The notes beneath the pieces were generated by a model. It ran no database searches, had not been told where the DNA came from, and saw only the letters and a list, made by a program, of their open reading frames with translations. A DNA stretch of 64,000 bases from an uncultured Chloroflexia bacterium. Its GTDB lineage: Bacteria; Chloroflexota; Limnocylindria; Limnocylindrales; CSP1-4. The stretch spans positions 100,212 to 164,211 of the forward strand of contig CAWFLS010000005.1 of NCBI GenBank assembly GCA_963816675.1, written 5' to 3'. Within the stretch, counting starts at the first letter, position 1; every line of letters starts with the position of its first letter. Below, piece after piece: positions 1 to 64,000 of this stretch. The position numbers were made by a program, and so were the translations under genes.

Positions 1-2
1 CG

Positions 3-209
3 CTCGACCGGATCGCCGAGACCACAGGCGCCAAGGCGTTCGATGCCCCGACGGCCGAGGACCTGAAGTCCGTATACGACAACCTGCAGTCGCGCATCGG
101 GTACACCGAAGAGACACAGGAAGTGACCGTCGCGCTGGTCGCCGCCGGTCTCCTCCTCGTGATCCTGGGCGCGGGTCTGTCCGCCGTCTGGTTCGGCCGC
201 CTGCCGTAA
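3..209 (+). CDS. 3' end of a VWA-domain membrane protein (partial)
   Basis: Frame from base 3 reads LDRIAETTGAKAFDAPTAEDLKSVYDNLQSRIG, then a C-terminal TM helix and WFGRLP*. This resembles the end of BatA-like VWA proteins. Confidence 0.7.
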   Translation, partial: LDRIAETTGAKAFDAPTAEDLKSVYDNLQSRIGYTEETQEVTVALVAAGLLLVILGAGLSAVWFGRLP

Positions 210-256
210 CGGCCGCGGCGGGTCGGTTCGCCGGCCGCCTTCCCGCCAGTGATCTT

Positions 257-289
257 GTGGACGTCTACCATGAGATGGTAGACTTCCAC
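257..289 (+). promoter_or_regulatory. Inverted-repeat operator overlapping the -10 (TAGACT) of the leaderless vapB gene
   Basis: GTGGACGTCTACCAT-gag-ATGGTAGACTTCCAC has 14/15 matching arm positions. TAGACT lies 6 nt before ATG 291. Confidence 0.75.
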
Positions 290-290
290 C

Positions 291-548
291 ATGAGCCTGA
301 ACATCAAGAACCCGGACACTTATCGGCTCGTCAAGGAACTCTCGGAGCTCACCGGCGAGTCGATGACCGCCGCGGTCACCGAGGCGGTTCGTGAACGGCT
401 TGCGCGGCTGCGACAGGCAGGAGCCGATGTCGGGATGGCCGAGCGGATCCACGCCATCGCGGTCGACATGCGGGCAAGACTCCCCGACGATTTCTTCGAC
501 ACCGAGCACGGCGACCTGCTTTACGACGACGACGGGCTCCCGAAGTGA
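291..548 (+). CDS. vapB: VapB-type antitoxin (Rv0623-like)
   Basis: MSLNIKNPDTYRLVKELSELTGESMTAAV...LLYDDDGLPK. Its stop overlaps the PIN gene start (GTGA). Confidence 0.88.
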   Translation: MSLNIKNPDTYRLVKELSELTGESMTAAVTEAVRERLARLRQAGADVGMAERIHAIAVDMRARLPDDFFDTEHGDLLYDDDGLPK

Positions 549-988
549 TCGTCGATACGTCGGCGCTCGTCGCGATCATCAACCTGGAACTCGACGGACC
601 CTTCTACGAGGCCGCGATCGAGACCTCACGGATCAATCGGATGTCGGCAGCGTCGTACCTCGAGGTCTCCATCGTTATCGATCGGTCCCGCGATCCGATG
701 GTCAGCCGGCGGGTCGATGAGATCCTGTCCATCGGCAAGTTCGTCATCGAACCGGTTACCGAAGCACAGGCGCGGATCGCCCGGGAGGCGTATCGGGACT
801 TCGGCAAGGGGAGCGGACATCAGGCGGCCCTCAACTACGGTGATTGCTTCGTCTATGCCCTCGCTCGGGAGTTGAATGAGCCGCTGTTGTTCAAGGGTGA
901 CGACTTCCGCCACACCGATATCCCATTCGTAGGCGAACCGTCCGAGCGTCGCAGGCTGCACGAACTATGGGCTTCGTACGGCTTCTGA
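545..988 (+). CDS. vapC: VapC PIN-domain toxin
   Basis: MIVDTSALVAI...FGKGSGHQAALNYGDCFVYALA...LLFKGDDFRHTD are typical VapC motifs. Confidence 0.93.
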   Translation: MIVDTSALVAIINLELDGPFYEAAIETSRINRMSAASYLEVSIVIDRSRDPMVSRRVDEILSIGKFVIEPVTEAQARIAREAYRDFGKGSGHQAALNYGDCFVYALARELNEPLLFKGDDFRHTDIPFVGEPSERRRLHELWASYGF

Positions 989-1052
989 CCCAGGGTCTGC
1001 TGGGCAGTTTCGTATACGCTCGGAGTCCCCAAGCCTGACCCCAGGAGACCCG

Positions 1053-2319
1053 ATGCGCGCCTTCGATGCCGACGCCCTGAGAGCCGAGTTCCCGGCCCTC
1101 GCCCGCGAACAGGACGGCCGTCCGGTCGTGTTCCTCGACGGACCCGGTGGCACCCAGGTGCCGCAGCGAGTCATCGATGCCGTCGTCGACTACTACCGCG
1201 ACTCGAACGCGAACGCCGGCGGCGCGTTCAGGACGAGCCAGCTGTCAGACGAGGTGGTTGACGAGGGCCGCGCGGCTGTTGCCGACTTCCTGGGCGCGGC
1301 GAGCCCGGACGAGATCAAGTTCGGCCAGAACATGACGAGCCTGACGTTCCATGTCGGGCGGAGCATCGGCGCCACGCTCGGGCCGGGCGACGAGATCGTC
1401 GTCACCACCCTCGACCACGAGGCGAACGTGAGCACGTGGCGGGCGATGGCGGCGGATCGTGGCATCACGGTACAGACGGTCGACATCCGGCCCGACGACG
1501 TCACGCTCGACCTCGAGGACCTCGAATTGAAGCTGTCGTCGAAGACCAAGCTCGTGGCGGTCGGTTATGCGAGCAACGCGGTCGGGACGGTCAACCCCGT
1601 CGCCGAGATCGTGGCCCGAGCACACGAGGTCGGCGCGATGACGTTCATCGATGCGGTCGCGTACGCGCCCCATGGCGCGATCGACGTCCGGGCGCTCGAC
1701 ACAGACTTCCTCGCCTGTTCCGCGTACAAGTGGTTCGGTCCGCATCTCGGAGTGCTGTACGGCAAGACCGAGGTCTTCGACAGGCTGCCCGCGTTCAAGG
1801 TCCGGCCCGCCCACGATCGATGGGAGACCGGGACCCAGTCGTTCGAGTCGATCGCCGGCGCGCTGGCGGCCACCGACTACCTGCGCGACGTCGGTCGGAG
1901 TTACGGCGATGTTTCCGGCGCGCCGGGCGCGGCCGAGGGCAGCGAGCGCCGGCGCGAGCTCGTGGCCGGCATGACTGCGATCGCCGCCTACGAGCGGGAC
2001 CTTGCGCGCCGGCTGATCGGCGGCCTCACGACCATCGGCGGCGTGACTGTCCACGGGATCACGGACCCAGAGCGGTTCGCATCGCGGGTACCGACCGTCT
2101 CGGTCTCGCTCTCGGGCATACGGCCGCGCGCGGCCGCCGAGGCGCTGGCGCGCGAAGGGATCTACGCCTGGGACGGCGATTTCTACGCGACGGGCCTCAT
2201 GGAGCGGCTGGGAAAGTCGGAAGGTGGCGTTCTTCGCCTCGGACTGGTCCACTACAACACCGCCGCCGAGGTCGACCGTACACTCGAGGCGATCGAGTCG
2301 GATCGCCGCAGGTGGCTGA
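1053..2319 (+). CDS. Cysteine desulfurase-like PLP enzyme (aminotransferase class V)
   Basis: FLDGPGGTQVP, DHEAN and CSAYKWFGPHLG (PLP lysine) are present. The true stop is inferred at TGA 2317-2319 after a 1-nt indel near 2300. Confidence 0.88.
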
Positions 2320-2794
2320 ACAGACGCCAGGAACCGCCCGGCCGTCGATCAGGAGCCGGCTCGCCCGGCCGTTCGACCCTGCCGAACTCCGCCGCATCAA
2401 GCGCACCTGGGTTCGCCATTCGATCGCCGAGGACGCCCGCGACATCGATGGGCTGCTGGCGACCCTCTCGGACGATTGCATGTACGAGATCGTCCCGACG
2501 GGCCAGCGATGGGACGGCCAGGCGGGAGCCCGAGCGTTCTACACCGAGCTGTTCGCGGCCTTTCCGGACAATGCGTTCGCCCTGACCGAGATCGTCATCG
2601 GCCCCCAGGGCGCGTTCGAGGTGGCGACACTGACCGGTACGAATCAAGGGCCGTGGGCCGGTGTGCCGCCGTCCGGGCTGGCGGTCTCGCTCGAGGTCTT
2701 GATCCTCTTTCCCTGGGATCCCGTCACGCAAAGGTTCACCGGGGAGAGGATCTGGTTCGATCGCGGCACCCTCGGAGATGGTGGCCGCTGCTGA
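2312..2794 (+). CDS. SnoaL/ester cyclase (NTF2-like) family protein
   Basis: GTG 2312 start; HSIAEDARDIDGLLATLSDDCMYE...ARAFYTELFAAFPD...GERIWFD. Confidence 0.8.
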   Translation: MAEQTPGTARPSIRSRLARPFDPAELRRIKRTWVRHSIAEDARDIDGLLATLSDDCMYEIVPTGQRWDGQAGARAFYTELFAAFPDNAFALTEIVIGPQGAFEVATLTGTNQGPWAGVPPSGLAVSLEVLILFPWDPVTQRFTGERIWFDRGTLGDGGRC

Positions 2795-2931
2795 CCCGCG
2801 CCGGGGTTCGGGTGCATCGCCACGCGCCCGCAAGCCCTCCTCGGCTTCGATGTGGTGCCGCCGACGGCGAGAGCGGGCCATCATCGGCGGGAGGCGGCCG
2901 AAGCGCGGCCACGATCCCAGGGGGACTCTGA

Positions 2932-3727
2932 ATGTCACGCCCAATTCGAGTCGGGGGCGCTCTTGCGCTCCTGTCGATCGGCACGTTGATCGCGGCATGC
3001 AGCGGCACGGCGTCCAGCGCCTCTCCGGCGGCCTCCGCCGCCGCGCCTTCCACCGCAGCTTCGGCCGCGGCCCCGTCGGTGGAAGCATCGACTTCCGCGT
3101 CGGCGTCGGGATCGGCGACTTCGAGCGCCGCAGCGTCGCCGAGCTCCGCCGGAGAAGCCTCGTCGGGGCCGTCGGGCGGTGCCTTCCCGTCGTTCGATGT
3201 CTCCTCGGGCCTCGCTGGGCTAGCGAACGTCGACTCGTATCGACAGACCATCAGCGTGGGGGGCAAGCAGGTCTACGACGCGACCGTGCGTGACCAAGCC
3301 GGCGCAGGCGAGGGCGATATCGCTCGCCAGCGGCCCGAAGATCGTCATCGTCGGGAGCAAGGCGTGGCTGTCCCAGGACGGCACGACGTTCACGAGCGTC
3401 CCTCAGGGGGTTGCGACCGGAATGCTTGCGGCGTTCGACCCGAACCTCATGCTCGGCGCCTTCGGTGGCGATGCCCTGACTCGGACTGCGACGGACATGG
3501 GCACCGAGCAGAAGAACGGTGTCGATGCTCATCACTTCCGCGTTGACGCCAACACGCCCGGCGCGAACCTCGCGTCCTTCCCGCCAGACGCCGCGGTCGA
3601 CATCTGGATGGCGAACGATGGCTACCTCGTCGCGCTCGAGACCAAGGGTTTTGCCGGCGACAAGGACGTGCAGATCGAGGTCACCAACGTGAACGACCCG
3701 GCCAACAAAGTCGAAGAGCCAAGCTGA
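2932..3727 (+). CDS. Putative lipoprotein (LppX/LprAFG-like C-terminal domain), frameshift near 3290
   Basis: Lipobox LIAAC and a Ser/Ala-rich linker, then ...GTEQKNGVDAHHFRV...VDIWMANDGYL...VNDPANKVEEPS in the second frame. Confidence 0.7.
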
Positions 3728-3737
3728 CGGGGCCGAC

Positions 3738-4746
3738 CTACAGGAAGACCGGCCGCAGCCCCAGCTCGTCGATCGTGTGGACTCCGGGCGGGAGCGCCAT
3801 CAGCGGCCGCACGGCGGCCATCGCTCGGGCGCCGGTCGGTCGATACGTGTCGATGAAGACCTCACCGCGAAGGATCGTCTCGAACGACGGATCGCCTCTC
3901 ACGGTCACTCGGGCGGAAGCCTCCATGCCATCGCGGTCGGGCTGGAGGTCGAACCGGCCGCGCCAGACGGACACCAGCCGGCCGCCGGCACGGACGTTGG
4001 CCGAGACCTGACGGTCGTGGCCGCACACCGTCCCGGGCTCGACGATGTAGCCGTTGCGCTCCCGGCGCGCTTCCGCGAGCACGGCGACGCTCTCGAATAT
4101 CGGCTCATCGATGTCGAGACCGGATGACTCGGCGAGCAACGCGAGCGCCTCGACCATGAAATTCCGCATCATGAAACCTCGCGCCCGACTGCTCCAGCGG
4201 CCCACCGATGCCTTCGTCCCGAAGGATCCCGTGGCCCCACAGGGTCATGTCGACGATCCGCTCCAACGCGATCTCGTCAAATGTCACGGCGTTCGAGATG
4301 GACGCGAGCGGAAGGGTGATCGTCAGGTAGTCGAAGAAGCCCGTGCCCAGGATGCGGTGCCCTGCAGCACGGGCCGCCAGGTCGAGTTCCGCGGCCGCGC
4401 CGTCCCCGAGGATCGTCTTCGGGTGGACGAGGCCCGAGATGGTGATGGCGTCCTTGCCCGCCCGGTTGGCCCGCAGGCACGCCGCGGCGACTTCGGTCGG
4501 TGTCCCGAGGCCCGCGTAGAACACGACGTCGATATCGGGCCGGCCGAGGATCGCGTCCACGTCCGTCGACACCGGCGCGTCCAATCCAACGTCGAGGCCG
4601 CACGCCTCCCCGAGGTCCAGGCCGTCCTTGGCCGGGTCGTACGTGATCCCGCCGCGAAACACGAGCCACGGCCGAGTCAGCCCAGCCTCGACGATGACGC
4701 GCCCGCCATGTCCGGTCGACCAGATGGCCGCCCCGATCTTCTCCAT
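3738..4746 (-). CDS. NAD(P)-dependent oxidoreductase (DapB-like / amine dehydrogenase family), frameshifted
   Basis: MEKIGAAIWSTGHGG...DPAKDGLDLGEACGL...DIDVVFYA, ending ATGARAMAAVRPLMALPPGVHTIDEL-like in the second frame. Confidence 0.7.
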
Positions 4747-4822
4747 CGCGAGTTCCTCCGTCGTCCTGCGGCGAGTATGAGGAACGCGGGAGGGCCGACT
4801 CACGAGATCGCCCGCCCGAGCG

Positions 4823-7750
4823 CTACCAGGCGGCCAGCGCCCAGATCCCCGGGTCGGATTCGGGAGCGCCTTCGCCGATCTCCGCAAAGAGCGCCACCGC
4901 GCGCTTCAGATGGGCCATCGACTCTTCGGTACGGCCGGCCTCGTGGCAGATGTCCGCCACGTGGTTCTCGACGGCCGCCTCGAGATGCCGGTCTCCGATT
5001 CGGCGACATGCCTCGACGGCGGCTACGGCAGTCCCGATCGCCTCGTCCACCGACCCAGCGGCGGCGAGCGTCAGGGCGAGCGCGGTCGACGCGGCTATGA
5101 ACGCGGTGGGGTCAGGATCGTCGACCGCGAGCGAGAGGCTGCGCTCCAGTGCTGACCGGGCGGCCGCGACATCTCCCCTGGCCTGCGCGACGAGGCCGAC
5201 AAGCCGTTCCCCCACCCCCGCCAGGTGTCGGTCCGACGCTCGCGCGGCGGCATCCAGCGCATCGCGGGCGGCTGCATCGGCGGCGTCGAGATCGCCGGTC
5301 CGCAGCGCGACGAGACTCCGCTCGATCTGCGCCTGTGCACGCAGTGCGTCGGTGGGCGAAGCCGCCGCCGCGACCCCGGGCCCCAGCGATGCAAGCGCCC
5401 ACTCGAGATGGCTCGCAGCGGCAGCGAGGTCACCGCGCCGACGGTGGACGCGGCCGAGCGCGACCTCGATCGCCGGCAGATCCTCGGGTGGGGCGAGGGC
5501 CGCCGCCGTCTCGAGTGCCCTGATCGCGGCTGGGTAATCGCCGAGGCGCGCCCGAAGCTGGCCGATCCGCTCGTGGATGTGCGCGGCAGCCGACGGGTCG
5601 AGCGCAAGTGCCGCCTCCAGGTTGTCGATCGCCTCGGCGTTGGCGAAGACGCTCTCCGCCCGGTCGGCTGCCTCGAGGTAGGCCGCGACCGCGGCCTGCG
5701 GCCGGCCCCCTTCCCGCTCGTGGGTGGCGATGAGCGCGAATCGACCGACCTCGTCGCGGGCCGCGCCAGAGGCGTCGACTCGGAGAGCGTCGGCGACCCG
5801 CCGGTGGAGCAGCCGGCGCCGGGCGAGGCTCGTCATCTCGTATGCCGTATCGCGCAACCGGCCATGGCCGAAGTCGTATCGGATCGCCGCCCCGGCCGCT
5901 CCGGAAAGCTCCCGGACGATCCCACGGCGCGCCAGCTCCTCGAGCGCGAGGACCGTCTCCTCCTCCGACCGGCCGCTCGCCGCGCGAACGGTTCCGAAGT
6001 CGAACGAGCGCCCGATCACCGCCGCCGCCGACAGGATCTGGGCCGTCGTCTCGGTGACCGACGCGATCCGGTCGCGAATGATCGCGTGGACGCCTCGGCG
6101 CCCTTCGGCATCGGCCACCTCGCCCGTCGCCAGCGCCTCGACGACGTGGAGCGGCAGGCCCTCGGACTCGTCGAGAAGGGTCGCAACCACGTCGTCGATA
6201 GTCGGGTCTCGGACCGCGCTCGGGCCGTGCCGCGTGGACGAGCTCGGTGACCGCAGCTCGATCGAGCCGCCCGAGTGATATCACTCTCGCGTCGCGGGTC
6301 CGCGCGAGATCGTCGGCGGTCGCGAGTGCGTCCGGCGCGAGGTCCTCGCGGCGCCACGCGAGCAGGAACAGGATCGGCCGGCTGGCGAGCCTGCGAGCCA
6401 GGTAGGCGGCGACCTCACGGGTCGGTGCATCGACCAGGTGGAAGTCGTCGATCGAGATCAGTCCCGGTATCGAGCCGCCCGCCAGCGCCGAGAGCGCGAC
6501 GGCGATCGCTTCGACCAGCCGAACGCGACCGCTCGCCGGATCAGGAAGGGAGGAACTCGCGACGCGCAGCGAAGGCGGCAGGTCGACGAGCCGGCCGATC
6601 TCGAGCCGGACACCGTCGCCGAGCTCGGCTAGGCGTTCGATGCCGCCAGGTAATGCCATACCGGCACGAAGCAGTTCGGCGATCGGGCCATAGGCGATGG
6701 TCGCCTCGCCTTCGTATCCCCGACTTCCGAGCACCGTCCCACCGCCATCCCGGATCGACGCAGCCACCGCCTCGAGGAATCGGGTCTTTCCGATCCCGGC
6801 CTCGCCCTCGACGATCGCCAGGCGCCCGTCCGGGCCGATGTCTCGCCATGCACTAACGACTGCGTGGAGCTCGAGGTCGCGCCCCACGAGAGGCAGGCGG
6901 CGACGCTCTCCCGGTGACGCCTCCGCAAGCACCACCGATCGAAGCTTTCGGCGGGACCCTCGACGTCGACCGGCACGTCTGGCGACGCGATCGGCAGAAT
7001 GTCCCGCCTTCGGCTCGAACGTCCCCTCCCTGACCGCGTCGTACAGGGCCGTCGTCTCGCGGAGGGGCGGGACGCCCAGCTCGCGGTCCAACAGGGCGAC
7101 AAGCGCGCGGTACTGGCCGATCGCACCAGCTCGATCGCCGGTCCGCCCGAGGATCTCGATCAACCGGCGCTGACCGCCCTCGTCGAGCGGATCGAGCTCT
7201 ACCCTTCGGCGCGAGGCCTCGACGGCGCCACTGGTGTCGCCCGCGCCGAGGCGAACACCCGCCAGTCGCTCGAGAAGCTCGCCGACCGTCCGCTCGACCC
7301 GGCTCGCCCGCGCCGCGTGCCAGTCGTCGAAGGCTGGACTGTCGCGAAGGCTGAACCCGGCGAGGAACGGACCGCGGGCGAGACCAGCCGCGGCTTCGAG
7401 ATCGGCGGGCTCGCTGGATGCCAGCAAGGCGCTCGACGTCCGCGAGGTCGACCCACGCGGCGTCCGGGTCCACCCCGACCCGCGTCCGGTCGATCCGGAG
7501 CCCGCGCTCCCCGACCGCTGTGCGCAGCGCGGAGAGCGTCCGTCGGAGCGCGCCCCGGGCGGCCTCGTCGTCGGCGTCGGGCCAGAACATGGCGGCCAGC
7601 TCGTCCCGGGCGAACGGTCGCCCCTCCGCCGCAACCAGGGCGACGATGGCGAGGGCCTTTCTGCGTGTCGACGACGACGCGACGCTCGCCAGCGAGGATC
7701 TCGAGCGGACCGAGCAGACGGATTCGGAGCGCGAGATCGGACGATGGCAT
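4823..7750 (-). CDS. SARP-family regulator: wHTH + BTAD + P-loop NTPase + TPR (several frameshifts)
   Basis: LRIRLLGPLEI, FWPDADDEAARGALRRTLSALR, RGPFLAGFSLRDSPAFDDW, ELDPLDEGGQRRLI, Walker A GEAGIGKT, and C-terminal TPR-like helices. A -10 TACCGT lies 6 nt upstream of the ATG. Confidence 0.88.
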
Positions 7751-7781
7751 CTCGTAACGGTACCGCCGCGCCCGCGAAGCC

Positions 7782-7814
7782 CGTAACGTTATCCGGACGA
7801 TGACCGCGCACGCT
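7782..7814 (+). promoter_or_regulatory. Conserved promoter copy 1: CGTAACG-ttat-CCGGACG-N9-CACGCT
   Basis: Same layout as 13995 and 14470. The -10-like hexamer is 6 nt before ATG 7821. Confidence 0.7.
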
Positions 7815-7820
7815 CCCGCG

Positions 7821-9013
7821 ATGGATGACCGAGCCATCCCGTCCACGCGCCGTCAGCGCCTGCTCCTCGCAGTCGTCGTCGGCGCGATCGCGATCCCCGG
7901 GCTGTACTCGCTGGTCAGCGCCCCCGACCTCGCCGGCCTCTTCGCGGTGCTCGCGTTCACGACCGTCGGGGCGCTGATCGTCTATCGACGTCCTGCCGAG
8001 CCCGTCGGGCGGCTGTGTCTCGGGATCGGCGTTGTGCAGCGCTGTCGGCCTGTGCCTCCGTTCGATCGCGATCGTCATCGATCGCCAGCCCGGCCCGCTG
8101 CCCGCCGTCCGCGGCCTTGGTCGCCGTCATCGCGGATCTACTGACATCGTTCGTGATCCTGCTCAGTGGCCCGCTGGTCGTGAGCCGCTTTCCGCACCGC
8201 GCGGCCGCAACGTGGCAGCGACGCCTGGAGGATGGCCTCGTCGCGGTCGTCGCCCTGGTCCTCATCGCCCAGGCGACTCGACCCGGTCCGCTCGACTTCG
8301 ACTTGGTCGAGGCCGTCGAGAACCCGATCCACCTCGACTGGATCCCTTCGTCTGGTTACGACGTGTTGCCGTTTGCGTTCACCGCGTATGGCGCCGCGTA
8401 TCTCGTCACGATCGTCGGGCTCGTCATTCGATACCGCAGCGGCGGAGCCGTCGTGCGGGCACAGATCCGATGGTTCGCCGCCGCAGCGGGTGTCACCCTC
8501 GGCCTGCTGATCCTGCTGTTCCTCACGACCGGCGACGAGGCCATCAGCAACGTTCTGTGGGTGGCGTGGATCGGATCGCTCCTCCTGCCGCCGATCGCGA
8601 TCGCCATCGCGATCCTCCGCTACCGCCTCTACGACATCGATCGAATCATCAGCAACACCATCGCGTACGGACTCGTGACCGTCGTCCTGTTCGCGATGTT
8701 CGTCGTCCTCAACCTGGCGCTCGTTTCGCAGGTGAGCCCGCTCGTGAACAACGAGGGCGTGGCGGTCGCCGCCTCGACTCTGCTCGTGGCGGCGATGTTC
8801 AACCCGCTGCGGACCCGAGTCCAGCGCGCCGTAGACCGGCGGTTCCATCGTGCCCGATACGACGCACAGCGGATGGTCGACGATTTCGCCGGTCGCTTGC
8901 GGGACGAGCTCGACCTCCCCACACTCACAGGCGAGCTGGCTACGGCGACGAGTCACGCCGTGCAACCGTCGATGGCGACCGTCTGGCTCCGAGCACGGGC
9001 GTCCGACCGATGA
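7821..9013 (+). CDS. Multi-TM sensor-like protein 1, ending in a partial GAF (frameshift near 8040)
   Basis: Multiple TM helices, then AILRYRLYDIDRIISNT...VDRRFHRARYDA...RLRDELDL...VWLRARASDR*. Confidence 0.8.
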
Positions 9014-9065
9014 TCGCGTACGCTCGGATTCGCGACGGACAGACACCAGGCCGGAGCGGCGCCCG

Positions 9066-10297
9066 ATGATTCGCCGGCTCGCCCGTCCGTTTGCGATCCT
9101 CGGCTGGGTGGCTGCGGTCGCAGGTGCCGTCGGCGCCGTCACGCTGCGCATCGTCGACCCCGTCCCGCAGCTTCCAAGCACGTTCGGATTCGGGCAGGCT
9201 GCGGTCGTTGGGTTCGGTGTCCTCGGGATCGCGTTCGCTTCGGTGGGCGCGGTCCTCGGGGTCCGCCGGCCGGGCAACATCATCGGCTGGCTGATGGTGG
9301 TCATCGGCGACGGGTACGCGGTCGGCGTGTTCTGGGCGGCTGTGACCTTCTCGCTTGCTTCCCATCCGTCGATGTCGCCGGTCAGCTGGCTCGACGTGCC
9401 GGATCGCGGGGTGGTTGACCGTCCTGTTCACAAGTCTTGGCGGCGCCGTCTTCGCTCTCGGGTTCGTATTCCCGACCGGGCGCGGCCAGACGCCGGCGTG
9501 GGATCGAGCGCTGAAGGTCGCCGTGGCCCTGACCCCATTGATGTTCCTCACGGTCTTCCTGATCCGACCGGGGCCTCTCCACGTCTTTCCCACGGTCGAC
9601 AACCCGTTCGGGGTGGGGTTTGATCTGCGACCGTGGCTGGGCGACAAGGTCTCCGAACGAGTCTCGGCGATGGCCGTGATCCTGCTGCCACTCCTCATCT
9701 GGTCCGTCGTTTCCCGGTACCGGTCGGCCGGAAAGGTCGAGCGCCAGCAGCTCAAGTGGTTCGGGCTGGCTATCGGGGTCACGATCGGATGCCTCGCGCT
9801 CGCGGGGGCCAGCGCGTCACTCATGGACGATCCGCCGGAGATCGGGCTCGCCCTGTTCGGTTTCGTCGGCGCGCTGCGTGCCGGTGGCCATCGGCATCGC
9901 GATCCTTCGGTATCACCTCTACGACCTCGATCGGGTCGTCAGCCGCACGGTTGCCTACAGCCTGGTGATCGCGCTCCTCGGCGTCGTGTTCGTCGCGGTC
10001 GTGTTCGGCCTGCAAGCGCTGCTCGCCCCAGTCACCTCGGGCCAGACCATCCCTGTCGCGGCGTCCACCCTCCTGGTCCTGACGTTGTTCCAGCCGATCT
10101 ACCGGCGTGTCAGGCGCGCCGTCGACCGACGCTTCGACCGAGCTCGCTACGACGCGGACCGGACGGCCGAGGCGTTCGCCGGGCGCCTTCGCGACGAGAC
10201 GAACCTCGCCGCGGTGACCTCAGACCTCACCCGGACGACCACGGCTTCGCTCTCGCCTGCCACCCTCGGGATCTGGCTGCGGGGGACCGGCCGATGA
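9066..10297 (+). CDS. Multi-TM sensor-like protein 2 (frameshifts near 9400 and 9877)
   Basis: MIRRLARPFAIL..., FPTGRG, ERQQLKWF, ILRYHLYDLDRVVSRT, VDRRFDRARYDA...IWLRGTGR*. Confidence 0.8.
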
Positions 10298-11533
10298 TGC
10301 GGAGGCTCGCCGGGCCGTTTGCGACCATCGGTTTGCTGGTCGCGATCCTCGCCGTCATCGGAACCATGGTGGTCCGGATCGTCGCCCCGGCGCCGTTCAT
10401 CACGATCTCCTTCGGATTCGGGCCCGCCGTCATGGTCGCGTTCCTCGTCATGGGCGTGACATGGGCGACGATCGGGGCATTTCTCGTCGTTCGGCGCCCG
10501 GACAACGCCATCGGCTGGTACGTCGTCGCAGTCGGCGTCGGCTACGCCCTGTCGATGCTGTTCCTGGCAGCTGACATTCGCGTTCGTCGACGAGGGGACC
10601 GCGGACGGGCTCAGGAGGGCCGAGCTCGCAGGATGGGCCACCGTGCTGTGTACCCAGGTCGGGGCATTCGCGTTCGTCATCGGGTTCGTGTTTCCAACGG
10701 GTCGCACGCAGGGTCCCGGCTGGGCACGATTCTTCAGGGTCTTTTGCGTGATGCTCCTGATCTTCAGCGCAATCGTCCTGTTCCAACCGGGCGCCCTGCA
10801 CCTCGCCCCGTCGCTCCGCAACCCATTCGGCATCGGGCCGGATCTGCGCGGCGGGCAACAGATGTCGCCCGTCCTGTCGCTGTTCGCGTTGATCGCCCTC
10901 CCGGCCGTTGTCATCTCCCTCACGACCCGGTACCGGAACGCGAAGCTGATCGAACGGCAGCAGCTGAAATGGTTGATGCTCAGCCTCCTCCTTTCCTGTG
11001 TCGGCCTTACCGCCCTCTTCTTCACGGCAGTGCTGACCAATGGACCCCAGGAGCAGCTCGGTCTGGCGCTCTACGCCGTCGCGCTGACCGGCGTCCCGAT
11101 CGCGATCGGCATCGCCATCCTCCGCCATGGCCTGTATGACATCGATCGGCTCATCAGCCGGACATTCGCGTACGGCGTCGTCACGGCCGTGCTGGCGTTG
11201 GTCTTCACCTCGCTGGTCCTGCTGCTCGGCGGTGCGCTCACCTCCGTCACGCGGGGGCTCATCCCGGTGGCACAGGGCGAGACGATCGCGGTGGCCGCCT
11301 CGACCGTCGTGGTCTTCCTCCTGTTCCAGCCAGTCCGAAAGCGTGTCCAGGGATCTGTCGACCGGCGGTTCGACCGGGCGCGCTTTGACGCCGAGGTGGT
11401 CGTGAGGGCCTTCGCCTCTCGCCTCCGCGACGACGTCGACCTTGCCGCAGTGAGCCGGGAGGTCGCGCATACAGCCACGAACGCCGTGCACCCGAGGAGC
11501 GTCACGATCTGGCTGCGCGGAACCCGGCGATGA
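10294..11533 (+). CDS. Multi-TM sensor-like protein 3 (frameshift near 10570)
   Basis: ATGA overlap with gene 2; FPTGR, ERQQLKWL, ILRHGLYDIDRLISRT, VDRRFDRARFDA...IWLRGTRR*. Confidence 0.8.
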
Positions 11534-12768
11534 CGCGACGACTGGCGCGCGCGTTCGCGGCGGCCGGCTGGCTCGTTGCGGTCGTGGCCGCCGTGGGCGC
11601 CGTCGCGCTCCGCGTCGCGGATCCCGTCCCAGTCGTCCCGAATAACCTCGGCTTCACGGACGCCGCGTTCGTCAGCTTCGAATTCCTGGGCCTGGCCTTT
11701 GCCTCGGTCGGTTCGCTGCTCGTCCTGCGCCGGCCGGCGAACGCCGTGGGGTGGGTCATGGTCCTGATCGGCGTCTCACACGCGCTCACCGGGGTGACCG
11801 GAGCCGTGCTGGCCTCGGCCGTGGCGGACGGCCCGGCGGGTGCCGCCACTGCGGGCGTCGCGGCGTGGCTTACCACGCTGTTCGCGTCGACCGCCATCCT
11901 CATCTTCGGACTGCCGCTCATCTTCCCGACCGGACGCGGCCAGACCCCGGCCTGGGATCGGTTCATCGTCGTCCTGGCGATCGGCGTGACGGTCGTCTAC
12001 GGGTGGCTCCTCCTCGTCCAGCCGGGACCGCTCATCATGTTCCCGTCGATCACCAACCCGGCCGGGTTCGGTCCGAACATCAGGGCCGCGCTCGGAGCAC
12101 AGGAACCTGCGCTCATCGCCTCGGCATCGATCGTCGTCCCTGTGCTCGCATGGTCGATGGTGTCGCGGTACCGGATGTCCGACGCTGTCGGGCGCCAGCA
12201 GATCAAGTGGTTCATGCTCGCAGCCTCGGCGGCGGTCGGAGCATTCAGCGTGACCGCGATCGCTACCGCGCTTACCGGCGAGGCACCGGAAGCCGGGCTG
12301 GTCGTGTTCGGATTCGCCGGCGCCCTAGTCCCCGTCGCCATCGGCATCGCCATCCTTCGCTACCGCCTCTACGACATCGACCGGATCATCAGCCGGACGC
12401 TGGCCTACGCGACCATCACCGGTGTCCTTGCCGCGGTCTTCACTGGCGTCATCCTCGTCGTCGGAGGCCTGCTGACGGCGCTGGCTCAGGGCGTCGTCCC
12501 GTCCGAGCGGGACCGGACGATCGCCGTCGCGGTCTCGACGCTCGTCGTGTTCGCGCTTTTCCAGCCGGTCCGCCGCGGCGTCCAGCGAGCCGTGGACCGC
12601 CGCTTCGACCGCGCGCGCTATGACGCCGATCGAACGGTCGACGCGTTCACCGCCCGCCTCCGCTACGACGCCGACCTCGCCGCCGTCAGCCGGGAGATCG
12701 TCGTCACGCGACCGTCGCGGTCCGGCCCGCCAGCGCGGTCATCTGGCTGCGGCGGGCGCGGACGATGA
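11530..12768 (+). CDS. Multi-TM sensor-like protein 4
   Basis: ATGA overlap; FPTGRG, RQQIKWF, ILRYRLYDIDRIISRT, VDRRFDRARYDA. The ...AVIWLR end is shifted by indels near 12705-12750. Confidence 0.8.
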   Translation: MTRRLARAFAAAGWLVAVVAAVGAVALRVADPVPVVPNNLGFTDAAFVSFEFLGLAFASVGSLLVLRRPANAVGWVMVLIGVSHALTGVTGAVLASAVADGPAGAATAGVAAWLTTLFASTAILIFGLPLIFPTGRGQTPAWDRFIVVLAIGVTVVYGWLLLVQPGPLIMFPSITNPAGFGPNIRAALGAQEPALIASASIVVPVLAWSMVSRYRMSDAVGRQQIKWFMLAASAAVGAFSVTAIATALTGEAPEAGLVVFGFAGALVPVAIGIAILRYRLYDIDRIISRTLAYATITGVLAAVFTGVILVVGGLLTALAQGVVPSERDRTIAVAVSTLVVFALFQPVRRGVQRAVDRRFDRARYDADRTVDAFTARLRYDADLAAVSREIVVTRPSRSGPPARSSGCGGRGR

Positions 12769-13999
12769 CCGTCGCACCGACGACGATGGCACCGACGCCG
12801 CCACGCCCCGGCGCGCTGTCGATCGCCATGATCGTGGCGTCCATCTCGGCTCTCGGTCGCGATCTCGCTGGCCATGGACCTCGTGCTGATCCGCTCGGCG
12901 ATCGCGGTGCCGCGCGAGATCCTCGTGAGCGCGGTCCTCTTCAACGTGACCTGCGTCGTGCAGTCGGTGGTCGGCGGCATCATCGAGTGGCAGCGACCGG
13001 GCCACACGATCGGTCGACTGCTGATGCTGAGCGGCCCGCTCTATGCGTTCCTTGGGGCAAGCTGGCTGACCTTCGGGACACTCGAGCCTCTCGTCGAGCC
13101 TGGGGTCTATCACTTCTTCTTCTGGGCCAGTTCGCTCCTCGCGTGGCCCGGCGTCGCGGTGATCGCCGGCTGGATCCCGTTGCTGTTCCCCACCGGGAGG
13201 CTCCCCGGGCCGCGGTGGCGGATCCCCGTGGCCATCCTCGTGGTCCTCTCCGGGATCACCCTGGTGGCGCTCGGCGGGCAGACCAGCATGTCCACCGACG
13301 GTCGTCGAGACGGCCGGCCAAGCGGCGCTGATCAACGCGATCGGGCTCGAACTGCTCGCGTTGCTGGTCATGGCGATCGCAGCGCTCGTCGTCCGCTACC
13401 GACGCGGCGACCGTGTCGAACGCCTCCAGATCCGCTGGTTCGCCGCGGCGGTCACGCTGTGCGGTGTCGGCTTCGTCGCCACGGTCATCCAGTTCGCGCT
13501 GCGCACCTCGACTGGACCGCTCCTCGGAGCGCTCGTGGCGTATGCCGGGATCCTCGCGATGCCGATCACGATCGGGATCGCCATCACCCGCTACCGCCTG
13601 TACGAGATCGACCGGCTCATCAGCCGCACCATCGGGTGGGCGCTCGTCACGGGCGTCCTGGTCGCTGTCTTCTCCGCCACCGTGCTGGGGCTCCAGGCCA
13701 TCCTCGCCGGCTTCGCGCAGGGTGGGACCTTCGCGGTCGCGGCATCCACCCTCGTCGCGTATGCCGTGTTCCAGCCGCTCCGTCGACGGGTCCAGCGGGC
13801 CGTCGACCGCCGCTTCGACCGCGCCCGCTACGACGGCGACCGAACGGCCTCCGCGTTCGCCGAGCGCCTGCAGGAGGAGGTCGACCTCGACGGCGTCGAA
13901 GCCGATATCGCCGGCACGGTGGACATGGCGCTCCACCCGAGTTCGTTCCGCGTCTGGCTGCGACCGTCACGACACACGACTGATCCGTCCATCCCGTAA
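12765..13999 (+). CDS. Multi-TM sensor-like protein 5 (frameshifted)
   Basis: LLFPTGRLPGPRWR, ERLQIRWF, ITRYRLYEIDRLISRT, VDRRFDRARYDG...VWLRPSRHTTDPSIP*. Confidence 0.8.
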
Positions 14000-14027
14000 C
14001 GATTCCCCGACGACCGCGCGGCAGGAT
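13995..14027 (+). promoter_or_regulatory. Conserved promoter copy 2: CGTAACG-attc-CCCGACG-N9-CAGGAT
   Basis: Direct match to the 7782 and 14470 copies with identical spacing. Confidence 0.72.
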
Positions 14028-14060
14028 GAGGTCGATCAGAACAAACAGGGAGGGACGAAG

Positions 14061-14465
14061 ATGAACAGGCGGACATTCATGAGTGTGGCGGTCGGCGTCT
14101 CGGTCGTCACCGGTCTCTTGAATCTGCTTGCGCCAGTGCAGATCTCCGATCTCTTCGGCGTCACCCTCGACGACACGGGTGCATCGCTGGCTCGGCTGCT
14201 CGGCGCCGCCTATCTCGGCTACGCGGCGACCGTTTGGTTCGCCAGGGACGTGCGTGACGCCGCCGCCCAGCGTGCGATCGGGTTGGGGAACTTCATGAGC
14301 TGGGGCCTCAGCCTGGTCGTGACCGTGATGGGCGTCGCCTCAGGCCTCGCCGGGACACTCGCGTGGTCGCTCGCTGCGACGGCCGTCGTCTTCTCGGCAG
14401 GATGGGGCTATTTCACGTTCATCGATCGTGCCGATGCCGCCGTCACGAACCCCGCGTCGACATGA
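14061..14465 (+). CDS. Small membrane protein (about 4 TM), function unknown
   Basis: RBS GGAGG upstream; MNRRTFMSVAVGVSVVTGLLNLLAP...ARLLGAAYLGYA...GWGYFTF. Confidence 0.75.
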   Translation: MNRRTFMSVAVGVSVVTGLLNLLAPVQISDLFGVTLDDTGASLARLLGAAYLGYAATVWFARDVRDAAAQRAIGLGNFMSWGLSLVVTVMGVASGLAGTLAWSLAATAVVFSAGWGYFTFIDRADAAVTNPAST

Positions 14466-14469
14466 TCCC

Positions 14470-14502
14470 CGTAACGATTCCCGGACGCTCCGCTGCGATG
14501 GT
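14470..14502 (+). promoter_or_regulatory. Conserved promoter copy 3: CGTAACG-attc-CCGGACG-N9-GATGGT
   Basis: Matches copies 1 and 2. The -10-like hexamer is 9 nt before ATG 14512. Confidence 0.72.
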
Positions 14503-14511
14503 GATCGCGAC

Positions 14512-16154
14512 ATGAGTGAACTGACCCGTCCGATCCGCCGCCTCTTCGGTCGTGGGAACGCGCCTGCGGACGTCGTCGTCCCGACCGAAGCCGAGCCCCG
14601 ACCGCGGCCGCTCCGGCGCCCGGACGCGCCGGCCGCCTCGATCGCGGTGGACATCGCCGAATCGGACCCGCTTCTCGCCTACCTCCAGACTGCGCCCGGG
14701 CCGGTCGACCTCACCCGCCTCGAGCTCGACTCGCCGGCGGTCCGCGACCTGCGCGCGGCCGGTGTCGCGCTCGTCGTCCCGCTCGTCTCGCAGGGCGAGC
14801 TGATCGGCACGCTCAACCTCGGCCCACGCCTCTCCGAGCAGGACTACTCGACCGACGACCGCCGCCTCCTGACGACCCTCGCCGCGCAGGCCGCGCCGGC
14901 CATCCGCGTCGCCCAGCTCGTCCGCGAGCAGGCCCACGAGGCGGCCGAGCGCGAGCGGCTCGACCAGGAGATGCGGGTCGCGACGCTCATCCAGCAGCAG
15001 TTCCTGCCGCGCGAGCTGCCGAAGCTGCCGCAGTGGCAGATCGCCGCGTACTACGGCCCGGCGCGGGCGGTCGGTGGCGACTTCTACGACTTCATCGAGA
15101 TGCACGACGGGCGGATCGGCATCGCCGTCGGCGACGTCACCGACAAGGGCGTCCCGGCGGCGCTGGTCATGGCCCGGACCCACTCGATCCTGCGCGCCGA
15201 GGCCAGGCCGGAGCGATTCGCCGGGCGAGATCCTCGCCCGCGCCAACGCGCTGCTCGAGCCCGGAGATGCCGGCCCGCATGTTCGTGACCTGCCTGTTCG
15301 CGATCCTCGATCCGGCGACCGGGCGGATCGTCATGGCCAACGCCGGCCACAACCTGCCCGTACATCCGGACCGACGACGGGGTCGTCGAGCTGCGCGCGA
15401 CCGGGATGCCGCTCGGGCTGATGCCGGGCATCCGCTACGAGGAGACCGAGGGGGTCATCGCCCCGGGCAGCAACGTCCTGCTCTACTCGGACGGGCTGGT
15501 CGAGGCCCACGACCCGAGCCAGCAGATGTACGGCTTCCCGCGGCTTGCGCGAGGAGATGGCCGTCGACGACGCCGGGAGCGAGCTGCTCGACCGGCTGCT
15601 CGACACGCTCCACCGGTTCACCGGGCCCGACTGGGAGCAGGAGGACGACATCACGCTCGTCACCCTCCGCCGGGCGTCCGGCGTCGCCGAAGGCGGCGCG
15701 AGCCGCTGGCCGGACCCTCACGCTCGTCACCGCCTTCTCGGTCCCCGGCGAAGAGGGCAACGAGCGAATGGCGATGGACCGCGTGGCGGCCGCCGTCGCC
15801 GATCTCGGCCTCCCGCCGGCACGCCTCGAACGGCTCAAGACGGCGGTCAGCGAGGCGACCATGAACGCCATCGAGTACGGCAGCCAGGGCCGCCCCGACG
15901 TCCCGGTCGACCTCGACGTCGAGACGACCGCCGACGCGATCGTCGTCCGCATCACCGACCGCGCGCTGTCCGGCGCGGTGCCCGACGACGCCGAGGCGCC
16001 CGACATCGAGCTCAAGCTCGCCGGCGAGCAGAAGCCGCGCGGCTGGGGGCTCTTCCTGATCAAGAACATGGTGGATTCGATGGACGTGACCAGCGACGGG
16101 TCGACCCAGACGGTGACCCTGACGATGGCACGCGAGGAGCGCAGCGATGGATGA
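14512..16154 (+). CDS. Partial GAF + SpoIIE/PP2C (RsbU-like) phosphatase + RsbW-like HATPase (several frameshifts)
   Basis: GAF end VVPLVSQGELIGTLNLG...DDRRLLTTLAAQAAPAIRVAQL; PP2C motifs AVGGDFYD, GDVTDKGVPAAL, ANAGHN, LYSDGLVEA, QEDDITLV; kinase motifs AVSEATMNAIEYG and RGWGLFLIKNMVD. Confidence 0.88.
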
Positions 16155-16479
16155 CCGACAGTTCGGCGCAGACATCACCGAGGTCCCGGACGAGGTCCGC
16201 GTCCGACTCAGCGGCGACCTCAACGCCCGCGCCGACGAGACCCTCGCGGACGCCTACGCGCAGGTCGCGGCCCTCGGCCCGCACCGGGTCAGCCTCGACT
16301 TCGGGCGGGTCGGCTACATCAACAGCACGGGCATCGCGCTCGTCGTCCGGCTGCTGGCCGACGCGCGACGCGACGGCCGGACGGTCCGGGCGATCGGCCT
16401 GACCGAGCACTACCGGGAGATCTTCCGGATCACCCGGCTGTCGGACTTCATGGAGATCGTGGAAGGAGACGCCGCATGA
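16147..16479 (+). CDS. STAS-domain anti-sigma factor antagonist 1
   Basis: RLSGDLN...LDFGRVGYINSTGIALVV...IFRITRL, with the phosphorylatable Ser motif. Confidence 0.9.
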   Translation: MDDRQFGADITEVPDEVRVRLSGDLNARADETLADAYAQVAALGPHRVSLDFGRVGYINSTGIALVVRLLADARRDGRTVRAIGLTEHYREIFRITRLSDFMEIVEGDAA

Positions 16480-16824
16480 CCGCGACCGTCATCGAGCTCG
16501 ACCAGGAGGGGCCGGCGTCGATCCTGCGCATCGAGGGCGACATCACCTCCGCGAGCGAGGCCGACCTGATGGCCGCCTACGGGCTCGCGATCGCGAACGG
16601 CGCGACGGCGGTGATCCTCGACTTCTCGAAGCTCGAGTACATGAACAGCGGTGGCATCGGGCTGCTCGTGACGCTCCTCGTCCGTGCCCAGCGCGGCCGG
16701 CGGACGCCTGGTGGCGACCGGCCTGTCCGAGCACTACCGCCAGATCTTCTCGCTGACCCGCCTCGACGAGGCGATCGAGATCCACGACGACGAAGCGGCG
16801 GCCGTCGCCGCCGCCACCGCCTGA
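16476..16824 (+). CDS. STAS-domain anti-sigma factor antagonist 2 (frameshift near 16697)
   Basis: LRIEGDIT...LDFSKLEYMNSGGIGLLV, continuing GLSEHYRQIFSLTRLDEAIEIHDDEAAAVAAATA* in the shifted frame. Confidence 0.88.
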
Positions 16825-16853
16825 CCAGCGATCCGGAGGACGAGGAGGCCGAG

Positions 16854-17631
16854 ATGACGAGACCACGATCGACCCGCCGACCGAGAGGCACCGGCCAACC
16901 GCGACGCCGCGAACTGGGCCCAGCCGGTCGATCGGCTGTCGGGCGCGGGCGCTGTCAGGCGCCAAGGACGACGCCGTGACCGGCAAGCGCGTGTCGGGTC
17001 CGCTCCAGGGCTTCGGCCAGCTGTGGCAGAAGTCGTTCACGGTCCGGCTCGAGGGCGTCGACACGACACCCGAGGCGGTCATCGCGACCTGGAAGGCGCA
17101 CTTCGCCGAGTTCTGGCCGAAGGGCCAGCGGTTCTACGCGCCGTTGTCGGGGATCAAGCCCGGCGAGGTCGGCCTGCTCGAGATCCAGCCGGTGCCCGGT
17201 GCGCCGGTCAGGCTGTCGACCGGCGTCCTCGTCCTGTACGCCGATGACGAGTCGTTCACGTTCATGACCCCCGAGGGCCATACCCTCTCGGCGTGGATCA
17301 CCTTCTCGGCCCGTCGCGATGGCGACGTGGTCGTGGCGTCGGCGGAGGCGCTCGAGCGGCCGGCCGACCCGTTCGACGAGATCGCCTACAAGCTCGGCGG
17401 CAACCGCCAGAACAACAAGTTCTGGGAGGCGACGCTGCGCAACCTCGCGCATCATGGTCGGCGTTCCCGACGCCGGTCGTCGAGGTCCAGGTCGCCTGCA
17501 TCGACGGCAACCGGCAGTGGCGCTACTGGCGGAACGTCCGCAACAGCGCGACGATCCGATCCGCCCGCCGGACCTTGACGGCACCCGTCCGCAAGCTCGA
17601 CCCGTCGGGGCTGAGGCTACGGTCCCCGTGA
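16854..17631 (+). CDS. Hypothetical soluble protein in the STAS operon (frameshifted)
   Basis: RBS GAGGAGG; GPLQGFGQLWQK...STGVLVLYADDESFTFMTPEGH...CIDGNRQWRYWRNVRNSA, with strong coding bias. Confidence 0.72.
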
Positions 17632-18829
17632 GCGGCCGTGACTCTCACCCCGACCCGACGCGCTCGGCATTCGGAACGTATGCGCCGATCGTCCTCGGTT
17701 CGCTCGTCGTCGTCGGCGTGGTCCTGAACCTGTCCAATCTGCCGGGGCTGCTCGCGTTCCTCCCGTACTCGATCGTCGGCGCCGTGCTGGTGGCTCGACG
17801 CCCTCACCACGTCGATCGGCTGGCTGCTCCTGCTGATGGCCGTCGCGTTCAGCCTGCTCGGCCGTGGGCCCGAGCTGGCACGCTTGCTCATCGGGACGGA
17901 ACTGGCGCCGTGGCTGCCCGCGCTGGCCTGGATCGGGATGATGGCGGCTATCGCGATGTTCGGTCTCATGGCTCTGATCGCGGCCGTCTTCCCGACGGGC
18001 AGGCTCCCGCAGGGACGAGCGGGTGGCATGACCAAGGCGGCCCTCGTGGCCATCGCGGCGATCGGCCTGCTGCAGGCCGTGGACCCGGTCTTCGTGACGC
18101 GGCTTCCGGACGGGACGACCATCGAGCTCCTCAATCCGATCGGGATCGCCCCTGGCTGGTCCGGGTGGTCGTTGTTGGATGGACCGGCCTACCTGGTCGT
18201 GGTCGCTGGAATCCTGGTGTGCCTCGTCGGCCTCGTGCATCGCTTCCGTCGTGCCGAGATGATCGAGCGGGAGCAGGACAAGTGGCTGCTTGCGTCGTTG
18301 GCGCTCATCGTCGTGACCGTCGTGTTCGGCTACGTGGGAGGCGCACTCTTTGATCCGACCGGAAGTTGGATCTGGATCCCGGCGACCGTCGCCCTTCCGT
18401 TGCCACCGGTCGCGATCGGCATCGCGATCATGCGCTACCACCTGTATGACATCGACCGGATCATCAGCAGGACGATCGCGTACGCCGGTCTGACACTGGT
18501 GCTGTTCGCGGTCTTCACGGCCGTGAATCTCGTTCTGCAGTCGATCTTCGAGTCGTCTCGTCGGCGGAGGTTCGGTGGCGGTCGCTGCCTCGACCCTCGC
18601 GGTCGCGGCATCGTTCAACCCGCTTCGCGTCCGCGGCCAGCGAGTCGTCGACCGGCGCTTCAATCGCGCCCGACAGGACGCCGACGAGACGACGGGTCGC
18701 TTCGCGCGGCGCCTCGGCGATCAGCTCGATCTGGACACGATCGGCACCGAGTTGACGAGCGCAGCCGTCGGTGCCGTCGAGCCGATGACCGCGACCTTCT
18801 GGCTGCGCGGGCGAGTCGTCCGCCCGTGA
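17628..18829 (+). CDS. Multi-TM sensor-like protein 6 (frameshifted)
   Basis: GTGA overlap; FPTGRLP, EREQDKWL, IMRYHLYDIDRIISRT, VDRRFNRARQDA...FWLRGRVVRP*. Confidence 0.8.
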
Positions 18830-18845
18830 CGTTGCCCGAGGGGCG

Positions 18846-20286
18846 ATGAGGACCGAAGCGACGGCCGAGCTCGACGCGATCGTGGTCGGGGCGGGACCCA
18901 ACGGCCTCGCCGCGGCGATCACCCTCGCCCGTGCCGGCCGCTCGGTCCGTGTCTACGAGGCTGCGGACACGGCCGGTGGCGGGACGCGGACCGCCGAGCT
19001 GACGCTTCCCGGCTTTCGTCACGACGTCTGCTCGACGATCCTGCCGCTGACCGTCGCCTCGCCGTTCTTCCAGACGATCGACCTCGCCGCACGCGGCGTC
19101 GAGCTCGTCCATCCCGGACGCGCCGATCGCCCATCCGCTCGACGGCGGCCGGGCGGTCGTGCTCGAGCGATCTGTCGCGGCGACGGCGGCCGGTCTCGGT
19201 GGCGCTGACGGGCGAGCGTGGCGACGGCTCTTCGGGCCACTCGTGCGGGACGGGGAGAAGCTGGCCTCGGAGCTCCTCCGGCCTGTCGTCCATGTGCCGA
19301 GGCATCCCTTGGCACTGGCTCGTTTCGGGCTGCCGGCGCTTTGGTCTGCGGAGGGCCTGGCCCGCCACCGATTCGACGGGACGAGGCTCGTGCGTTGTTC
19401 GCCGGGATCTCCGCTCACGCGATGCTCGCGCTGGATCGGCCGTTGACCGCGGCGTTCGGGCTCGTGCTGGGAACGTACGCCCACGCGGTCGGCTGGCCGA
19501 TGGTCCGTGGCGGTGCCGGCGTCCTCGCCGATGCGCTCGTGGCGGAGCTGAGGGCCGCCGGCGGCGAGCTCGTGACGGGCCATCGGGTGGCGACGCTCAG
19601 CGACCTGCCGCCGGCCCGGGCCGTGCTGTTCGATGTCACGCCGCGCCAGCTACTCGACATCGCCGGCGATGCTCTCTCCCCGCGGGTCCGTCGCCGAGCG
19701 GAGCAGTTTCGTTACGGGCCGGGTGTCTTCAAGGTCGATTGGGCGCTCGACGGCGCCGTGCCGTGGGCAGCGGACGGTCCTCGGCGAGCCGCGACTGTCC
19801 ACCTCGGCGGCACGCTCGAGGAGATCGCCGCCGCGGAGTCCGATGTGGCCGCCGACCGCATCCCGGAGCGGCCGTACGTCCTTTTCGTCCAGTACCAGCC
19901 CTGGGATCCCTCGCGCGCGCCCGACGGTAAGGCTGTTGCCTGGGCGTACTGCCACGTGCCGGCCGGCTCTCCCATCGACATGACCGACCGTATCGAGGCC
20001 CAGGTCGAACGCTTCGCACCTGGCTTCCGTGACCGCATCCTCGCCCGCGCCACGCATGGGCCGGCGAGCGATGGAGGCGTACGACGCGAACTATGTCGGC
20101 GGCGACATCAACGGCGGGATCCAGGACATCCGTCAGCTGGTGTTCCGGCCGTGGCCGTCCCGGGATCCATACCGCGTTGGCGTCGGTCTGTACCTGTGCT
20201 CGTCGTCCACCCCGCCCGGTGGCGGCGTCCACGGGATGAGCGGGATGCTGGCGGCGCGATCCGCTCTTCGCCACGATCTGTCGTAG
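18846..20286 (+). CDS. Phytoene dehydrogenase-like NAD(P)/FAD oxidoreductase (frameshifted)
   Basis: DAIVVGAGPNGLAAA, GGGTRTAELTLPGFRHDVCS, FKVDWALDG, and YLCSSSTPPGGGVHGMSG. Confidence 0.88.
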
Positions 20287-20774
20287 AGGCGCGTCCCGAA
20301 TCACCCGTGGTTCGGCGACGACGGGCTAGGCCCCTTGGCGATCGCGCCGCGTGTCGCACCTTGGCAACTCGCCATCAGGGGCTTTCGATAGACGTTTTGC
20401 TGCGTCCGCGCAGTGTTGTCCCGGTATTTGCAAGGAACAGATAAGTGGGGCGTTTGCCGTCGCCTGCTAGTATCCCCGGACTGTGATCGGGTCTTGTCCC
20501 CGATCTCTTTCGTCTTCAACCCGCCCCGACACTCCCCCAAAGTCTCGGGGTGCGGCCGAGGACTTGCCCAACCGCATGCAGGGTTCGTGCGATCGAAGCG
20601 GCTGGAGGCAAGCCAGCCATCACCTCTCGCATCGACATCGCCGAGTGGTACCAAAGAGTCTCGGGCGCGAGACCACAGGCGTGCTGCGTCGCATCGAACA
20701 GCAGCGATGATGACGACTCTGGTCACACCCTCCGTGCCATGGATAGGTGGCCCACCATTCCAAGGGAACTTGCC

Positions 20775-23700
20775 ATGCCCCAGTTGCCCACGCCTCGCGG
20801 TTCAAGAAGGACGCGCCTCGCCGCCGTCGTCCTGACATCACTATTGGGTTTCGCGCTGCTACCGGTGTCCGTCTCCGCCGGGGCGATCAACACGGCAGAG
20901 CTGGACAACGGCCAGTGTGTCAGCAACCTACAGATCGGCTCGGACAAGACATCGAGTGCGAGCAACACGCCGTGGTTCCTGGTAACCGCGAACGGTGCCG
21001 GAACGCTGTACCAGCTGTTCGTGGACGGTGTCGGGATCGGCTCCTTCGAAGCGAACCAGTTTGCCCGCGTTTGCGGACAGCAGACCAAGCCGCTGACCGA
21101 TGGCCGGCACACCCTGACGGGGAGTGAGATCCGCTACAACCTCGGATCGATCACCCCGTTCACGTTCTCCGTCGACACAGTGGCGCCGGCGGTGCCATCG
21201 AGCCCCAGCCTCGCCGCATTCAGCGACACCGGCGTCCAGGGTGACAACACGACCTCGACCACGACGCCGTTCTTCTCTGGCACCGCAGAGCCGGGCGTTC
21301 AGATCTTCGTCTACGGGAATGGCAACTTCCTGGGCGGCGCGGTCGCCGACGCAGGCGCCTGGTCGGCCAGGTCGAGCACGCTGGCAAACGGACCGTACAC
21401 GATCATGGCACGGTCGAAGGACCAGGCCGGCAACATGAGCGCGCCCTCGGGGGCGATCAACGTGGTCATCGACACCGTAGCGCCAGCGACTCCTCCGGCA
21501 CCGACCCTTGACCCGGCCTCGGACTCCGCCCCCGTCGGCGACAACACGACAACAGTCACGACACCGACGGTCACAGGGGTCGGAGCAGAAGCCTCTTCGA
21601 CCATCGCGGTATACGTCGATGGCGCGAAGGTCGGCACCACGACATCGAACGCCACCGGCTCTTGGCAGAAGGCTCTGCCCTTCCAGGCGATCGGTACGCA
21701 CAGTGTCACGGCTACGGCCGCTGATCTCGCCGCAAACGCGAGCGGGAATTCCGCCGCCTTGTCTCTGACGATCGGAACCGCGGCCGCGACCGTGCCCGGC
21801 GCCCCGACCCTCATTTCGGCCACGGCCGGCAACGGCCAGGTGTCACTCGCGTGGTCCGCGCCGTCCAACGGCGGTGCCGCGATCACGAGCTACCGGGCGA
21901 CCTCGTCGAGCGGGCTCGCCTGCACCACCGCCGGCCTCGGCTGCACCATCACCGGCCTGACCAACGGCACGAGCTATTCGTTCACGGTCACCGCCACCAA
22001 CAGCGTCGGGACCGGCCCTGCCAGCAACGGGATGTCGGCGACTCCGGTCGCTCCCGCGACCGTGCCCGGCGCACCGACCCTCAACTCGGCCACCGCCGGC
22101 AACGGCGCAGGTGAGCCTGGCCTGGTCGGCGCCCGCCAGCAACGGCGGCGCCGCGATCACGAGCTATCGGGCGACCGCGTCCAACGGGCTCTCCTGCACG
22201 ACCGCCGGCCTCGGCTGCACGATCAACGGCCTGACCAACGGCACGACCTACTCGTTCACCGTCACCGCCACCAACAGCGTCGGCACGGGCCTGCCGTCGA
22301 ACGCCATGTCGGCCACCCCGGTGGCCGCCGCGACCGTCCCCGGCTCCCCGACCCTCAACTCGGCCACTGCCGGCAACGGCCAGGTCAGCCTGACCTGGTC
22401 GGCGCCCGCCAGCAACGGCGGCGCCGCGATCACCAGCTATCGGGCGACGGCCTCCAACGGGCTCTCCTGCACCACCGCCGGCCTCGGCTGCACGATCACC
22501 GGCCTGACCAACGGGATCGCCTACTCGTTCACCGTCACCGCCACCAACAGCGTCGGGACCGGCCTGCCAGCAATGCGCTGTCGGCCACCCCGGTCACTCC
22601 CGCGACGGTGCCAGGCGCCCCGGCCCTCAACTCGGCCAGCGCCGGCAGCGGCGCCGTGACCCTTGCCTGGTCGGCCCCCGCCAGCAACGGCGGCGCCGCG
22701 ATCACGGGCTACACGGTCACCGCGAACAATGGCGCGTCATGCTTGACCGCCGGCCTCAGCTGCACCATCAACGGCCTGACCAACGGCACGACCTACTCGT
22801 TCACCGTCACCGCCACCAACAGCGTCGGCACGGGCCTGCCGTCGAACGCCATGTCGGCCACCCCGGTGGCCGCCGCGACCGTCCCCGGCTCCCCGACCCT
22901 CAACTCGGCCACTGCCGGCAACGGCCAGGTCAGCCTGACCTGGTCGGCGCCCGCCAGCAACGGCGGCGCCGCGATCACCAGCTACCGGGCGACGGCATCC
23001 AACGGGCTCTCCTGCACCACCGCCGGGCTCGGCTGCACGATCACCGGCCTGACCAACGGGATCGCCTACTCGTTCACGCGTCACCGCCACCAACAGCGTC
23101 GGGACCGGCTCTGCCAGCAATGCGCTGTCGGCCACCCCGGTCGCTCCCGCGACGGTGCCAGGCGCCCCGACCCTCAACTCGGCCAGCGCCGGCAGCGGCG
23201 CCGTGACCCTTGCCTGGTCGGCCCCCGCCAGCAACGGCGGCGCCGCGATCACGGCTACACGGTCACCGCGAACAATGGCGCGTCATGCTTGACCGCCGGC
23301 CTCAGCTGCACCATCAACGGCCTGACCAACGGGACGACCTACTCGTTCACCGTCACCGCCACCAACAGCGTCGGCACGGGCCTGCCGTCGAACGCCATGT
23401 CGGCCACCCCGGTGGCCGCCGCGACCGTCCCCGGCTCCCCGACCCTCAACTCGGCCACTGCCGGCAACGGCCAGGTCAGCCTGACCTGGTCGGCGCCCGC
23501 CAGCAACGGCGGCGCCGCGATCACCAGCTATACCGTGACGGTCAGCAACGGAGCCACGTGCCTCACCGGCGGGCTCGCATGCACGATCACCGGCCTGACG
23601 AACGGGACGACCTACTCCTTCACCGTGAGGGCGAGCAACAGCGTCGGAACAGGCTCTGCCAGCAATGCGCTGTCAGCCACCCCGGTCGCTCCCGCCACCC

Positions 23701-25115
23701 CGCCGAGCGCACCGACCCTCAACTCGGCGACCGCCGGGAACGGGCAGGTGAGCCTCGCATGGTCCGCACCCGCCAGCAACGGCGGCGCGGCGATCACGAG
23801 CTATCGGGCAACGGCGTCCAATGGGTTCTCCTGCACGACGGCCGGGCTCAGCTGCACCATCACCGGCCTGACCAACGGGACGACTTACTCGTTCACCGTC
23901 ACCGCCACGAACAGCGTCGGGACCGGCCCTTCGTCGAACGCCCTGTCGGCCACGCCCGTCGCCCCGACGATCCTCCCGAATTCCGCCGGGTGCCCCGACT
24001 CTGATGTCCGCAGTTCCAGGCAACAGCGTGACGATCAGTTGGGCCGAACCGGCGAATGACGGCGGCGCCGCCATCACCGGTTACCGGATCTACCGCGGCA
24101 CGACCAGCGGCGGCGAGACACTCCTCCTCACGGTTCCCCGCATGACGACCTACACGGACGAGACCACCGTTGATGGGACGACCTACTACTTCCAGGTCGC
24201 CGCGGTAAACAGCGCTGGAGAAGGCCCCCGCTCCGGCGAGCTCTCGGCGATGCCGGCGACTGTCCCGGGCGCCCCGACGATCACGTCGGCAACAGCCGGC
24301 AACGGCACCGTGGCCCTCGCCTGGTCAGCGCCGACTAGCGGAGGCGCGCCGATCACGAACTACAGCGTCTTCCGCGGCACGGCCAGTGGCGGAGAAACGC
24401 TGCTGACCACCCTGGGCAACGTCGGAGGTTGGACCGACACCGGCCTCGTCAACGGGACGACGTACTTCTACAAGGTCAGTGCCTCGAACTTCAAGGGCGA
24501 AGGCTCGCGCTCCGGCGAGACGTCGGCGACACCGAAAGCAACCGGGCATCGTCCCGGGCAGCCCGTCGAACGTCGCGGTCAAGCCGAACGATGCAACGGG
24601 GATCCTCCTGTCCTGGAGGGCACCGAACAGCGGCTCAATGCCCATCGTCGGCTACAAGATCTACCGCGGCACAGTCAGCAAGGGCGAGACATTCCTGGCC
24701 ACGGTCGGGCAACGTCGTCACCTTCACCGACACGAACGTCAGGAACGGAACGACGTACTACTACCAGATCACCGCCGTCAACGGGGTCGGCGAGAGCTCG
24801 CCATCGACCGAGAAATCGGCTGCCCGAGGGAACGCGCCAACGGCTCCGCGAAGCCTGGCCGCGACGGCCGGCACGACTAAGGTGACCCTCAAGTGGTCGA
24901 CCCCGGCATCCAACGGCGGCGCCAGCGTAACGAACTACCGGATCTACCGCTCGACCGCATCAGGCGCCGAGACGCTCTTGACGACGGTCGGCAGCACCAC
25001 CAGCTTCGTCGACGGGAACGTGGCCAGAGGCACGCGCTACTACTACCGGGTCGCCGCAGTAAACCCGCTGGGCGAAGGTGCCATGTCCGTCGAGGCGAGC
25101 GCCATTCCGCTCTAG
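20775..25115 (+). CDS. Large secreted protein with Ig-like (Big) domains and about 12 fibronectin type III repeats (frameshifted)
   Basis: Signal peptide; SDTGVQGDNTTSTTTP and DTVAP Big-type motifs; repeated VPGAPTLNSATAGNGQVSLAWSAPASNGGAAITSY...GLTNGTTYSFTVTATNSVG; four divergent C-terminal FN3 domains. Confidence 0.88.
21786..23967 (+). repeat. Eight tandem ~273-bp FN3-coding repeats
   Basis: The conserved antisense ORF start recurs at 21886, 22160, 22433, 22978, 23252, 23524 and 23797 (spacing 272-274, or 545 across two units). Confidence 0.9.
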
Positions 25116-25209
25116 GGTCATCGAGTCCGATCAACGTCGGAGGACGGCACGCATTCGGGGTGCGTGCCGTCTTCGATTCCGGCCATGCTCACGCGGGTAC
25201 GACCGATCG

Positions 25210-25247
25210 AAAAACGAAGAGCCGGCTCACAAGGAGCCGGCTCTTCG
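25210..25247 (-). terminator. Intrinsic terminator between convergent surface-protein genes
   Basis: CGAAGAGCCGGCTC-acaag-GAGCCGGCTCTTCG is a perfect 14-bp stem. The AAAAA on its left gives a U-tract on the minus strand. Confidence 0.8.
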
Positions 25248-25294
25248 ACGGGTCGCCGTGCGACCTCGTACTCGTCGAACGAACGGATCGTTCG

Positions 25295-27747
25295 TCAGTT
25301 CTTGTGGAACTGGTGGTTGCCCTTCAGCAACTGAGCGGGGCCAGCATCGAGCGTGCAGCCGGAGCTGACGATGTGGTATTCGGCGGTGTCGGCCGTGCCC
25401 GGCTCGCCCGCGTCGATCAGGATGAAGTAGATGGTGGCCGGCTGCTTGTTGCACGTTCCCGTGCCGACCGCGTAGCCGAAGCCGTGATATCCGGTGCTGC
25501 CGTTGAAGAGGGTGTTGCCCGCGTAGGTGTCGATGGCCGTGCCGGGCGGCGGCGGCGGCTGCGTCGTCGGGTCGTCAAAGCAGACGACGCTGTTGATGAT
25601 CTTGTCGAGATGGAAGTTGTTGCCGCCATCCCAGTTGATCTCGAGACTCTGGCGCTTGTCGTTCGGGTCACACCGCAGCTCGAAGCCGTGGGTGACGCGA
25701 ACGTTCGGGACGCCATTGATGGTCGCGAAGATGCTGCCGCCGCCGGTCACACGGCCGGAGCTCAGCGACTCCCAGGTCTTCTGGGCGTTCCCGCTGCCGC
25801 CGGCCGCGGTGTTGACCGCGGTGTTGGTGGTCCGCGTGATCGACTCGCCGCCGACCGAGATGTTCGAGGTCGCGGAGACGACCGTCGTGCCCGCCGCGAA
25901 CGAGGTGATCGTCACGGTGCAGCTGGCAGTGGCGCCGCCCCCGGCGTAGTTGCAGGTCGGCGACCCGACGAAGCTGCCAGGCCCGCTCACGATCGATGCC
26001 GTGGCCGTGCCGGCGGCCAGCGTGCCGTTGATGGCGTTGACGGTGATCGTCAGGACATGGGTGGTACCGACGGGGTTTGTCGCCGTCGGCGGGTTGATCT
26101 GGATGTTCGCGTTGACGAACGTCTTGACCGCGTCACCGCTGTTGCCGGCGGAGCCGTCGGTCGCGACGGTGAATGGTGCCGAGCCGTTGACGGAGAGGGT
26201 GCTCGTGGCGTGAGCGGTTACCTGGCCCGCGGACGGCGAGCTGAAGGTGATCGTGCACTGTCCGGCCGCGTTGGTGTTGGCGCCCGCGTTCGTGCAGCGT
26301 CCCTGTCGGGGCGGTGTGGGCCGCGCCGTTGCTGTCGGTCAGCGTCACGTCGACGTGCTGACCGGCGGCCGGCCCGAACGTCCCGGTCCCCGGGTCCACC
26401 TCGAGGGTCACCGTAAAGGTGTGTGGCTCACCCACGGCGTTGGTCGCGTTGGGTGCGATCGAGATGCGGGCGTTGACCCAGGTCTTGACGGCCGGGCCAG
26501 AGTTGCCGCCGTTGCCAGTGGTGGCCCGGGTGAGGGACACGCCGCCGACCGACACCGTCGTCTGGGCAGACACGGTCGTCACCCCGGTGACCAACGAGGT
26601 GAGGTTGATGGTGCAGGAGCCTGTCCCGCCGGACGTGGTGCACGGGTTGGCGCCGCTGAAGCTACCCGGCCCAGAATTCGATGGCGAACGTGATCTGCGT
26701 CCCGTCGGGGGCGGGGACCGAGCCGGTCCCGTCGTTTACGTTGACGTGGGCCGTGAAGGTGTGGGTCGCGCCGACGCGGTTGGTGGCGGTAGGCGTGATT
26801 TGGATGTTGGCGTCGACCACACGGAGCGGCTCGCAGGCGCCGTTCGACGGTGCGGTAGGTCGGCGTCACCCTCGTAGTGGGCCTGGAAGGCGCGCATGCC
26901 CGCGGTGTCGACCGTGAACGCGAAGCCGGTCGCGTCGACTGTGCCATTGGCGGTCAGCGCGATCGGTCCCGAGTTGGCAGCCGGGCTGCCGGTGCAGGTG
27001 CCGTTGAGGAACCAGTCGATGTTGACGTTACCGCTCGGGAATGGCTTGTTGGCCTCGCCGGTGACCGTCACGAAGTCGTGGACCGTCGTGCCGGCGGCGA
27101 CCGTGGTCACCACCGGTGGGCCGCGTTGTGGATGTCGGTGACGGTCGTCGAGGTCAGCGGGACGACGAGGGTCGACGAGCCGGCGCCGCCGATCTGGTCG
27201 CCCTCGGGGCAGTTGTTGGTCCCGCTCGAGCAGGTGTCCTGCCAGATGAGCGAGACGGTGTCGGTCAGCCGGTGATTGGCGTTGACGTCGAAGTCGGCGG
27301 CCTGGATGGTGTAGAAGCTGACGCCCGGGACGCCACCGACGCCGCCGATCCGGATGCGGGTGTCGGCCGGCAGGGTGCAGATGGCGGCCGCCGTGCCCAA
27401 GCCCCGTGCACGACGCGTTGGTCGTCGTGTTGCCGGGCAACTGGTCGAAGCTGATGACCGAGCCGATGCCCGGGATCTGAAGGATGTTGCCCGGATGATG
27501 GCGAGCCCGGCCGGTTGACCACGTCGACCAGCGACGTGATGGTCAGGGTGTCGTCGGCCTCGTCCTGGTTGTTGGTGACGCCGTAGCTGCACCTGTACGG
27601 GTCGCCGACCTTGGTCGCCCCGATGCAGCCCTTGTTCAGGCCGATGCCGTGGTTCTCATCCGCAGCCAGGGCGATGCCCGGGCTGATGGTGAGCGCGACG
27701 AGCATCGCCGCGGCAAAGGTCACTCCGAGTCTTCTCGTTAGGTGCAT
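25295..27747 (-). CDS. Large secreted Thr/Cys-rich repeat protein A (Ig-like modules; C-terminus resembles a post-COAP-1-type domain), frameshifted
   Basis: Signal peptide MHLTRRLGVTFAAAMLVAL...ALA; repeated TNxVGxxHTFT...KTW modules; C-terminal GRVTGGGSI...DAGEPGTAD...GNHQFHKN. Confidence 0.78.
26810..27718 (-). repeat. About 0.9-kb near-identical duplication, copy A (copy B at 51734-52640)
   Basis: Long exact stretches are shared at the DNA level, e.g. the ADENHGIGLNKGCIGATKVGDPYRCSYGVTNNQDEA coding region. Confidence 0.9.
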
Positions 27748-28083
27748 CCAGTTCCTCCTGTGGAGAGCCGATCCCCGGAAAGGCGCCCCTCACAACCCCT
27801 AACCCACGAATACGTGCGGGCTTCCACGCTCGGGAGGTTCAGTGTCCTGCCGATGCACCTTCCTTTCGAGGTCCTGGCGATCAGGACGCGTCTGTCGCCG
27901 ACGTGCGGGATGGTCGGCCACGGCGCCGGTCGGGACCGCGAACAGGCCCTCGTCGTGGAGCCGGCCACGAGTCGGCATTCGACCTTCGTCGGCGGTCGAC
28001 GGATGTTGACCCCCCAGTGGCACATCCCCGTCTGTCGGCGAACACGACGTGCGAGCCGCGGAACGTACCAATGCTCGAGGGTG

Positions 28084-28112
28084 ACGTTAGGAGCGGTCCG
28101 GTACACCGTCAA
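28084..28112 (-). promoter_or_regulatory. Sigma70-type promoter TTGACG-N17-TAACGT for protein A
   Basis: Near-consensus hexamers with exact 17-nt spacing, about 335 nt upstream of ATG 27747. Confidence 0.65.
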
Positions 28113-28198
28113 GGGGTTACGTACCGTGGGGCGTGCTCGCTCCACGCGCGCGGTGCATCTGTGCACCACTTTCCGACAAACGACCGGCCCGTCGCCGC

Positions 28199-28978
28199 CT
28201 ACGGCACCACCCGCCGCAGCCAGGCACCGACCACCAATGCGCCCACAGCAGGGATGGCGGCCCACATGGCGAGGACGAGCATCGTGACCGTGATGATCGC
28301 GCGTACGTCGGCGAGGCTGTCCTCGACAGTCCCCGACCGCAGCTCATCCGACAAGGCGCCGATCTTCGAGCCGAGGACGGCCAGTGAGCTGCCGTTGGCC
28401 GCGAGCCGATCGTGGCCGTTGCGAAGGCTGTCCGCGACTGCGTCAAGCTGACCGTCGACGCCGTCGAGGCTGGCATGGATCGAGCCGACGACATCGGCCG
28501 CCCTCGAGAGCGGCTGCGCGCCGAGGATGTTGATCGCCCGGAACTGGGCTTCGAGGTCGGCGAGGGTGGGCTGGAGCTCGCCGATGCGGCTTCCGACGGC
28601 ATCGACGGCTGCCACCGTCGTCGTGAGTGTCGTCGCGAACGTCCTCGCGGTCTCCGACGCATCGGTCAGCGCCTGCGACGTCGCGTCGAGGGTGTCGGCC
28701 ACCTGCTCGATCCGCGCCGAGGCCCGGTCGGTCAGATCGCCGATCCGCCCACCGACCCAGCCGAGCGCGACGAGTCCGAGCAGCGTCACGATGAGGCCGA
28801 TGACGCCGTAGGCGACCAGTCCGTTGGCGAGCCGATGCAGCCCCGGTCGCAGGACGCCGAGCTCGGCGTACCCGGGGACCAGGACTCGCCCGGCAGGATC
28901 GACGATGGCGGCACCGGGAATGGGCTCCGGAGGTGGCGTCAACACTCGGGCCGTGTCCGAATCCTGCGGCGGGTTCAT
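28199..28978 (-). CDS. Hypothetical membrane protein with a helical/coiled-coil region between two TMs
   Basis: [12 protein letters not shown]..., TM, heptad-rich segment, C-terminal TM; start overlaps the upstream gene's stop. Confidence 0.7.
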   Translation of the reverse strand: MNPPQDSDTARVLTPPPEPIPGAAIVDPAGRVLVPGYAELGVLRPGLHRLANGLVAYGVIGLIVTLLGLVALGWVGGRIGDLTDRASARIEQVADTLDATSQALTDASETARTFATTLTTTVAAVDAVGSRIGELQPTLADLEAQFRAINILGAQPLSRAADVVGSIHASLDGVDGQLDAVADSLRNGHDRLAANGSSLAVLGSKIGALSDELRSGTVEDSLADVRAIITVTMLVLAMWAAIPAVGALVVGAWLRRVVP

Positions 28979-29764
28979 CGCGTCGCGCCCGATCCAACCG
29001 AGGCGCCCAGCTCCACCGAACCGCCGACCTCGGTGGGCACGACCCGCACGTCGGGCGCCAGCTCGGCGGCATGCTCGGCGAACGCGGCCGGCGGTTCCAC
29101 GAGCCGCTCGGGAAAGACGCGACCGAGCGCGTGCGGCCAGTACGTCCCCCAATGGATCGGCACGGCGACCTTCGGCCGGATGAGCTGCAGTGCCTCGGCG
29201 GCCTTCCACGGATCGAGGTGCAGCCCGCGCCCGAGCGTCGGTCCCCAGCCCCAGACCGGGATCAGCGCCACATCGATCGCTTCACCGAAGTCGCCCATCC
29301 CCTGGAACAGGTCCGTGTCACCGGCGAAGTAGATGGTTCGGCTGCCCGCGGATCACGAAGCCTAACGGCGGTGCGGTCGGTCCGAATGGCGGACGGTAGC
29401 CGGAATGAACGGCCGGCACGGCACGGACGACGACACCCCCGACGTCGACCGAGTCCCCGACCCCAAGCTCCCGGACGTCGCGGAACCCCGCGGCCCGCAT
29501 CCACGGGCCCGAGCCAGCCGGAACGAACAGCGGTACGCCGCGTCCGAGGTCGCGCAAGGAGGGCACGTCCAGATGGTCCCAATGCAGGTGCGAGATGAGC
29601 ACGGCGTCGACGTCCACGAGCCGGTCGCGGCCGGGCACCGGCTCCACGCGCCGGAGAGGGCCGACGCGGGCGCGGGTGACCGGGTCGGTGACGATGCGGA
29701 CGCCGTCGATGTCGATGGTGACCGTGGAATGGCCGAGGAACGCGAGGTCCAGCCCCGCCGTCAC
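28975..29764 (-). CDS. MBL-fold metallo-hydrolase (frameshift near 29340)
   Basis: [26 protein letters not shown], and PIHWGT. Confidence 0.88.
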
Positions 29765-31881
29765 CGCCAGGTGCTGCGAGCGGCGTCAGGATAGAGCCGC
29801 ACCCGCCGGTACGGCTCGCGCCCGCGCGACCGCGAGACGAGGTTGGCGCGCTCCGCCATCTGGTGCTGGAGCCGCCGGATGTAGGCGTTCTGTGGCGAGA
29901 GCTCGACCGCCTCGGACGATGACAGCACCGATTCGATCGCGTCTTCGGTCTCGCGCAGCGCGGCCTCGCGAGGGTCGATCTCGAGCGAGAAGATCGAGGT
30001 CAGGCTCGACTGCATCTGGGGGATCGTGTTGCTCTTGAGGACGTAGATCGGCACCGCACGCTCCTCGGCCTCGCGGAGCATCGGCGTCTTCTGCTTGTAC
30101 TCGTTGCGGAGCGTCATGACGACATCCGCCTCGTCGACATCGCGGGCGATGACGACCGGCAGCTGGAGGTCCCGAACGGCCTGCTCGAGGCGCTTGCGGC
30201 TGATGCCCTGCGGCAGCACATGGAGCGTCGGCAGCGGCGAGCCGCCCGGCACGAGGACCGTGCCGCCGTCGGCGCCTTCTTCGGCCCCCAGCGGCAGCGT
30301 GTCGAGATCGTCGTCTTCGAGCTCCTCGGCGTTGACGGGACCCGTCCCGTCCTCCGCCTTGAACGCATCGAGGGCACGGCTCGCCTGCTCCCGCCACGCC
30401 TTCTGACGCTCGAGCTCGCGCGCCTCACGGGCCCGGGTCTCGGCGGCGGTCAGCGTCGCGCCACGCTCCAGCGGCCCGCGGTCGGCGATGTCCCCGACGA
30501 CGAACGGCGCCTCGGGGGCGACTGACGGAGCAGCGCCCCCACGACCGGACGGCGGGGAGGCAAATCGTTCACCCGGCAGGGTGCCGGGGTAGCCACCCTC
30601 CGATGCGGGTCCGCGTGTTGCCGGCTCGCGTCCCGAGCCGCCACGGGACTGCCGCCAGCCGCCGGCCGCGCCCGGCCGGTAGCCGGGCCGGAAGCCACCG
30701 CCACGCTCGGCCTCGCGATAGCCGCCGCCGCGATAGCTGCCCCCATCGCCGCGCCAGCCGGGTTCCATCCGCCACGGCGTCCCGGCGCCGACCAGGCCTG
30801 CAAACCGTTCGGCGCCAAGCTGCTCGCGGGGCGACGGCCGCGGCCGTCCCTGGCTCCGATGCACACCCTCCTCGTCGCGCCAGCGGAGCTCGGGTGAGAT
30901 CTGGTCGCCGCGGAGCATCGCGTCCACTGTGTCCGCCACGTCGGCGTGGACGGTGACGCGTTCTCGATCGACGATCTCCACGATGACATCGAAGGTCGGT
31001 GGCGCCTTCCGCTCGAGGACGCTCTTCTGCGTCCGCCGCCGGCGCGCCTCCTCGTCGCCAAGGGTCACGCTCTGGATGCCGCCGATCAGGTCCGACAGCG
31101 TCGGGTTGAGCATCAGGTTGTCGAGGTTGTTGCCGTGGGCGGTGCCGATCAGCTGGACGCCGCGCTCGGCGATCGTCCGTGCCGCCTGCGCCTCCAGCTC
31201 GGTCCCGATCTCGTCGATGACGATGACCTGCGGCATGTGGTTCTCGACCGCCTCGATCATCACCTCGTGCTGGAGCGACGGCGTGCGGACCTGCATCCGC
31301 CGGGCCTTGCCGATGGCCGGGTGCGGGATGTCGCCGTCGCCTGCGATCTCGTTCGAGGTGTCGACCACGACCACGCGCTTGCCCATGTCATCGGCGAGCA
31401 CGCGCGCGGCCTCGCGGAGCATCGTGGTCTTGCCGATCCCCGGCCGGCCCATGATCAGGATCGACTTCCCTGTTTCGACGAAGTCGTTGATGATCTCGAT
31501 CGTGCCGTACACGGCCCGGCCGATCCGGCATGTGAGCCCGACGACCTTGCCGTTCCGATTGCGGATCGCCGAGATGCGGTGGAGCGTCCGCTCGATCCCC
31601 GCCCGATTGTCGTCACCGAACGAGCCGATGCGCTCCACGACGAACGCGAGGTCCGCATCGACGATCTCCCGTTCGAGGAGCGTCACCTCGGAGTCGGGGA
31701 ACCTCGCCTCGGGGCACCGTCCGAGGTCCATGACCACCTCGATGAGGGCGGCCTTGTCCGGCAGCGCGTGGACGGCCTCGACGATCTCGGGCGGGAGCGC
31801 GCCGAGCAGTGCGTCGAGATCATCGATCGATTCACGCCGGGGGTCGTCGGATGGCACCTTGTCCTCCGTCCTTGGGCTCAT
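29761..31881 (-). CDS. Ycf45/SpoIIIAA-like AAA ATPase with C-terminal R3H domain
   Basis: [42 protein letters not shown], and R3H motif [13 protein letters not shown]. Confidence 0.92.
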
Positions 31882-32945
31882 CGGACGCCGGCCGGCACGA
31901 GTGCAGGTTCGGCAACGCGGACGAGCGTTTCCTTCATAAGCAAGTTCACGCTGGCGATCGAATCAAAGCCTGCCTCCTCAAGGCGACGATCGACTGGCGA
32001 TTCATAGGTTCGCACGGGGGCTATCACGCCGTGCTCATGTCGGTGGTCCCCGCCTTTCGTCGTTCTCGCCGCAATGACGCCGAGGCCGAAATCCACGAGG
32101 TCCGACATGTCTGCGCCGGGCCGGGCCACGATCTTCAGGTAATGCGGCTGATCCTCCTTCGCGACGCCGACCTGGAGGAAGCCATCGAGCTCGGTCCCGT
32201 CCTTGCCGCCGTCGGGCGACGTCTCGACGAAGGCTTCGACGTCTGCGAACCGAAGGATCGGGGTCAGGCTCGATCTCGGCACCCGCCAATGCGTTCCCTG
32301 GCGCTCCCAGTCGGCGAGCCGGATGGCCTCGAGGCGGCTCACCGGGGTCGGCGTCGCCGTGGCGTACAGCCGGCTGAGGGCGACGGCATCAAGGTTCGTC
32401 GTGGGCCGGATCCTGCAGCTCGCGGCACGCTCCTCGGGCCATGGGGCCGGCAACGAAAGGCCCGGCCGGCGGGACATGATCCGCTCTTCCCCGTATCGGA
32501 TGAAGCCGGCCTGCATGAACAGCTCGACGTTGCCGTCCGTATCGGCGCAGGCCACGTGGAAGCGTGCGGCCGCCCGCTTGGCACCCTCGCGAAGGAGCTG
32601 CTGGACGAGCCGGTAGCGGATGTCGCCGGCATCGGCCATCCCGACGGCATCGAGCTCGAGGATCGTCCATTCGTCGCGGACGCTCTCGCGCTCCACGCGG
32701 ACGAGGCCCGCGATGTGGCCCTCGTCCTCGTAGACGTACATCAGGTCGTTGGGCCGGAACGCCCCGAGCGGGAGCCGGAACAGGCTGAACACGCCGATCG
32801 GCGGTCCGCTGAGGGGGAGTCCGAGCGAGCGGGTGTTGGCGCTGTCCGACTGGCACAGGCGCGACAGCTCACCGAGCGCTGCGAGATCGGTCAGGCGGGC
32901 GGCGCGAACCTTGCCGACGGGTCGCTTCGTGCGGGATTCCGTCAT
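31878..32945 (-). CDS. Conserved hypothetical protein, possible GNAT-like fold
   Basis: Intact 355-aa ORF translationally coupled between pdxT and the ATPase; ELFMQAGF and RRLEEAGF resemble GNAT ends. Confidence 0.65.
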
Positions 32946-33598
32946 TGGGACCGGTCCTCGTGGCGCGCCTGGAGCGCGCGACGTGTCGGATGCGGCCGGC
33001 GCCCGGAGCCCTCGCCGGGATCGTCATGCTCGGCGGCCATGGTGGCCACGAGGCGGTGGAACCGCGTCTCCCCGGCGAGCTCCGGGTGGAAGGCCGTCGC
33101 GATGACGTTGCGCTGCCGTACGGCGACGATCCGTCCGTCATCGAGCCGGGCGAGGACGTCGACGTCGGGACCCGTCCGGTCGATGATCGGGGCGCGGATG
33201 AACACAGCATGGACAGGGTTGTCACCGAGGACCGGCACCTGGAGCTCGGCCTCGAATGAGTCGAGCTGGCGCCCGAAGGCATTGCGTTCCACGGTCACGT
33301 CGAGGAGTGGAAGGATCGGCGTCTCCCCGCCCGCGATCTCGTTCGCGAGCACGATCATGCCGGCGCACGTTCCGAACACGGGTGCGCCCGTGGCCGCGAG
33401 GTCGAGGATCGGCCCGTGGAGGCCCCAGCGATCGATCAGCTGGCGCATCGTCGTGCTCTCGCCACCGGGCAGGATGAGGCCGCTGACGCCGTCGAGGTCG
33501 GCAGGCTCGCGGACGCGGACGCCCTCGACACCGATCGCACGCAGCGTGTCGAGGTGCTCCCGAAACGCGCCTTGGAGCGCGAGAACACCGATCTTCAT
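32942..33598 (-). CDS. pdxT: PLP synthase glutaminase subunit
   Basis: MKIGVLALQGAFREH, LPGGESTT, GTCAG, RNAFGRQLDSFE, and FHPEL. Confidence 0.96.
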   Translation of the reverse strand: MKIGVLALQGAFREHLDTLRAIGVEGVRVREPADLDGVSGLILPGGESTTMRQLIDRWGLHGPILDLAATGAPVFGTCAGMIVLANEIAGGETPILPLLDVTVERNAFGRQLDSFEAELQVPVLGDNPVHAVFIRAPIIDRTGPDVDVLARLDDGRIVAVRQRNVIATAFHPELAGETRFHRLVATMAAEHDDPGEGSGRRPHPTRRALQARHEDRSQ

Positions 33599-33658
33599 GG
33601 TCTAGAGATGCTACGAGGTGTGGCCACACGCTCTCCGAGTCGCCGAGGCGACGCTGCT

Positions 33659-33743
33659 GCGAGCCATCGGCGCGAGGACTCGACGCCCCGCGAGCCATCG
33701 GCGCGAGGACTCGACGCGACTGCGAGCCATCGGCGGGAGGACT
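33659..33743. repeat. Three direct repeats (period 31-32 bp) between pdxS and pdxT
   Basis: GCGAGCCATCGGCGCGAGGACTCGACGC at 33659 and 33690, with a partial copy at 33722. Confidence 0.85.
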
Positions 33744-34630
33744 ACCAGCCGCGGACGGCGAGCCGCTCCGTGTCCGGGATCTGGTCGATGGCGATGCCGC
33801 GCATCGGGGCCCCAAGACCTCGACTGACCTCGGCGATCTTCTTCGGGTCATCGAAGAAGGTCGTGGCCTGGACGATCGCGTTGGCCATCCGAGCCGGGTC
33901 CTCGCTCTTGAAGATCCCGGACCCGACGAAGACGCCTTCGGCACCGAGCTGCATCACGAGGGCCGCGTCAGCCGGCGTGCTGATCCCGCCCGCAACGAAA
34001 TTGACCACCGGCAGCTTGCCGTTCGCCGCGACGTCCTTGACGACCTCGAACGGGGCCTGCGAGCTCCTTGGCCGCGACGAACAGCTCGTCCTCGCGCATC
34101 CCCTGCAGGCGGCGGATCTCGGAGAGGACATCGCGCAGCTGGTGGACGGCCTCGACGACGTTGCCGGTGCCCGCCTCGCCCTTCGTCCGCATCATCGCGG
34201 CGCCTTCGTTGATCCGGCGCAGCGCCTCACCGAGATTCCGGCAGCCGCACACGAACGGGACCTTGAACGCGTGCTTGTCGATGTGGTTCCGCTCGTCGGC
34301 CGGGGTGAGCACCTCGGACTCGTCGATGTAGTCGACGCCGAGGGCTTCGAGGACCTGGGCTTCGACGAAGTGACCGATCCGGGCCTTGGCCATCACCGGG
34401 ATGCTGACGGCATCCATGATCCCGACGATCATCTCGGGATCCGACATGCGAGCGACGCCGCCCGCTGCGCGGATGTCCGAGGGGACGCGCTCGAGCGCCA
34501 TCACCGCGACGGCGCCGGCATCCTCGGCGATCTTGGCGTGATCGGGGGTGACGACGTCCATGATGACGCCGCCCTTGAGCATCTGGGCGAGACCCTTCTT
34601 GGTGGCCCAGGTAGACGTTTCGACGGTCAT
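33742..34630 (-). CDS. pdxS: PLP synthase lyase subunit (frameshift near 34060)
   Basis: [47 protein letters not shown], and RGW*. Confidence 0.96.
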
Positions 34631-35269
34631 GTGGGGCGAGTTCCTTTGATGGTCGCGCTCGGTTCGCCGGCCGGGTCTGGCCCCGGGGTCCTCGCCCGTT
34701 CGAGTCGACCGAGCCCCGCGCGCGTTCGGATTATCGCACGAGCGCGCGCGAGAGCCAGTCCCTCGATCTTGGAGTGCGTCGTCGCTTCCGAGGCGATTCC
34801 TGCGTACGGCCCTTCGATATCGCGCGATCACGCCCTCCGAAAGCGTTTGTCGCTCCGAGTCGACGATTCCTGTCTGCGTCGAATCCGAACGGGCACTTCA
34901 AACAGCGTTCGTCGCTTCCCACGCGACGATCCGCGTCCAACGCGTCGATCGGCCCGGAGTCACGGCATCGGGATTCGTCGCTTCCACGCGACGGTCCGCT
35001 TCGTCGCCCTCCCGCGCGGGATGTGAACGAGTTGTCGCCGCCGAGGCCAGGGAGAGCGTCGTCCGGCTCCGGCGCAACGGTGCACCCGGAGCACGGCGCG
35101 GCCTCGGGAGGCCGAGCCCTAGTTTTGCGCCCCGAGAAACAGTGGTGTTGACGTCGACGGGGGCTCGGTCCGCGGGTGCAAACCTGCGCCGAAATGGCCG
35201 ATCTGGGCCCAAACGGGCGCTGTGTGCGGGCGGCAAAAGTTGCGTGGGCGGCAACGGACGCGTCGAAGC

Positions 35270-35755
35270 GCTCTCGAAGCGGAACCGCGTCATGTCGTCG
35301 GGGAACACCGACCAGGCGAATGCGCGGACCGGTCGCAGCTCCCAGAGTCCACCCTCGGCCCAATGGGAGACGTCAGCGACGTAGCCCGGCTGGTACTTCG
35401 CGTAACCGGCGAGGATCTGACCGGCCAGCGGCTCGGCCGGAGCCACCAGCTCGGTGGCCGTCCCCTCGACGATGACGACTTCGTCGCCGGCTCCGACGTG
35501 TATCGCCATCTGGGGATTCGCCCGGAGGTTGCGCTGCCACCGCGTCGGCCCGCCTTCGACGTACCAGCGCTCCCCTACCCACGCTCCCCAGATCGGGATG
35601 AGATGCGGCGCCGCGTCGGCCGCCGCGGTCGCGAGCCAGTAGATCGTCGCGGTTTGGAGCCGCTCCCGGGCCCAGGCCCAGTCGAGGAGGCCCTCCGACG
35701 ATGTCGGGATGCCGTAGCCGGGGACGTGTGGACGGTCGGCGGTCGGTTCAGTCAT
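35270..35755 (-). CDS. Pyridoxamine 5'-phosphate oxidase-like (split-barrel flavin-binding) protein; 3' end approximate
   Basis: LLDWAWARERL...YWLAT...PHLIPIWGAW...RNLRANP...TRFRFE. The ORF runs on to 34898, probably because the stop was lost. Confidence 0.78.
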
Positions 35756-35797
35756 GACTTCGATGCTAGCGTTCCAGGGCGGTCGTGGCTTCGCTCC

Positions 35798-36576
35798 TTA
35801 CCGTCCTACCGTCCGGACCACGCCCGACATCAGCTTCGTCGCACGTCGCGCCGCCGAGGGCGACAGGCGCGACAGCGCCTCGACGAGACCGAGCACGTCG
35901 TCGTCGGGGAGCCCGCTCAGGAGATCGAACAGCCGCAGGATCGTCGTGTCCGGAACGCGACCGAGGAGCTGGAGCGAACGTTCGAGCTCGCGCGGCTCGA
36001 CCTTTGGCACGAGTCCGACGGCGCGATCGAACAGCCGAACGAACACGAGGAACGTCCCGAGCCAGTCACGAAGGGCCGCGAGCTCCGAGGTCGTCGGGTT
36101 GCGCGGCGAGCGCCTCCGCGGCCTCGCGTTCCTTCTCCTCGAGCACCGCGACGATCGGGTCGCCTTCACGGACCTTGCGCTCGGCGATGACCCGCCCGAA
36201 CCACTGCCAGTGATCCCCGACGGCGAGATACGCCGTCCCGGCCGGTCCCCGCCGGCCGACGCGCCGAGGCTCGGGTACGCGCTCGACGATCCCCCACGAC
36301 TCCGCTTCCGCGAGAGCCAGGCTGGCGGCACGGTGGCTCAGACCCAGGGCCTCGCGGACCTCGCGCTCGGTGAGCGGCTCCTGACGAGCCATCAGATAGG
36401 CCTGGACGCGGGCGATGGCCGGGGTCACTCCCCATGCTGCGCCCATCTCGCCCCACGCGGCCGCAAGGTCGATCCTGATGGCCTCGGCGGTCTGCGACGA
36501 GTCGGGTGCCGGCCGCGGATCGGGCCTTTCCGCCGTCCGTCGCGGTCGAGTCGGCGATGACGTGCGGTTCGCTCAT
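35798..36576 (-). CDS. GbsR/MarR-family transcriptional regulator (frameshifted; start uncertain)
   Basis: WGEMGAAWGVTPAIARVQAYL...LTEREVREALGLSHRAASLALAEAESWGIV. Confidence 0.78.
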
Positions 36577-36629
36577 AACTTGCTATGCGAGGGTAGCACG
36601 TCGAACTGGCCGAACGGGTCCGCGGCGGT

Positions 36630-37132
36630 TCAGCCGCGCCGATCGAGCTCTTCACGAAGGGCGCCGAGGTGCTCGATCGCGAGGAGATCCTTCGGACGCC
36701 CGGCCGCGCGCTTCATCGCGATGAGATCGGCAAGGTCGGCGATCCAGACGGTTGACCCCTCGAGCTCGGCACGGATCGCACGCGACCGCAGCGTTGGGAA
36801 ATCGAGATCGGGGTCCGGCCGCGCGAGCAGGTCGAGGTCACCGAACCGGGTACGGAACGTAAAGACGTCGCCTGCCCGGAGTGCTCGGGCGTCGAGTGGT
36901 GCGACGACGCCCTCCGGCATCCCACGACGTATCGCAGCGAGACCGATCAAGGACCGTCGCCAGCCGGGTCGAGGTTCGCGCCGTCGAGGGCGAAGCAGAT
37001 GTCCAGGTCCTCGGTGATCACCGGAGACCCGTGAACCTGTGCCGCGAGTCCACCGATCACCACGAATTCGACGCCACCTTCGAGCAACGCCTGGAGCAGG
37101 GACCGTGCCGAAAACGCGGAGTGTTCGCTCAT
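36630..37132 (-). CDS. Nucleotidyltransferase-fold protein (AbiEii/DUF6036-like), frameshifted
   Basis: [25 protein letters not shown]...TRFGDLDLL...[13 protein letters not shown]. Confidence 0.78.
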
Positions 37133-37455
37133 TCCGCGACCATCCGGAGCGCTCGTCGGAATTCGACGTGCTCCTGGTCGACGCAAGGGCTCGCTTCAAG
37201 CGCTCGGATGGTGTGAGCTCGAGAAGCTCGCGAATCTGCGTTCGATCGATGCCGATCCCGAGGCGTGGCATCGACTCGAGGCCGTAGCCGCACGCTTCGA
37301 GCAGCCGGTCGAGGGTGCCCACGCGGGGGTCTGTGTGGCCACGCTCGATGCGGGCGATCGTTTCCTGCGGGATCCCGGCCTTCTCGGCGAGAGCCGCGCT
37401 GCGTCAATCCCGCGCGGCCGCGCGCTTCGCGGACCATCCGACCGGCCATCGACAT
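37129..37455 (-). CDS. XRE-family HTH protein (frameshifted)
   Basis: Joined frames read [46 protein letters not shown]...[18 protein letters not shown]; RBS GAGGAGG. Confidence 0.8.
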
Positions 37456-37468
37456 GTCGTCCTCCTCG

Positions 37469-37510
37469 TGATGACGTAAACATCATCAAGGTGTTGCGCC
37501 GGGAGGTCAA
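37469..37510 (-). promoter_or_regulatory. Promoter TTGACC-N17-GATGAT with an overlapping palindromic operator
   Basis: TGATGACG-taaa-CATCATCA (37469-37488) overlaps the -10. Confidence 0.65.
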
Positions 37511-37531
37511 GCAGGAACGCGAGCCGTGCCG

Positions 37532-38018
37532 TCAGGTCGTCGGGAGCGGGACGAACGGTCCTAGCGCGGTAGAGGCCGCTACGAATAACGGCAGACCCCA
37601 GTCGATCTCGACCTCGCATGACGCGAGCCGTTCGGTCCCGCGCGGCGCGCCGAACTCGAAGACGACCTCCTGGCCATCGAAGGCCGTCGGGCACTCGCCG
37701 GTGAATGGTCTGGCCTTGAGCGCAGCGAAATCGGTCGACGCGATCGCCGACTCGAGCGCGCCGAGCGCGGCGGGAGGCACCGTCCCGAGTTCGTTCGGTG
37801 GCTTGTTGACGCCATGGACGCGACCGTCCCGCTCGAGGACGACCGTCATGCCACATGGAGCGGCGAAACACTCGCCGCCGCGAAGCTCGACGGTCGCCAA
37901 CGGCCCTGGCGTGATCGGCAGCGGGATCGCGATCCCGGACGAGCAACCGGCAACGGTCGCCATGACCGCTGAAAACGCGACTGAACGCGCGATCCTCGCC
38001 GCCTCGAGACTCTCAGCA
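37532..38018 (-). CDS. Putative lipoprotein (start uncertain)
   Basis: VAGC lipobox-like motif; [13 protein letters not shown]...[13 protein letters not shown]...LASCEVEID, with paired Cys. Confidence 0.6.
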
Positions 38019-38075
38019 TGGCCGACGGACGGCCACGGACCGTGCGCGGTTCCCGGCTCGACTATCCTCCCGGCC

Positions 38076-39692
38076 ATGCCCGTCCTGCGCAGCCGGCTGG
38101 ATCCCGCGAACCCGGATGTGCGCGCCAACCACGAAGCGATGACGACCCTCGTGGACGACCTTCGAGCCCGACAGGCCGCCGTCGCCGGGCGCGGCGCCGG
38201 CGGCGACGACCGCTCCATCGACCGCCACCGCGAACGCGGCAAGCTTCCCGTCCGAGAACGGATCGACCGTCTCCTCGATCCCGGCTCGGCGTTCCTCGAG
38301 CTGAGCCCGCTGGCCGCGACAGGTCTCTACGACGACGACGCGCCCGGTGCCGGGATGGTCACGGGCATCGGCCGGATCGAGGGCACCACGTGCGTGGTGA
38401 TCGCCAACGACGCGACCGTCAAGGGCGGCACCTACTACCCGATGACCGTCAAGAAGCACCTCCGTGCCCAGGAGATCGCCCTCGAGAACCGGCTGCCGTG
38501 CGTCTACCTGGTCGACAGCGGCGGTGCCTTCCTCCCGCTCCAGGCCGAGGTCTTTCCCGACCGCGACCACTTCGGTCGGATCTTCTACAACCAGGCTCGG
38601 ATGTCGGCTGCCGGGATCCCGCAGGTCGCGCTCGTCATGGGATCGTGCACGGCCGGCGGCGCGTACGTGCCGGCGATGAGCGACGAGACCGTCATCGTGC
38701 GCGGCACGGGAACGATCTTTCTCGGCGGTCCGCCGCTCGTGAAGGCCGCCACCGGCGAGGACGTGACTCCCGAGGAGCTCGGCGGCGCAGAAGTCCACAC
38801 CCGGCGCTCGGGCGTCGCCGATCATGAAGCGCTCGACGACGAGCACGCGCTCGCGCTCGGACGCTCGATCGTCGCGAACCTGAACCGTCGGACGCCCGAG
38901 GCGCCATGGGACCGGCGCACGCCCGAACCGCCGGCCATCGAGCCAGCCGGCGACGACACGACCGCCTCGCTGTACGCCGCCGTGTCCGCGGACGCGCGCC
39001 GACCAGTCCCGGTCCGCGAGCTGATCGCCCGTCTCGTGGACGGCAGCCGCTTCCATGAGTTCAAGCCGCTGTACGGCGAGACGCTCGTCACCGGCTTCGC
39101 CCACATCGCGGGCTATCCGGTGGCGATCCTCGCCAACGACGGCATCCTGTTCAGCCAGTCGGCGCTCAAGGGCGCCCATTTCATCGAGCTGGCTTGCCAG
39201 CGGCGCATCCCGCTCGTCTTCCTCCAGAACATCACCGGGTTCATGGTCGGGCGCGAGTACGAGGAGGCCGGCATCGCCAAGGACGGCGCGAAGCTGGTCA
39301 CCGCAGTCGCGTCAGCCGAGGTGCCGAAGTTCACGGTCCTCATCGGTGGGTCATTCGGCGCCGGCAACTACGCGATGGCCGGCCGGGCGTACCAGCCTCG
39401 GTTCCTCTGGTCGTGGCCGAACTCGCGCATCTCGGTGATGGGCGGGTCACAGGCCGCTCGGGTGCTGTCCACGGTCCGCGGTGGGTTCGCGTCGGACGCC
39501 GAACGCGACGCCTTCGAAGCCCCGATCCTCGAGACGTACGACCGCGAAGGTTCGCCGTATTTCGCGACGGCGCGACTCTGGGACGACGGCGTCATCGACC
39601 CGCTCGACACCCGCCGGGTCCTCGCGATGGGCATCGAGGCCGCGCTCCACGCGCCGATCCCCGAGACGAAGTTCGGCGTCTTCCGGATGTAG
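38076..39692 (+). CDS. liuB: Methylcrotonyl-CoA carboxylase beta (carboxyltransferase) subunit
   Basis: [43 protein letters not shown], and [13 protein letters not shown]. Confidence 0.9.
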
Positions 39693-39740
39693 GGCGGGCG
39701 GCGGTGCCGCCGCAGCGCGGTTCTCGGCTAGCATCGCGTC

Positions 39741-40505
39741 ATGCCACGCGTCGCCCGGTTCTCGATCGCCCCGGTGCGCAGCCTCGCGCTCGAGCACCCC
39801 GACGAGATCGACCTGACCGAGCGCGGTGTCGTCGAGGACCGCCGGTTCTTCCTGGCCGACGACACGAACCGGCTCGTCGACCGGATCGTCATGGGCGAGC
39901 TGGTCCAGATCGCGGCCCACACGGACGCGACGGCCTCGGTGCTGCGACTCTCGTTCCCCGACGGAACCGTGGTCGAGGATGAGGTCAGCCTCGGCGAGCA
40001 CATCGAGACGCCGATCCACGGCCGAACGGGCGTCGGTCATGTCGTCGTCGGTCCCTGGGCGGAACCGCTCTCGGACTTCTGCGGCCGCCCGATCACCCTC
40101 GTCCGCTGCGAGCGCCCGGGAGGTACCAGGTCGGGCAATCCGGCCAGCATCGTCTCCGACGGCTCGCTCGGCGAGCTCGCGCGCCAGAGCGGCCTCGAGG
40201 ACGTCGACGCGCGCCGCTTTCGGATGCTGATCGAGCTCGAAGGCGCCGAGCCGCACGAGGAGGACACCTGGATCGGCCACCGCGTCGCGATCGGTGGTGC
40301 CATCGTCGCGGTGACCAAGCCGGACGCGCGATGCGCGATCACGACGCAGGACCCCGACACGGGCATCCGCGACCTCGACACGCTTCGGATGGTCATCGCC
40401 TACCGTGGCCTGCGCGAAGGCAAGCACGCCGACTTCGGGGTGCTCGCCGACGTCGCCCAACCGGGCACGATCCGGCTTGGAGACGAGGCGCGCGTCCTCG
40501 ACTGA
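39741..40505 (+). CDS. MOSC domain protein
   Basis: IAPVRSL, GVVEDRRF, DARRFRM, RCAITTQDPDTG, and FGVLADVAQPGTIRLGD. Confidence 0.87.
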   Translation: MPRVARFSIAPVRSLALEHPDEIDLTERGVVEDRRFFLADDTNRLVDRIVMGELVQIAAHTDATASVLRLSFPDGTVVEDEVSLGEHIETPIHGRTGVGHVVVGPWAEPLSDFCGRPITLVRCERPGGTRSGNPASIVSDGSLGELARQSGLEDVDARRFRMLIELEGAEPHEEDTWIGHRVAIGGAIVAVTKPDARCAITTQDPDTGIRDLDTLRMVIAYRGLREGKHADFGVLADVAQPGTIRLGDEARVLD

Positions 40506-40507
40506 GG

Positions 40508-41275
40508 TCAGTCCGGGGCAGGCGGCTCGGGCGCGAGGCGCCAGCGGATCCCGTACTTGTCGATGTCGGCCGCCGCCGTTACGCCGCGAACGTGGAGGTG
40601 GATGGTGTGCGGTGCCGCGCCGGCGGCTCGTCGCGGGCGCAGGCGAACGATCTGCCGGCCGACGTCCGCGTCACGCGATCCTCCGCCGGCCAGTGACGGA
40701 CGGAAGCGAAGTCCCGTGGATCGGAGGAACGCCTGAACCGTGGGCGGAACCTGGTCCACGGCAAGCTCCAGGACGGTGAGCCGCGCCGGTCCTGTCGCCC
40801 GTCCGGCCCGCTCGGCCGGCGTCCACTCCGCAGCAGTCGCGTCGTGCTCGATCAGGAACGGCGGCAGGTCGGGGCCGAGGCGAGGCGGCGCAGCCAGACG
40901 CCAGCGCACGACGGCGCCATCCGGACGGAGCCGCTCGCCGGTGAGGGGGCCGCCGATGTCCGAGCCTTGAGCGCGGAGCCGGGCGACGTCGTCATCGATG
41001 GCGTCGCTCGCGAGCGCCCACGTCGCGAGGCCGCCGCCGCCCTCGAGCGCTCGAAGCGTTGGCGCGCCGACCCATGACGCCGCCGCGAGCTGCTGGTCGA
41101 AGACGCCGATGAGCTCGAGGTAGGTGTCACCGAGCCATACCAACCGGTTGTAGGTCCCGAGCGCGTCGTGGCGTCCCCCGCCGCCGGGCTCGATGCCGAG
41201 CGTCGCCGCAAGATCTTCGGCGGCCGCGTCGGGATCGGCCACGGCGATCACGAGATGGTCGATGCCGGTCAGCAT
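40508..41275 (-). CDS. VOC (glyoxalase-like) family protein
   Basis: MLTGIDHLVIAVAD, GGRHDALGTYNRLV, YLELI, RPDG..VRWRL, and PFLIEH. Confidence 0.87.
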   Translation of the reverse strand: MLTGIDHLVIAVADPDAAAEDLAATLGIEPGGGGRHDALGTYNRLVWLGDTYLELIGVFDQQLAAASWVGAPTLRALEGGGGLATWALASDAIDDDVARLRAQGSDIGGPLTGERLRPDGAVVRWRLAAPPRLGPDLPPFLIEHDATAAEWTPAERAGRATGPARLTVLELAVDQVPPTVQAFLRSTGLRFRPSLAGGGSRDADVGRQIVRLRPRRAAGAAPHTIHLHVRGVTAAADIDKYGIRWRLAPEPPAPD

Positions 41276-41331
41276 CGAGACAGCGTAACGGCGGCGCCGA
41301 CCGTCCTTTCGACGCTCGCTAGCATGGCGCG

Positions 41332-42131
41332 GTGGACGCAAGCGAACGCTATCGGGGCGGCTCGCACGACGCGTCCTTGATAGCGAGATTCAGCCGCGCG
41401 CAGCGAGCCGCGGTCCGGGCCGAGTGGGCCGCCGCCCAAGCGGCGGGCCTCGAGATGCGGATCGAGGACGACGGGCAGATCCTCCTCGGCGCGGCCCCCT
41501 CGATCGGCTCGACGATGTTCAACCGCGGGCTGGGCTTCGCCGAGGCGCCGGGCCGAGCACGTGAAGCCGTGGACTTCTTCGATCAGCATCGCGTCGCCGG
41601 GGAGGTCGTTCTCGACGAAGCCGACACGCCGCACGGCGTCGAGCCGCGGCTTCGACTCGATGTCCACGTCGCCAGCTCCACGCGACGTTCAACCGGCGCC
41701 GGTCGACGGCCTGACGATTCGGGTGGTCGGTCCCGATGAAGCCGCGGCGTGGATGTCGGTGGTGATCGCCGCCAACGGCCCGTCGCGAGACGTCGCAGAT
41801 CTGTGGCGGTCGATGGCGCCGCATATCGCCCGGACGCCAGGCTGGATCCTCAGCGTCGCGGAGTTCGACGGCCGCATCGCGGCGGCGGCCTCGCTCTTCG
41901 TCGCCGAGCGGCGTCGGCTGGCAGAGCTGGGCCTCGGTCCTGCCGGAGGAACGCGGCCGAGGCATCCAGCGCTCGATGATCGCCGCTCGCTCCCAAGTTG
42001 CCGAGGAACATGGCTGCGACCTGGTCGCTGCGTGGGCGCTCGCCGGGGCACATTCATCAGCCAACCTGGAAAACGCGGGGTTTCGGCGCATCGGTCGGCG
42101 AGCGGTGATCAGGGCCGCCGATCTCGCCTGA
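41332..42131 (+). CDS. GNAT family N-acetyltransferase (frameshifted)
   Basis: FNRGLGF; later WASVLPEERGRGIQRSMIAAR...GCDLV...SSANLENAGFRR. Confidence 0.75.
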
Positions 42132-42168
42132 CTACGGCGGGTCCCTGCGGCTGTCGTAGCATGCGGGC

Positions 42169-42996
42169 GTGCCTCCCACGTCGAACGCTTCTGTCCGGCT
42201 CGAGCGGTCGGGTCCCGGGGATGTCGTGGCACGGGTCACCCTGGCGCGGCCGGACGTCCACAACGCGTTCGATGCCTCGCTCATCGCAAGCTTGCGGACG
42301 ACGTTTGCGGCGCTGGCGCGGGAGACGCCTGCCCGGCTGCGTGCGGTCGTGCTCGCCGGCGACGGACCGTCGTTCTGTGCCGGCGCGGACCTCGGCTGGA
42401 TGCGGGCGGCGATGGCGCTCGGCGTCGAGGGCAACGAGCAGGACGCGATGGCGATGGCCGACATGTTCGAGACCATCGACACGTGCCCGGTTCCGGTCAT
42501 CGCCCGGGTGCACGGTGCTGCGCTCGGCGGCGGGATGGGTCTCTGCGCGGTGGCCGACATCGTCATCGCCGAGAGTGGCACGCGATTCGGGTTCACCGAG
42601 TCGCGCCTCGGGCATCCTGCCGTCCGTCATCAGCCCGTTCGTCATCCCCAAGATCGGCGAAAGCAACGCGCGGGCCCTCTTTCCGGGCGGCCGTCGGTTC
42701 GATGCCACGCGAGCGGCGCGGATCGGACTCGTACACGAGATCGTGGAGGGCGTCGCCGCCCTCGACGCGGCCGTGGACACGGCTGTCGCGGATGTGCTCG
42801 CAGTCAGGTCCGACAGCGGCTCGCGCCGCCAAAGCGATCGTCCGTGAGGTTCGCGGGCTCGGTCACGGGTCGGCGAAATGGCACACCGCCCGAGTCATCG
42901 CCCGGCAGCGGGCCACCGAGGAAGCGCAGGAAGGATTTCGAGCCTTCAGCGAGACGGCGACGACCAGCCTGGGCGCCCGATACCGAGGCCGATTGA
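42169..42996 (+). CDS. liuC: Enoyl-CoA hydratase, probably methylglutaconyl-CoA hydratase (internal indels)
   Basis: LARPDVHNAFD, FCAGADLGWM, VHGAALGGGMGL, and EEAQEG; sits in the MCC/HMG-CoA lyase cluster. Confidence 0.82.
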   Translation: MPPTSNASVRLERSGPGDVVARVTLARPDVHNAFDASLIASLRTTFAALARETPARLRAVVLAGDGPSFCAGADLGWMRAAMALGVEGNEQDAMAMADMFETIDTCPVPVIARVHGAALGGGMGLCAVADIVIAESGTRFGFTESRLGHPAVRHQPVRHPQDRRKQRAGPLSGRPSVRCHASGADRTRTRDRGGRRRPRRGRGHGCRGCARSQVRQRLAPPKRSSVRFAGSVTGRRNGTPPESSPGSGPPRKRRKDFEPSARRRRPAWAPDTEAD

Positions 42997-43074
42997 GGCG
43001 GGCGCCCGGCGGGCCGCGCCTTCCGGGGCGGTGAGTTGCGGCTGCTCGTGCAGAATGCGACGATCGCGACATCG

Positions 43075-45128
43075 ATGACGTCCGACGAGCTGAGTCCGAG
43101 TGAGGCTGCCGCACGAATCGGCGCGACGACCCGGTCGGTGCAGCGTTGGATCGCCTCCGGTCGTCTTCCCGCCCGACGCGTAGGCGGGACGATGGCGTGT
43201 CGCGAGTGACGCGATCGACACGTTCGTCGCCAGGGAACCAGTTGCGCCCTCGCCATCGTCCGATCGCGCCGTTCGCTGCCACACATCCGAACGCTCTTCA
43301 TCGCGAACCGAGGCGAGATCGCCGCTCGGATCACGCGGACGTGCCAGCGACTCGGGATCCACGCGGTGGCGCCGGTCACGGTCGGGCCCGAGGCGCTTGA
43401 TCTCCTGGACGGCTCGGCCGTCGTCGGGGCCGCACTCGCCGCCGGCGCAGATGCCGTCCACCCTGGCTTCGGGTTCCTGGCCGAGAACGCCGACTTCGCC
43501 GAGGCGGTCACCGCCGCCGGCATGCGGTGGGTCGGGCCCCCGCCGGCCGCGATTCGCGCGATGGGCGACAAGGCCGAGGCCCGTCGCCTCGCCGCTTCGC
43601 TCGGCGTCCCGATCCTGGCCGGCTACGACGACACCGACCAGTCCGACGAGGCCTTGGCCGCCGCCGCCCGACGAATCGGCTTCCCACTCCTCGTAAAGCC
43701 GTCTGCCGGCGGCGGCGGCAAGGGCATGCGGATCGTCCGCGAGCCCGAACGGCTGCCCGAAGCGCTCGCCGCTGCGAGGCGCGAGGCGACCGGCGCCTTC
43801 GGCGACGACCGGCTCATCCTCGAGCGCCTCGTCGAGGGAGGCCGGCACATCGAGATCCAGGTCTTGTTCGACGCGTTTGGCCATGGCATTCACCTCGGCG
43901 AGCGGGACTGCTCCATCCAGCGCCGGCACCAGAAAGTCCTCGAGGAGGCACCATCGCCGGCGGTCGATCCGGCATTGCGAGCACGCCTGGGCGACGCCGC
44001 GCTGACCCTCGCCCGGGCGGTGGGCTACGTCAGCGCCGGCACCTGCGAGTTCCTCGTGGACGATCGAGGCCGGCCGGCATTCCTCGAGATGAATACGCGC
44101 CTCCAGGTGGAGCACCCGGTTACGGAGCTCGTGACCGGCCGTGACCTGGTCGCCGACCAGCTCGCGATCGCCACCGGCGAGCCGTTGGGCATCACCCAGG
44201 CCGACGTGACCACTACCGGCCACGCCGTCGAGGTCCGTCTCTATGCCGAAGATGCCGAGGCGGGCTTCCTGCCGGCGACAGGACGGGTCGAGGCGCTTCG
44301 GTGGCCGGTCGGCGACGGCGTCCGAGTCGATGCCGGGATCGCAGTCGGTGATGAGATCGGCGATCGATTCGACCCGATGCTTGCCAAGATCATCGCGTCG
44401 GGCGTCGACCGGCGGGCCGCCTTCGACCGCCTCGCCAAGGCGCTCGACGACACCGTGGTCCTCGGCGTCGTCACGAACCTCCGATTTCTGCGCTGGCTCG
44501 TCCGTCAGGACGTCGTTCTCGACGGGCAGTCGCGGACCGACACACTCGATCGCATCTGGCCGCCCGATGACTGGCCCGATCGGGTCGTGATCCCTGACGG
44601 AGCCTGGTCGACGGCCGGCCGCGGCGCTCATGGCTGTCGCCCACGTCTCCGACCTCGCCAACCCCTGGGCCGGCGGCTGGCGGCTGAACGCGCCCTCCGT
44701 CGGCCCGTATCGAATCGGACGGCATCGCGCGCTCGATCAACGTCGAGGCGTCGTCGGTGGGTGTGCCGGCGTCGGAACTGGTCGAGGCCGGCGACGTCGT
44801 CCACCTGGATGTCGGCGGACGGAGTGTCGCGTTCCGGCTCGCGCCACCGCCCGACGTCGACGCCGCGGCCCGTGCGGCCGCGCACCGACACGTGGCCGGG
44901 GCGGCCGGTGGCCCGGTCGACGTGACCTCTCCGATGCCCGGCGCGATCCTCACGGTCCACGTCGTGTCAGGGCAGCAGGTCGAGGCCGGCGATCCGATCG
45001 TCACGCTCGAGGCCATGAAGATGGAGCATTCCGTGCCGGCGCCGGTCGCTGGCCGCGTCGCTGATGTGACCGTCCGTCGTGCGGATCAGGTCAGTCGCGG
45101 CCAGCTTCTGGCGGTGATCGAACCATAA
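43075..45128 (+). CDS. Biotin carboxylase + biotin carrier (MCC alpha) with an apparent N-terminal excisionase-type HTH (frameshifted)
   Basis: LSPSEAAARIGATTRSVQRWIASGRLPARRVG, then LFIANRGEIA, HPGFGFLAEN, GGGGKGMR, ERDCSIQRRHQK, EMNTRLQVEHPVTE, and EAMKME. Confidence 0.85.
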
Positions 45129-45180
45129 GGTGCGGCGAGCTTCGGGTACGCTCCGCGACGAATCCGATCGGAGGTTTCTG

Positions 45181-45378
45181 ATGGCCCATTCCAAGGCGGT
45201 GCCTGTCGAGCTGCCGCAGACCCGCGAAGCGCTGCTCGAGCTCCATCGCGAGACGCGCCGACGGCGCAATGCGGCGCCGCACGGAAGCGAGGCGCACGTC
45301 GAAGCCATCGATCTCCTGGGCAGGATCGAAGTCGAGATCGCCCGGATCGAGCGCGCGATGGATCCGCCGCTCGGCTGA
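45181..45378 (+). CDS. Small helical hypothetical protein
   Basis: RBS GGAGG; MAHSKAVPVELPQTREALLELH...IARIERAMDPPLG. Confidence 0.65.
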   Translation: MAHSKAVPVELPQTREALLELHRETRRRRNAAPHGSEAHVEAIDLLGRIEVEIARIERAMDPPLG

Positions 45379-45420
45379 CCTCCACGACACCAGGCCTGCA
45401 GGCGACCTCCAGGGATCATC

Positions 45421-46347
45421 GTGGCCGACCGGGTCCGCATCTACGAGGTCGGGCCGCGCGATGGGCTGCAGAACGAATCGAGACCGATCCCAACCCCGAC
45501 GAAGGCTCGATTCATCGAGCTTCTTGCCGAGGCCGGGCTGACGGAGATCGAGGCCACGTCGTTCGTCGCTCCGCGCGCCATCCCGCAGCTGGCGGACGCG
45601 GACCAGCTGCTCCGCGGCCTGTCGCGCACCCCCGGCGTCCGGTACCCGGTCCTCGTCCCGAATCTGCGCGGTCTCGACCGCGCCGAGGCCGCGGGCGCCG
45701 ATGCGCTCGCGGTCTTCACCGCTGCCACCGATGCATTCACGCAGGCAAACATCGGGATGACCGTCGACGAATCGCTGGAGGCGTTCAGACCGGTTCTGAC
45801 TCGGGCCGGCGAGCTCGGCTGGTGGCGTCGGGCCTACGTCTCGACGGCGTTCGGGTGCCCGTTCACCGGCAGCGTCGACCCGGCCCGCGCGGTCGAGGTC
45901 GCCATGCGGCTGCTCGAGATGGGTGCGGATGAGATCTGCTTCGGTGACACCATCGGCGTCGGCGTGCCGGGTCAGGTCGCGGCGCTCACCGGTGTGGCCC
46001 TCGCCGCAGGGATCCCGCTCGACCGACTGGCATTCCACTTCCACGACACGCGAGGGACGGCGTTGGCGAACGTCGCGGCCGGTCTCGATGCCGGCGTGCG
46101 GTGCTTCGATTCGTCGGCAGGTGGGACCGGTGGTTGTCCGTACGCGCCCGGCGCGGCGGGGAATCTCGCGACCGAGGACCTCGTCTACTTCCTCGACGCG
46201 TCGGGCTGGGACCACGGAGTCTCGCTCGAAGGCGTGTTGATTGCTGCCCGGTTCATCGCCGACGCGCTCGGGCGCCCGCTTGCCACGAAGGTCGGCCAGG
46301 CGGGCGGCTGGGACCCAACGACGGGCGCCGCGGTCGGGCGGGTGTAG
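45421..46347 (+). CDS. liuE: Hydroxymethylglutaryl-CoA lyase
   Basis: EVGPRDGLQNE, STAFGCP, HFHDTRG, and GGCPYAPGAAGNLATED. Confidence 0.93.
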   Translation: MADRVRIYEVGPRDGLQNESRPIPTPTKARFIELLAEAGLTEIEATSFVAPRAIPQLADADQLLRGLSRTPGVRYPVLVPNLRGLDRAEAAGADALAVFTAATDAFTQANIGMTVDESLEAFRPVLTRAGELGWWRRAYVSTAFGCPFTGSVDPARAVEVAMRLLEMGADEICFGDTIGVGVPGQVAALTGVALAAGIPLDRLAFHFHDTRGTALANVAAGLDAGVRCFDSSAGGTGGCPYAPGAAGNLATEDLVYFLDASGWDHGVSLEGVLIAARFIADALGRPLATKVGQAGGWDPTTGAAVGRV

Positions 46348-46607
46348 CGGTCGACTGCCCGCGCCGCTGCGCACCTCCGTCGCGGTCCAGGAAGGCGGGG
46401 AGGTAGGGGCGATCCCGAAACACGCGGTCTGCTCACCACGTATTCATGCGGGCGGGTAGGGCTCGGCTGGTTTGGCCGCGGCCGCGATCATCCACCGAAA
46501 TTCCGGGATGAACATGAAGCGACGTCCCAGGGCCAACGATTCGCCATGTCGGAGGCCCACGCGCCCGGCGTCCTGCACCTTCCGACGCATCTGCTATCTT
46601 CCGGCCG

Positions 46608-47123
46608 ATGGACGGTGTCGTGCTCGTTCTGAACCAGAATTACGAACCGCTCAACGTCTGCAACCTGCCTCGCGCCTTCCGCCTCGTGTTCGGGGAAAAG
46701 GCCGAAGTGATCGAATACGACCACCAGGTGATCCGGACGGTGCGGACGGAATATCGCGCGCCCTCAGTCATCCGGCTCCAGTACCTGATCAGGCGGCCGC
46801 GACCCCGCGTCAAGCTCTCCCGGCGCGAGGTCTTCGCCCGCGACCGCCATACGTGTCAGTACTGCGGCCGTCAGTCCCACGACCTCACGCTCGACCACGT
46901 GATGCCTCGCCATCGAGGTGGCGGACACACCTGGGAGAACCTCGTCGCCGCGTGCAAGCCGTGCAACCACCGGAAGGGCGGGAAGTCGCTCGACGAGGTC
47001 CGGATGCGGCTGAACCGGCCGCCGTTCGAGCCGCGAAGCGACATCTATTCGCTGTTCACGCCATACCTCGGCGACGAGCGCAACGAGGCCTGGCGGACAT
47101 ACCTCTTCCTGGGACGGAACTGA
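46608..47123 (+). CDS. HNH endonuclease (McrA-like)
   Basis: VLVLNQNYEPL, RDRHTCQYCG, TLDHVMPRHRGG, and WENLVAACKPCNHRKG. Confidence 0.92.
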   Translation: MDGVVLVLNQNYEPLNVCNLPRAFRLVFGEKAEVIEYDHQVIRTVRTEYRAPSVIRLQYLIRRPRPRVKLSRREVFARDRHTCQYCGRQSHDLTLDHVMPRHRGGGHTWENLVAACKPCNHRKGGKSLDEVRMRLNRPPFEPRSDIYSLFTPYLGDERNEAWRTYLFLGRN

Positions 47124-48526
47124 CCGAACCCTCGGCGCCGAGCCCAGGCCCGAACGCGCCTTCGGGCTCCATCGAGCCGACCCTCGCCGACGCGATCCCG
47201 GCCGCCGTCCACGACGTCCTCGCGTCGCTCTGGAACGCCGGGCACCGAGCGTATGTCGTCGGTGGCTCGCTTCGGGACGTCGTCCTCGGGCGCGTTCCCC
47301 AGGATTGGGATCTCGCATCGGATGCCCTTCCGGAGCGCGTCGTCGAGCTGTTTCCGAATGCGGTTTACGAGAACCGGTTCGGAACGGTGGCGGTCCGCCG
47401 CGACCACGAGGAATTCGAGATCACGACCTTCCGGACGGACCACGACTACGCCGACTTCCGCCGGCCGCACAGGGTCGAGTTCGGCGATTCCATCGAACTC
47501 GACCTCGCCCGGCGCGACTTCACGGTCAATGCGATGGCATGGGGCGCCAGCCCCCGCGAACCGCCGACATTCATCGATCTGTACGGAGGTTTGGCCGACG
47601 CCCGCGCCGGCGTGCTGCGGGCAGTCGGTGACCCGCGCGCCCGCTTCGAGGAGGACGCGCTTCGGATGATTCGGGCCGTCCGTCTTGCGGCGACCCTGGG
47701 GTTCGGCATCGAGGCGGCTACGCTTGCCGGAATCCAGGCACGAGCCGAGCTGGTGACCCACTTGTCCGGGCGAGCGCATCGCGGCCGAGCTCCACAAGCT
47801 GCTCGCGGCGCCGGTCCCATCCGTCGGCCTTCGGCTGATGAGCGACACAGACCTGCTCGCTCCCATCTCGCCCGATCTCGCCGCGCAGCGAGGCATACCC
47901 CAGAACAAGATCCCCGGCGAGGACCTGTGGGATCACACGTTGCGATCGGTGGACGCGGCACCCGAGTCGCGGCCGGTCGTGCGGCTCGCGGCGCTGCTCC
48001 ACGACATCGGCAAGCCGACCACGTATGCCGATGGCCACTTCATCGGCCACGATGTCGTTGGCGCGCGCCTCGCCGACGCGTTGCTCGATCGACTTCGCGA
48101 ACCGCGCGCGATCGCGAACGGGTAGTGGAGCTCGTCCGGCTCCACATGTTCAGCTACGAACCGGGTTGGTCGGATGCGGCCGTCCGACGGTTCATCGGCC
48201 GTCTTCGCAAGGTCGGCCCGGGTGCGCTCGACGACCTGCTCGCCTTGCGTGAGGCGGACAACGTCGGAAGCGGCTTGCCGGCCGATGCGGGCATCTCGGA
48301 GCTGCGATCCCGGATCGAGGAGCAGCTGACGGCCGAGCTCGTGCTCGATCGGGCCGGCCTCGCAGTCGATGGCAATGACCTGATGCGAGAGCTCGGGCTT
48401 TCCGAGGGACCGATGCTCGGCAAGATCCTCGACGAGCTCCTCGAGCAGGTCATCGCGGACCAGGCCCGAAACGAGCGCCCGACACTGCTCGCGCTGGCCG
48501 GCGCGATGCTGACGGAGGACCGATGA
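47120..48526 (+). CDS. tRNA nucleotidyltransferase (CCA/polyA-pol family) with HD domain (frameshifted; start uncertain)
   Basis: [50 protein letters not shown], and ALLHDIGKP. Confidence 0.88.
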
Positions 48527-49005
48527 TCGAGCTCCTGCTCCAGGCCGAGCGGGCCTTGTCTGTCGGGTTGCTCGACCGCGCCGAAACGCTCTACCGGCAG
48601 GTCGCCGAGGCCGACCCGAGGAATTCGATCGCCGTCGTCGGCCTCGCTCGCGTGGCGCTCGAGAGGGGCGATGAGGAGGGCGCGCTCGCACTTGCCCGGC
48701 GCGCACTCAAGATCGACCCGGAGAACGCCGCTGCGCAGCGGCTGGTCGCGCGACTCGACGAGATCCTGGCGTATCGCGTTGCCGCCACGCCGATGGCGGC
48801 TGCCGGGTCGGGACCCGAGCCTACACCGGAGGCGCGCGCTGGAGGAGCACGCGCGGCGGCGGTCGAAGCGGAACCGGCAGACGTGCCTGACCCCGCGTCC
48901 GAGCCCGACCCAGAGCGCGACGCTGTCCCTGTCCCAGGGGTTCCAGCGGAGGACAGGCGACCCCGCTGGCGAAGGTGGCTGGATCGACTCTTCCGCCGTC
49001 GCTGA
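48523..49005 (+). CDS. Tetratricopeptide repeat protein
   Basis: [15 protein letters not shown]...GLARVAL...[11 protein letters not shown]. Confidence 0.8.
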
Positions 49006-49088
49006 GCGTGCTGCTGGCCGTATTGTCGCGGCGGCGCCGGTCACCCGGAGCGAGGTCTCAGGCGCCGGTGCGGAAGAGCGGGCAAAGA

Positions 49089-49115
49089 GAAAGGGCCGGC
49101 GGTGCCGGCCCTTTC
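49089..49115. terminator. Probable bidirectional terminator
   Basis: GAAAGGGCCGGC-ggt-GCCGGCCCTTTC is a perfect 12-bp stem between convergent genes. Confidence 0.75.
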
Positions 49116-49142
49116 CTCGTTCACTCTGCCGAATGGCAGAGG

Positions 49143-52100
49143 CTATTGCTTCTTGAGGATCACCGTGCCGGCGGTGTTGCCGCCGAGCGAGGTGGCGAAG
49201 GTGTAGGTGATGTTGGCCGGGACCGGAGCGGTCGTACCGGCGATCGACTTGGTCTGGTACTTGATGCCGATGATGTAGTTGCCCGGGGTCGCGATCGTGA
49301 ACGACGCCCCCGACCCGCCGGCGATCTCCGTGCCGGTGATGTAGGACGAGCAGTTGCCCGTGTACACCCGGACGTAGCCCTGGTGGATGGTGAACAGCGC
49401 CGCGTTGTTGGTGCTGTTGTTCGTCTGGGTGACGGTCACGACCTGGTTCGGGACCGTGGTCGTGATCTTGGTCCAGAAGAAGAAGACGCCAGGATTGATG
49501 TTCTGGCCGATCTTGCCGCCCTGGACGGAGTAGTTGATGCCGTCAAGGTTCGGCGCCGTGCCATTCAGGACGTCGGGGCAGTCGACCTGGGTCGGCGTGA
49601 TCTGACCGGTCGGCGGGGCCTCGACGCTGAACGGCTCGCACGCGGCATCCCTGGCGGGGTAGTTCGCGTCGCCGTTGTAGTGAGCGCGGTAGCTGAAGTT
49701 GCCGGCCGCGTTCGGGGTGGTGAATGTCGCCGACTCGGCGACGCCACCGCTGAGGGCCACGTTGGCGCTCGTCGCGAGGACGGTGCCGTTGCAGGTGCCG
49801 TTGTTATAGAGGGTGAACGTCACGCTACCGGACGGGTCCGGCACAGCTGCCGGGGTGCCGGCCAGCCGGGCGACGGTCGCCTTGTCGTGGACGACGGTGC
49901 CGCCCGTGACGGCCGTGTTCGTGATGTCCTGATGGGCTGGATTGTGGACCTGGGTCGTGACGGTGTCATCGGCCCACCGCTTGCTGGCGTTGTCGCTGCC
50001 CCCGGCAGCGGTGTTCACGGCGGTTCCGGTGGTCCGGGTGATCGTCAGGCCCGAGACCGGGATGCCTGACGTCGCGGAGACGACGGTCGTGCCCGGCGTG
50101 GCGGAGGTGATGGTCACCGTGCAGCTCGCGGTGGCAGCGCCACCGGTGTAGGTGCAGCTCGGTGAGCCGACGAAGCTCCCCGGGCCGCTGACGATCGAGG
50201 CGGTCGCGGTGTGCGGACCGGCATCGATGGTGCCGCCCAGGCGTTGACCGTGATGGTCAGGACGTGGTTGGTATTGACGGGGTTGTTCGCCGTCGCCGGA
50301 GTGATCTGGATGTTGGCGTCACCCCAGTGCTTGGTCGCGTCGTCGCAGTTGACGGTGCAGCCATGGCGTGACGTTGCCGGCCGTCGACGTTGCTCGCGTC
50401 ACGGTGCCGAGGGCGTTGTCGAAGCCGATGGTCGAGGTCGCGTGGACCGAGGTCAGCCCGGTCGCAGCCGAGGTGATGGTCACGGTGCAGCTGGCGGTCG
50501 CTGCGCCACCCGTGTAGTTGCACGAGGGCGAGCCGACGAACGAGCCGGTCGTGGAGGGCGGCGAGACGATGCTCGCTGTCGCCGTCCCGCTGGCCAGAAC
50601 GCCGCCGTTGGTCGCGGTCACCGTGATCGTGAGGACGTGGGTGGTGCCCACCGGGTTGATCGCGTCCTGCGGGGTGATCTGGATGAACGCGTCACGCCAG
50701 ATCTTGGTCGCCGGGCCGCTGCTGCCGTGGGTGCCGTCGGTGTGCCGGGTGATCTCGATGTTGCCCGGAGCCGGAGTCGTGAAGGTGACGTGCGCGGACA
50801 CGACGGTGGTGCCCGACGTCGGCGAGGTGATCGCCGTCGTGCAGGAGCCGCCCGTCGTCACGCAGCCGACCGGCGGAGCCGGGCTCGACGTCGCGCCGTT
50901 GCTGTCGACGCTGGTGAAGGTCACCGGCGTGCCGTCGGGGGCGAGGACGAAGCCGCCACCCTGGCCGAGGTCGACCATCACGGTCGCGGTGAAGGTGTGG
51001 TCGCTGCCGACCGCGTTGGAGCCGTTGGGCGTGATCGAGATCTTGGCGTCCTGGAAGACCTTGGTCGCGTCGGGGCTGTTGCCGCCGAGGCTGTCGGTCT
51101 GGATGGTGAACGGCGCCGAGGCGCCGACCGCCAGGGTCGAGCTGGCATGGGCGGTGATGGTCCCGGCGCAGGCCGAGGTGAAGGTGACCGAGAACTCACC
51201 GCTGGCGTTGGTCGTCCCGGTGAAGGGTCCGGTCGGCGACGGGCAGGCGGTCGAGTCGGGGGTCAGGGTGACCGTGACGGCCTCGTTGGCTGCCGGCACG
51301 AAGGTGCCGTTGCCGAGGTCCTTCTGGATCGTGGCGACGAAGGTGTGGGGGTCGTTGACCTCGTTGAACGCGTTCGGGCTGATGCTGATGATCGCGTTCA
51401 CCCAGGTCTTGACCGCCGGAGCCGAGCTGCCATGGGTCGAATCGGTCGCCCGGGTCAGGTCGATGCCGGCCACGTTGACCGTGGTGTGGGCGGTGACGGT
51501 CGAGGTGCCGGTGGTCGACGAGGTGATCGTCGTGGTGCACGAGCCGGCGGTGGTGTCGCAGGCGGTCGGCGGGTTCGGCGTGGACGTCGCGCCGTTGTCG
51601 ACGGTCGTGAAGGTCACATGGGTGTTGTTAGGAGCCGGCGACCTCGCCGGTGCCGTCATTGACGAACACCGTGGCGGTAAAGGTGTGGGGCTGGTTGATC
51701 CGGTTGGTCGCGCTGGGGGCGATCGCGATCCGGGCGTCGACGACGCGGAGCGGCTCGCAGGCGCCGTTGGAGGTGCCGTAGCCGGAGTCACCCTCGTAGT
51801 GGGCCAGGAAGGATCGCATGCCCGCGGTGTTGACCGTGAACGCGAAGGCGGTCGCGTCGACTGTGCCATTGGCGGTCAGCGCGATCGGTCCCGAGTTGCG
51901 CTGCCGGGCTGCCGGTGCAAGTGCCGTTGAGGAACCAGTCGATGTTGACGTTACCGCTCGGGAATGGCTTGCCGGCCTCGCCGGTGACGGTCACGAAGTC
52001 GTGGACCGTCGTACCGACCGGGACCGTGAGAACCACCGCGTGGGCCGCGTTGTGGATGTCGGTGGTGGTCGTCGAGGTCAGCGGGACGACGAGGGTCGAC

Positions 52101-52670
52101 GAGCCGGTGCTGGCGAACTGGTCACCTTCGGGGCAGTTGTTGGTCCCGCTCGAGCAGGTGTCCTGCCAGAGGAGCGAGACGGTGTCGGTCAGCCGGTGGT
52201 TGGCGTTGACGTTGAAGTCGGCGCCCTGGATGGTGTAGAAGCTGACGCCCGGGACGCCACCGACGCCGCCGATCCGGATGCGGGTATCGGCCGGCAGGGT
52301 GCAGATCGCGGCCGCGGTGCCAAGCCCCGTGCACGAGGCGTTGGTCGTCGTGTTGCCGTGGCAGCTGGTCGAAGCTGATGACCGAGCCGATGCCCGGGAT
52401 CTGAAGGATGTTGCCGGATGATGGCGAGCCCGGCCGGTTGACCACGTCGACCAGCGAAGTGATGGTCAGGGTGTCGTTGGCCTCGTCCTGGTTGTTGGTG
52501 ACGCCGTAGCTGCACCTGTACGGGTCGCCGACCTTGGTCGCCCCGATGCAGCCCTTGTTGAGGCCGATGCCGTGGTTCTCATCCGCAGCCAGGGCGATCC
52601 CCGGACTGACGGTGAGTGCGACGAGCATCGCCGCCGCAAACATGACTCCTAGTCGTTTCAACGATCGCAC
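49143..52670 (-). CDS. Large secreted Thr/Cys-rich repeat protein B, paralog of 25295-27747 (frameshifted)
   Basis: Near-identical N-terminus to protein A, more Ig-like modules, and a different C-terminal domain (GQITPTQVDC...NINPGVFFFWTKI). Confidence 0.78.
51734..52640 (-). repeat. About 0.9-kb near-identical duplication, copy B
   Basis: Matches 26810-27718 in the same orientation. Confidence 0.9.
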
Positions 52671-53077
52671 GTGTACCCCTCTGTGTTTCGCAGATCTGGA
52701 CAGGACTCGACGCGCGGGCAGGATCTGTGGCTACCCCGCGGAGGCGCTAGGAAATAACGGCGCGACGCGACGCGCGGAACCGTCAGTCACTCGGATGTGT
52801 TCCCCTTCTCAGCCATACTCGGCCGCTCTTCACCACTGGACCCGCAGGCGACGTCGCCTCGGACCCTTCCCCCGTGCGGACCCGGCGGGTCCGTTCATGC
52901 GCCTCGATCGACGCATCCGGCGCCTCGGAGGGCGCGCCCCGTAACTAGTGGGGAGTGACGGACAACGTCCCGGGCTCCCCGATGGTGAATGCGATGCCGG
53001 CCAAGGGTCGCGAGAACGTGGTGATCCGTGATGGTACTTCAGTTCGCCGCGGGCCGCTATTGCTGGGTCGCAACCGG

Positions 53078-53106
53078 ACCATAGGGGGCGGACTAATGGC
53101 CGTCAA
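53078..53106 (-). promoter_or_regulatory. Sigma70-type promoter TTGACG-N17-TATGGT for protein B
   Basis: Near-consensus hexamers with exact 17-nt spacing, about 405 nt upstream of GTG 52670. Confidence 0.65.
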
Positions 53107-53614
53107 GGAGGGATTTCCGCAATACGGTGCGTCCACGTCACCATCCGGGGTCTGGCCCGAAATGCTGGTGCATGAGCGCACCTAAAACTAAGGTCCTGGC
53201 CTCGGCTCATGCCTTGATGCTTGATCTGTCGGGACACGTCCTCCATCCGGTGACGCCAGTCGGCGGCATCAACGCCGTGCGACGGAGGGTGAGAACGTCG
53301 CCGGCCATCTCTGGAGGCCACGACGATGCTAATGATTGGCATCAGGCCGACGCGTGGGCTGCCCTGCGAGATTTGTCATGAAGATTCCTGCGACGAGGCG
53401 CGCATGACACGCCGCGGGGCTTCGCGACGCGCGTGGCGCCGAGCGGCAACACGTGAACCTTCGCCTTGGGTATGTGGCCCGCTCCGTTAGCCGGACGGTG
53501 CGCCGCGACATCCCTGATTGACGGGATGGTTCGAGGGGACTTGTAGAGCCGCCGCAATGAACGGACGTGATGGTGACCCGGTCGCGGCGACCCCACTCCA
53601 CGTATCGTTCCTGG

Positions 53615-54612
53615 ATGACAAGGATCCTGATCACCGGCGCAGCCGGGTACGTTGGCTCGGTCTCCGCAGAAGCGTTCATCGCGGCCGGCCACGACGTCAT
53701 CGTCCTCGACGACCTCACGACCGGACATCGGGCAGCGGTCCCGGCGGGCGCGACGTTTCACGAAGGGTCGTACGGCGACCAGGGCGTCGTGGCGCCGCTG
53801 CTCGAATCGGAGCGTATCGAGGCGATCCTGCACTGCGCCGCGCGGTCCCTCGTCGGCGAGTCGATCGTCGAGCCTTCGAAGTACTTCCGAGAGAACGTCG
53901 CAGGCGGCATCGCGCTACTCGACGCAGCACGAACGGCAGGCGTCGGTCGCATCGTCTTCTCGTCCACGGCCGCGGTGTACGGCGTCCCCGACCGGACGCC
54001 GATCCAGGAGGACGACGTCCTCCGGCCGATCAACCCGTACGGTGAGTCGAAGCGCTCGTTCGAAGGCGCGCTCGGCTGGTATGCCCGGGCGTACGGGCTT
54101 CGAACCGTCGCGCTTCGCTACTTCAATGTGGCGGGCGCGACCGAGGCCCTCGGCGAAGACCACGCCCCCGAGACGCACCTCATCCCGAACGTCCTGCTGG
54201 CGGCCGAGGGACGCCGCGACCTGACGGTCTTCGGCGATGACTACCCGACCCCCGACGGGACCTGCGTCCGCGACTACATCCATGTCGCCGACCTTGCGGA
54301 CGCCCACCTCCGAGCCATCGAGGCGACCGCGCCCGGGCGACGCGCGCACCGACGCAGCCGCTGATCTGCAACCTCGGCAATGGTGGCGGGTTCTCGAACC
54401 GCGAGGTCATCGCGGCCGCCGAGGCCGTCGTCGGTCACTCCATCCCGTACACGATGGGCCCTCGACGCGAGGGTGACCCGCCGACGCTGGTGGCGAGCTC
54501 CGGCCGCGCGGCAGCCGTACTCGGATGGCACCCATCGCGGCCCTCGCTGGAGGAGATGGTCGGGTCGGCGTGGGCGTGGCGCGTGGCGCACCCGGGCGGG
54601 TACGGAGACTGA
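53615..54612 (+). CDS. galE: UDP-glucose 4-epimerase (frameshift near 54340)
   Basis: ILITGAAGYVGS, FSSTAAVYG, PINPYGESK, LRYFNVAGA, and DGTCVRDYIHV. Confidence 0.93.
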
Positions 54613-54630
54613 CGGCCGGCCCTTTCGACC

Positions 54631-56057
54631 CTATCGCGGTTCGATCGGCGCGCTGCCCGGGGCGAGCCGTTCCGGCGGGGGCATCGGTCGCGCGCTCGCG
54701 TCGGCCGTCTCCTCGCTCCCGGCCCAGTCGTCGCGGACCGGCCAGATCAGCCACAGCCCGATGAGCATCGTGACGAGCAGGCTGACGACAGCGACCTGGT
54801 ATGCGCCGTTCCCCAGGCGGTCGACCAGAAGGAAGATCGTCGCGCCGTAGAGCACTTGCCCGATCGCCTGCGAGCCCTTGCCGACCAGGCCGTAGATCCC
54901 GAAGAACTCGCCGATCTTGTCTGGCGGCGACAGGCGGACCATCAGCACGCGGTCCGCGACCTGGACGCCGCCCAGGCCGGAGCCGAGGATCGCTCCGGCG
55001 ACGAGGAACGGCACGAGCCCGGATGACCCGAAGCCGATGGCCACGCCGCCCAGCACGAGCCCGACCGCCCATGTCATCAGCACCCAGGACAAGGGTCTTC
55101 TTCGGCCCCTGTCGGTCGGCGAGCCAGCCCCAGACGAAGCTCATCACGATCGCGACGAACGTGAGCATCAGCAGGATGAGGTTCGACTCCCTCGCCGTCA
55201 GACCCATCGTCTGCACGACGACGACGCTCATCACGACGATCACGGTGCTGACCGCATCCGAGTAAAAGAACCGGCCCGCGAGGAATCGCCACAAGCCCGG
55301 GAACCTCGCCGGCGTCGGCGATCGATCGTCGGAGCTGCCCGAGCGCATCGGTCATGTCCCGGCGTGTCAGCGGTTGTTCGTCGGGTCTGCGCGGCTCACG
55401 CACGAACCAGAAGATCGGGATCGCGAACAGCAGGAACAGGACCGCCGTCACCCGAAACCGGTCGACGACGGCGATGTCGAGGACAAAGATGAGCAACCCA
55501 ACGAATACCGTGCCCATGTACCCGATCCCGGTGCCGATCCCCGACAGCTTGCCCCGCGTCGCTGGATACGAGACGGTCTTGAGCGTCGCGTCGTAGTAGA
55601 TCAGCGAGGCCTGGTACGCGAAGTTCGCGACGATGAACAGCCCGAGCCCGATGATCGGCGGGACGTCGACGATGAAGAACGTCGTCCCGATGCAAAGGAG
55701 CGTGAAGAACAGCAGGAACGGCATCCGACGGCCGCCGCGATCCGAAAGCGCCCCGAGGATCGGCGAAACAAGCGCGTTCAGCCCGACGCTGACGATGATC
55801 GCGATCGACAGCAGCGCGTTGCCGTCGCGCTCGCCGAACTGGCGGTCGTCGATGAGGTAGAGCCCGATCGCGCCCGAGACCACCGCGAACGAGAACATGG
55901 TGTTGGCGAAGTCGTACAGGGCCCAGGCGGCGGGAACGGTAGCCCGGCCGCTCGGCGTCAGACCCGCAAGCCCTCTGGGCGCGACCTCGGACGCGTCCAC
56001 CCCGGAACCCCGCGCGCCCGAGGGCGCGGGACCCTCGGACGAACCGGTGCTGGACAC
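54631..56057 (-). CDS. MFS transporter (UMF1/Atg22-like), frameshifted
   Basis: AWALYDFANTMF, SPILGALSDRGG, RGKLSGIGTGIGYMG, FFYSDAV, and GEFFGIYGLVGK. Confidence 0.87.
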
Positions 56058-56097
56058 CGCGCGATGATATCGGCGACCGAACGCGTACGATGCATCG

Positions 56098-56802
56098 GTG
56101 ACGACGACGGACGACGCCCGGAGCCTGCTCGCGACCCTCCGACCACAACCATTCGGTAAGAGCTCGTCGCAGGCCGCCGTCGACCCCATCATCGAGCCGC
56201 TGTGGCTCGGCGTGCGGGTGCTCGCCGCAGTCGATCAGGCCGGCGCGGTCCTGATCGACGAAGAGGGCGAGCCTGTCCTGGATCAGGATCGGGTCGCCAT
56301 CGCACTCGCCGTCGCGGCAAAGGCCGACAGCGTCATCCTTGACGGATATCTCACGAAGCAGGTCTCACACAGCGATGAGGCGACGTACTTCCGGCCACCG
56401 CCCGACCTGACCCCGACGGCGGGCCAGACCGTGAACCGGATGATGTTCGGGATCCGCCGCAACCGCGCCGACGAGCGGATGGCGGAGATGGAAGCGGCCC
56501 GCGAGGCGCGGACGTTCGGCCCCGACGACCCCATCACGTTCATGGCCATCGATCTCCTCTGGCTCGATGGCGAGTCGCTGCTCGACATCCCGCTCCTCGA
56601 GCGAAAGCGGATCCTCGAGTCCGTGCTCATCGAGTCCGAGGTCGTCCGCTGCGGGCTGTACGTCCGCCCGCCGATCGAGCCATGGATCGGCTCGTGGCGA
56701 ACGCAGGGGTTCACCGGGCTGACGTTCAAGGCCGCCAACAGTCGCTATTCGCCTGGCGTCGCCTCGAAGGACTGGGCCGCCGGCCCGATGCCCCGCCGAT
56801 AG
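56098..56802 (+). CDS. ATP-dependent DNA ligase adenylation-domain homolog, catalytically degenerate
   Basis: EPLWLGVR replaces ExKxDGxR; LDGYL; IDLLWLDGESLLDIPLLERKRILE; GFTGLTFKAANSRYSPG..SKDW. Confidence 0.72.
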   Translation: MTTTDDARSLLATLRPQPFGKSSSQAAVDPIIEPLWLGVRVLAAVDQAGAVLIDEEGEPVLDQDRVAIALAVAAKADSVILDGYLTKQVSHSDEATYFRPPPDLTPTAGQTVNRMMFGIRRNRADERMAEMEAAREARTFGPDDPITFMAIDLLWLDGESLLDIPLLERKRILESVLIESEVVRCGLYVRPPIEPWIGSWRTQGFTGLTFKAANSRYSPGVASKDWAAGPMPRR

Positions 56803-56887
56803 CCGGTCGTCGGAGGACGCCCTCCTGCAAGGCGTCCGCAAGCCGGCGTTGATGGCACATCGTGGCCCGCGATGCTACGGTGACGCC

Positions 56888-58314
56888 GTGCCCCAGACTG
56901 CCCTGCCTCCGGCGATCCGCGACCAGATCCAGCGGCTCGACCGGGCCGACATCATGGTCGGCATCCCAAGCTTCAAGAACGCCGCCACGATCGGCTATGT
57001 CGTCCGCGCCGCGCAGGCAGGCCTCGTCCAGTATTTCCCCGACCTCCACCCGGTCGTCGTCAACGCCGACGCCGACTCGCCCGATGGGACCGGCCGCGTC
57101 GTCATCGAGACCGAGCCGCCGGACTACATCGAGAAGATCCTCCTGGTCCGCCCGACGAACCGGCTCGACCGGGTCAGCCTGACCTATCCGCATATCGAGG
57201 GGATCGGCGGAAAGGGTGCGGCACTCAGGACGATCTTCGAGATCGCCGCCGCGCTCGAGGTCCAGGCGCTCGTCGTCGTCGATAGCGACCTACGCAGCAT
57301 CGTCCCCGAATGGATCGAGCTTCTAGCGGGACCGATCCTCAAGGGCGGCTACGACTTCGTCGCCCCCTTGTACGCCCGCTACAAGTACGACGGGACGATC
57401 ACCAACACCGTCACCTACCCGCTGACGCGCGCGCTGTACGGCCACCGGATCCGGCAGCCGATCGGCGGCGACTTCGGCGTCTCGGGCGATCTCGTGCGGC
57501 ACTATCTCCAGCTCGACGACTGGACTCCGGATATCAGCCGGTTCGGGATCGACATCTGGATGACCACGTCGGCCCTTGCCGGCGGGTTCGCGGTCTGTCA
57601 GACCCGGCTTGGGGCGAAGATCCACGATCCCAAGGATCCGGGTGCCGATCTCGGGCCGATGTTCCGCCAGGTCGTCGGGACGATCCTGCGCCTCGCCAAC
57701 CGGTATCCCGAGCACTGGCTGTCGATCCGTGGCAGCCATGACGTCCCGGCCTACGGCTTCGAGCGGATCATCGATCCGCCACCGCTCGAGGTGAACACGC
57801 TCCGACTGCTGTCCGAGTTCCACGCCGGCTCGCTGACCCTCGCCGACACGTGGACCCGAATGCTGGCGCCGGCAACCGCGGCGACCGTGCTGGAGCTCGC
57901 TGCCGACGCCGGCCGCCTCGGGGACACGGCAAGGACGCGCGCTCGGGCTGGGCGGTGACGTCGCGTCCACGAGCGCCACGACGCTCGAGATGGCCGAGGC
58001 CGTGAGCGAGTTCGTTTTCCCGGACGACCTGTGGGCCCGCGTGATCTACGACCTCGTGGTCACCGCCCGCGATCCGCAGCCCGTCGCTCGAGACCCTCGT
58101 CGCGGCGCTCGTCCCGATCTACTTCGGCCGCGTCGGAAGCTTCGTCATCGAGAACCGGAATGTGACGACCGCGCAGGCCGAGGAACGGGTGGAACGACAG
58201 GCTCGGGCGTTCGAGCTGCTGAAGCCGTATCTCATCGATCGCTGGAACGAGGCTGCGACCAACGCCGCGACCAAGGCCGCCACCGGCGCCACTGCGAGCG
58301 AGGCCGCCACGTGA
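56888..58314 (+). CDS. Glycosyltransferase, glucosylglycerate/mannosylglycerate synthase-like (frameshifted)
   Basis: VGIPSFKNAATI, GKGAALRTIFE, VDSDLRSI, KYDGTITN, IRQPIGGDFG, FGIDIWMT, and PIYFGRVGSF. Confidence 0.82.
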
Positions 58315-60301
58315 ACCCCAAGGCCGGGCCGCTCCCCGCGCGGATCCTGATCCCGGTCGCCAATCCGCTGACCGCCGAGGAGCTGATCCGGCTCGGCGCG
58401 GCGATGCTCGATCGGCGGGCCGGCGAGATCTCGGCCCTCAGCATCGTCGAGGTCCCTGACGGCATGCCGCTGTCCGAGGGCGCGACGCGAGCCCGCCACG
58501 CCCGCCGGCTTCTGCAGAAGGTCCTCGACTACGCGCCCGACGGGACGACGATCCACCCGATCGTCCGGATCGGCCGCCATGCCGCCGAAGGCATCATCGA
58601 AGCGGCGTCCGAGCAGGAGGCGGATCTCATCATCTTCGGTTGGGGCGGGCGCGCCGCCGGCGGGCAGGCTGGCGGCATGCCGACCGCCTTCTCCCCGACG
58701 ATCGACGAGGTCGTCCGCGAATCGCCCTGCGACATCGCCGTGGTCAAGCAGCGCGGGTCGAAGCAGATCCAACGGGTCCTGGTCCCGGTCCGTGGTGGCC
58801 CCCACGCCGAGCTCGCCCTCCGCTACGCCGACGCCATCGCCCGCTACCACGACGCGACGGTCGTCGTCCTCCACCTGGTTCCGCCGGGGATCACCCAGGC
58901 CGTCCGGACGCAGGCCGAGCGCGCGCTCAATGCGTTCATGAAGCAGCACATCTCCGGTCGCGGCGAGGCGCTCTTGCGCGAGGCACCCAACGTGCGCACC
59001 GCGATCCTGCGCGAGGCCGAGAAGGCGGACCTTGTCGTCATGGGCGGCTCGGCCCAGCCCGGCGGCGCCGGCGGCGAGACCTATCTCTTCGGTTCGCTCC
59101 CCGAGGCGATCGCCGCACGCGCTCGGGCATCGGTGGTGGTCGTCAAGACCCGCGAGCGGATCGAACGCTCGACATTCGAGCAGCTCGCCGCGCGTGCCGA
59201 GACCCTCGCAGCCGCCGACCGAGCCGCCGAGGAAGCCCGCGAGATCCCGGCCCGAGTCGAGCGCTGGTTCGGCGAGGCGAACTTCCATCACGCCGAATTC
59301 TCGGACCTTCGCCGCCTGGTGACCCTCAAGGACAAGCAGAAGCTGACGATCAGCCTGGTCCTCCCCACGCTCAACGAGGAGGAGACGATCGGTCCGATCG
59401 TCCGCCGGGCCATCCGCGAGATGGTCGGGCGCGTGCCGCTCCTCGACGAGATCCTTGTCATCGACTCGGCGTCGACTGACCGGACGCGTGAGATCGCCGA
59501 GGCGGAAGGCGCCCGGGTCGTCCAGCATCCCGACGTCCTTTCGCGATACGGCTCGTTCCCCGGGAAGGGTGAGGCCCTCTGGAAGTCGCTGTACGAGACG
59601 ACCGGGGACATCGTCATCTGGGCCGACACGGACGTGAAGCACTGGCACCCGCGGATGGTCTACGGAACGCTCGGCCCGCTCCTCGTCGAGCCCCGCCTGC
59701 AGTACGTCAAGGGGTACTACCAGCGGCCGATCGTCGAGGGCGGACTGCTCAAGGAGGGCGGCGGCGGACGCGTCACGGAGCTGGTCGCGCGCCCGCTCAT
59801 CAACCTGTTTTACCCGGAGCTCTCCGGGATGATCCAGCCGTTGGCTGGCGAATACGCGGGGCGACGTTCGCACCTCGAGATCGATCCCGTTCTTCACCGG
59901 GTACGCCGTCGAGATCGGCCACCTCATCGACACCGCAGATCGCCTTGGGCATCGGCGCACTCGGACAGGTCGACCTCGAGCGGCGCGTCCACCGCAACCA
60001 GGAGCTCGAGGGCCTGTCGCGGATGTCGTTCGTGATCCTCCAGGCCGTCATGAAGCGGTTGGAAGAGCGCCGAAAGGCCCGACTGTTCGCAGAGCTGGGC
60101 TCGACGATGAAGCTGCCGCGGTCGGGGCACGGGCGGTTGTCGCTCGAGGTGATCGAGCTCGCCGACCAGGAGCGGCCTCCGATGATCCGGATCCCGGAGT
60201 ACCTGGAACGCCGGCACGCGGCTGGAGCAGGCGGGCCGGCCGGCTCGAACGGCTCGACACCGGAGCCGCGCGGAGCACCTGCCCGGGCTGCTCGGCGCTG
60301 A
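58311..60301 (+). CDS. gpgS: Two universal-stress (USP) domains fused to glucosyl-3-phosphoglycerate synthase
   Basis: USP motifs RILIPVANP and RVLVPVRGGPHA; GpgS motifs LPTLNEEETI, GKGEALWKSL, GGGRVTELVARPL, QPLAGEYA, and QVDLERRVHRNQ. Confidence 0.87.
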
Positions 60302-60313
60302 CGAACGCCGTCG

Positions 60314-61436
60314 ATGAGCCGCGCCCTCACCGTCCTCGTCGCTCCTGACTCGTTCAAGGGCTCGCTGACATCGGTGCAGGTGGCCCGGGCGATCGCGGAC
60401 GGCTGGGCTCGTGCGCGCTCGGACGACGCGATCGTGCTTTGCCCGCTGGCGGACGGCGGCGAGGGGACGCTCGAGGCGATCGCGGCGTCGGGTGGCTGGA
60501 CGCGGCAGGAAGCGGAGGTGACCGGTCCGCTTGGGGACAAGGTGACCGCCCGATGGCTCCGCTCCGTCGATGGCTCCCGAGCCGTCATCGAGATGGCCCA
60601 GGCGTCGGGTCTGTCACTCGTCGAACCCGGTGAACGCGATGCGATCGCGGCGAGCTCGGTGGGGACCGGAGAACTGATCCGGCACGCGCTCGATGCCGGT
60701 GTCGCGTCGATCGTGCTCGGGATCGGCGGCAGCGCCACGACGGACGGCGGAGCGGGCCTGCTTCGCGGGCTCGGCGCGAAGGCGGATCGCGATGCGCCCG
60801 AGGCCGATCTCGACGGCCTCGATCCGCGACTCGCCGATGTGTCGCTCGCGGTCGCCTGCGATGTCTCCAATCCGCTGCTCGGGCCGAACGGCGCGGCCGC
60901 CATCTACGGCCCGCAGAAGGGCGCGACCCAGACCGATGTCTCGGACCTCGACCGGCGGCTGTTCGGGTTCGCGGCGGCGCTCGAGCGTTCCGTCGATGCC
61001 GTCATTCGCGACAAGCCCGGGCGCGGGCGCTGCCGGCGGAGTCGGCTTCGCGTTGCTCGCCATCGGTCCGCGGTTTCGGTCGTTCGCCCTGCGACCCGGG
61101 GTGGAGCTGCTCATGGAGGCCACCGACTTCGATGCCCGCCTCGCGCGCGCCGACATCGTGATCACCGGCGAAGGCCGCATCGATGCCCAGACGGCGTTCG
61201 GCAAGACGGCCCTCGGGGTCGCCCAGCGAGCGCAGGCGGCCGGGGTGCCGTGCATCGCGATCGGGGGCGGCGTCGAACCCGGAGGGGATCGTCGCTCTCG
61301 CGTCGGTCGGTGCCGTCTCGGTACCCGTCGTCGAGCGTCCGATGGCGGTCGAACACGCGATGGCCGCCGGAACAGCGCCGGTCGAGCGGTGCGCGAGAAC
61401 GGATCGCGTCGGCTCCTCTCGCTCGAATTGACTTAG
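60314..61436 (+). CDS. glxK: Glycerate kinase (frameshifted)
   Basis: APDSFKGSL, PLADGGEGT, GIGGSATTDGG, YGPQKGA, GAGAAGG, and TGEGRIDAQTAFGK. Confidence 0.9.
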
Positions 61437-61456
61437 TCCACCGCTTAGTCCACCAT
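61428..61456 (+). promoter_or_regulatory. Promoter TTGACT-N17-CACCAT containing a tandem operator-like repeat
   Basis: CTTAGTCCACC occurs at 61432-61442 and 61444-61454; the -10 is 6 nt before ATG 61463. Confidence 0.72.
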
Positions 61457-61462
61457 CGCGGC

Positions 61463-61721
61463 ATGGTCACGACGTACAACGTCCACGACGCAAAGACCCA
61501 CTTCTCGCAGCTGCTGGAGCGAGTCCAGAACGGCGAGGAGATCGTCATCGCGAAGGCAGGCAGGCCAGTCGCGCGTCTGACCGCGATCACCGAGCGCCCC
61601 GCGAGAGCGGGTGCCGGGCAACGACAAGATCGTGATCCATCCCGACTTCGACGATCCGCTGCCCGAGTGGGATCCCGACTACATGCACCCGGAGGATCCG
61701 ATGCGCGAATCGATCCGTTGA
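61463..61721 (+). CDS. Phd/YefM-family antitoxin (frameshift near 61605)
   Basis: MVTTYNVHDAKTHFSQLLERVQNGEEIVIAKAGRPVARL...IHPDFDDPLP. Confidence 0.88.
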
Positions 61722-62108
61722 GGCTCTTGCTCGATACTCACACGTTCCTTTGGTGGTCGTCGCAGCGAGGAGCGCAACTGTCCGAACATGCGCGGGAGCT
61801 GCTGGCGGACGGGACTACGGACGCGTCCTTCTCCGTCGTCTCGGCCTGGGAGATCGCCATCAAGGTGGGCGCGGGACGGATGGACCTGCCCGACAGCGTC
61901 GAGCGATACGTCCCCGACCGGATCCGACACGCACGGCTTCGATCTATTGCCGATCGAGCTGTCCCACGTCTTCAGAGCGGGAGCGCTGCCGACGATCCAC
62001 AGGGACCCGTTCGACCGGATGCTGGTCGCACAGGCACAGGTGGAAGGCATCCCGATCCTCACGGCTGACCCCGCGATCTCGCGCTACGACGTCGAGACGA
62101 TCTGGTGA
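61718..62108 (+). CDS. vapC: VapC PIN-domain toxin (frameshift near 61930)
   Basis: TTG start; LLLDTHTFLW, SVVSAWEIAIK, HRDPFDRMLVAQA, and LTADP. Confidence 0.9.
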
Positions 62109-62992
62109 GCACTCTGACGCCGCGCCCCGCAGACGTGGACGAACCCGGGACCGGCGCCGAGCCCACGAAAGCCTCCAAGCCTCGAGCGAAGGCCCGTCCA
62201 CGGAGGCGACGGTTCTCGAACCCGGGCCGAACCTGGGCCAAACGGCTGGAGCGCTACCGACCCGGCCTCGTGCCGTACGTGCTCGATGGCCTGGCCGAGC
62301 GCTATGGCAGGCCCGTCTGGCAGCGTCGCCTGGACCCGACGTCGGAGCTCATCCTCACGATCCTGACCCAGAACAGCGCCGACACGAACGCCGAGGTCGC
62401 GTTCGAGGCGCTTCGCCACAAGTACCCAGGCACCGGTGAGCCACGTCCGCACAATCCCGGTCCCGGTTGGGGTGGTGAGGGATTGCCGGACGGCATCGCG
62501 CCCGACTGGCCCGCGGTCGAGTACGCGCCACTCCCCGAACTGGTCGACACGATCCGCCCGGGCGGGCTGGCCAACCAGAAGGCGCCGCGGATCCAGGCGG
62601 CACTGCGCACGATCCGCGAGGAACGCGGCGACCACTCCCTCGAGTTCCTCGGCGACATGTCCGCACTCGAGGCGCGCGAGTGGCTGACCAAGATCGACGG
62701 CATCGGCAAGAAGACCGCGTCGGTCCTGCTCCTGTTCTCGTTCGGCCTGCCGCTGATGCCCGTCGATCGGCACGTCGAGCGGGTGGCCGCGAGGATCGGC
62801 CTCATCGGGCCGAGGACGACCGCCGACGAAGCGCACGACCTCTTCCTCGGCATGCTCGAGCCCGACCAGATGTACGAGGCCCACGTCAACCTCATCCAGC
62901 ACGGCCGCGTCATCTGCCACGCCCGGCGCCCGAACTGTCCCGAATGCCCGGTCCGTCTCCGCTGCCGCTACTTCGACCCCAAGGCTCCCTGA
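62105..62992 (+). CDS. nth: Endonuclease III-family (HhH-GPD) DNA glycosylase with 4Fe-4S motif
   Basis: LILTILTQN, IDGIGKKTA, PVDRHVER, and CHARRPNCPECPVRLRC. Confidence 0.85.
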   Translation: MSTLTPRPADVDEPGTGAEPTKASKPRAKARPRRRRFSNPGRTWAKRLERYRPGLVPYVLDGLAERYGRPVWQRRLDPTSELILTILTQNSADTNAEVAFEALRHKYPGTGEPRPHNPGPGWGGEGLPDGIAPDWPAVEYAPLPELVDTIRPGGLANQKAPRIQAALRTIREERGDHSLEFLGDMSALEAREWLTKIDGIGKKTASVLLLFSFGLPLMPVDRHVERVAARIGLIGPRTTADEAHDLFLGMLEPDQMYEAHVNLIQHGRVICHARRPNCPECPVRLRCRYFDPKAP

Positions 62993-63050
62993 GCGGGTCG
63001 CCTCGGCGATCTCGGCCGGTCGGCGGATGGTCGCCCGTATACTCCGGGCC

Positions 63051-63872
63051 ATGTTCAGTGGACCGGGCGGCGCCGAGGGACGCGGCGCCCCACGCATCCT
63101 CCTGGTCGACGACGACCGGGGGGTGCTGGTGCCACTGGCGGAGCAGCTCAGCCAGGACGGGTTTGACGTCACCACCGCGCGTGACGGGGAGGAGGCCCTG
63201 CGTCGGCTCGATGCGGCTTGGCCGGACCTCCTCATCATCGACCTCCTGATGCCGAGGATGGACGGGCTGACGCTGGCACGCGAGATCAAGGCTCGGGCGG
63301 ATCTTCCGATCATCGTGCTGTCGGCCATCGATGCGGGCGACAACAAGGCGGACCTCCTCGACGAGTTCGCGGAGGACTACGTCACGAAGCCCTACCACTA
63401 CTCGGAGCTGCGGGCGCGGATCCAGCGCGTCCTCCGACGGGTCGGCGAGCGGGTGCCGCGCAAGAGCCTGGAATTGGGCCCCGATCTGTCCCTCGAGCTT
63501 CATCGCCGTCAGGCGATCGTCCGCGGAGAGGCAGTGGCACTCACGCCCATCGAGTCGAGGCTGCTCTACGCGCTGGCGGCGAACCTCGGCAGGACCGTGA
63601 CGACCGACACGCTCCTGGCCCGGGGCTGGGTCGACACCGACGAGGCCGAGCCGTCCTACGTCTGGGTCACGATGCGCCGCCTGCGACAGAAGCTCGAGAC
63701 AGACCCGAACCGGCCACGCCACCTCCTGACGGTGCGCGGAGTGGGGTATCAGCTCGTCGCGACGCCAGCCGCCGCCGCCGACGATCACGACCGATGCGAC
63801 GACGCGACCGACGCGACCGAGGCGACCGGCGCGACCGACGCCGCGACTGCACGCGAGCGACGCCGCGGCTAG
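63051..63872 (+). CDS. OmpR/KdpE-family response regulator
   Basis: ILLVDDD, DLLMPRMDG, DYVTKPY, LTPIESRLL, and LRQKLETDPNRPRHLLTVRGVGY; TATACT is 7 nt before the ATG. Confidence 0.92.
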   Translation: MFSGPGGAEGRGAPRILLVDDDRGVLVPLAEQLSQDGFDVTTARDGEEALRRLDAAWPDLLIIDLLMPRMDGLTLAREIKARADLPIIVLSAIDAGDNKADLLDEFAEDYVTKPYHYSELRARIQRVLRRVGERVPRKSLELGPDLSLELHRRQAIVRGEAVALTPIESRLLYALAANLGRTVTTDTLLARGWVDTDEAEPSYVWVTMRRLRQKLETDPNRPRHLLTVRGVGYQLVATPAAAADDHDRCDDATDATEATGATDAATARERRRG

Positions 63873-64000
63873 CGCACCCGACCGCGTCGTCCCGATCGAC
63901 GGATGAGCCCGGCGGAGCCGACCGATCCCGCGACCCGCTCGGCCGGACCCGAGACATCAACCAGGGCACCCGCGGCGACATCGGCGCTCGCCCGCCGGCT

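Follow-up and report, generated by a model that had tools for sequence, protein, structure and literature searches.

SARP regulators, described as "exclusively found in actinobacteria" (PMC10972967), bind heptamer repeats spaced 11 bp or 22 bp that overlap the -35 region (PMC10936776, PMC10972967), and the 3' repeat is reported to lie 8 bp from the -10 element (PMC10936776). In the large SARP AfsR of Streptomyces coelicolor, the SARP domain is joined to a P-loop NTPase (NOD) and a TPR domain. As described in PMC10936776, AfsR contacts the first 8 bp of each of the two 11-bp repeats of the afs box, which spans -40 to -19 over the -35 region of afsS, a promoter with a weak -10 (CACTGT) and no usable -35; the repeat is given as CGTT(T/C)ATCGNN in PMC10972967. 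The small SARPs ActII-ORF4, DnrI and RedD also use heptamer repeats with 4-nt spacers over the -35 (PMC10936776, PMC10972967). They are ~300-aa proteins encoded inside biosynthetic clusters, often with three repeats and an 8-bp gap. EmbR of Mycobacterium tuberculosis has DNA-binding and BTAD domains and carries a C-terminal FHA domain in place of the NTPase and TPR. In the pho boxes of PhoB/PhoP, winged-helix domains bind head-to-tail to tandem 11-bp direct repeats that take the place of the -35.

Here we analyse a window of 64,000 nucleotides from an uncultured Chloroflexia bacterium, in which three two-heptamer boxes (S1, S2 and S3) lie beside a large regulator gene. Judged from the DNA and its relatives, we take the boxes, with a probability of roughly 80%, to be SARP-type operator/promoter elements of this divergently encoded AfsR-like regulator. 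The locus shares with AfsR/afsS the domain set of the regulator, two 11-bp units over the -35 region (about -39 to -18 here), conservation confined to the first 8-9 bp of each unit, and weak -10s starting with C or G without a usable -35. It differs in phylum (Actinomycetota there, Chloroflexota here), in the repeat (CGTAACG here) and in its targets, which are afsS and antibiotic clusters there and signalling genes with seemingly leaderless transcripts here. Compared with the small SARPs, we find two repeats, a 9-nt gap, a ~945-aa STAND-type protein and a putative regulon with no biosynthetic genes, and, unlike PhoB/PhoP, the regulator has no receiver domain but BTAD, NTPase and TPR instead. 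The host, a Limnocylindrales (Chloroflexota) MAG, departs from the occurrence of SARPs in Actinomycetota, which is a taxonomic habit and not a structural criterion.

Anatomy of the boxes and their promoters

The three boxes proposed in the initial annotation are found at the expected positions on the plus strand, each with a hexamer exactly 9 nt after the second heptamer (Table 1). In all three, the heptamers start 11 bp apart, in keeping with the SARP repeat spacing. Only 4-5 of 7 positions (C...ACG) are identical between the two heptamers of this genome's boxes, which makes "direct repeat" a weak description inside the window itself; relatives reach 6/7 identity (CGTAACG/CGGAACG). Sensor gene 5 ends inside S2, whose first heptamer contributes the TAA stop codon (13997-13999). 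The 18-mer of S3 recurs unchanged upstream of the phosphatase gene in many relatives, and the conserved N-terminus MSELTRP begins at ATG 14512 in the window and likewise in the G010 orthologue. The expected 6-nt distance from hexamer to start codon holds for S1, but at S3 it is 9 nt.

Table 1 Features of the locus, in window coordinates
Feature	Position	Strand	Details
AfsR-like large SARP regulator gene	4823..7750	-	BTAD, AAA_16 and TPR by Pfam; SARP DNA-binding domain by profile and fold
Conserved element CGTAACGGTAC	7753..7763	+	Holds fourth CGTAACG; candidate autoregulatory site
Box S1	7782..7799	+	CGTAACG-TTAT-CCGGACG; CGTAACG 7782-7788, CCGGACG 7793-7799; two heptamers, 11-bp periodicity
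S1 -10 hexamer CACGCT	7809..7814	+	ATG at 7821 after 6 nt
Five tandem sensor-module paralogs	7821..13999	+	~400-aa, multi-pass membrane, no kinase domain
Box S2	13995..14012	+	CGTAACG-ATTC-CCCGACG
S2 -10 hexamer CAGGAT	14022..14027	+	ATG 14061 downstream
Small membrane protein gene	14061..14465	+	134 aa; Shine-Dalgarno-like GGGAGGG upstream
Box S3	14470..14487	+	CGTAACG-ATTC-CCGGACG; begins 5 nt past the stop codon of the small membrane protein gene
S3 -10 hexamer GATGGT	14497..14502	+	ATG 14512 after 9 nt
GAF - PP2C (SpoIIE) phosphatase - HATPase_c_2 fusion gene	14512..16151	+	Pfam in three frames, tblastn; frameshifted in the assembly
Remaining putative S3 operon	16123..20444	+	Pfam, tblastn
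Terminator-like hairpin with T-rich tail	20485..20505	+	Consensus scan

At 9 nt, the gap to the -10 differs by no more than 1 bp from the 8 bp published for SARPs (PMC10936776); counting the repeat core as 8 bp makes it 8. The ATG only 6 nt after the S1 hexamer suggests a leaderless transcript; were transcription to start at this ATG, the first heptamer would occupy -39 to -33 and the box would overlie the -35 region, as at SARP promoters. We found no sigma-70-type two-hexamer promoter in 7600-20600, and the -10s carry C or G instead of T at their first position. This lack of a recognisable -35, together with a weak -10, is the signature of activator-dependent promoters.

Rarity of the box

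Within the window, the pattern CGTAACG-N4-CCSGACG-9 nt-NANNNT has 3 matches, compared with 0 in each of 100 dinucleotide-preserving shuffles. On both strands of the whole 4.27-Mb assembly, CGTAACG alone occurs 171 times, while the two-heptamer pattern occurs only at S1, S2 and S3, all within 6.7 kb and on one strand. A PWM built only from sites of other genomes recovers S1-S3 at 37-42 bits, with S2 the highest-scoring site in the genome (41.7 bits), and adds two unlinked sites at 30.7 and 25.7 bits; the control scan gave no match >12 bits. Both unlinked sites lie upstream of further sensor paralogs, and all eight sensor-module paralogs of the genome (8/8) are found behind a box. The suggested tie between the sensor array and the phosphatase operon holds, and it extends to the two unlinked sensor paralogs.

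The divergent regulator is a large AfsR-like SARP

The regulator gene is present where it had been annotated, at 4823-7750, but the assembly breaks it into four frame pieces (7729-7658, 7662-7420, 7460-6210 and 6208-4826, by tblastn with the intact G010 orthologue), so that the window copy carries three frameshifts. A near-identical short-read contig is without one base at 6218, and dropping this base joins 7460 to 4826 in one open frame; it is the only one of the junctions bridged by an independent contig. The frameshifts of the window look like assembly errors.

The annotated winged-helix, BTAD, NTPase and TPR make-up is borne out by both sequence and fold. Pfam matches BTAD (PF03704) with E 1.9e-17 for the window copy and E 1.5e-15 and 1.2e-14 for orthologues, and across the regulator and its orthologues it also matches AAA_16 (E 1.5e-13 to 4.3e-22), TPR_12 and other TPR models. 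NB-ARC is absent among the Pfam matches listed, so the label "NOD" applies to this NTPase by analogy. Although Trans_reg_C reaches only ~14 bits on the N-terminus, below the cut-off of 26.2, an orthologue N-terminal profile aligns from residue 6 to residues 8-279 of EmbR (2FEZ; E 1.5e-9), the best sequence match among solved structures and one that takes in the DNA-binding as well as the BTAD domain. The best PDB matches of an AF2 model (pLDDT 76) are the AfsR SARP domains 8K60_J/I (E 1.7e-10, TM 0.70-0.72 by target), followed by EmbR and 8HVR; the AfsR and EmbR matches span ~250 residues including the DNA-binding domain, and sequence identity to the AfsR SARP domain is ~21%. An OmpR-type winged-helix N-terminus, BTAD, a central NTPase and C-terminal TPR are all found, as in a large AfsR-like SARP.

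Conservation of box, -10 and regulator in relatives

From 80 related loci (Chloroflexota or Limnocylindrales MAGs, a few labelled otherwise) we compiled 136 boxes and 120 box-proximal ORFs. The box adjoins the divergent regulator in 63 of the 80 loci; in the other 17 the search pattern found no adjoining box. All 136 boxes lie on the strand opposite the regulator and point away from it, and the -10 sits 9 nt past the second heptamer without positional wobble. Conservation extends to positions not fixed by the search pattern, with T at box position 8 in 133/136, and A at position 2 and T at position 6 of the hexamer in 126/136 and 123/136, respectively. In 94 of 120 cases, a start codon lies 6-10 nt past the -10, or 39-43 nt counted from the start of the box. 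The strict pattern has 69 matches in 61 genus genomes (reversed control, 0); of the genomes with the regulator, 25 of 28 have the box, versus 4 of 33 without it. As the relatives are not independent, the counts in this section overstate the statistical weight. The three regulator-only genomes carry variant boxes, in two of them directly adjacent to the regulator gene. The same box lies upstream of sensor or phosphatase homologues in other Chloroflexota families too, where the -10s have the form TACNNT. In four genomes of more distant Chloroflexota the second heptamer becomes (C/G)GTAACG, and perfect 11-bp repeats, CGTAACG-N4-CGTAACG (7/7 identity), occur in G201, G209 and G304, with three repeats in the G209 box. 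At the sequence level, the SARP reading of the initial annotation stands in each of its predictions, with 11-bp periodicity, a -10 at fixed distance, and conservation with the regulator across the genus and beyond.

The same compendium bears on whether the boxes are promoters of a sigD/ECF40-type ECF sigma factor, with GTAAC(G) serving as the -35, GAT as the -10, and the BTAD protein being a neighbour and not the recognition factor. The letters agree: sigD promoters of Corynebacterium glutamicum have -35 GTAAC(A/G) and -10 GAT (PMC6338062), those of M. tuberculosis are reported with a -35 GTAACGct (quoted in PMC13537577), our boxes contain GTAACG, many of our -10s end in GAT (G 85/136, A 90/136, T 123/136), and the genome holds 42 Sigma70_r2 matches. 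The arrangement does not. GTAAC and GAT are separated by a fixed 24 nt here, versus 18 in the sigD example GTAAC-15 nt-CTCGAT (PMC6338062), and the 136 sites show no conserved element 16-18 nt past GTAAC. The conserved second heptamer would fall within the supposed spacer, and in other families it takes the form of a second CGTAACG. Within the -10, conservation peaks at the A of position 2, a base typical of sigma-70-type -10 elements. No sigma or anti-sigma gene is linked: only 4 of the 80 loci have a sigma-like ORF within ~10 kb and the window has none (region-2 HMM, positive control recovered), the nearest sigma gene is ~17 kb from S1, and no PWM match in the genome falls within 14 kb of a sigma gene. 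On its spacing, its conserved "spacer" and the missing linked sigma gene, we reject the ECF promoter as extremely improbable.

Box geometry alone cannot separate a SARP from another tandem winged-helix factor, e.g., an unlinked OmpR/PhoB-type response regulator, with the SARP merely co-located or sharing the site. SARP DNA-binding domains are of OmpR type, and the OmpR/PhoB family uses the same 11-bp geometry, e.g., in pho boxes; AfsR and PhoP are described as binding overlapping repeats at afsS (PMC10972967). In addition, the sequence retrieved next to the box shows no SARP gene in G145 (1.9 kb), G427, G201 and G374. We nevertheless consider such a binder unlikely, given the direct adjacency of box and SARP gene, their co-occurrence in the genus, the extra heptamer that the promoter of the SARP gene itself carries at a fixed distance of 29 bp (see below), and the lack of any response-regulator domain among the ORFs of window 1-26000 (Pfam).

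A fourth heptamer at the regulator's start

Read on the minus strand, CGTAACGGTAC supplies TACCGT (7762-7757), a -10-like hexamer 6 nt before the regulator ATG (7750-7748). Among 128 strict boxes in the 80 related loci, 62 have this fourth-heptamer element at most 70 nt upstream, its distance to the S1-type box being exactly 29 nt in 52 of these 62. In the 12 genus loci, the regulator starts with an ATG or GTG that lies 3-5 nt past the element. The position of this CGTAACG, overlapping the regulator's own -10 and start, suggests that it probably mediates autoregulation. Neither this heptamer on the regulator's core promoter nor the Chloroflexota host was foreseen in the initial annotation.

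A heptamer at this place also resembles an occluding site, and the boxes themselves overlap the polymerase-binding region, as they would if the SARP were a repressor or dual regulator occupying the -35 region of otherwise active promoters. Against this, the promoters all lack a recognisable -35 and have weak -10s, and the characterised SARPs described with exactly such geometry in PMC10936776 and PMC10972967 are activators. We regard repression as very unlikely, and the boxes most likely mark promoters that an AfsR-like activator would switch on in this soil Chloroflexota bacterium.

Genes behind the boxes and a model of the regulon

Behind S1, the conserved C-terminal motifs RYRLYDIDR, DRRFDRARYD and WLR recur five times along the array, in agreement with tblastn. 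The paralogs end approximately at 9013, 10297, 11533, about 12768 and 13999, their frames being broken by assembly indels; sensor gene 1 reads as 396 aa after removal of the two bases that short-read contigs lack. No Pfam family matches the sensor modules above threshold, with the exception of one weak HisKA_7TM match in an orthologue, and in the Atlas they have as structural neighbours the N-terminal regions of HisKA_3 kinases and a cyclase.

The HATPase_c_2 domain of the phosphatase fusion behind S3 is anti-sigma-kinase-like, and intact orthologues of the fusion have 583-677 aa. After it come two STAS (anti-sigma-antagonist-like) genes, one unassigned ORF, the sixth sensor-module paralog (its C-terminal part at about 18391-18811) and an amine-oxidase-like, FAD/NAD-binding gene. 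Between 14512 and 20485 we found no box by PWM and no terminator-like site by consensus scan, and 14512 to 20444 putatively form one S3 operon. The hairpin at 20485 is likely its end; the consensus scan found 2 sites versus 3.6 expected in shuffles.

In the mechanism that we propose, two regulator protomers would bind side by side on two 11-bp units, CGTAACGWT.. and SSGRACG...., that together cover about -39 to -18, and would substitute for the missing -35. The bound regulator would recruit RNA polymerase with a sigma-70-type sigma factor to the weak -10, (C/G)AnnAT, 9 nt downstream, giving transcripts that are leaderless or nearly so. The predicted regulon comprises all the kinase-less multi-pass membrane sensor modules, the small membrane protein, and the fusion with the STAS proteins, which together constitute a partner-switching module; the fourth heptamer, exactly 29 bp upstream, would provide autoregulation. 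More tentatively, and with less than even odds, the STAND-type SARP may be the master switch of a widespread but patchy Chloroflexota signalling cassette, gating both the sensor family and the partner-switching module that the sensors presumably feed, and limiting itself via the lone heptamer over its own leaderless start. If true, this would be a new wiring for SARPs, namely control of signal-perception capacity rather than secondary metabolism, and outside the actinobacteria, from which alone the AfsR-like type of regulator is usually described.

The box-proximal ORFs of relatives (n = 120) include 58 sensor modules, 45 GAF-PP2C fusions and 3 members of the small membrane protein family. In G145, the sensor modules form a tandem run of roughly ten or more.

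Three boxes and an AfsR-like regulator gene

The window derives from a Chloroflexota rather than an actinobacterial genome (69% G+C; rated completeness 68%). Re-reading its sequence placed three two-heptamer boxes, each with a hexamer 9 nt downstream, exactly where the initial annotation had described them (see table). The full pattern, including the NANNNT hexamer, has three matches in the window versus none in 100 dinucleotide-preserving shuffles. CGTAACG alone (heptamer 1) occurs 171 times on the two strands of the whole 4.27-Mb assembly (22 contigs); the two-heptamer pattern, in which heptamer 2 (CCSGACG) starts 11 bp after heptamer 1, is confined to these three places on one strand, spanning 6.7 kb.

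Two-heptamer boxes in the window with their -10-like hexamers and start codons
Box	Sequence	Position	Strand	-10 hexamer	Spacing from box to hexamer	Start codon	Spacing from hexamer to start codon
S1	CGTAACGTTATCCGGACG	7782-7799	+	CACGCT, 7809-7814	9 nt	ATG 7821	6 nt
S2	CGTAACGATTCCCCGACG	13995-14012	+	CAGGAT, 14022-14027	9 nt	ATG 14061	
S3	CGTAACGATTCCCGGACG	14470-14487	+	GATGGT, 14497-14502	9 nt	ATG 14512	9 nt

The S2 transcript would have a leader of about 30 nt, with GGGAGGG ahead of its ATG. The stop codon of sensor gene 5 (TAA, 13997-13999) sits within heptamer 1 of S2 (CG-TAA-CG), and S3 begins just 5 nt past the stop codon of the small membrane-protein gene. Hence no spacer separates the three transcription units, and transcripts from S1 and S2 could read through.

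One-nucleotide indels are frequent in the assembly (window 4800-16200) and many window genes are broken across reading frames: as assembled, four frame pieces make up the regulator gene divergent from S1, and three the phosphatase gene after S3. We compared window 4800-8200 with short-read contigs from four other public runs, in which a base is missing at 6218 (one run), 8036 (three runs) and 8105 (two runs). Leaving out the bases at 8036 and 8105 yields a first sensor gene of 396 aa ending at the expected stop, and leaving out that at 6218 joins the regulator frames from 7460 to 4826. Because dropping bases absent from the short-read contigs restores the frames, the frameshifts are read as consensus errors of the assembly. 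No short-read contig from the four runs bridges the regulator junctions near 7660 and 7440. A homopolymer cause of the indels was excluded, the longest G or C run in the window being at most 6 nt and no indel falling in a long homopolymer. Among the runs listed as containing part of window 4800-8200, all with shares of at most 0.13, none is an RNA run.

Intact orthologues of the regulator have about 945-990 aa and carry the Pfam domains BTAD, AAA_16 and TPR. Pfam Trans_reg_C scores a sub-threshold 14 bits or so on the N-terminus, which was then judged by profile and fold comparison instead. From position 6 onward, a profile built on residues 1-300 of ten orthologues aligns with residues 8-279 of M. 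tuberculosis EmbR (E 1.5e-9). The AlphaFold2 model of the N-terminal region (mean pLDDT 76.2) has as its top PDB matches the AfsR SARP domains 8K60_J and 8K60_I of the S. coelicolor initiation complex (E 1.7e-10 and 2.3e-9; TM by target 0.70-0.72), followed by EmbR (2FF4, 2FEZ) and then AfsR 8HVR. The EmbR profile match, the AfsR fold match and the BTAD, AAA_16 and TPR domains bear out the DNA-binding-BTAD-NTPase-TPR architecture first assigned to this protein, and its sequence and predicted fold identify it as a large SARP of the AfsR type.

Conservation of the box and its promoter in relatives

We collected 80 related loci with the regulator profile, labelled as Chloroflexota, mostly as Candidatus Limnocylindrales or Limnocylindria MAGs, except for a few under other labels. 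A box adjoins the regulator gene on the opposite strand in 63 of them; the search pattern finds no adjacent box in the other 17, some of whose contigs stop near the gene. All 136 boxes with enough flank lie opposite to the regulator strand and none on it. At the positions left free by the search pattern, position 7 is A or T in 128/136 and position 8 is T in 133/136. A -10-like hexamer NAnnAT follows at a fixed distance (A in 126, A in 90 and T in 123 of 136), its first base being C or G in 118/136. In same-genus regulator loci, the order intergenic box, 8-10 nt (mostly 9), NANNNT, 6-8 nt and ATG recurs in 11/11.

Of the 120 sites followed by an ORF of at least 70 aa, 94 have the first start codon that opens such an ORF at 39-43 nt from the start of the box, equal to 6-10 nt past the -10 (19 more sites have no such ORF). 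The phosphatase frame opens at that ATG, with conserved first residues, in the window and in four other genomes (G010, G012, G008, G006). This arrangement suggests that the promoters are leaderless or near-leaderless.

The initial annotation had offered as its alternative that an ECF sigma factor reads CGTAAC in these boxes as a -35. Such promoters have a real precedent in sigD: those of C. glutamicum carry -35 GTAAC(A/G) and -10 GAT, e.g., GTAAC-15 nt-CTCGAT (PMC6338062), and a -35 of GTAACGct is reported for M. tuberculosis (PMC13537577). In the boxes, however, the GTAAC-to-GAT distance is fixed at 24 nt, as against 18 in sigD promoters, and there is no conservation 16-18 nt past GTAAC, while the would-be spacer contains heptamer 2. 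Moreover, the base conserved most in the -10 is the A at hexamer position 2, which is typical of sigma-70-type -10 elements. A region-2 HMM, built from the 42 sigma matches of the window's own genome and recovering its positive control, gives a sigma-like ORF in only 4 of the 80 loci, with none in the window. For these reasons of spacing, heptamer 2 conservation, -10 composition and lack of a linked sigma gene, we reject the ECF reading in favor of a SARP-dependent promoter.

A palindrome serving as a dimeric repressor site (AACGTT within CGTAACGTT) was likewise dropped, since S2- and S3-type boxes read CGTAACGAT and all 136 boxes have a single orientation. In two loci (L047, G008:C110 at about 11235-11272, and L005), the interval from the regulator gene to the first sensor gene contains two complete boxes in tandem at a distance of 37 bp, with NANNNT at 9 nt for the proximal box only.

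Predicted targets of the box

Clustering of the 120 box-proximal ORFs gave 58 membrane sensor modules, 45 GAF-SpoIIE(PP2C)-HATPase_c_2 fusions, 3 small membrane proteins of the family found after S2, and 14 singletons, many of which are probably frame noise. The sensor module is a multi-pass protein of about 400 aa with a conserved tail (RYRLYDIDR ... DRRFDRARYD ... WLR), and Pfam returns no family for it except one weak HisKA_7TM match. Its Atlas models align with N-terminal parts of HisKA_3 histidine kinases and a guanylate-cyclase family (TM 0.56-0.73 by query), a likeness between predicted folds that we treat as a lead only. Most of these Atlas look-alikes come from Actinomycetota.

In the window, five sensor genes follow S1 in tandem and a sixth lies within the S3 operon. 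Scanning the genome with a PWM, as had been suggested at the outset, and training it on the 80 foreign loci only, recovered the window's boxes with 41.7, 37.9 and 37.1 bits, along with two further sites, C13:638102(-) at 30.7 bits and C4:37399(+) at 25.7 bits; the reversed-sequence control gave nothing above 12 bits. Each of these two lies 9 nt ahead of an NAnnAT hexamer and precedes a solitary sensor-module paralog. With them, all eight sensor paralogs that tblastn finds in the genome stand behind a box; the S1 array accounts for five, the S3 operon for one and the solitary genes for two.

Distribution in the genus and the phylum

The strict pattern (the box with W-T, 9 nt and NANNNT) has 69 matches in 29 of the 61 genus genomes, the reversed control having none, and the regulator (E at most 1e-40) is present in 28. 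Box and regulator occur together in 25 genomes, the regulator only in 3, the box only in 4 (G014, G031, G055, G069) and neither in 29, counts that are descriptive and carry no formal test because relatives are not independent. The three regulator-only genomes (G011, G033, G052) carry a variant box each, at distances from the gene of 54 nt, 3.7 kb and 47 nt, respectively.

Across 401 Chloroflexota genomes, the strict pattern gives 28 matches in 18 genomes versus 3 control matches; the 18 include the unpublished G411, which supports no further claim made here. Outside the genus but within its family, none of 20 genomes has a match, and the distribution is therefore patchy. The module is accessory, being found in about half of the 61 genus genomes and in several other Chloroflexota families.

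We read 12 stretches of sequence in 10 genomes that belong to other families or classes, where the -10 is canonical TACNNT. In 7 of these stretches, a box immediately precedes sensor or phosphatase homologues. Three genomes have a SARP gene in the stretch read: in G450 and G362 it lies divergently beside a box, in G100 a few kb away. Locus L138 (G145:C52, 3531-18136) has a single box, about ten or more tandem sensor paralogs, a second box and the phosphatase; no SARP gene is found in the 1.9 kb fetched beyond its first box. In G201, G374, G209 and G304, heptamer 2 is (C/G)GTAACG, and because the heptamers of these genomes are perfect repeats at 11 bp, the element is settled, at the level of sequence, as a tandem direct repeat. 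The repeats in G209 (L134, C1:7829-7875, three perfect CGTAACG copies) and G304 (L135, C5:8708, two), both genomes of lower G+C, are followed after 9 nt by a TACACT or TACAAT -10. Within about 8 kb of them there is no SARP, sensor or phosphatase gene; the G209 site precedes a 250-aa ORF matching no Pfam family, with SWIM, DUF5691, MoxR-AAA and DUF5682 genes as neighbours.

Proposed mechanism and relation to known SARPs

SARPs are usually regarded as actinobacterial regulators of antibiotic synthesis. The system described here shares with them geometry and protein family, and we consider it well supported in silico as a SARP system. If AfsR at afsS is taken as the model, a pair of SARP protomers would sit next to each other on the paired 11-bp units (about -39 to -18), substituting for the absent -35 and touching sigma region 4 and the core enzyme; weak -10 promoters would thereby be activated, and the NTPase and TPR parts of the regulator may gate this activity. 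As described in PMC10936776, the AfsR site consists of two 11-bp repeats from -40 to -19 (centre -29.5), with protein contacts to the first 8 bp of each, the AfsR-dependent promoter combines a poor -35 with a weak -10, CACTGT, and the 3' repeat of SARP sites generally lies 8 bp from the -10.

Of the 62 occurrences of an additional element, CGTAACGGTAC (7753-7763 in the window), 52 stand exactly 29 bp upstream of the S1-type box. On the opposite strand the element presents TACCGT, then 6-7 nt and the ATG or GTG of the regulator; because TACCGT stands so close ahead of the start codon, the regulator transcript is probably leaderless too. The extra heptamer of this element, over the -10 and start of the regulator gene, suggests autoregulation.

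The mechanism itself is not new. Unlike known SARP systems, the present one belongs to Chloroflexota, uses a different repeat sequence, appears to act at leaderless promoters and has a predicted regulon of signalling rather than biosynthetic genes. A 2024 review places SARPs exclusively in actinobacteria (PMC10972967), and a full-text literature search, judged by titles and abstracts, turned up no report of a Chloroflexota SARP regulon. The high-confidence box (more than 130 conserved sites) gives an AfsR-like Chloroflexota protein a predicted DNA motif, promoter architecture and regulon, so that SARP-type 'sigma adaptation' can be tested directly outside actinobacteria. To our knowledge, almost nothing is known of transcription control in uncultured soil Chloroflexota; the Limnocylindrales would gain a working -10 consensus and evidence pointing to leaderless genes. 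The box further ties stand-alone membrane sensor modules, a family so far uncharacterised, to a PP2C partner-switching module.

Other genes in the window

At 20487-26413 the window encodes a very large protein (1190-aa open frame) that looks secreted and has many fn3 and Big_13 domains; more fn3 matches in other frames suggest further indels or tandem genes. At 395-2791, a PIN-domain ORF (395-985) is followed by a class-V aminotransferase (933-2582) and, in an overlapping frame, a SnoaL-like domain (1262-2791); the overlap represents either an indel-broken fusion or two genes.
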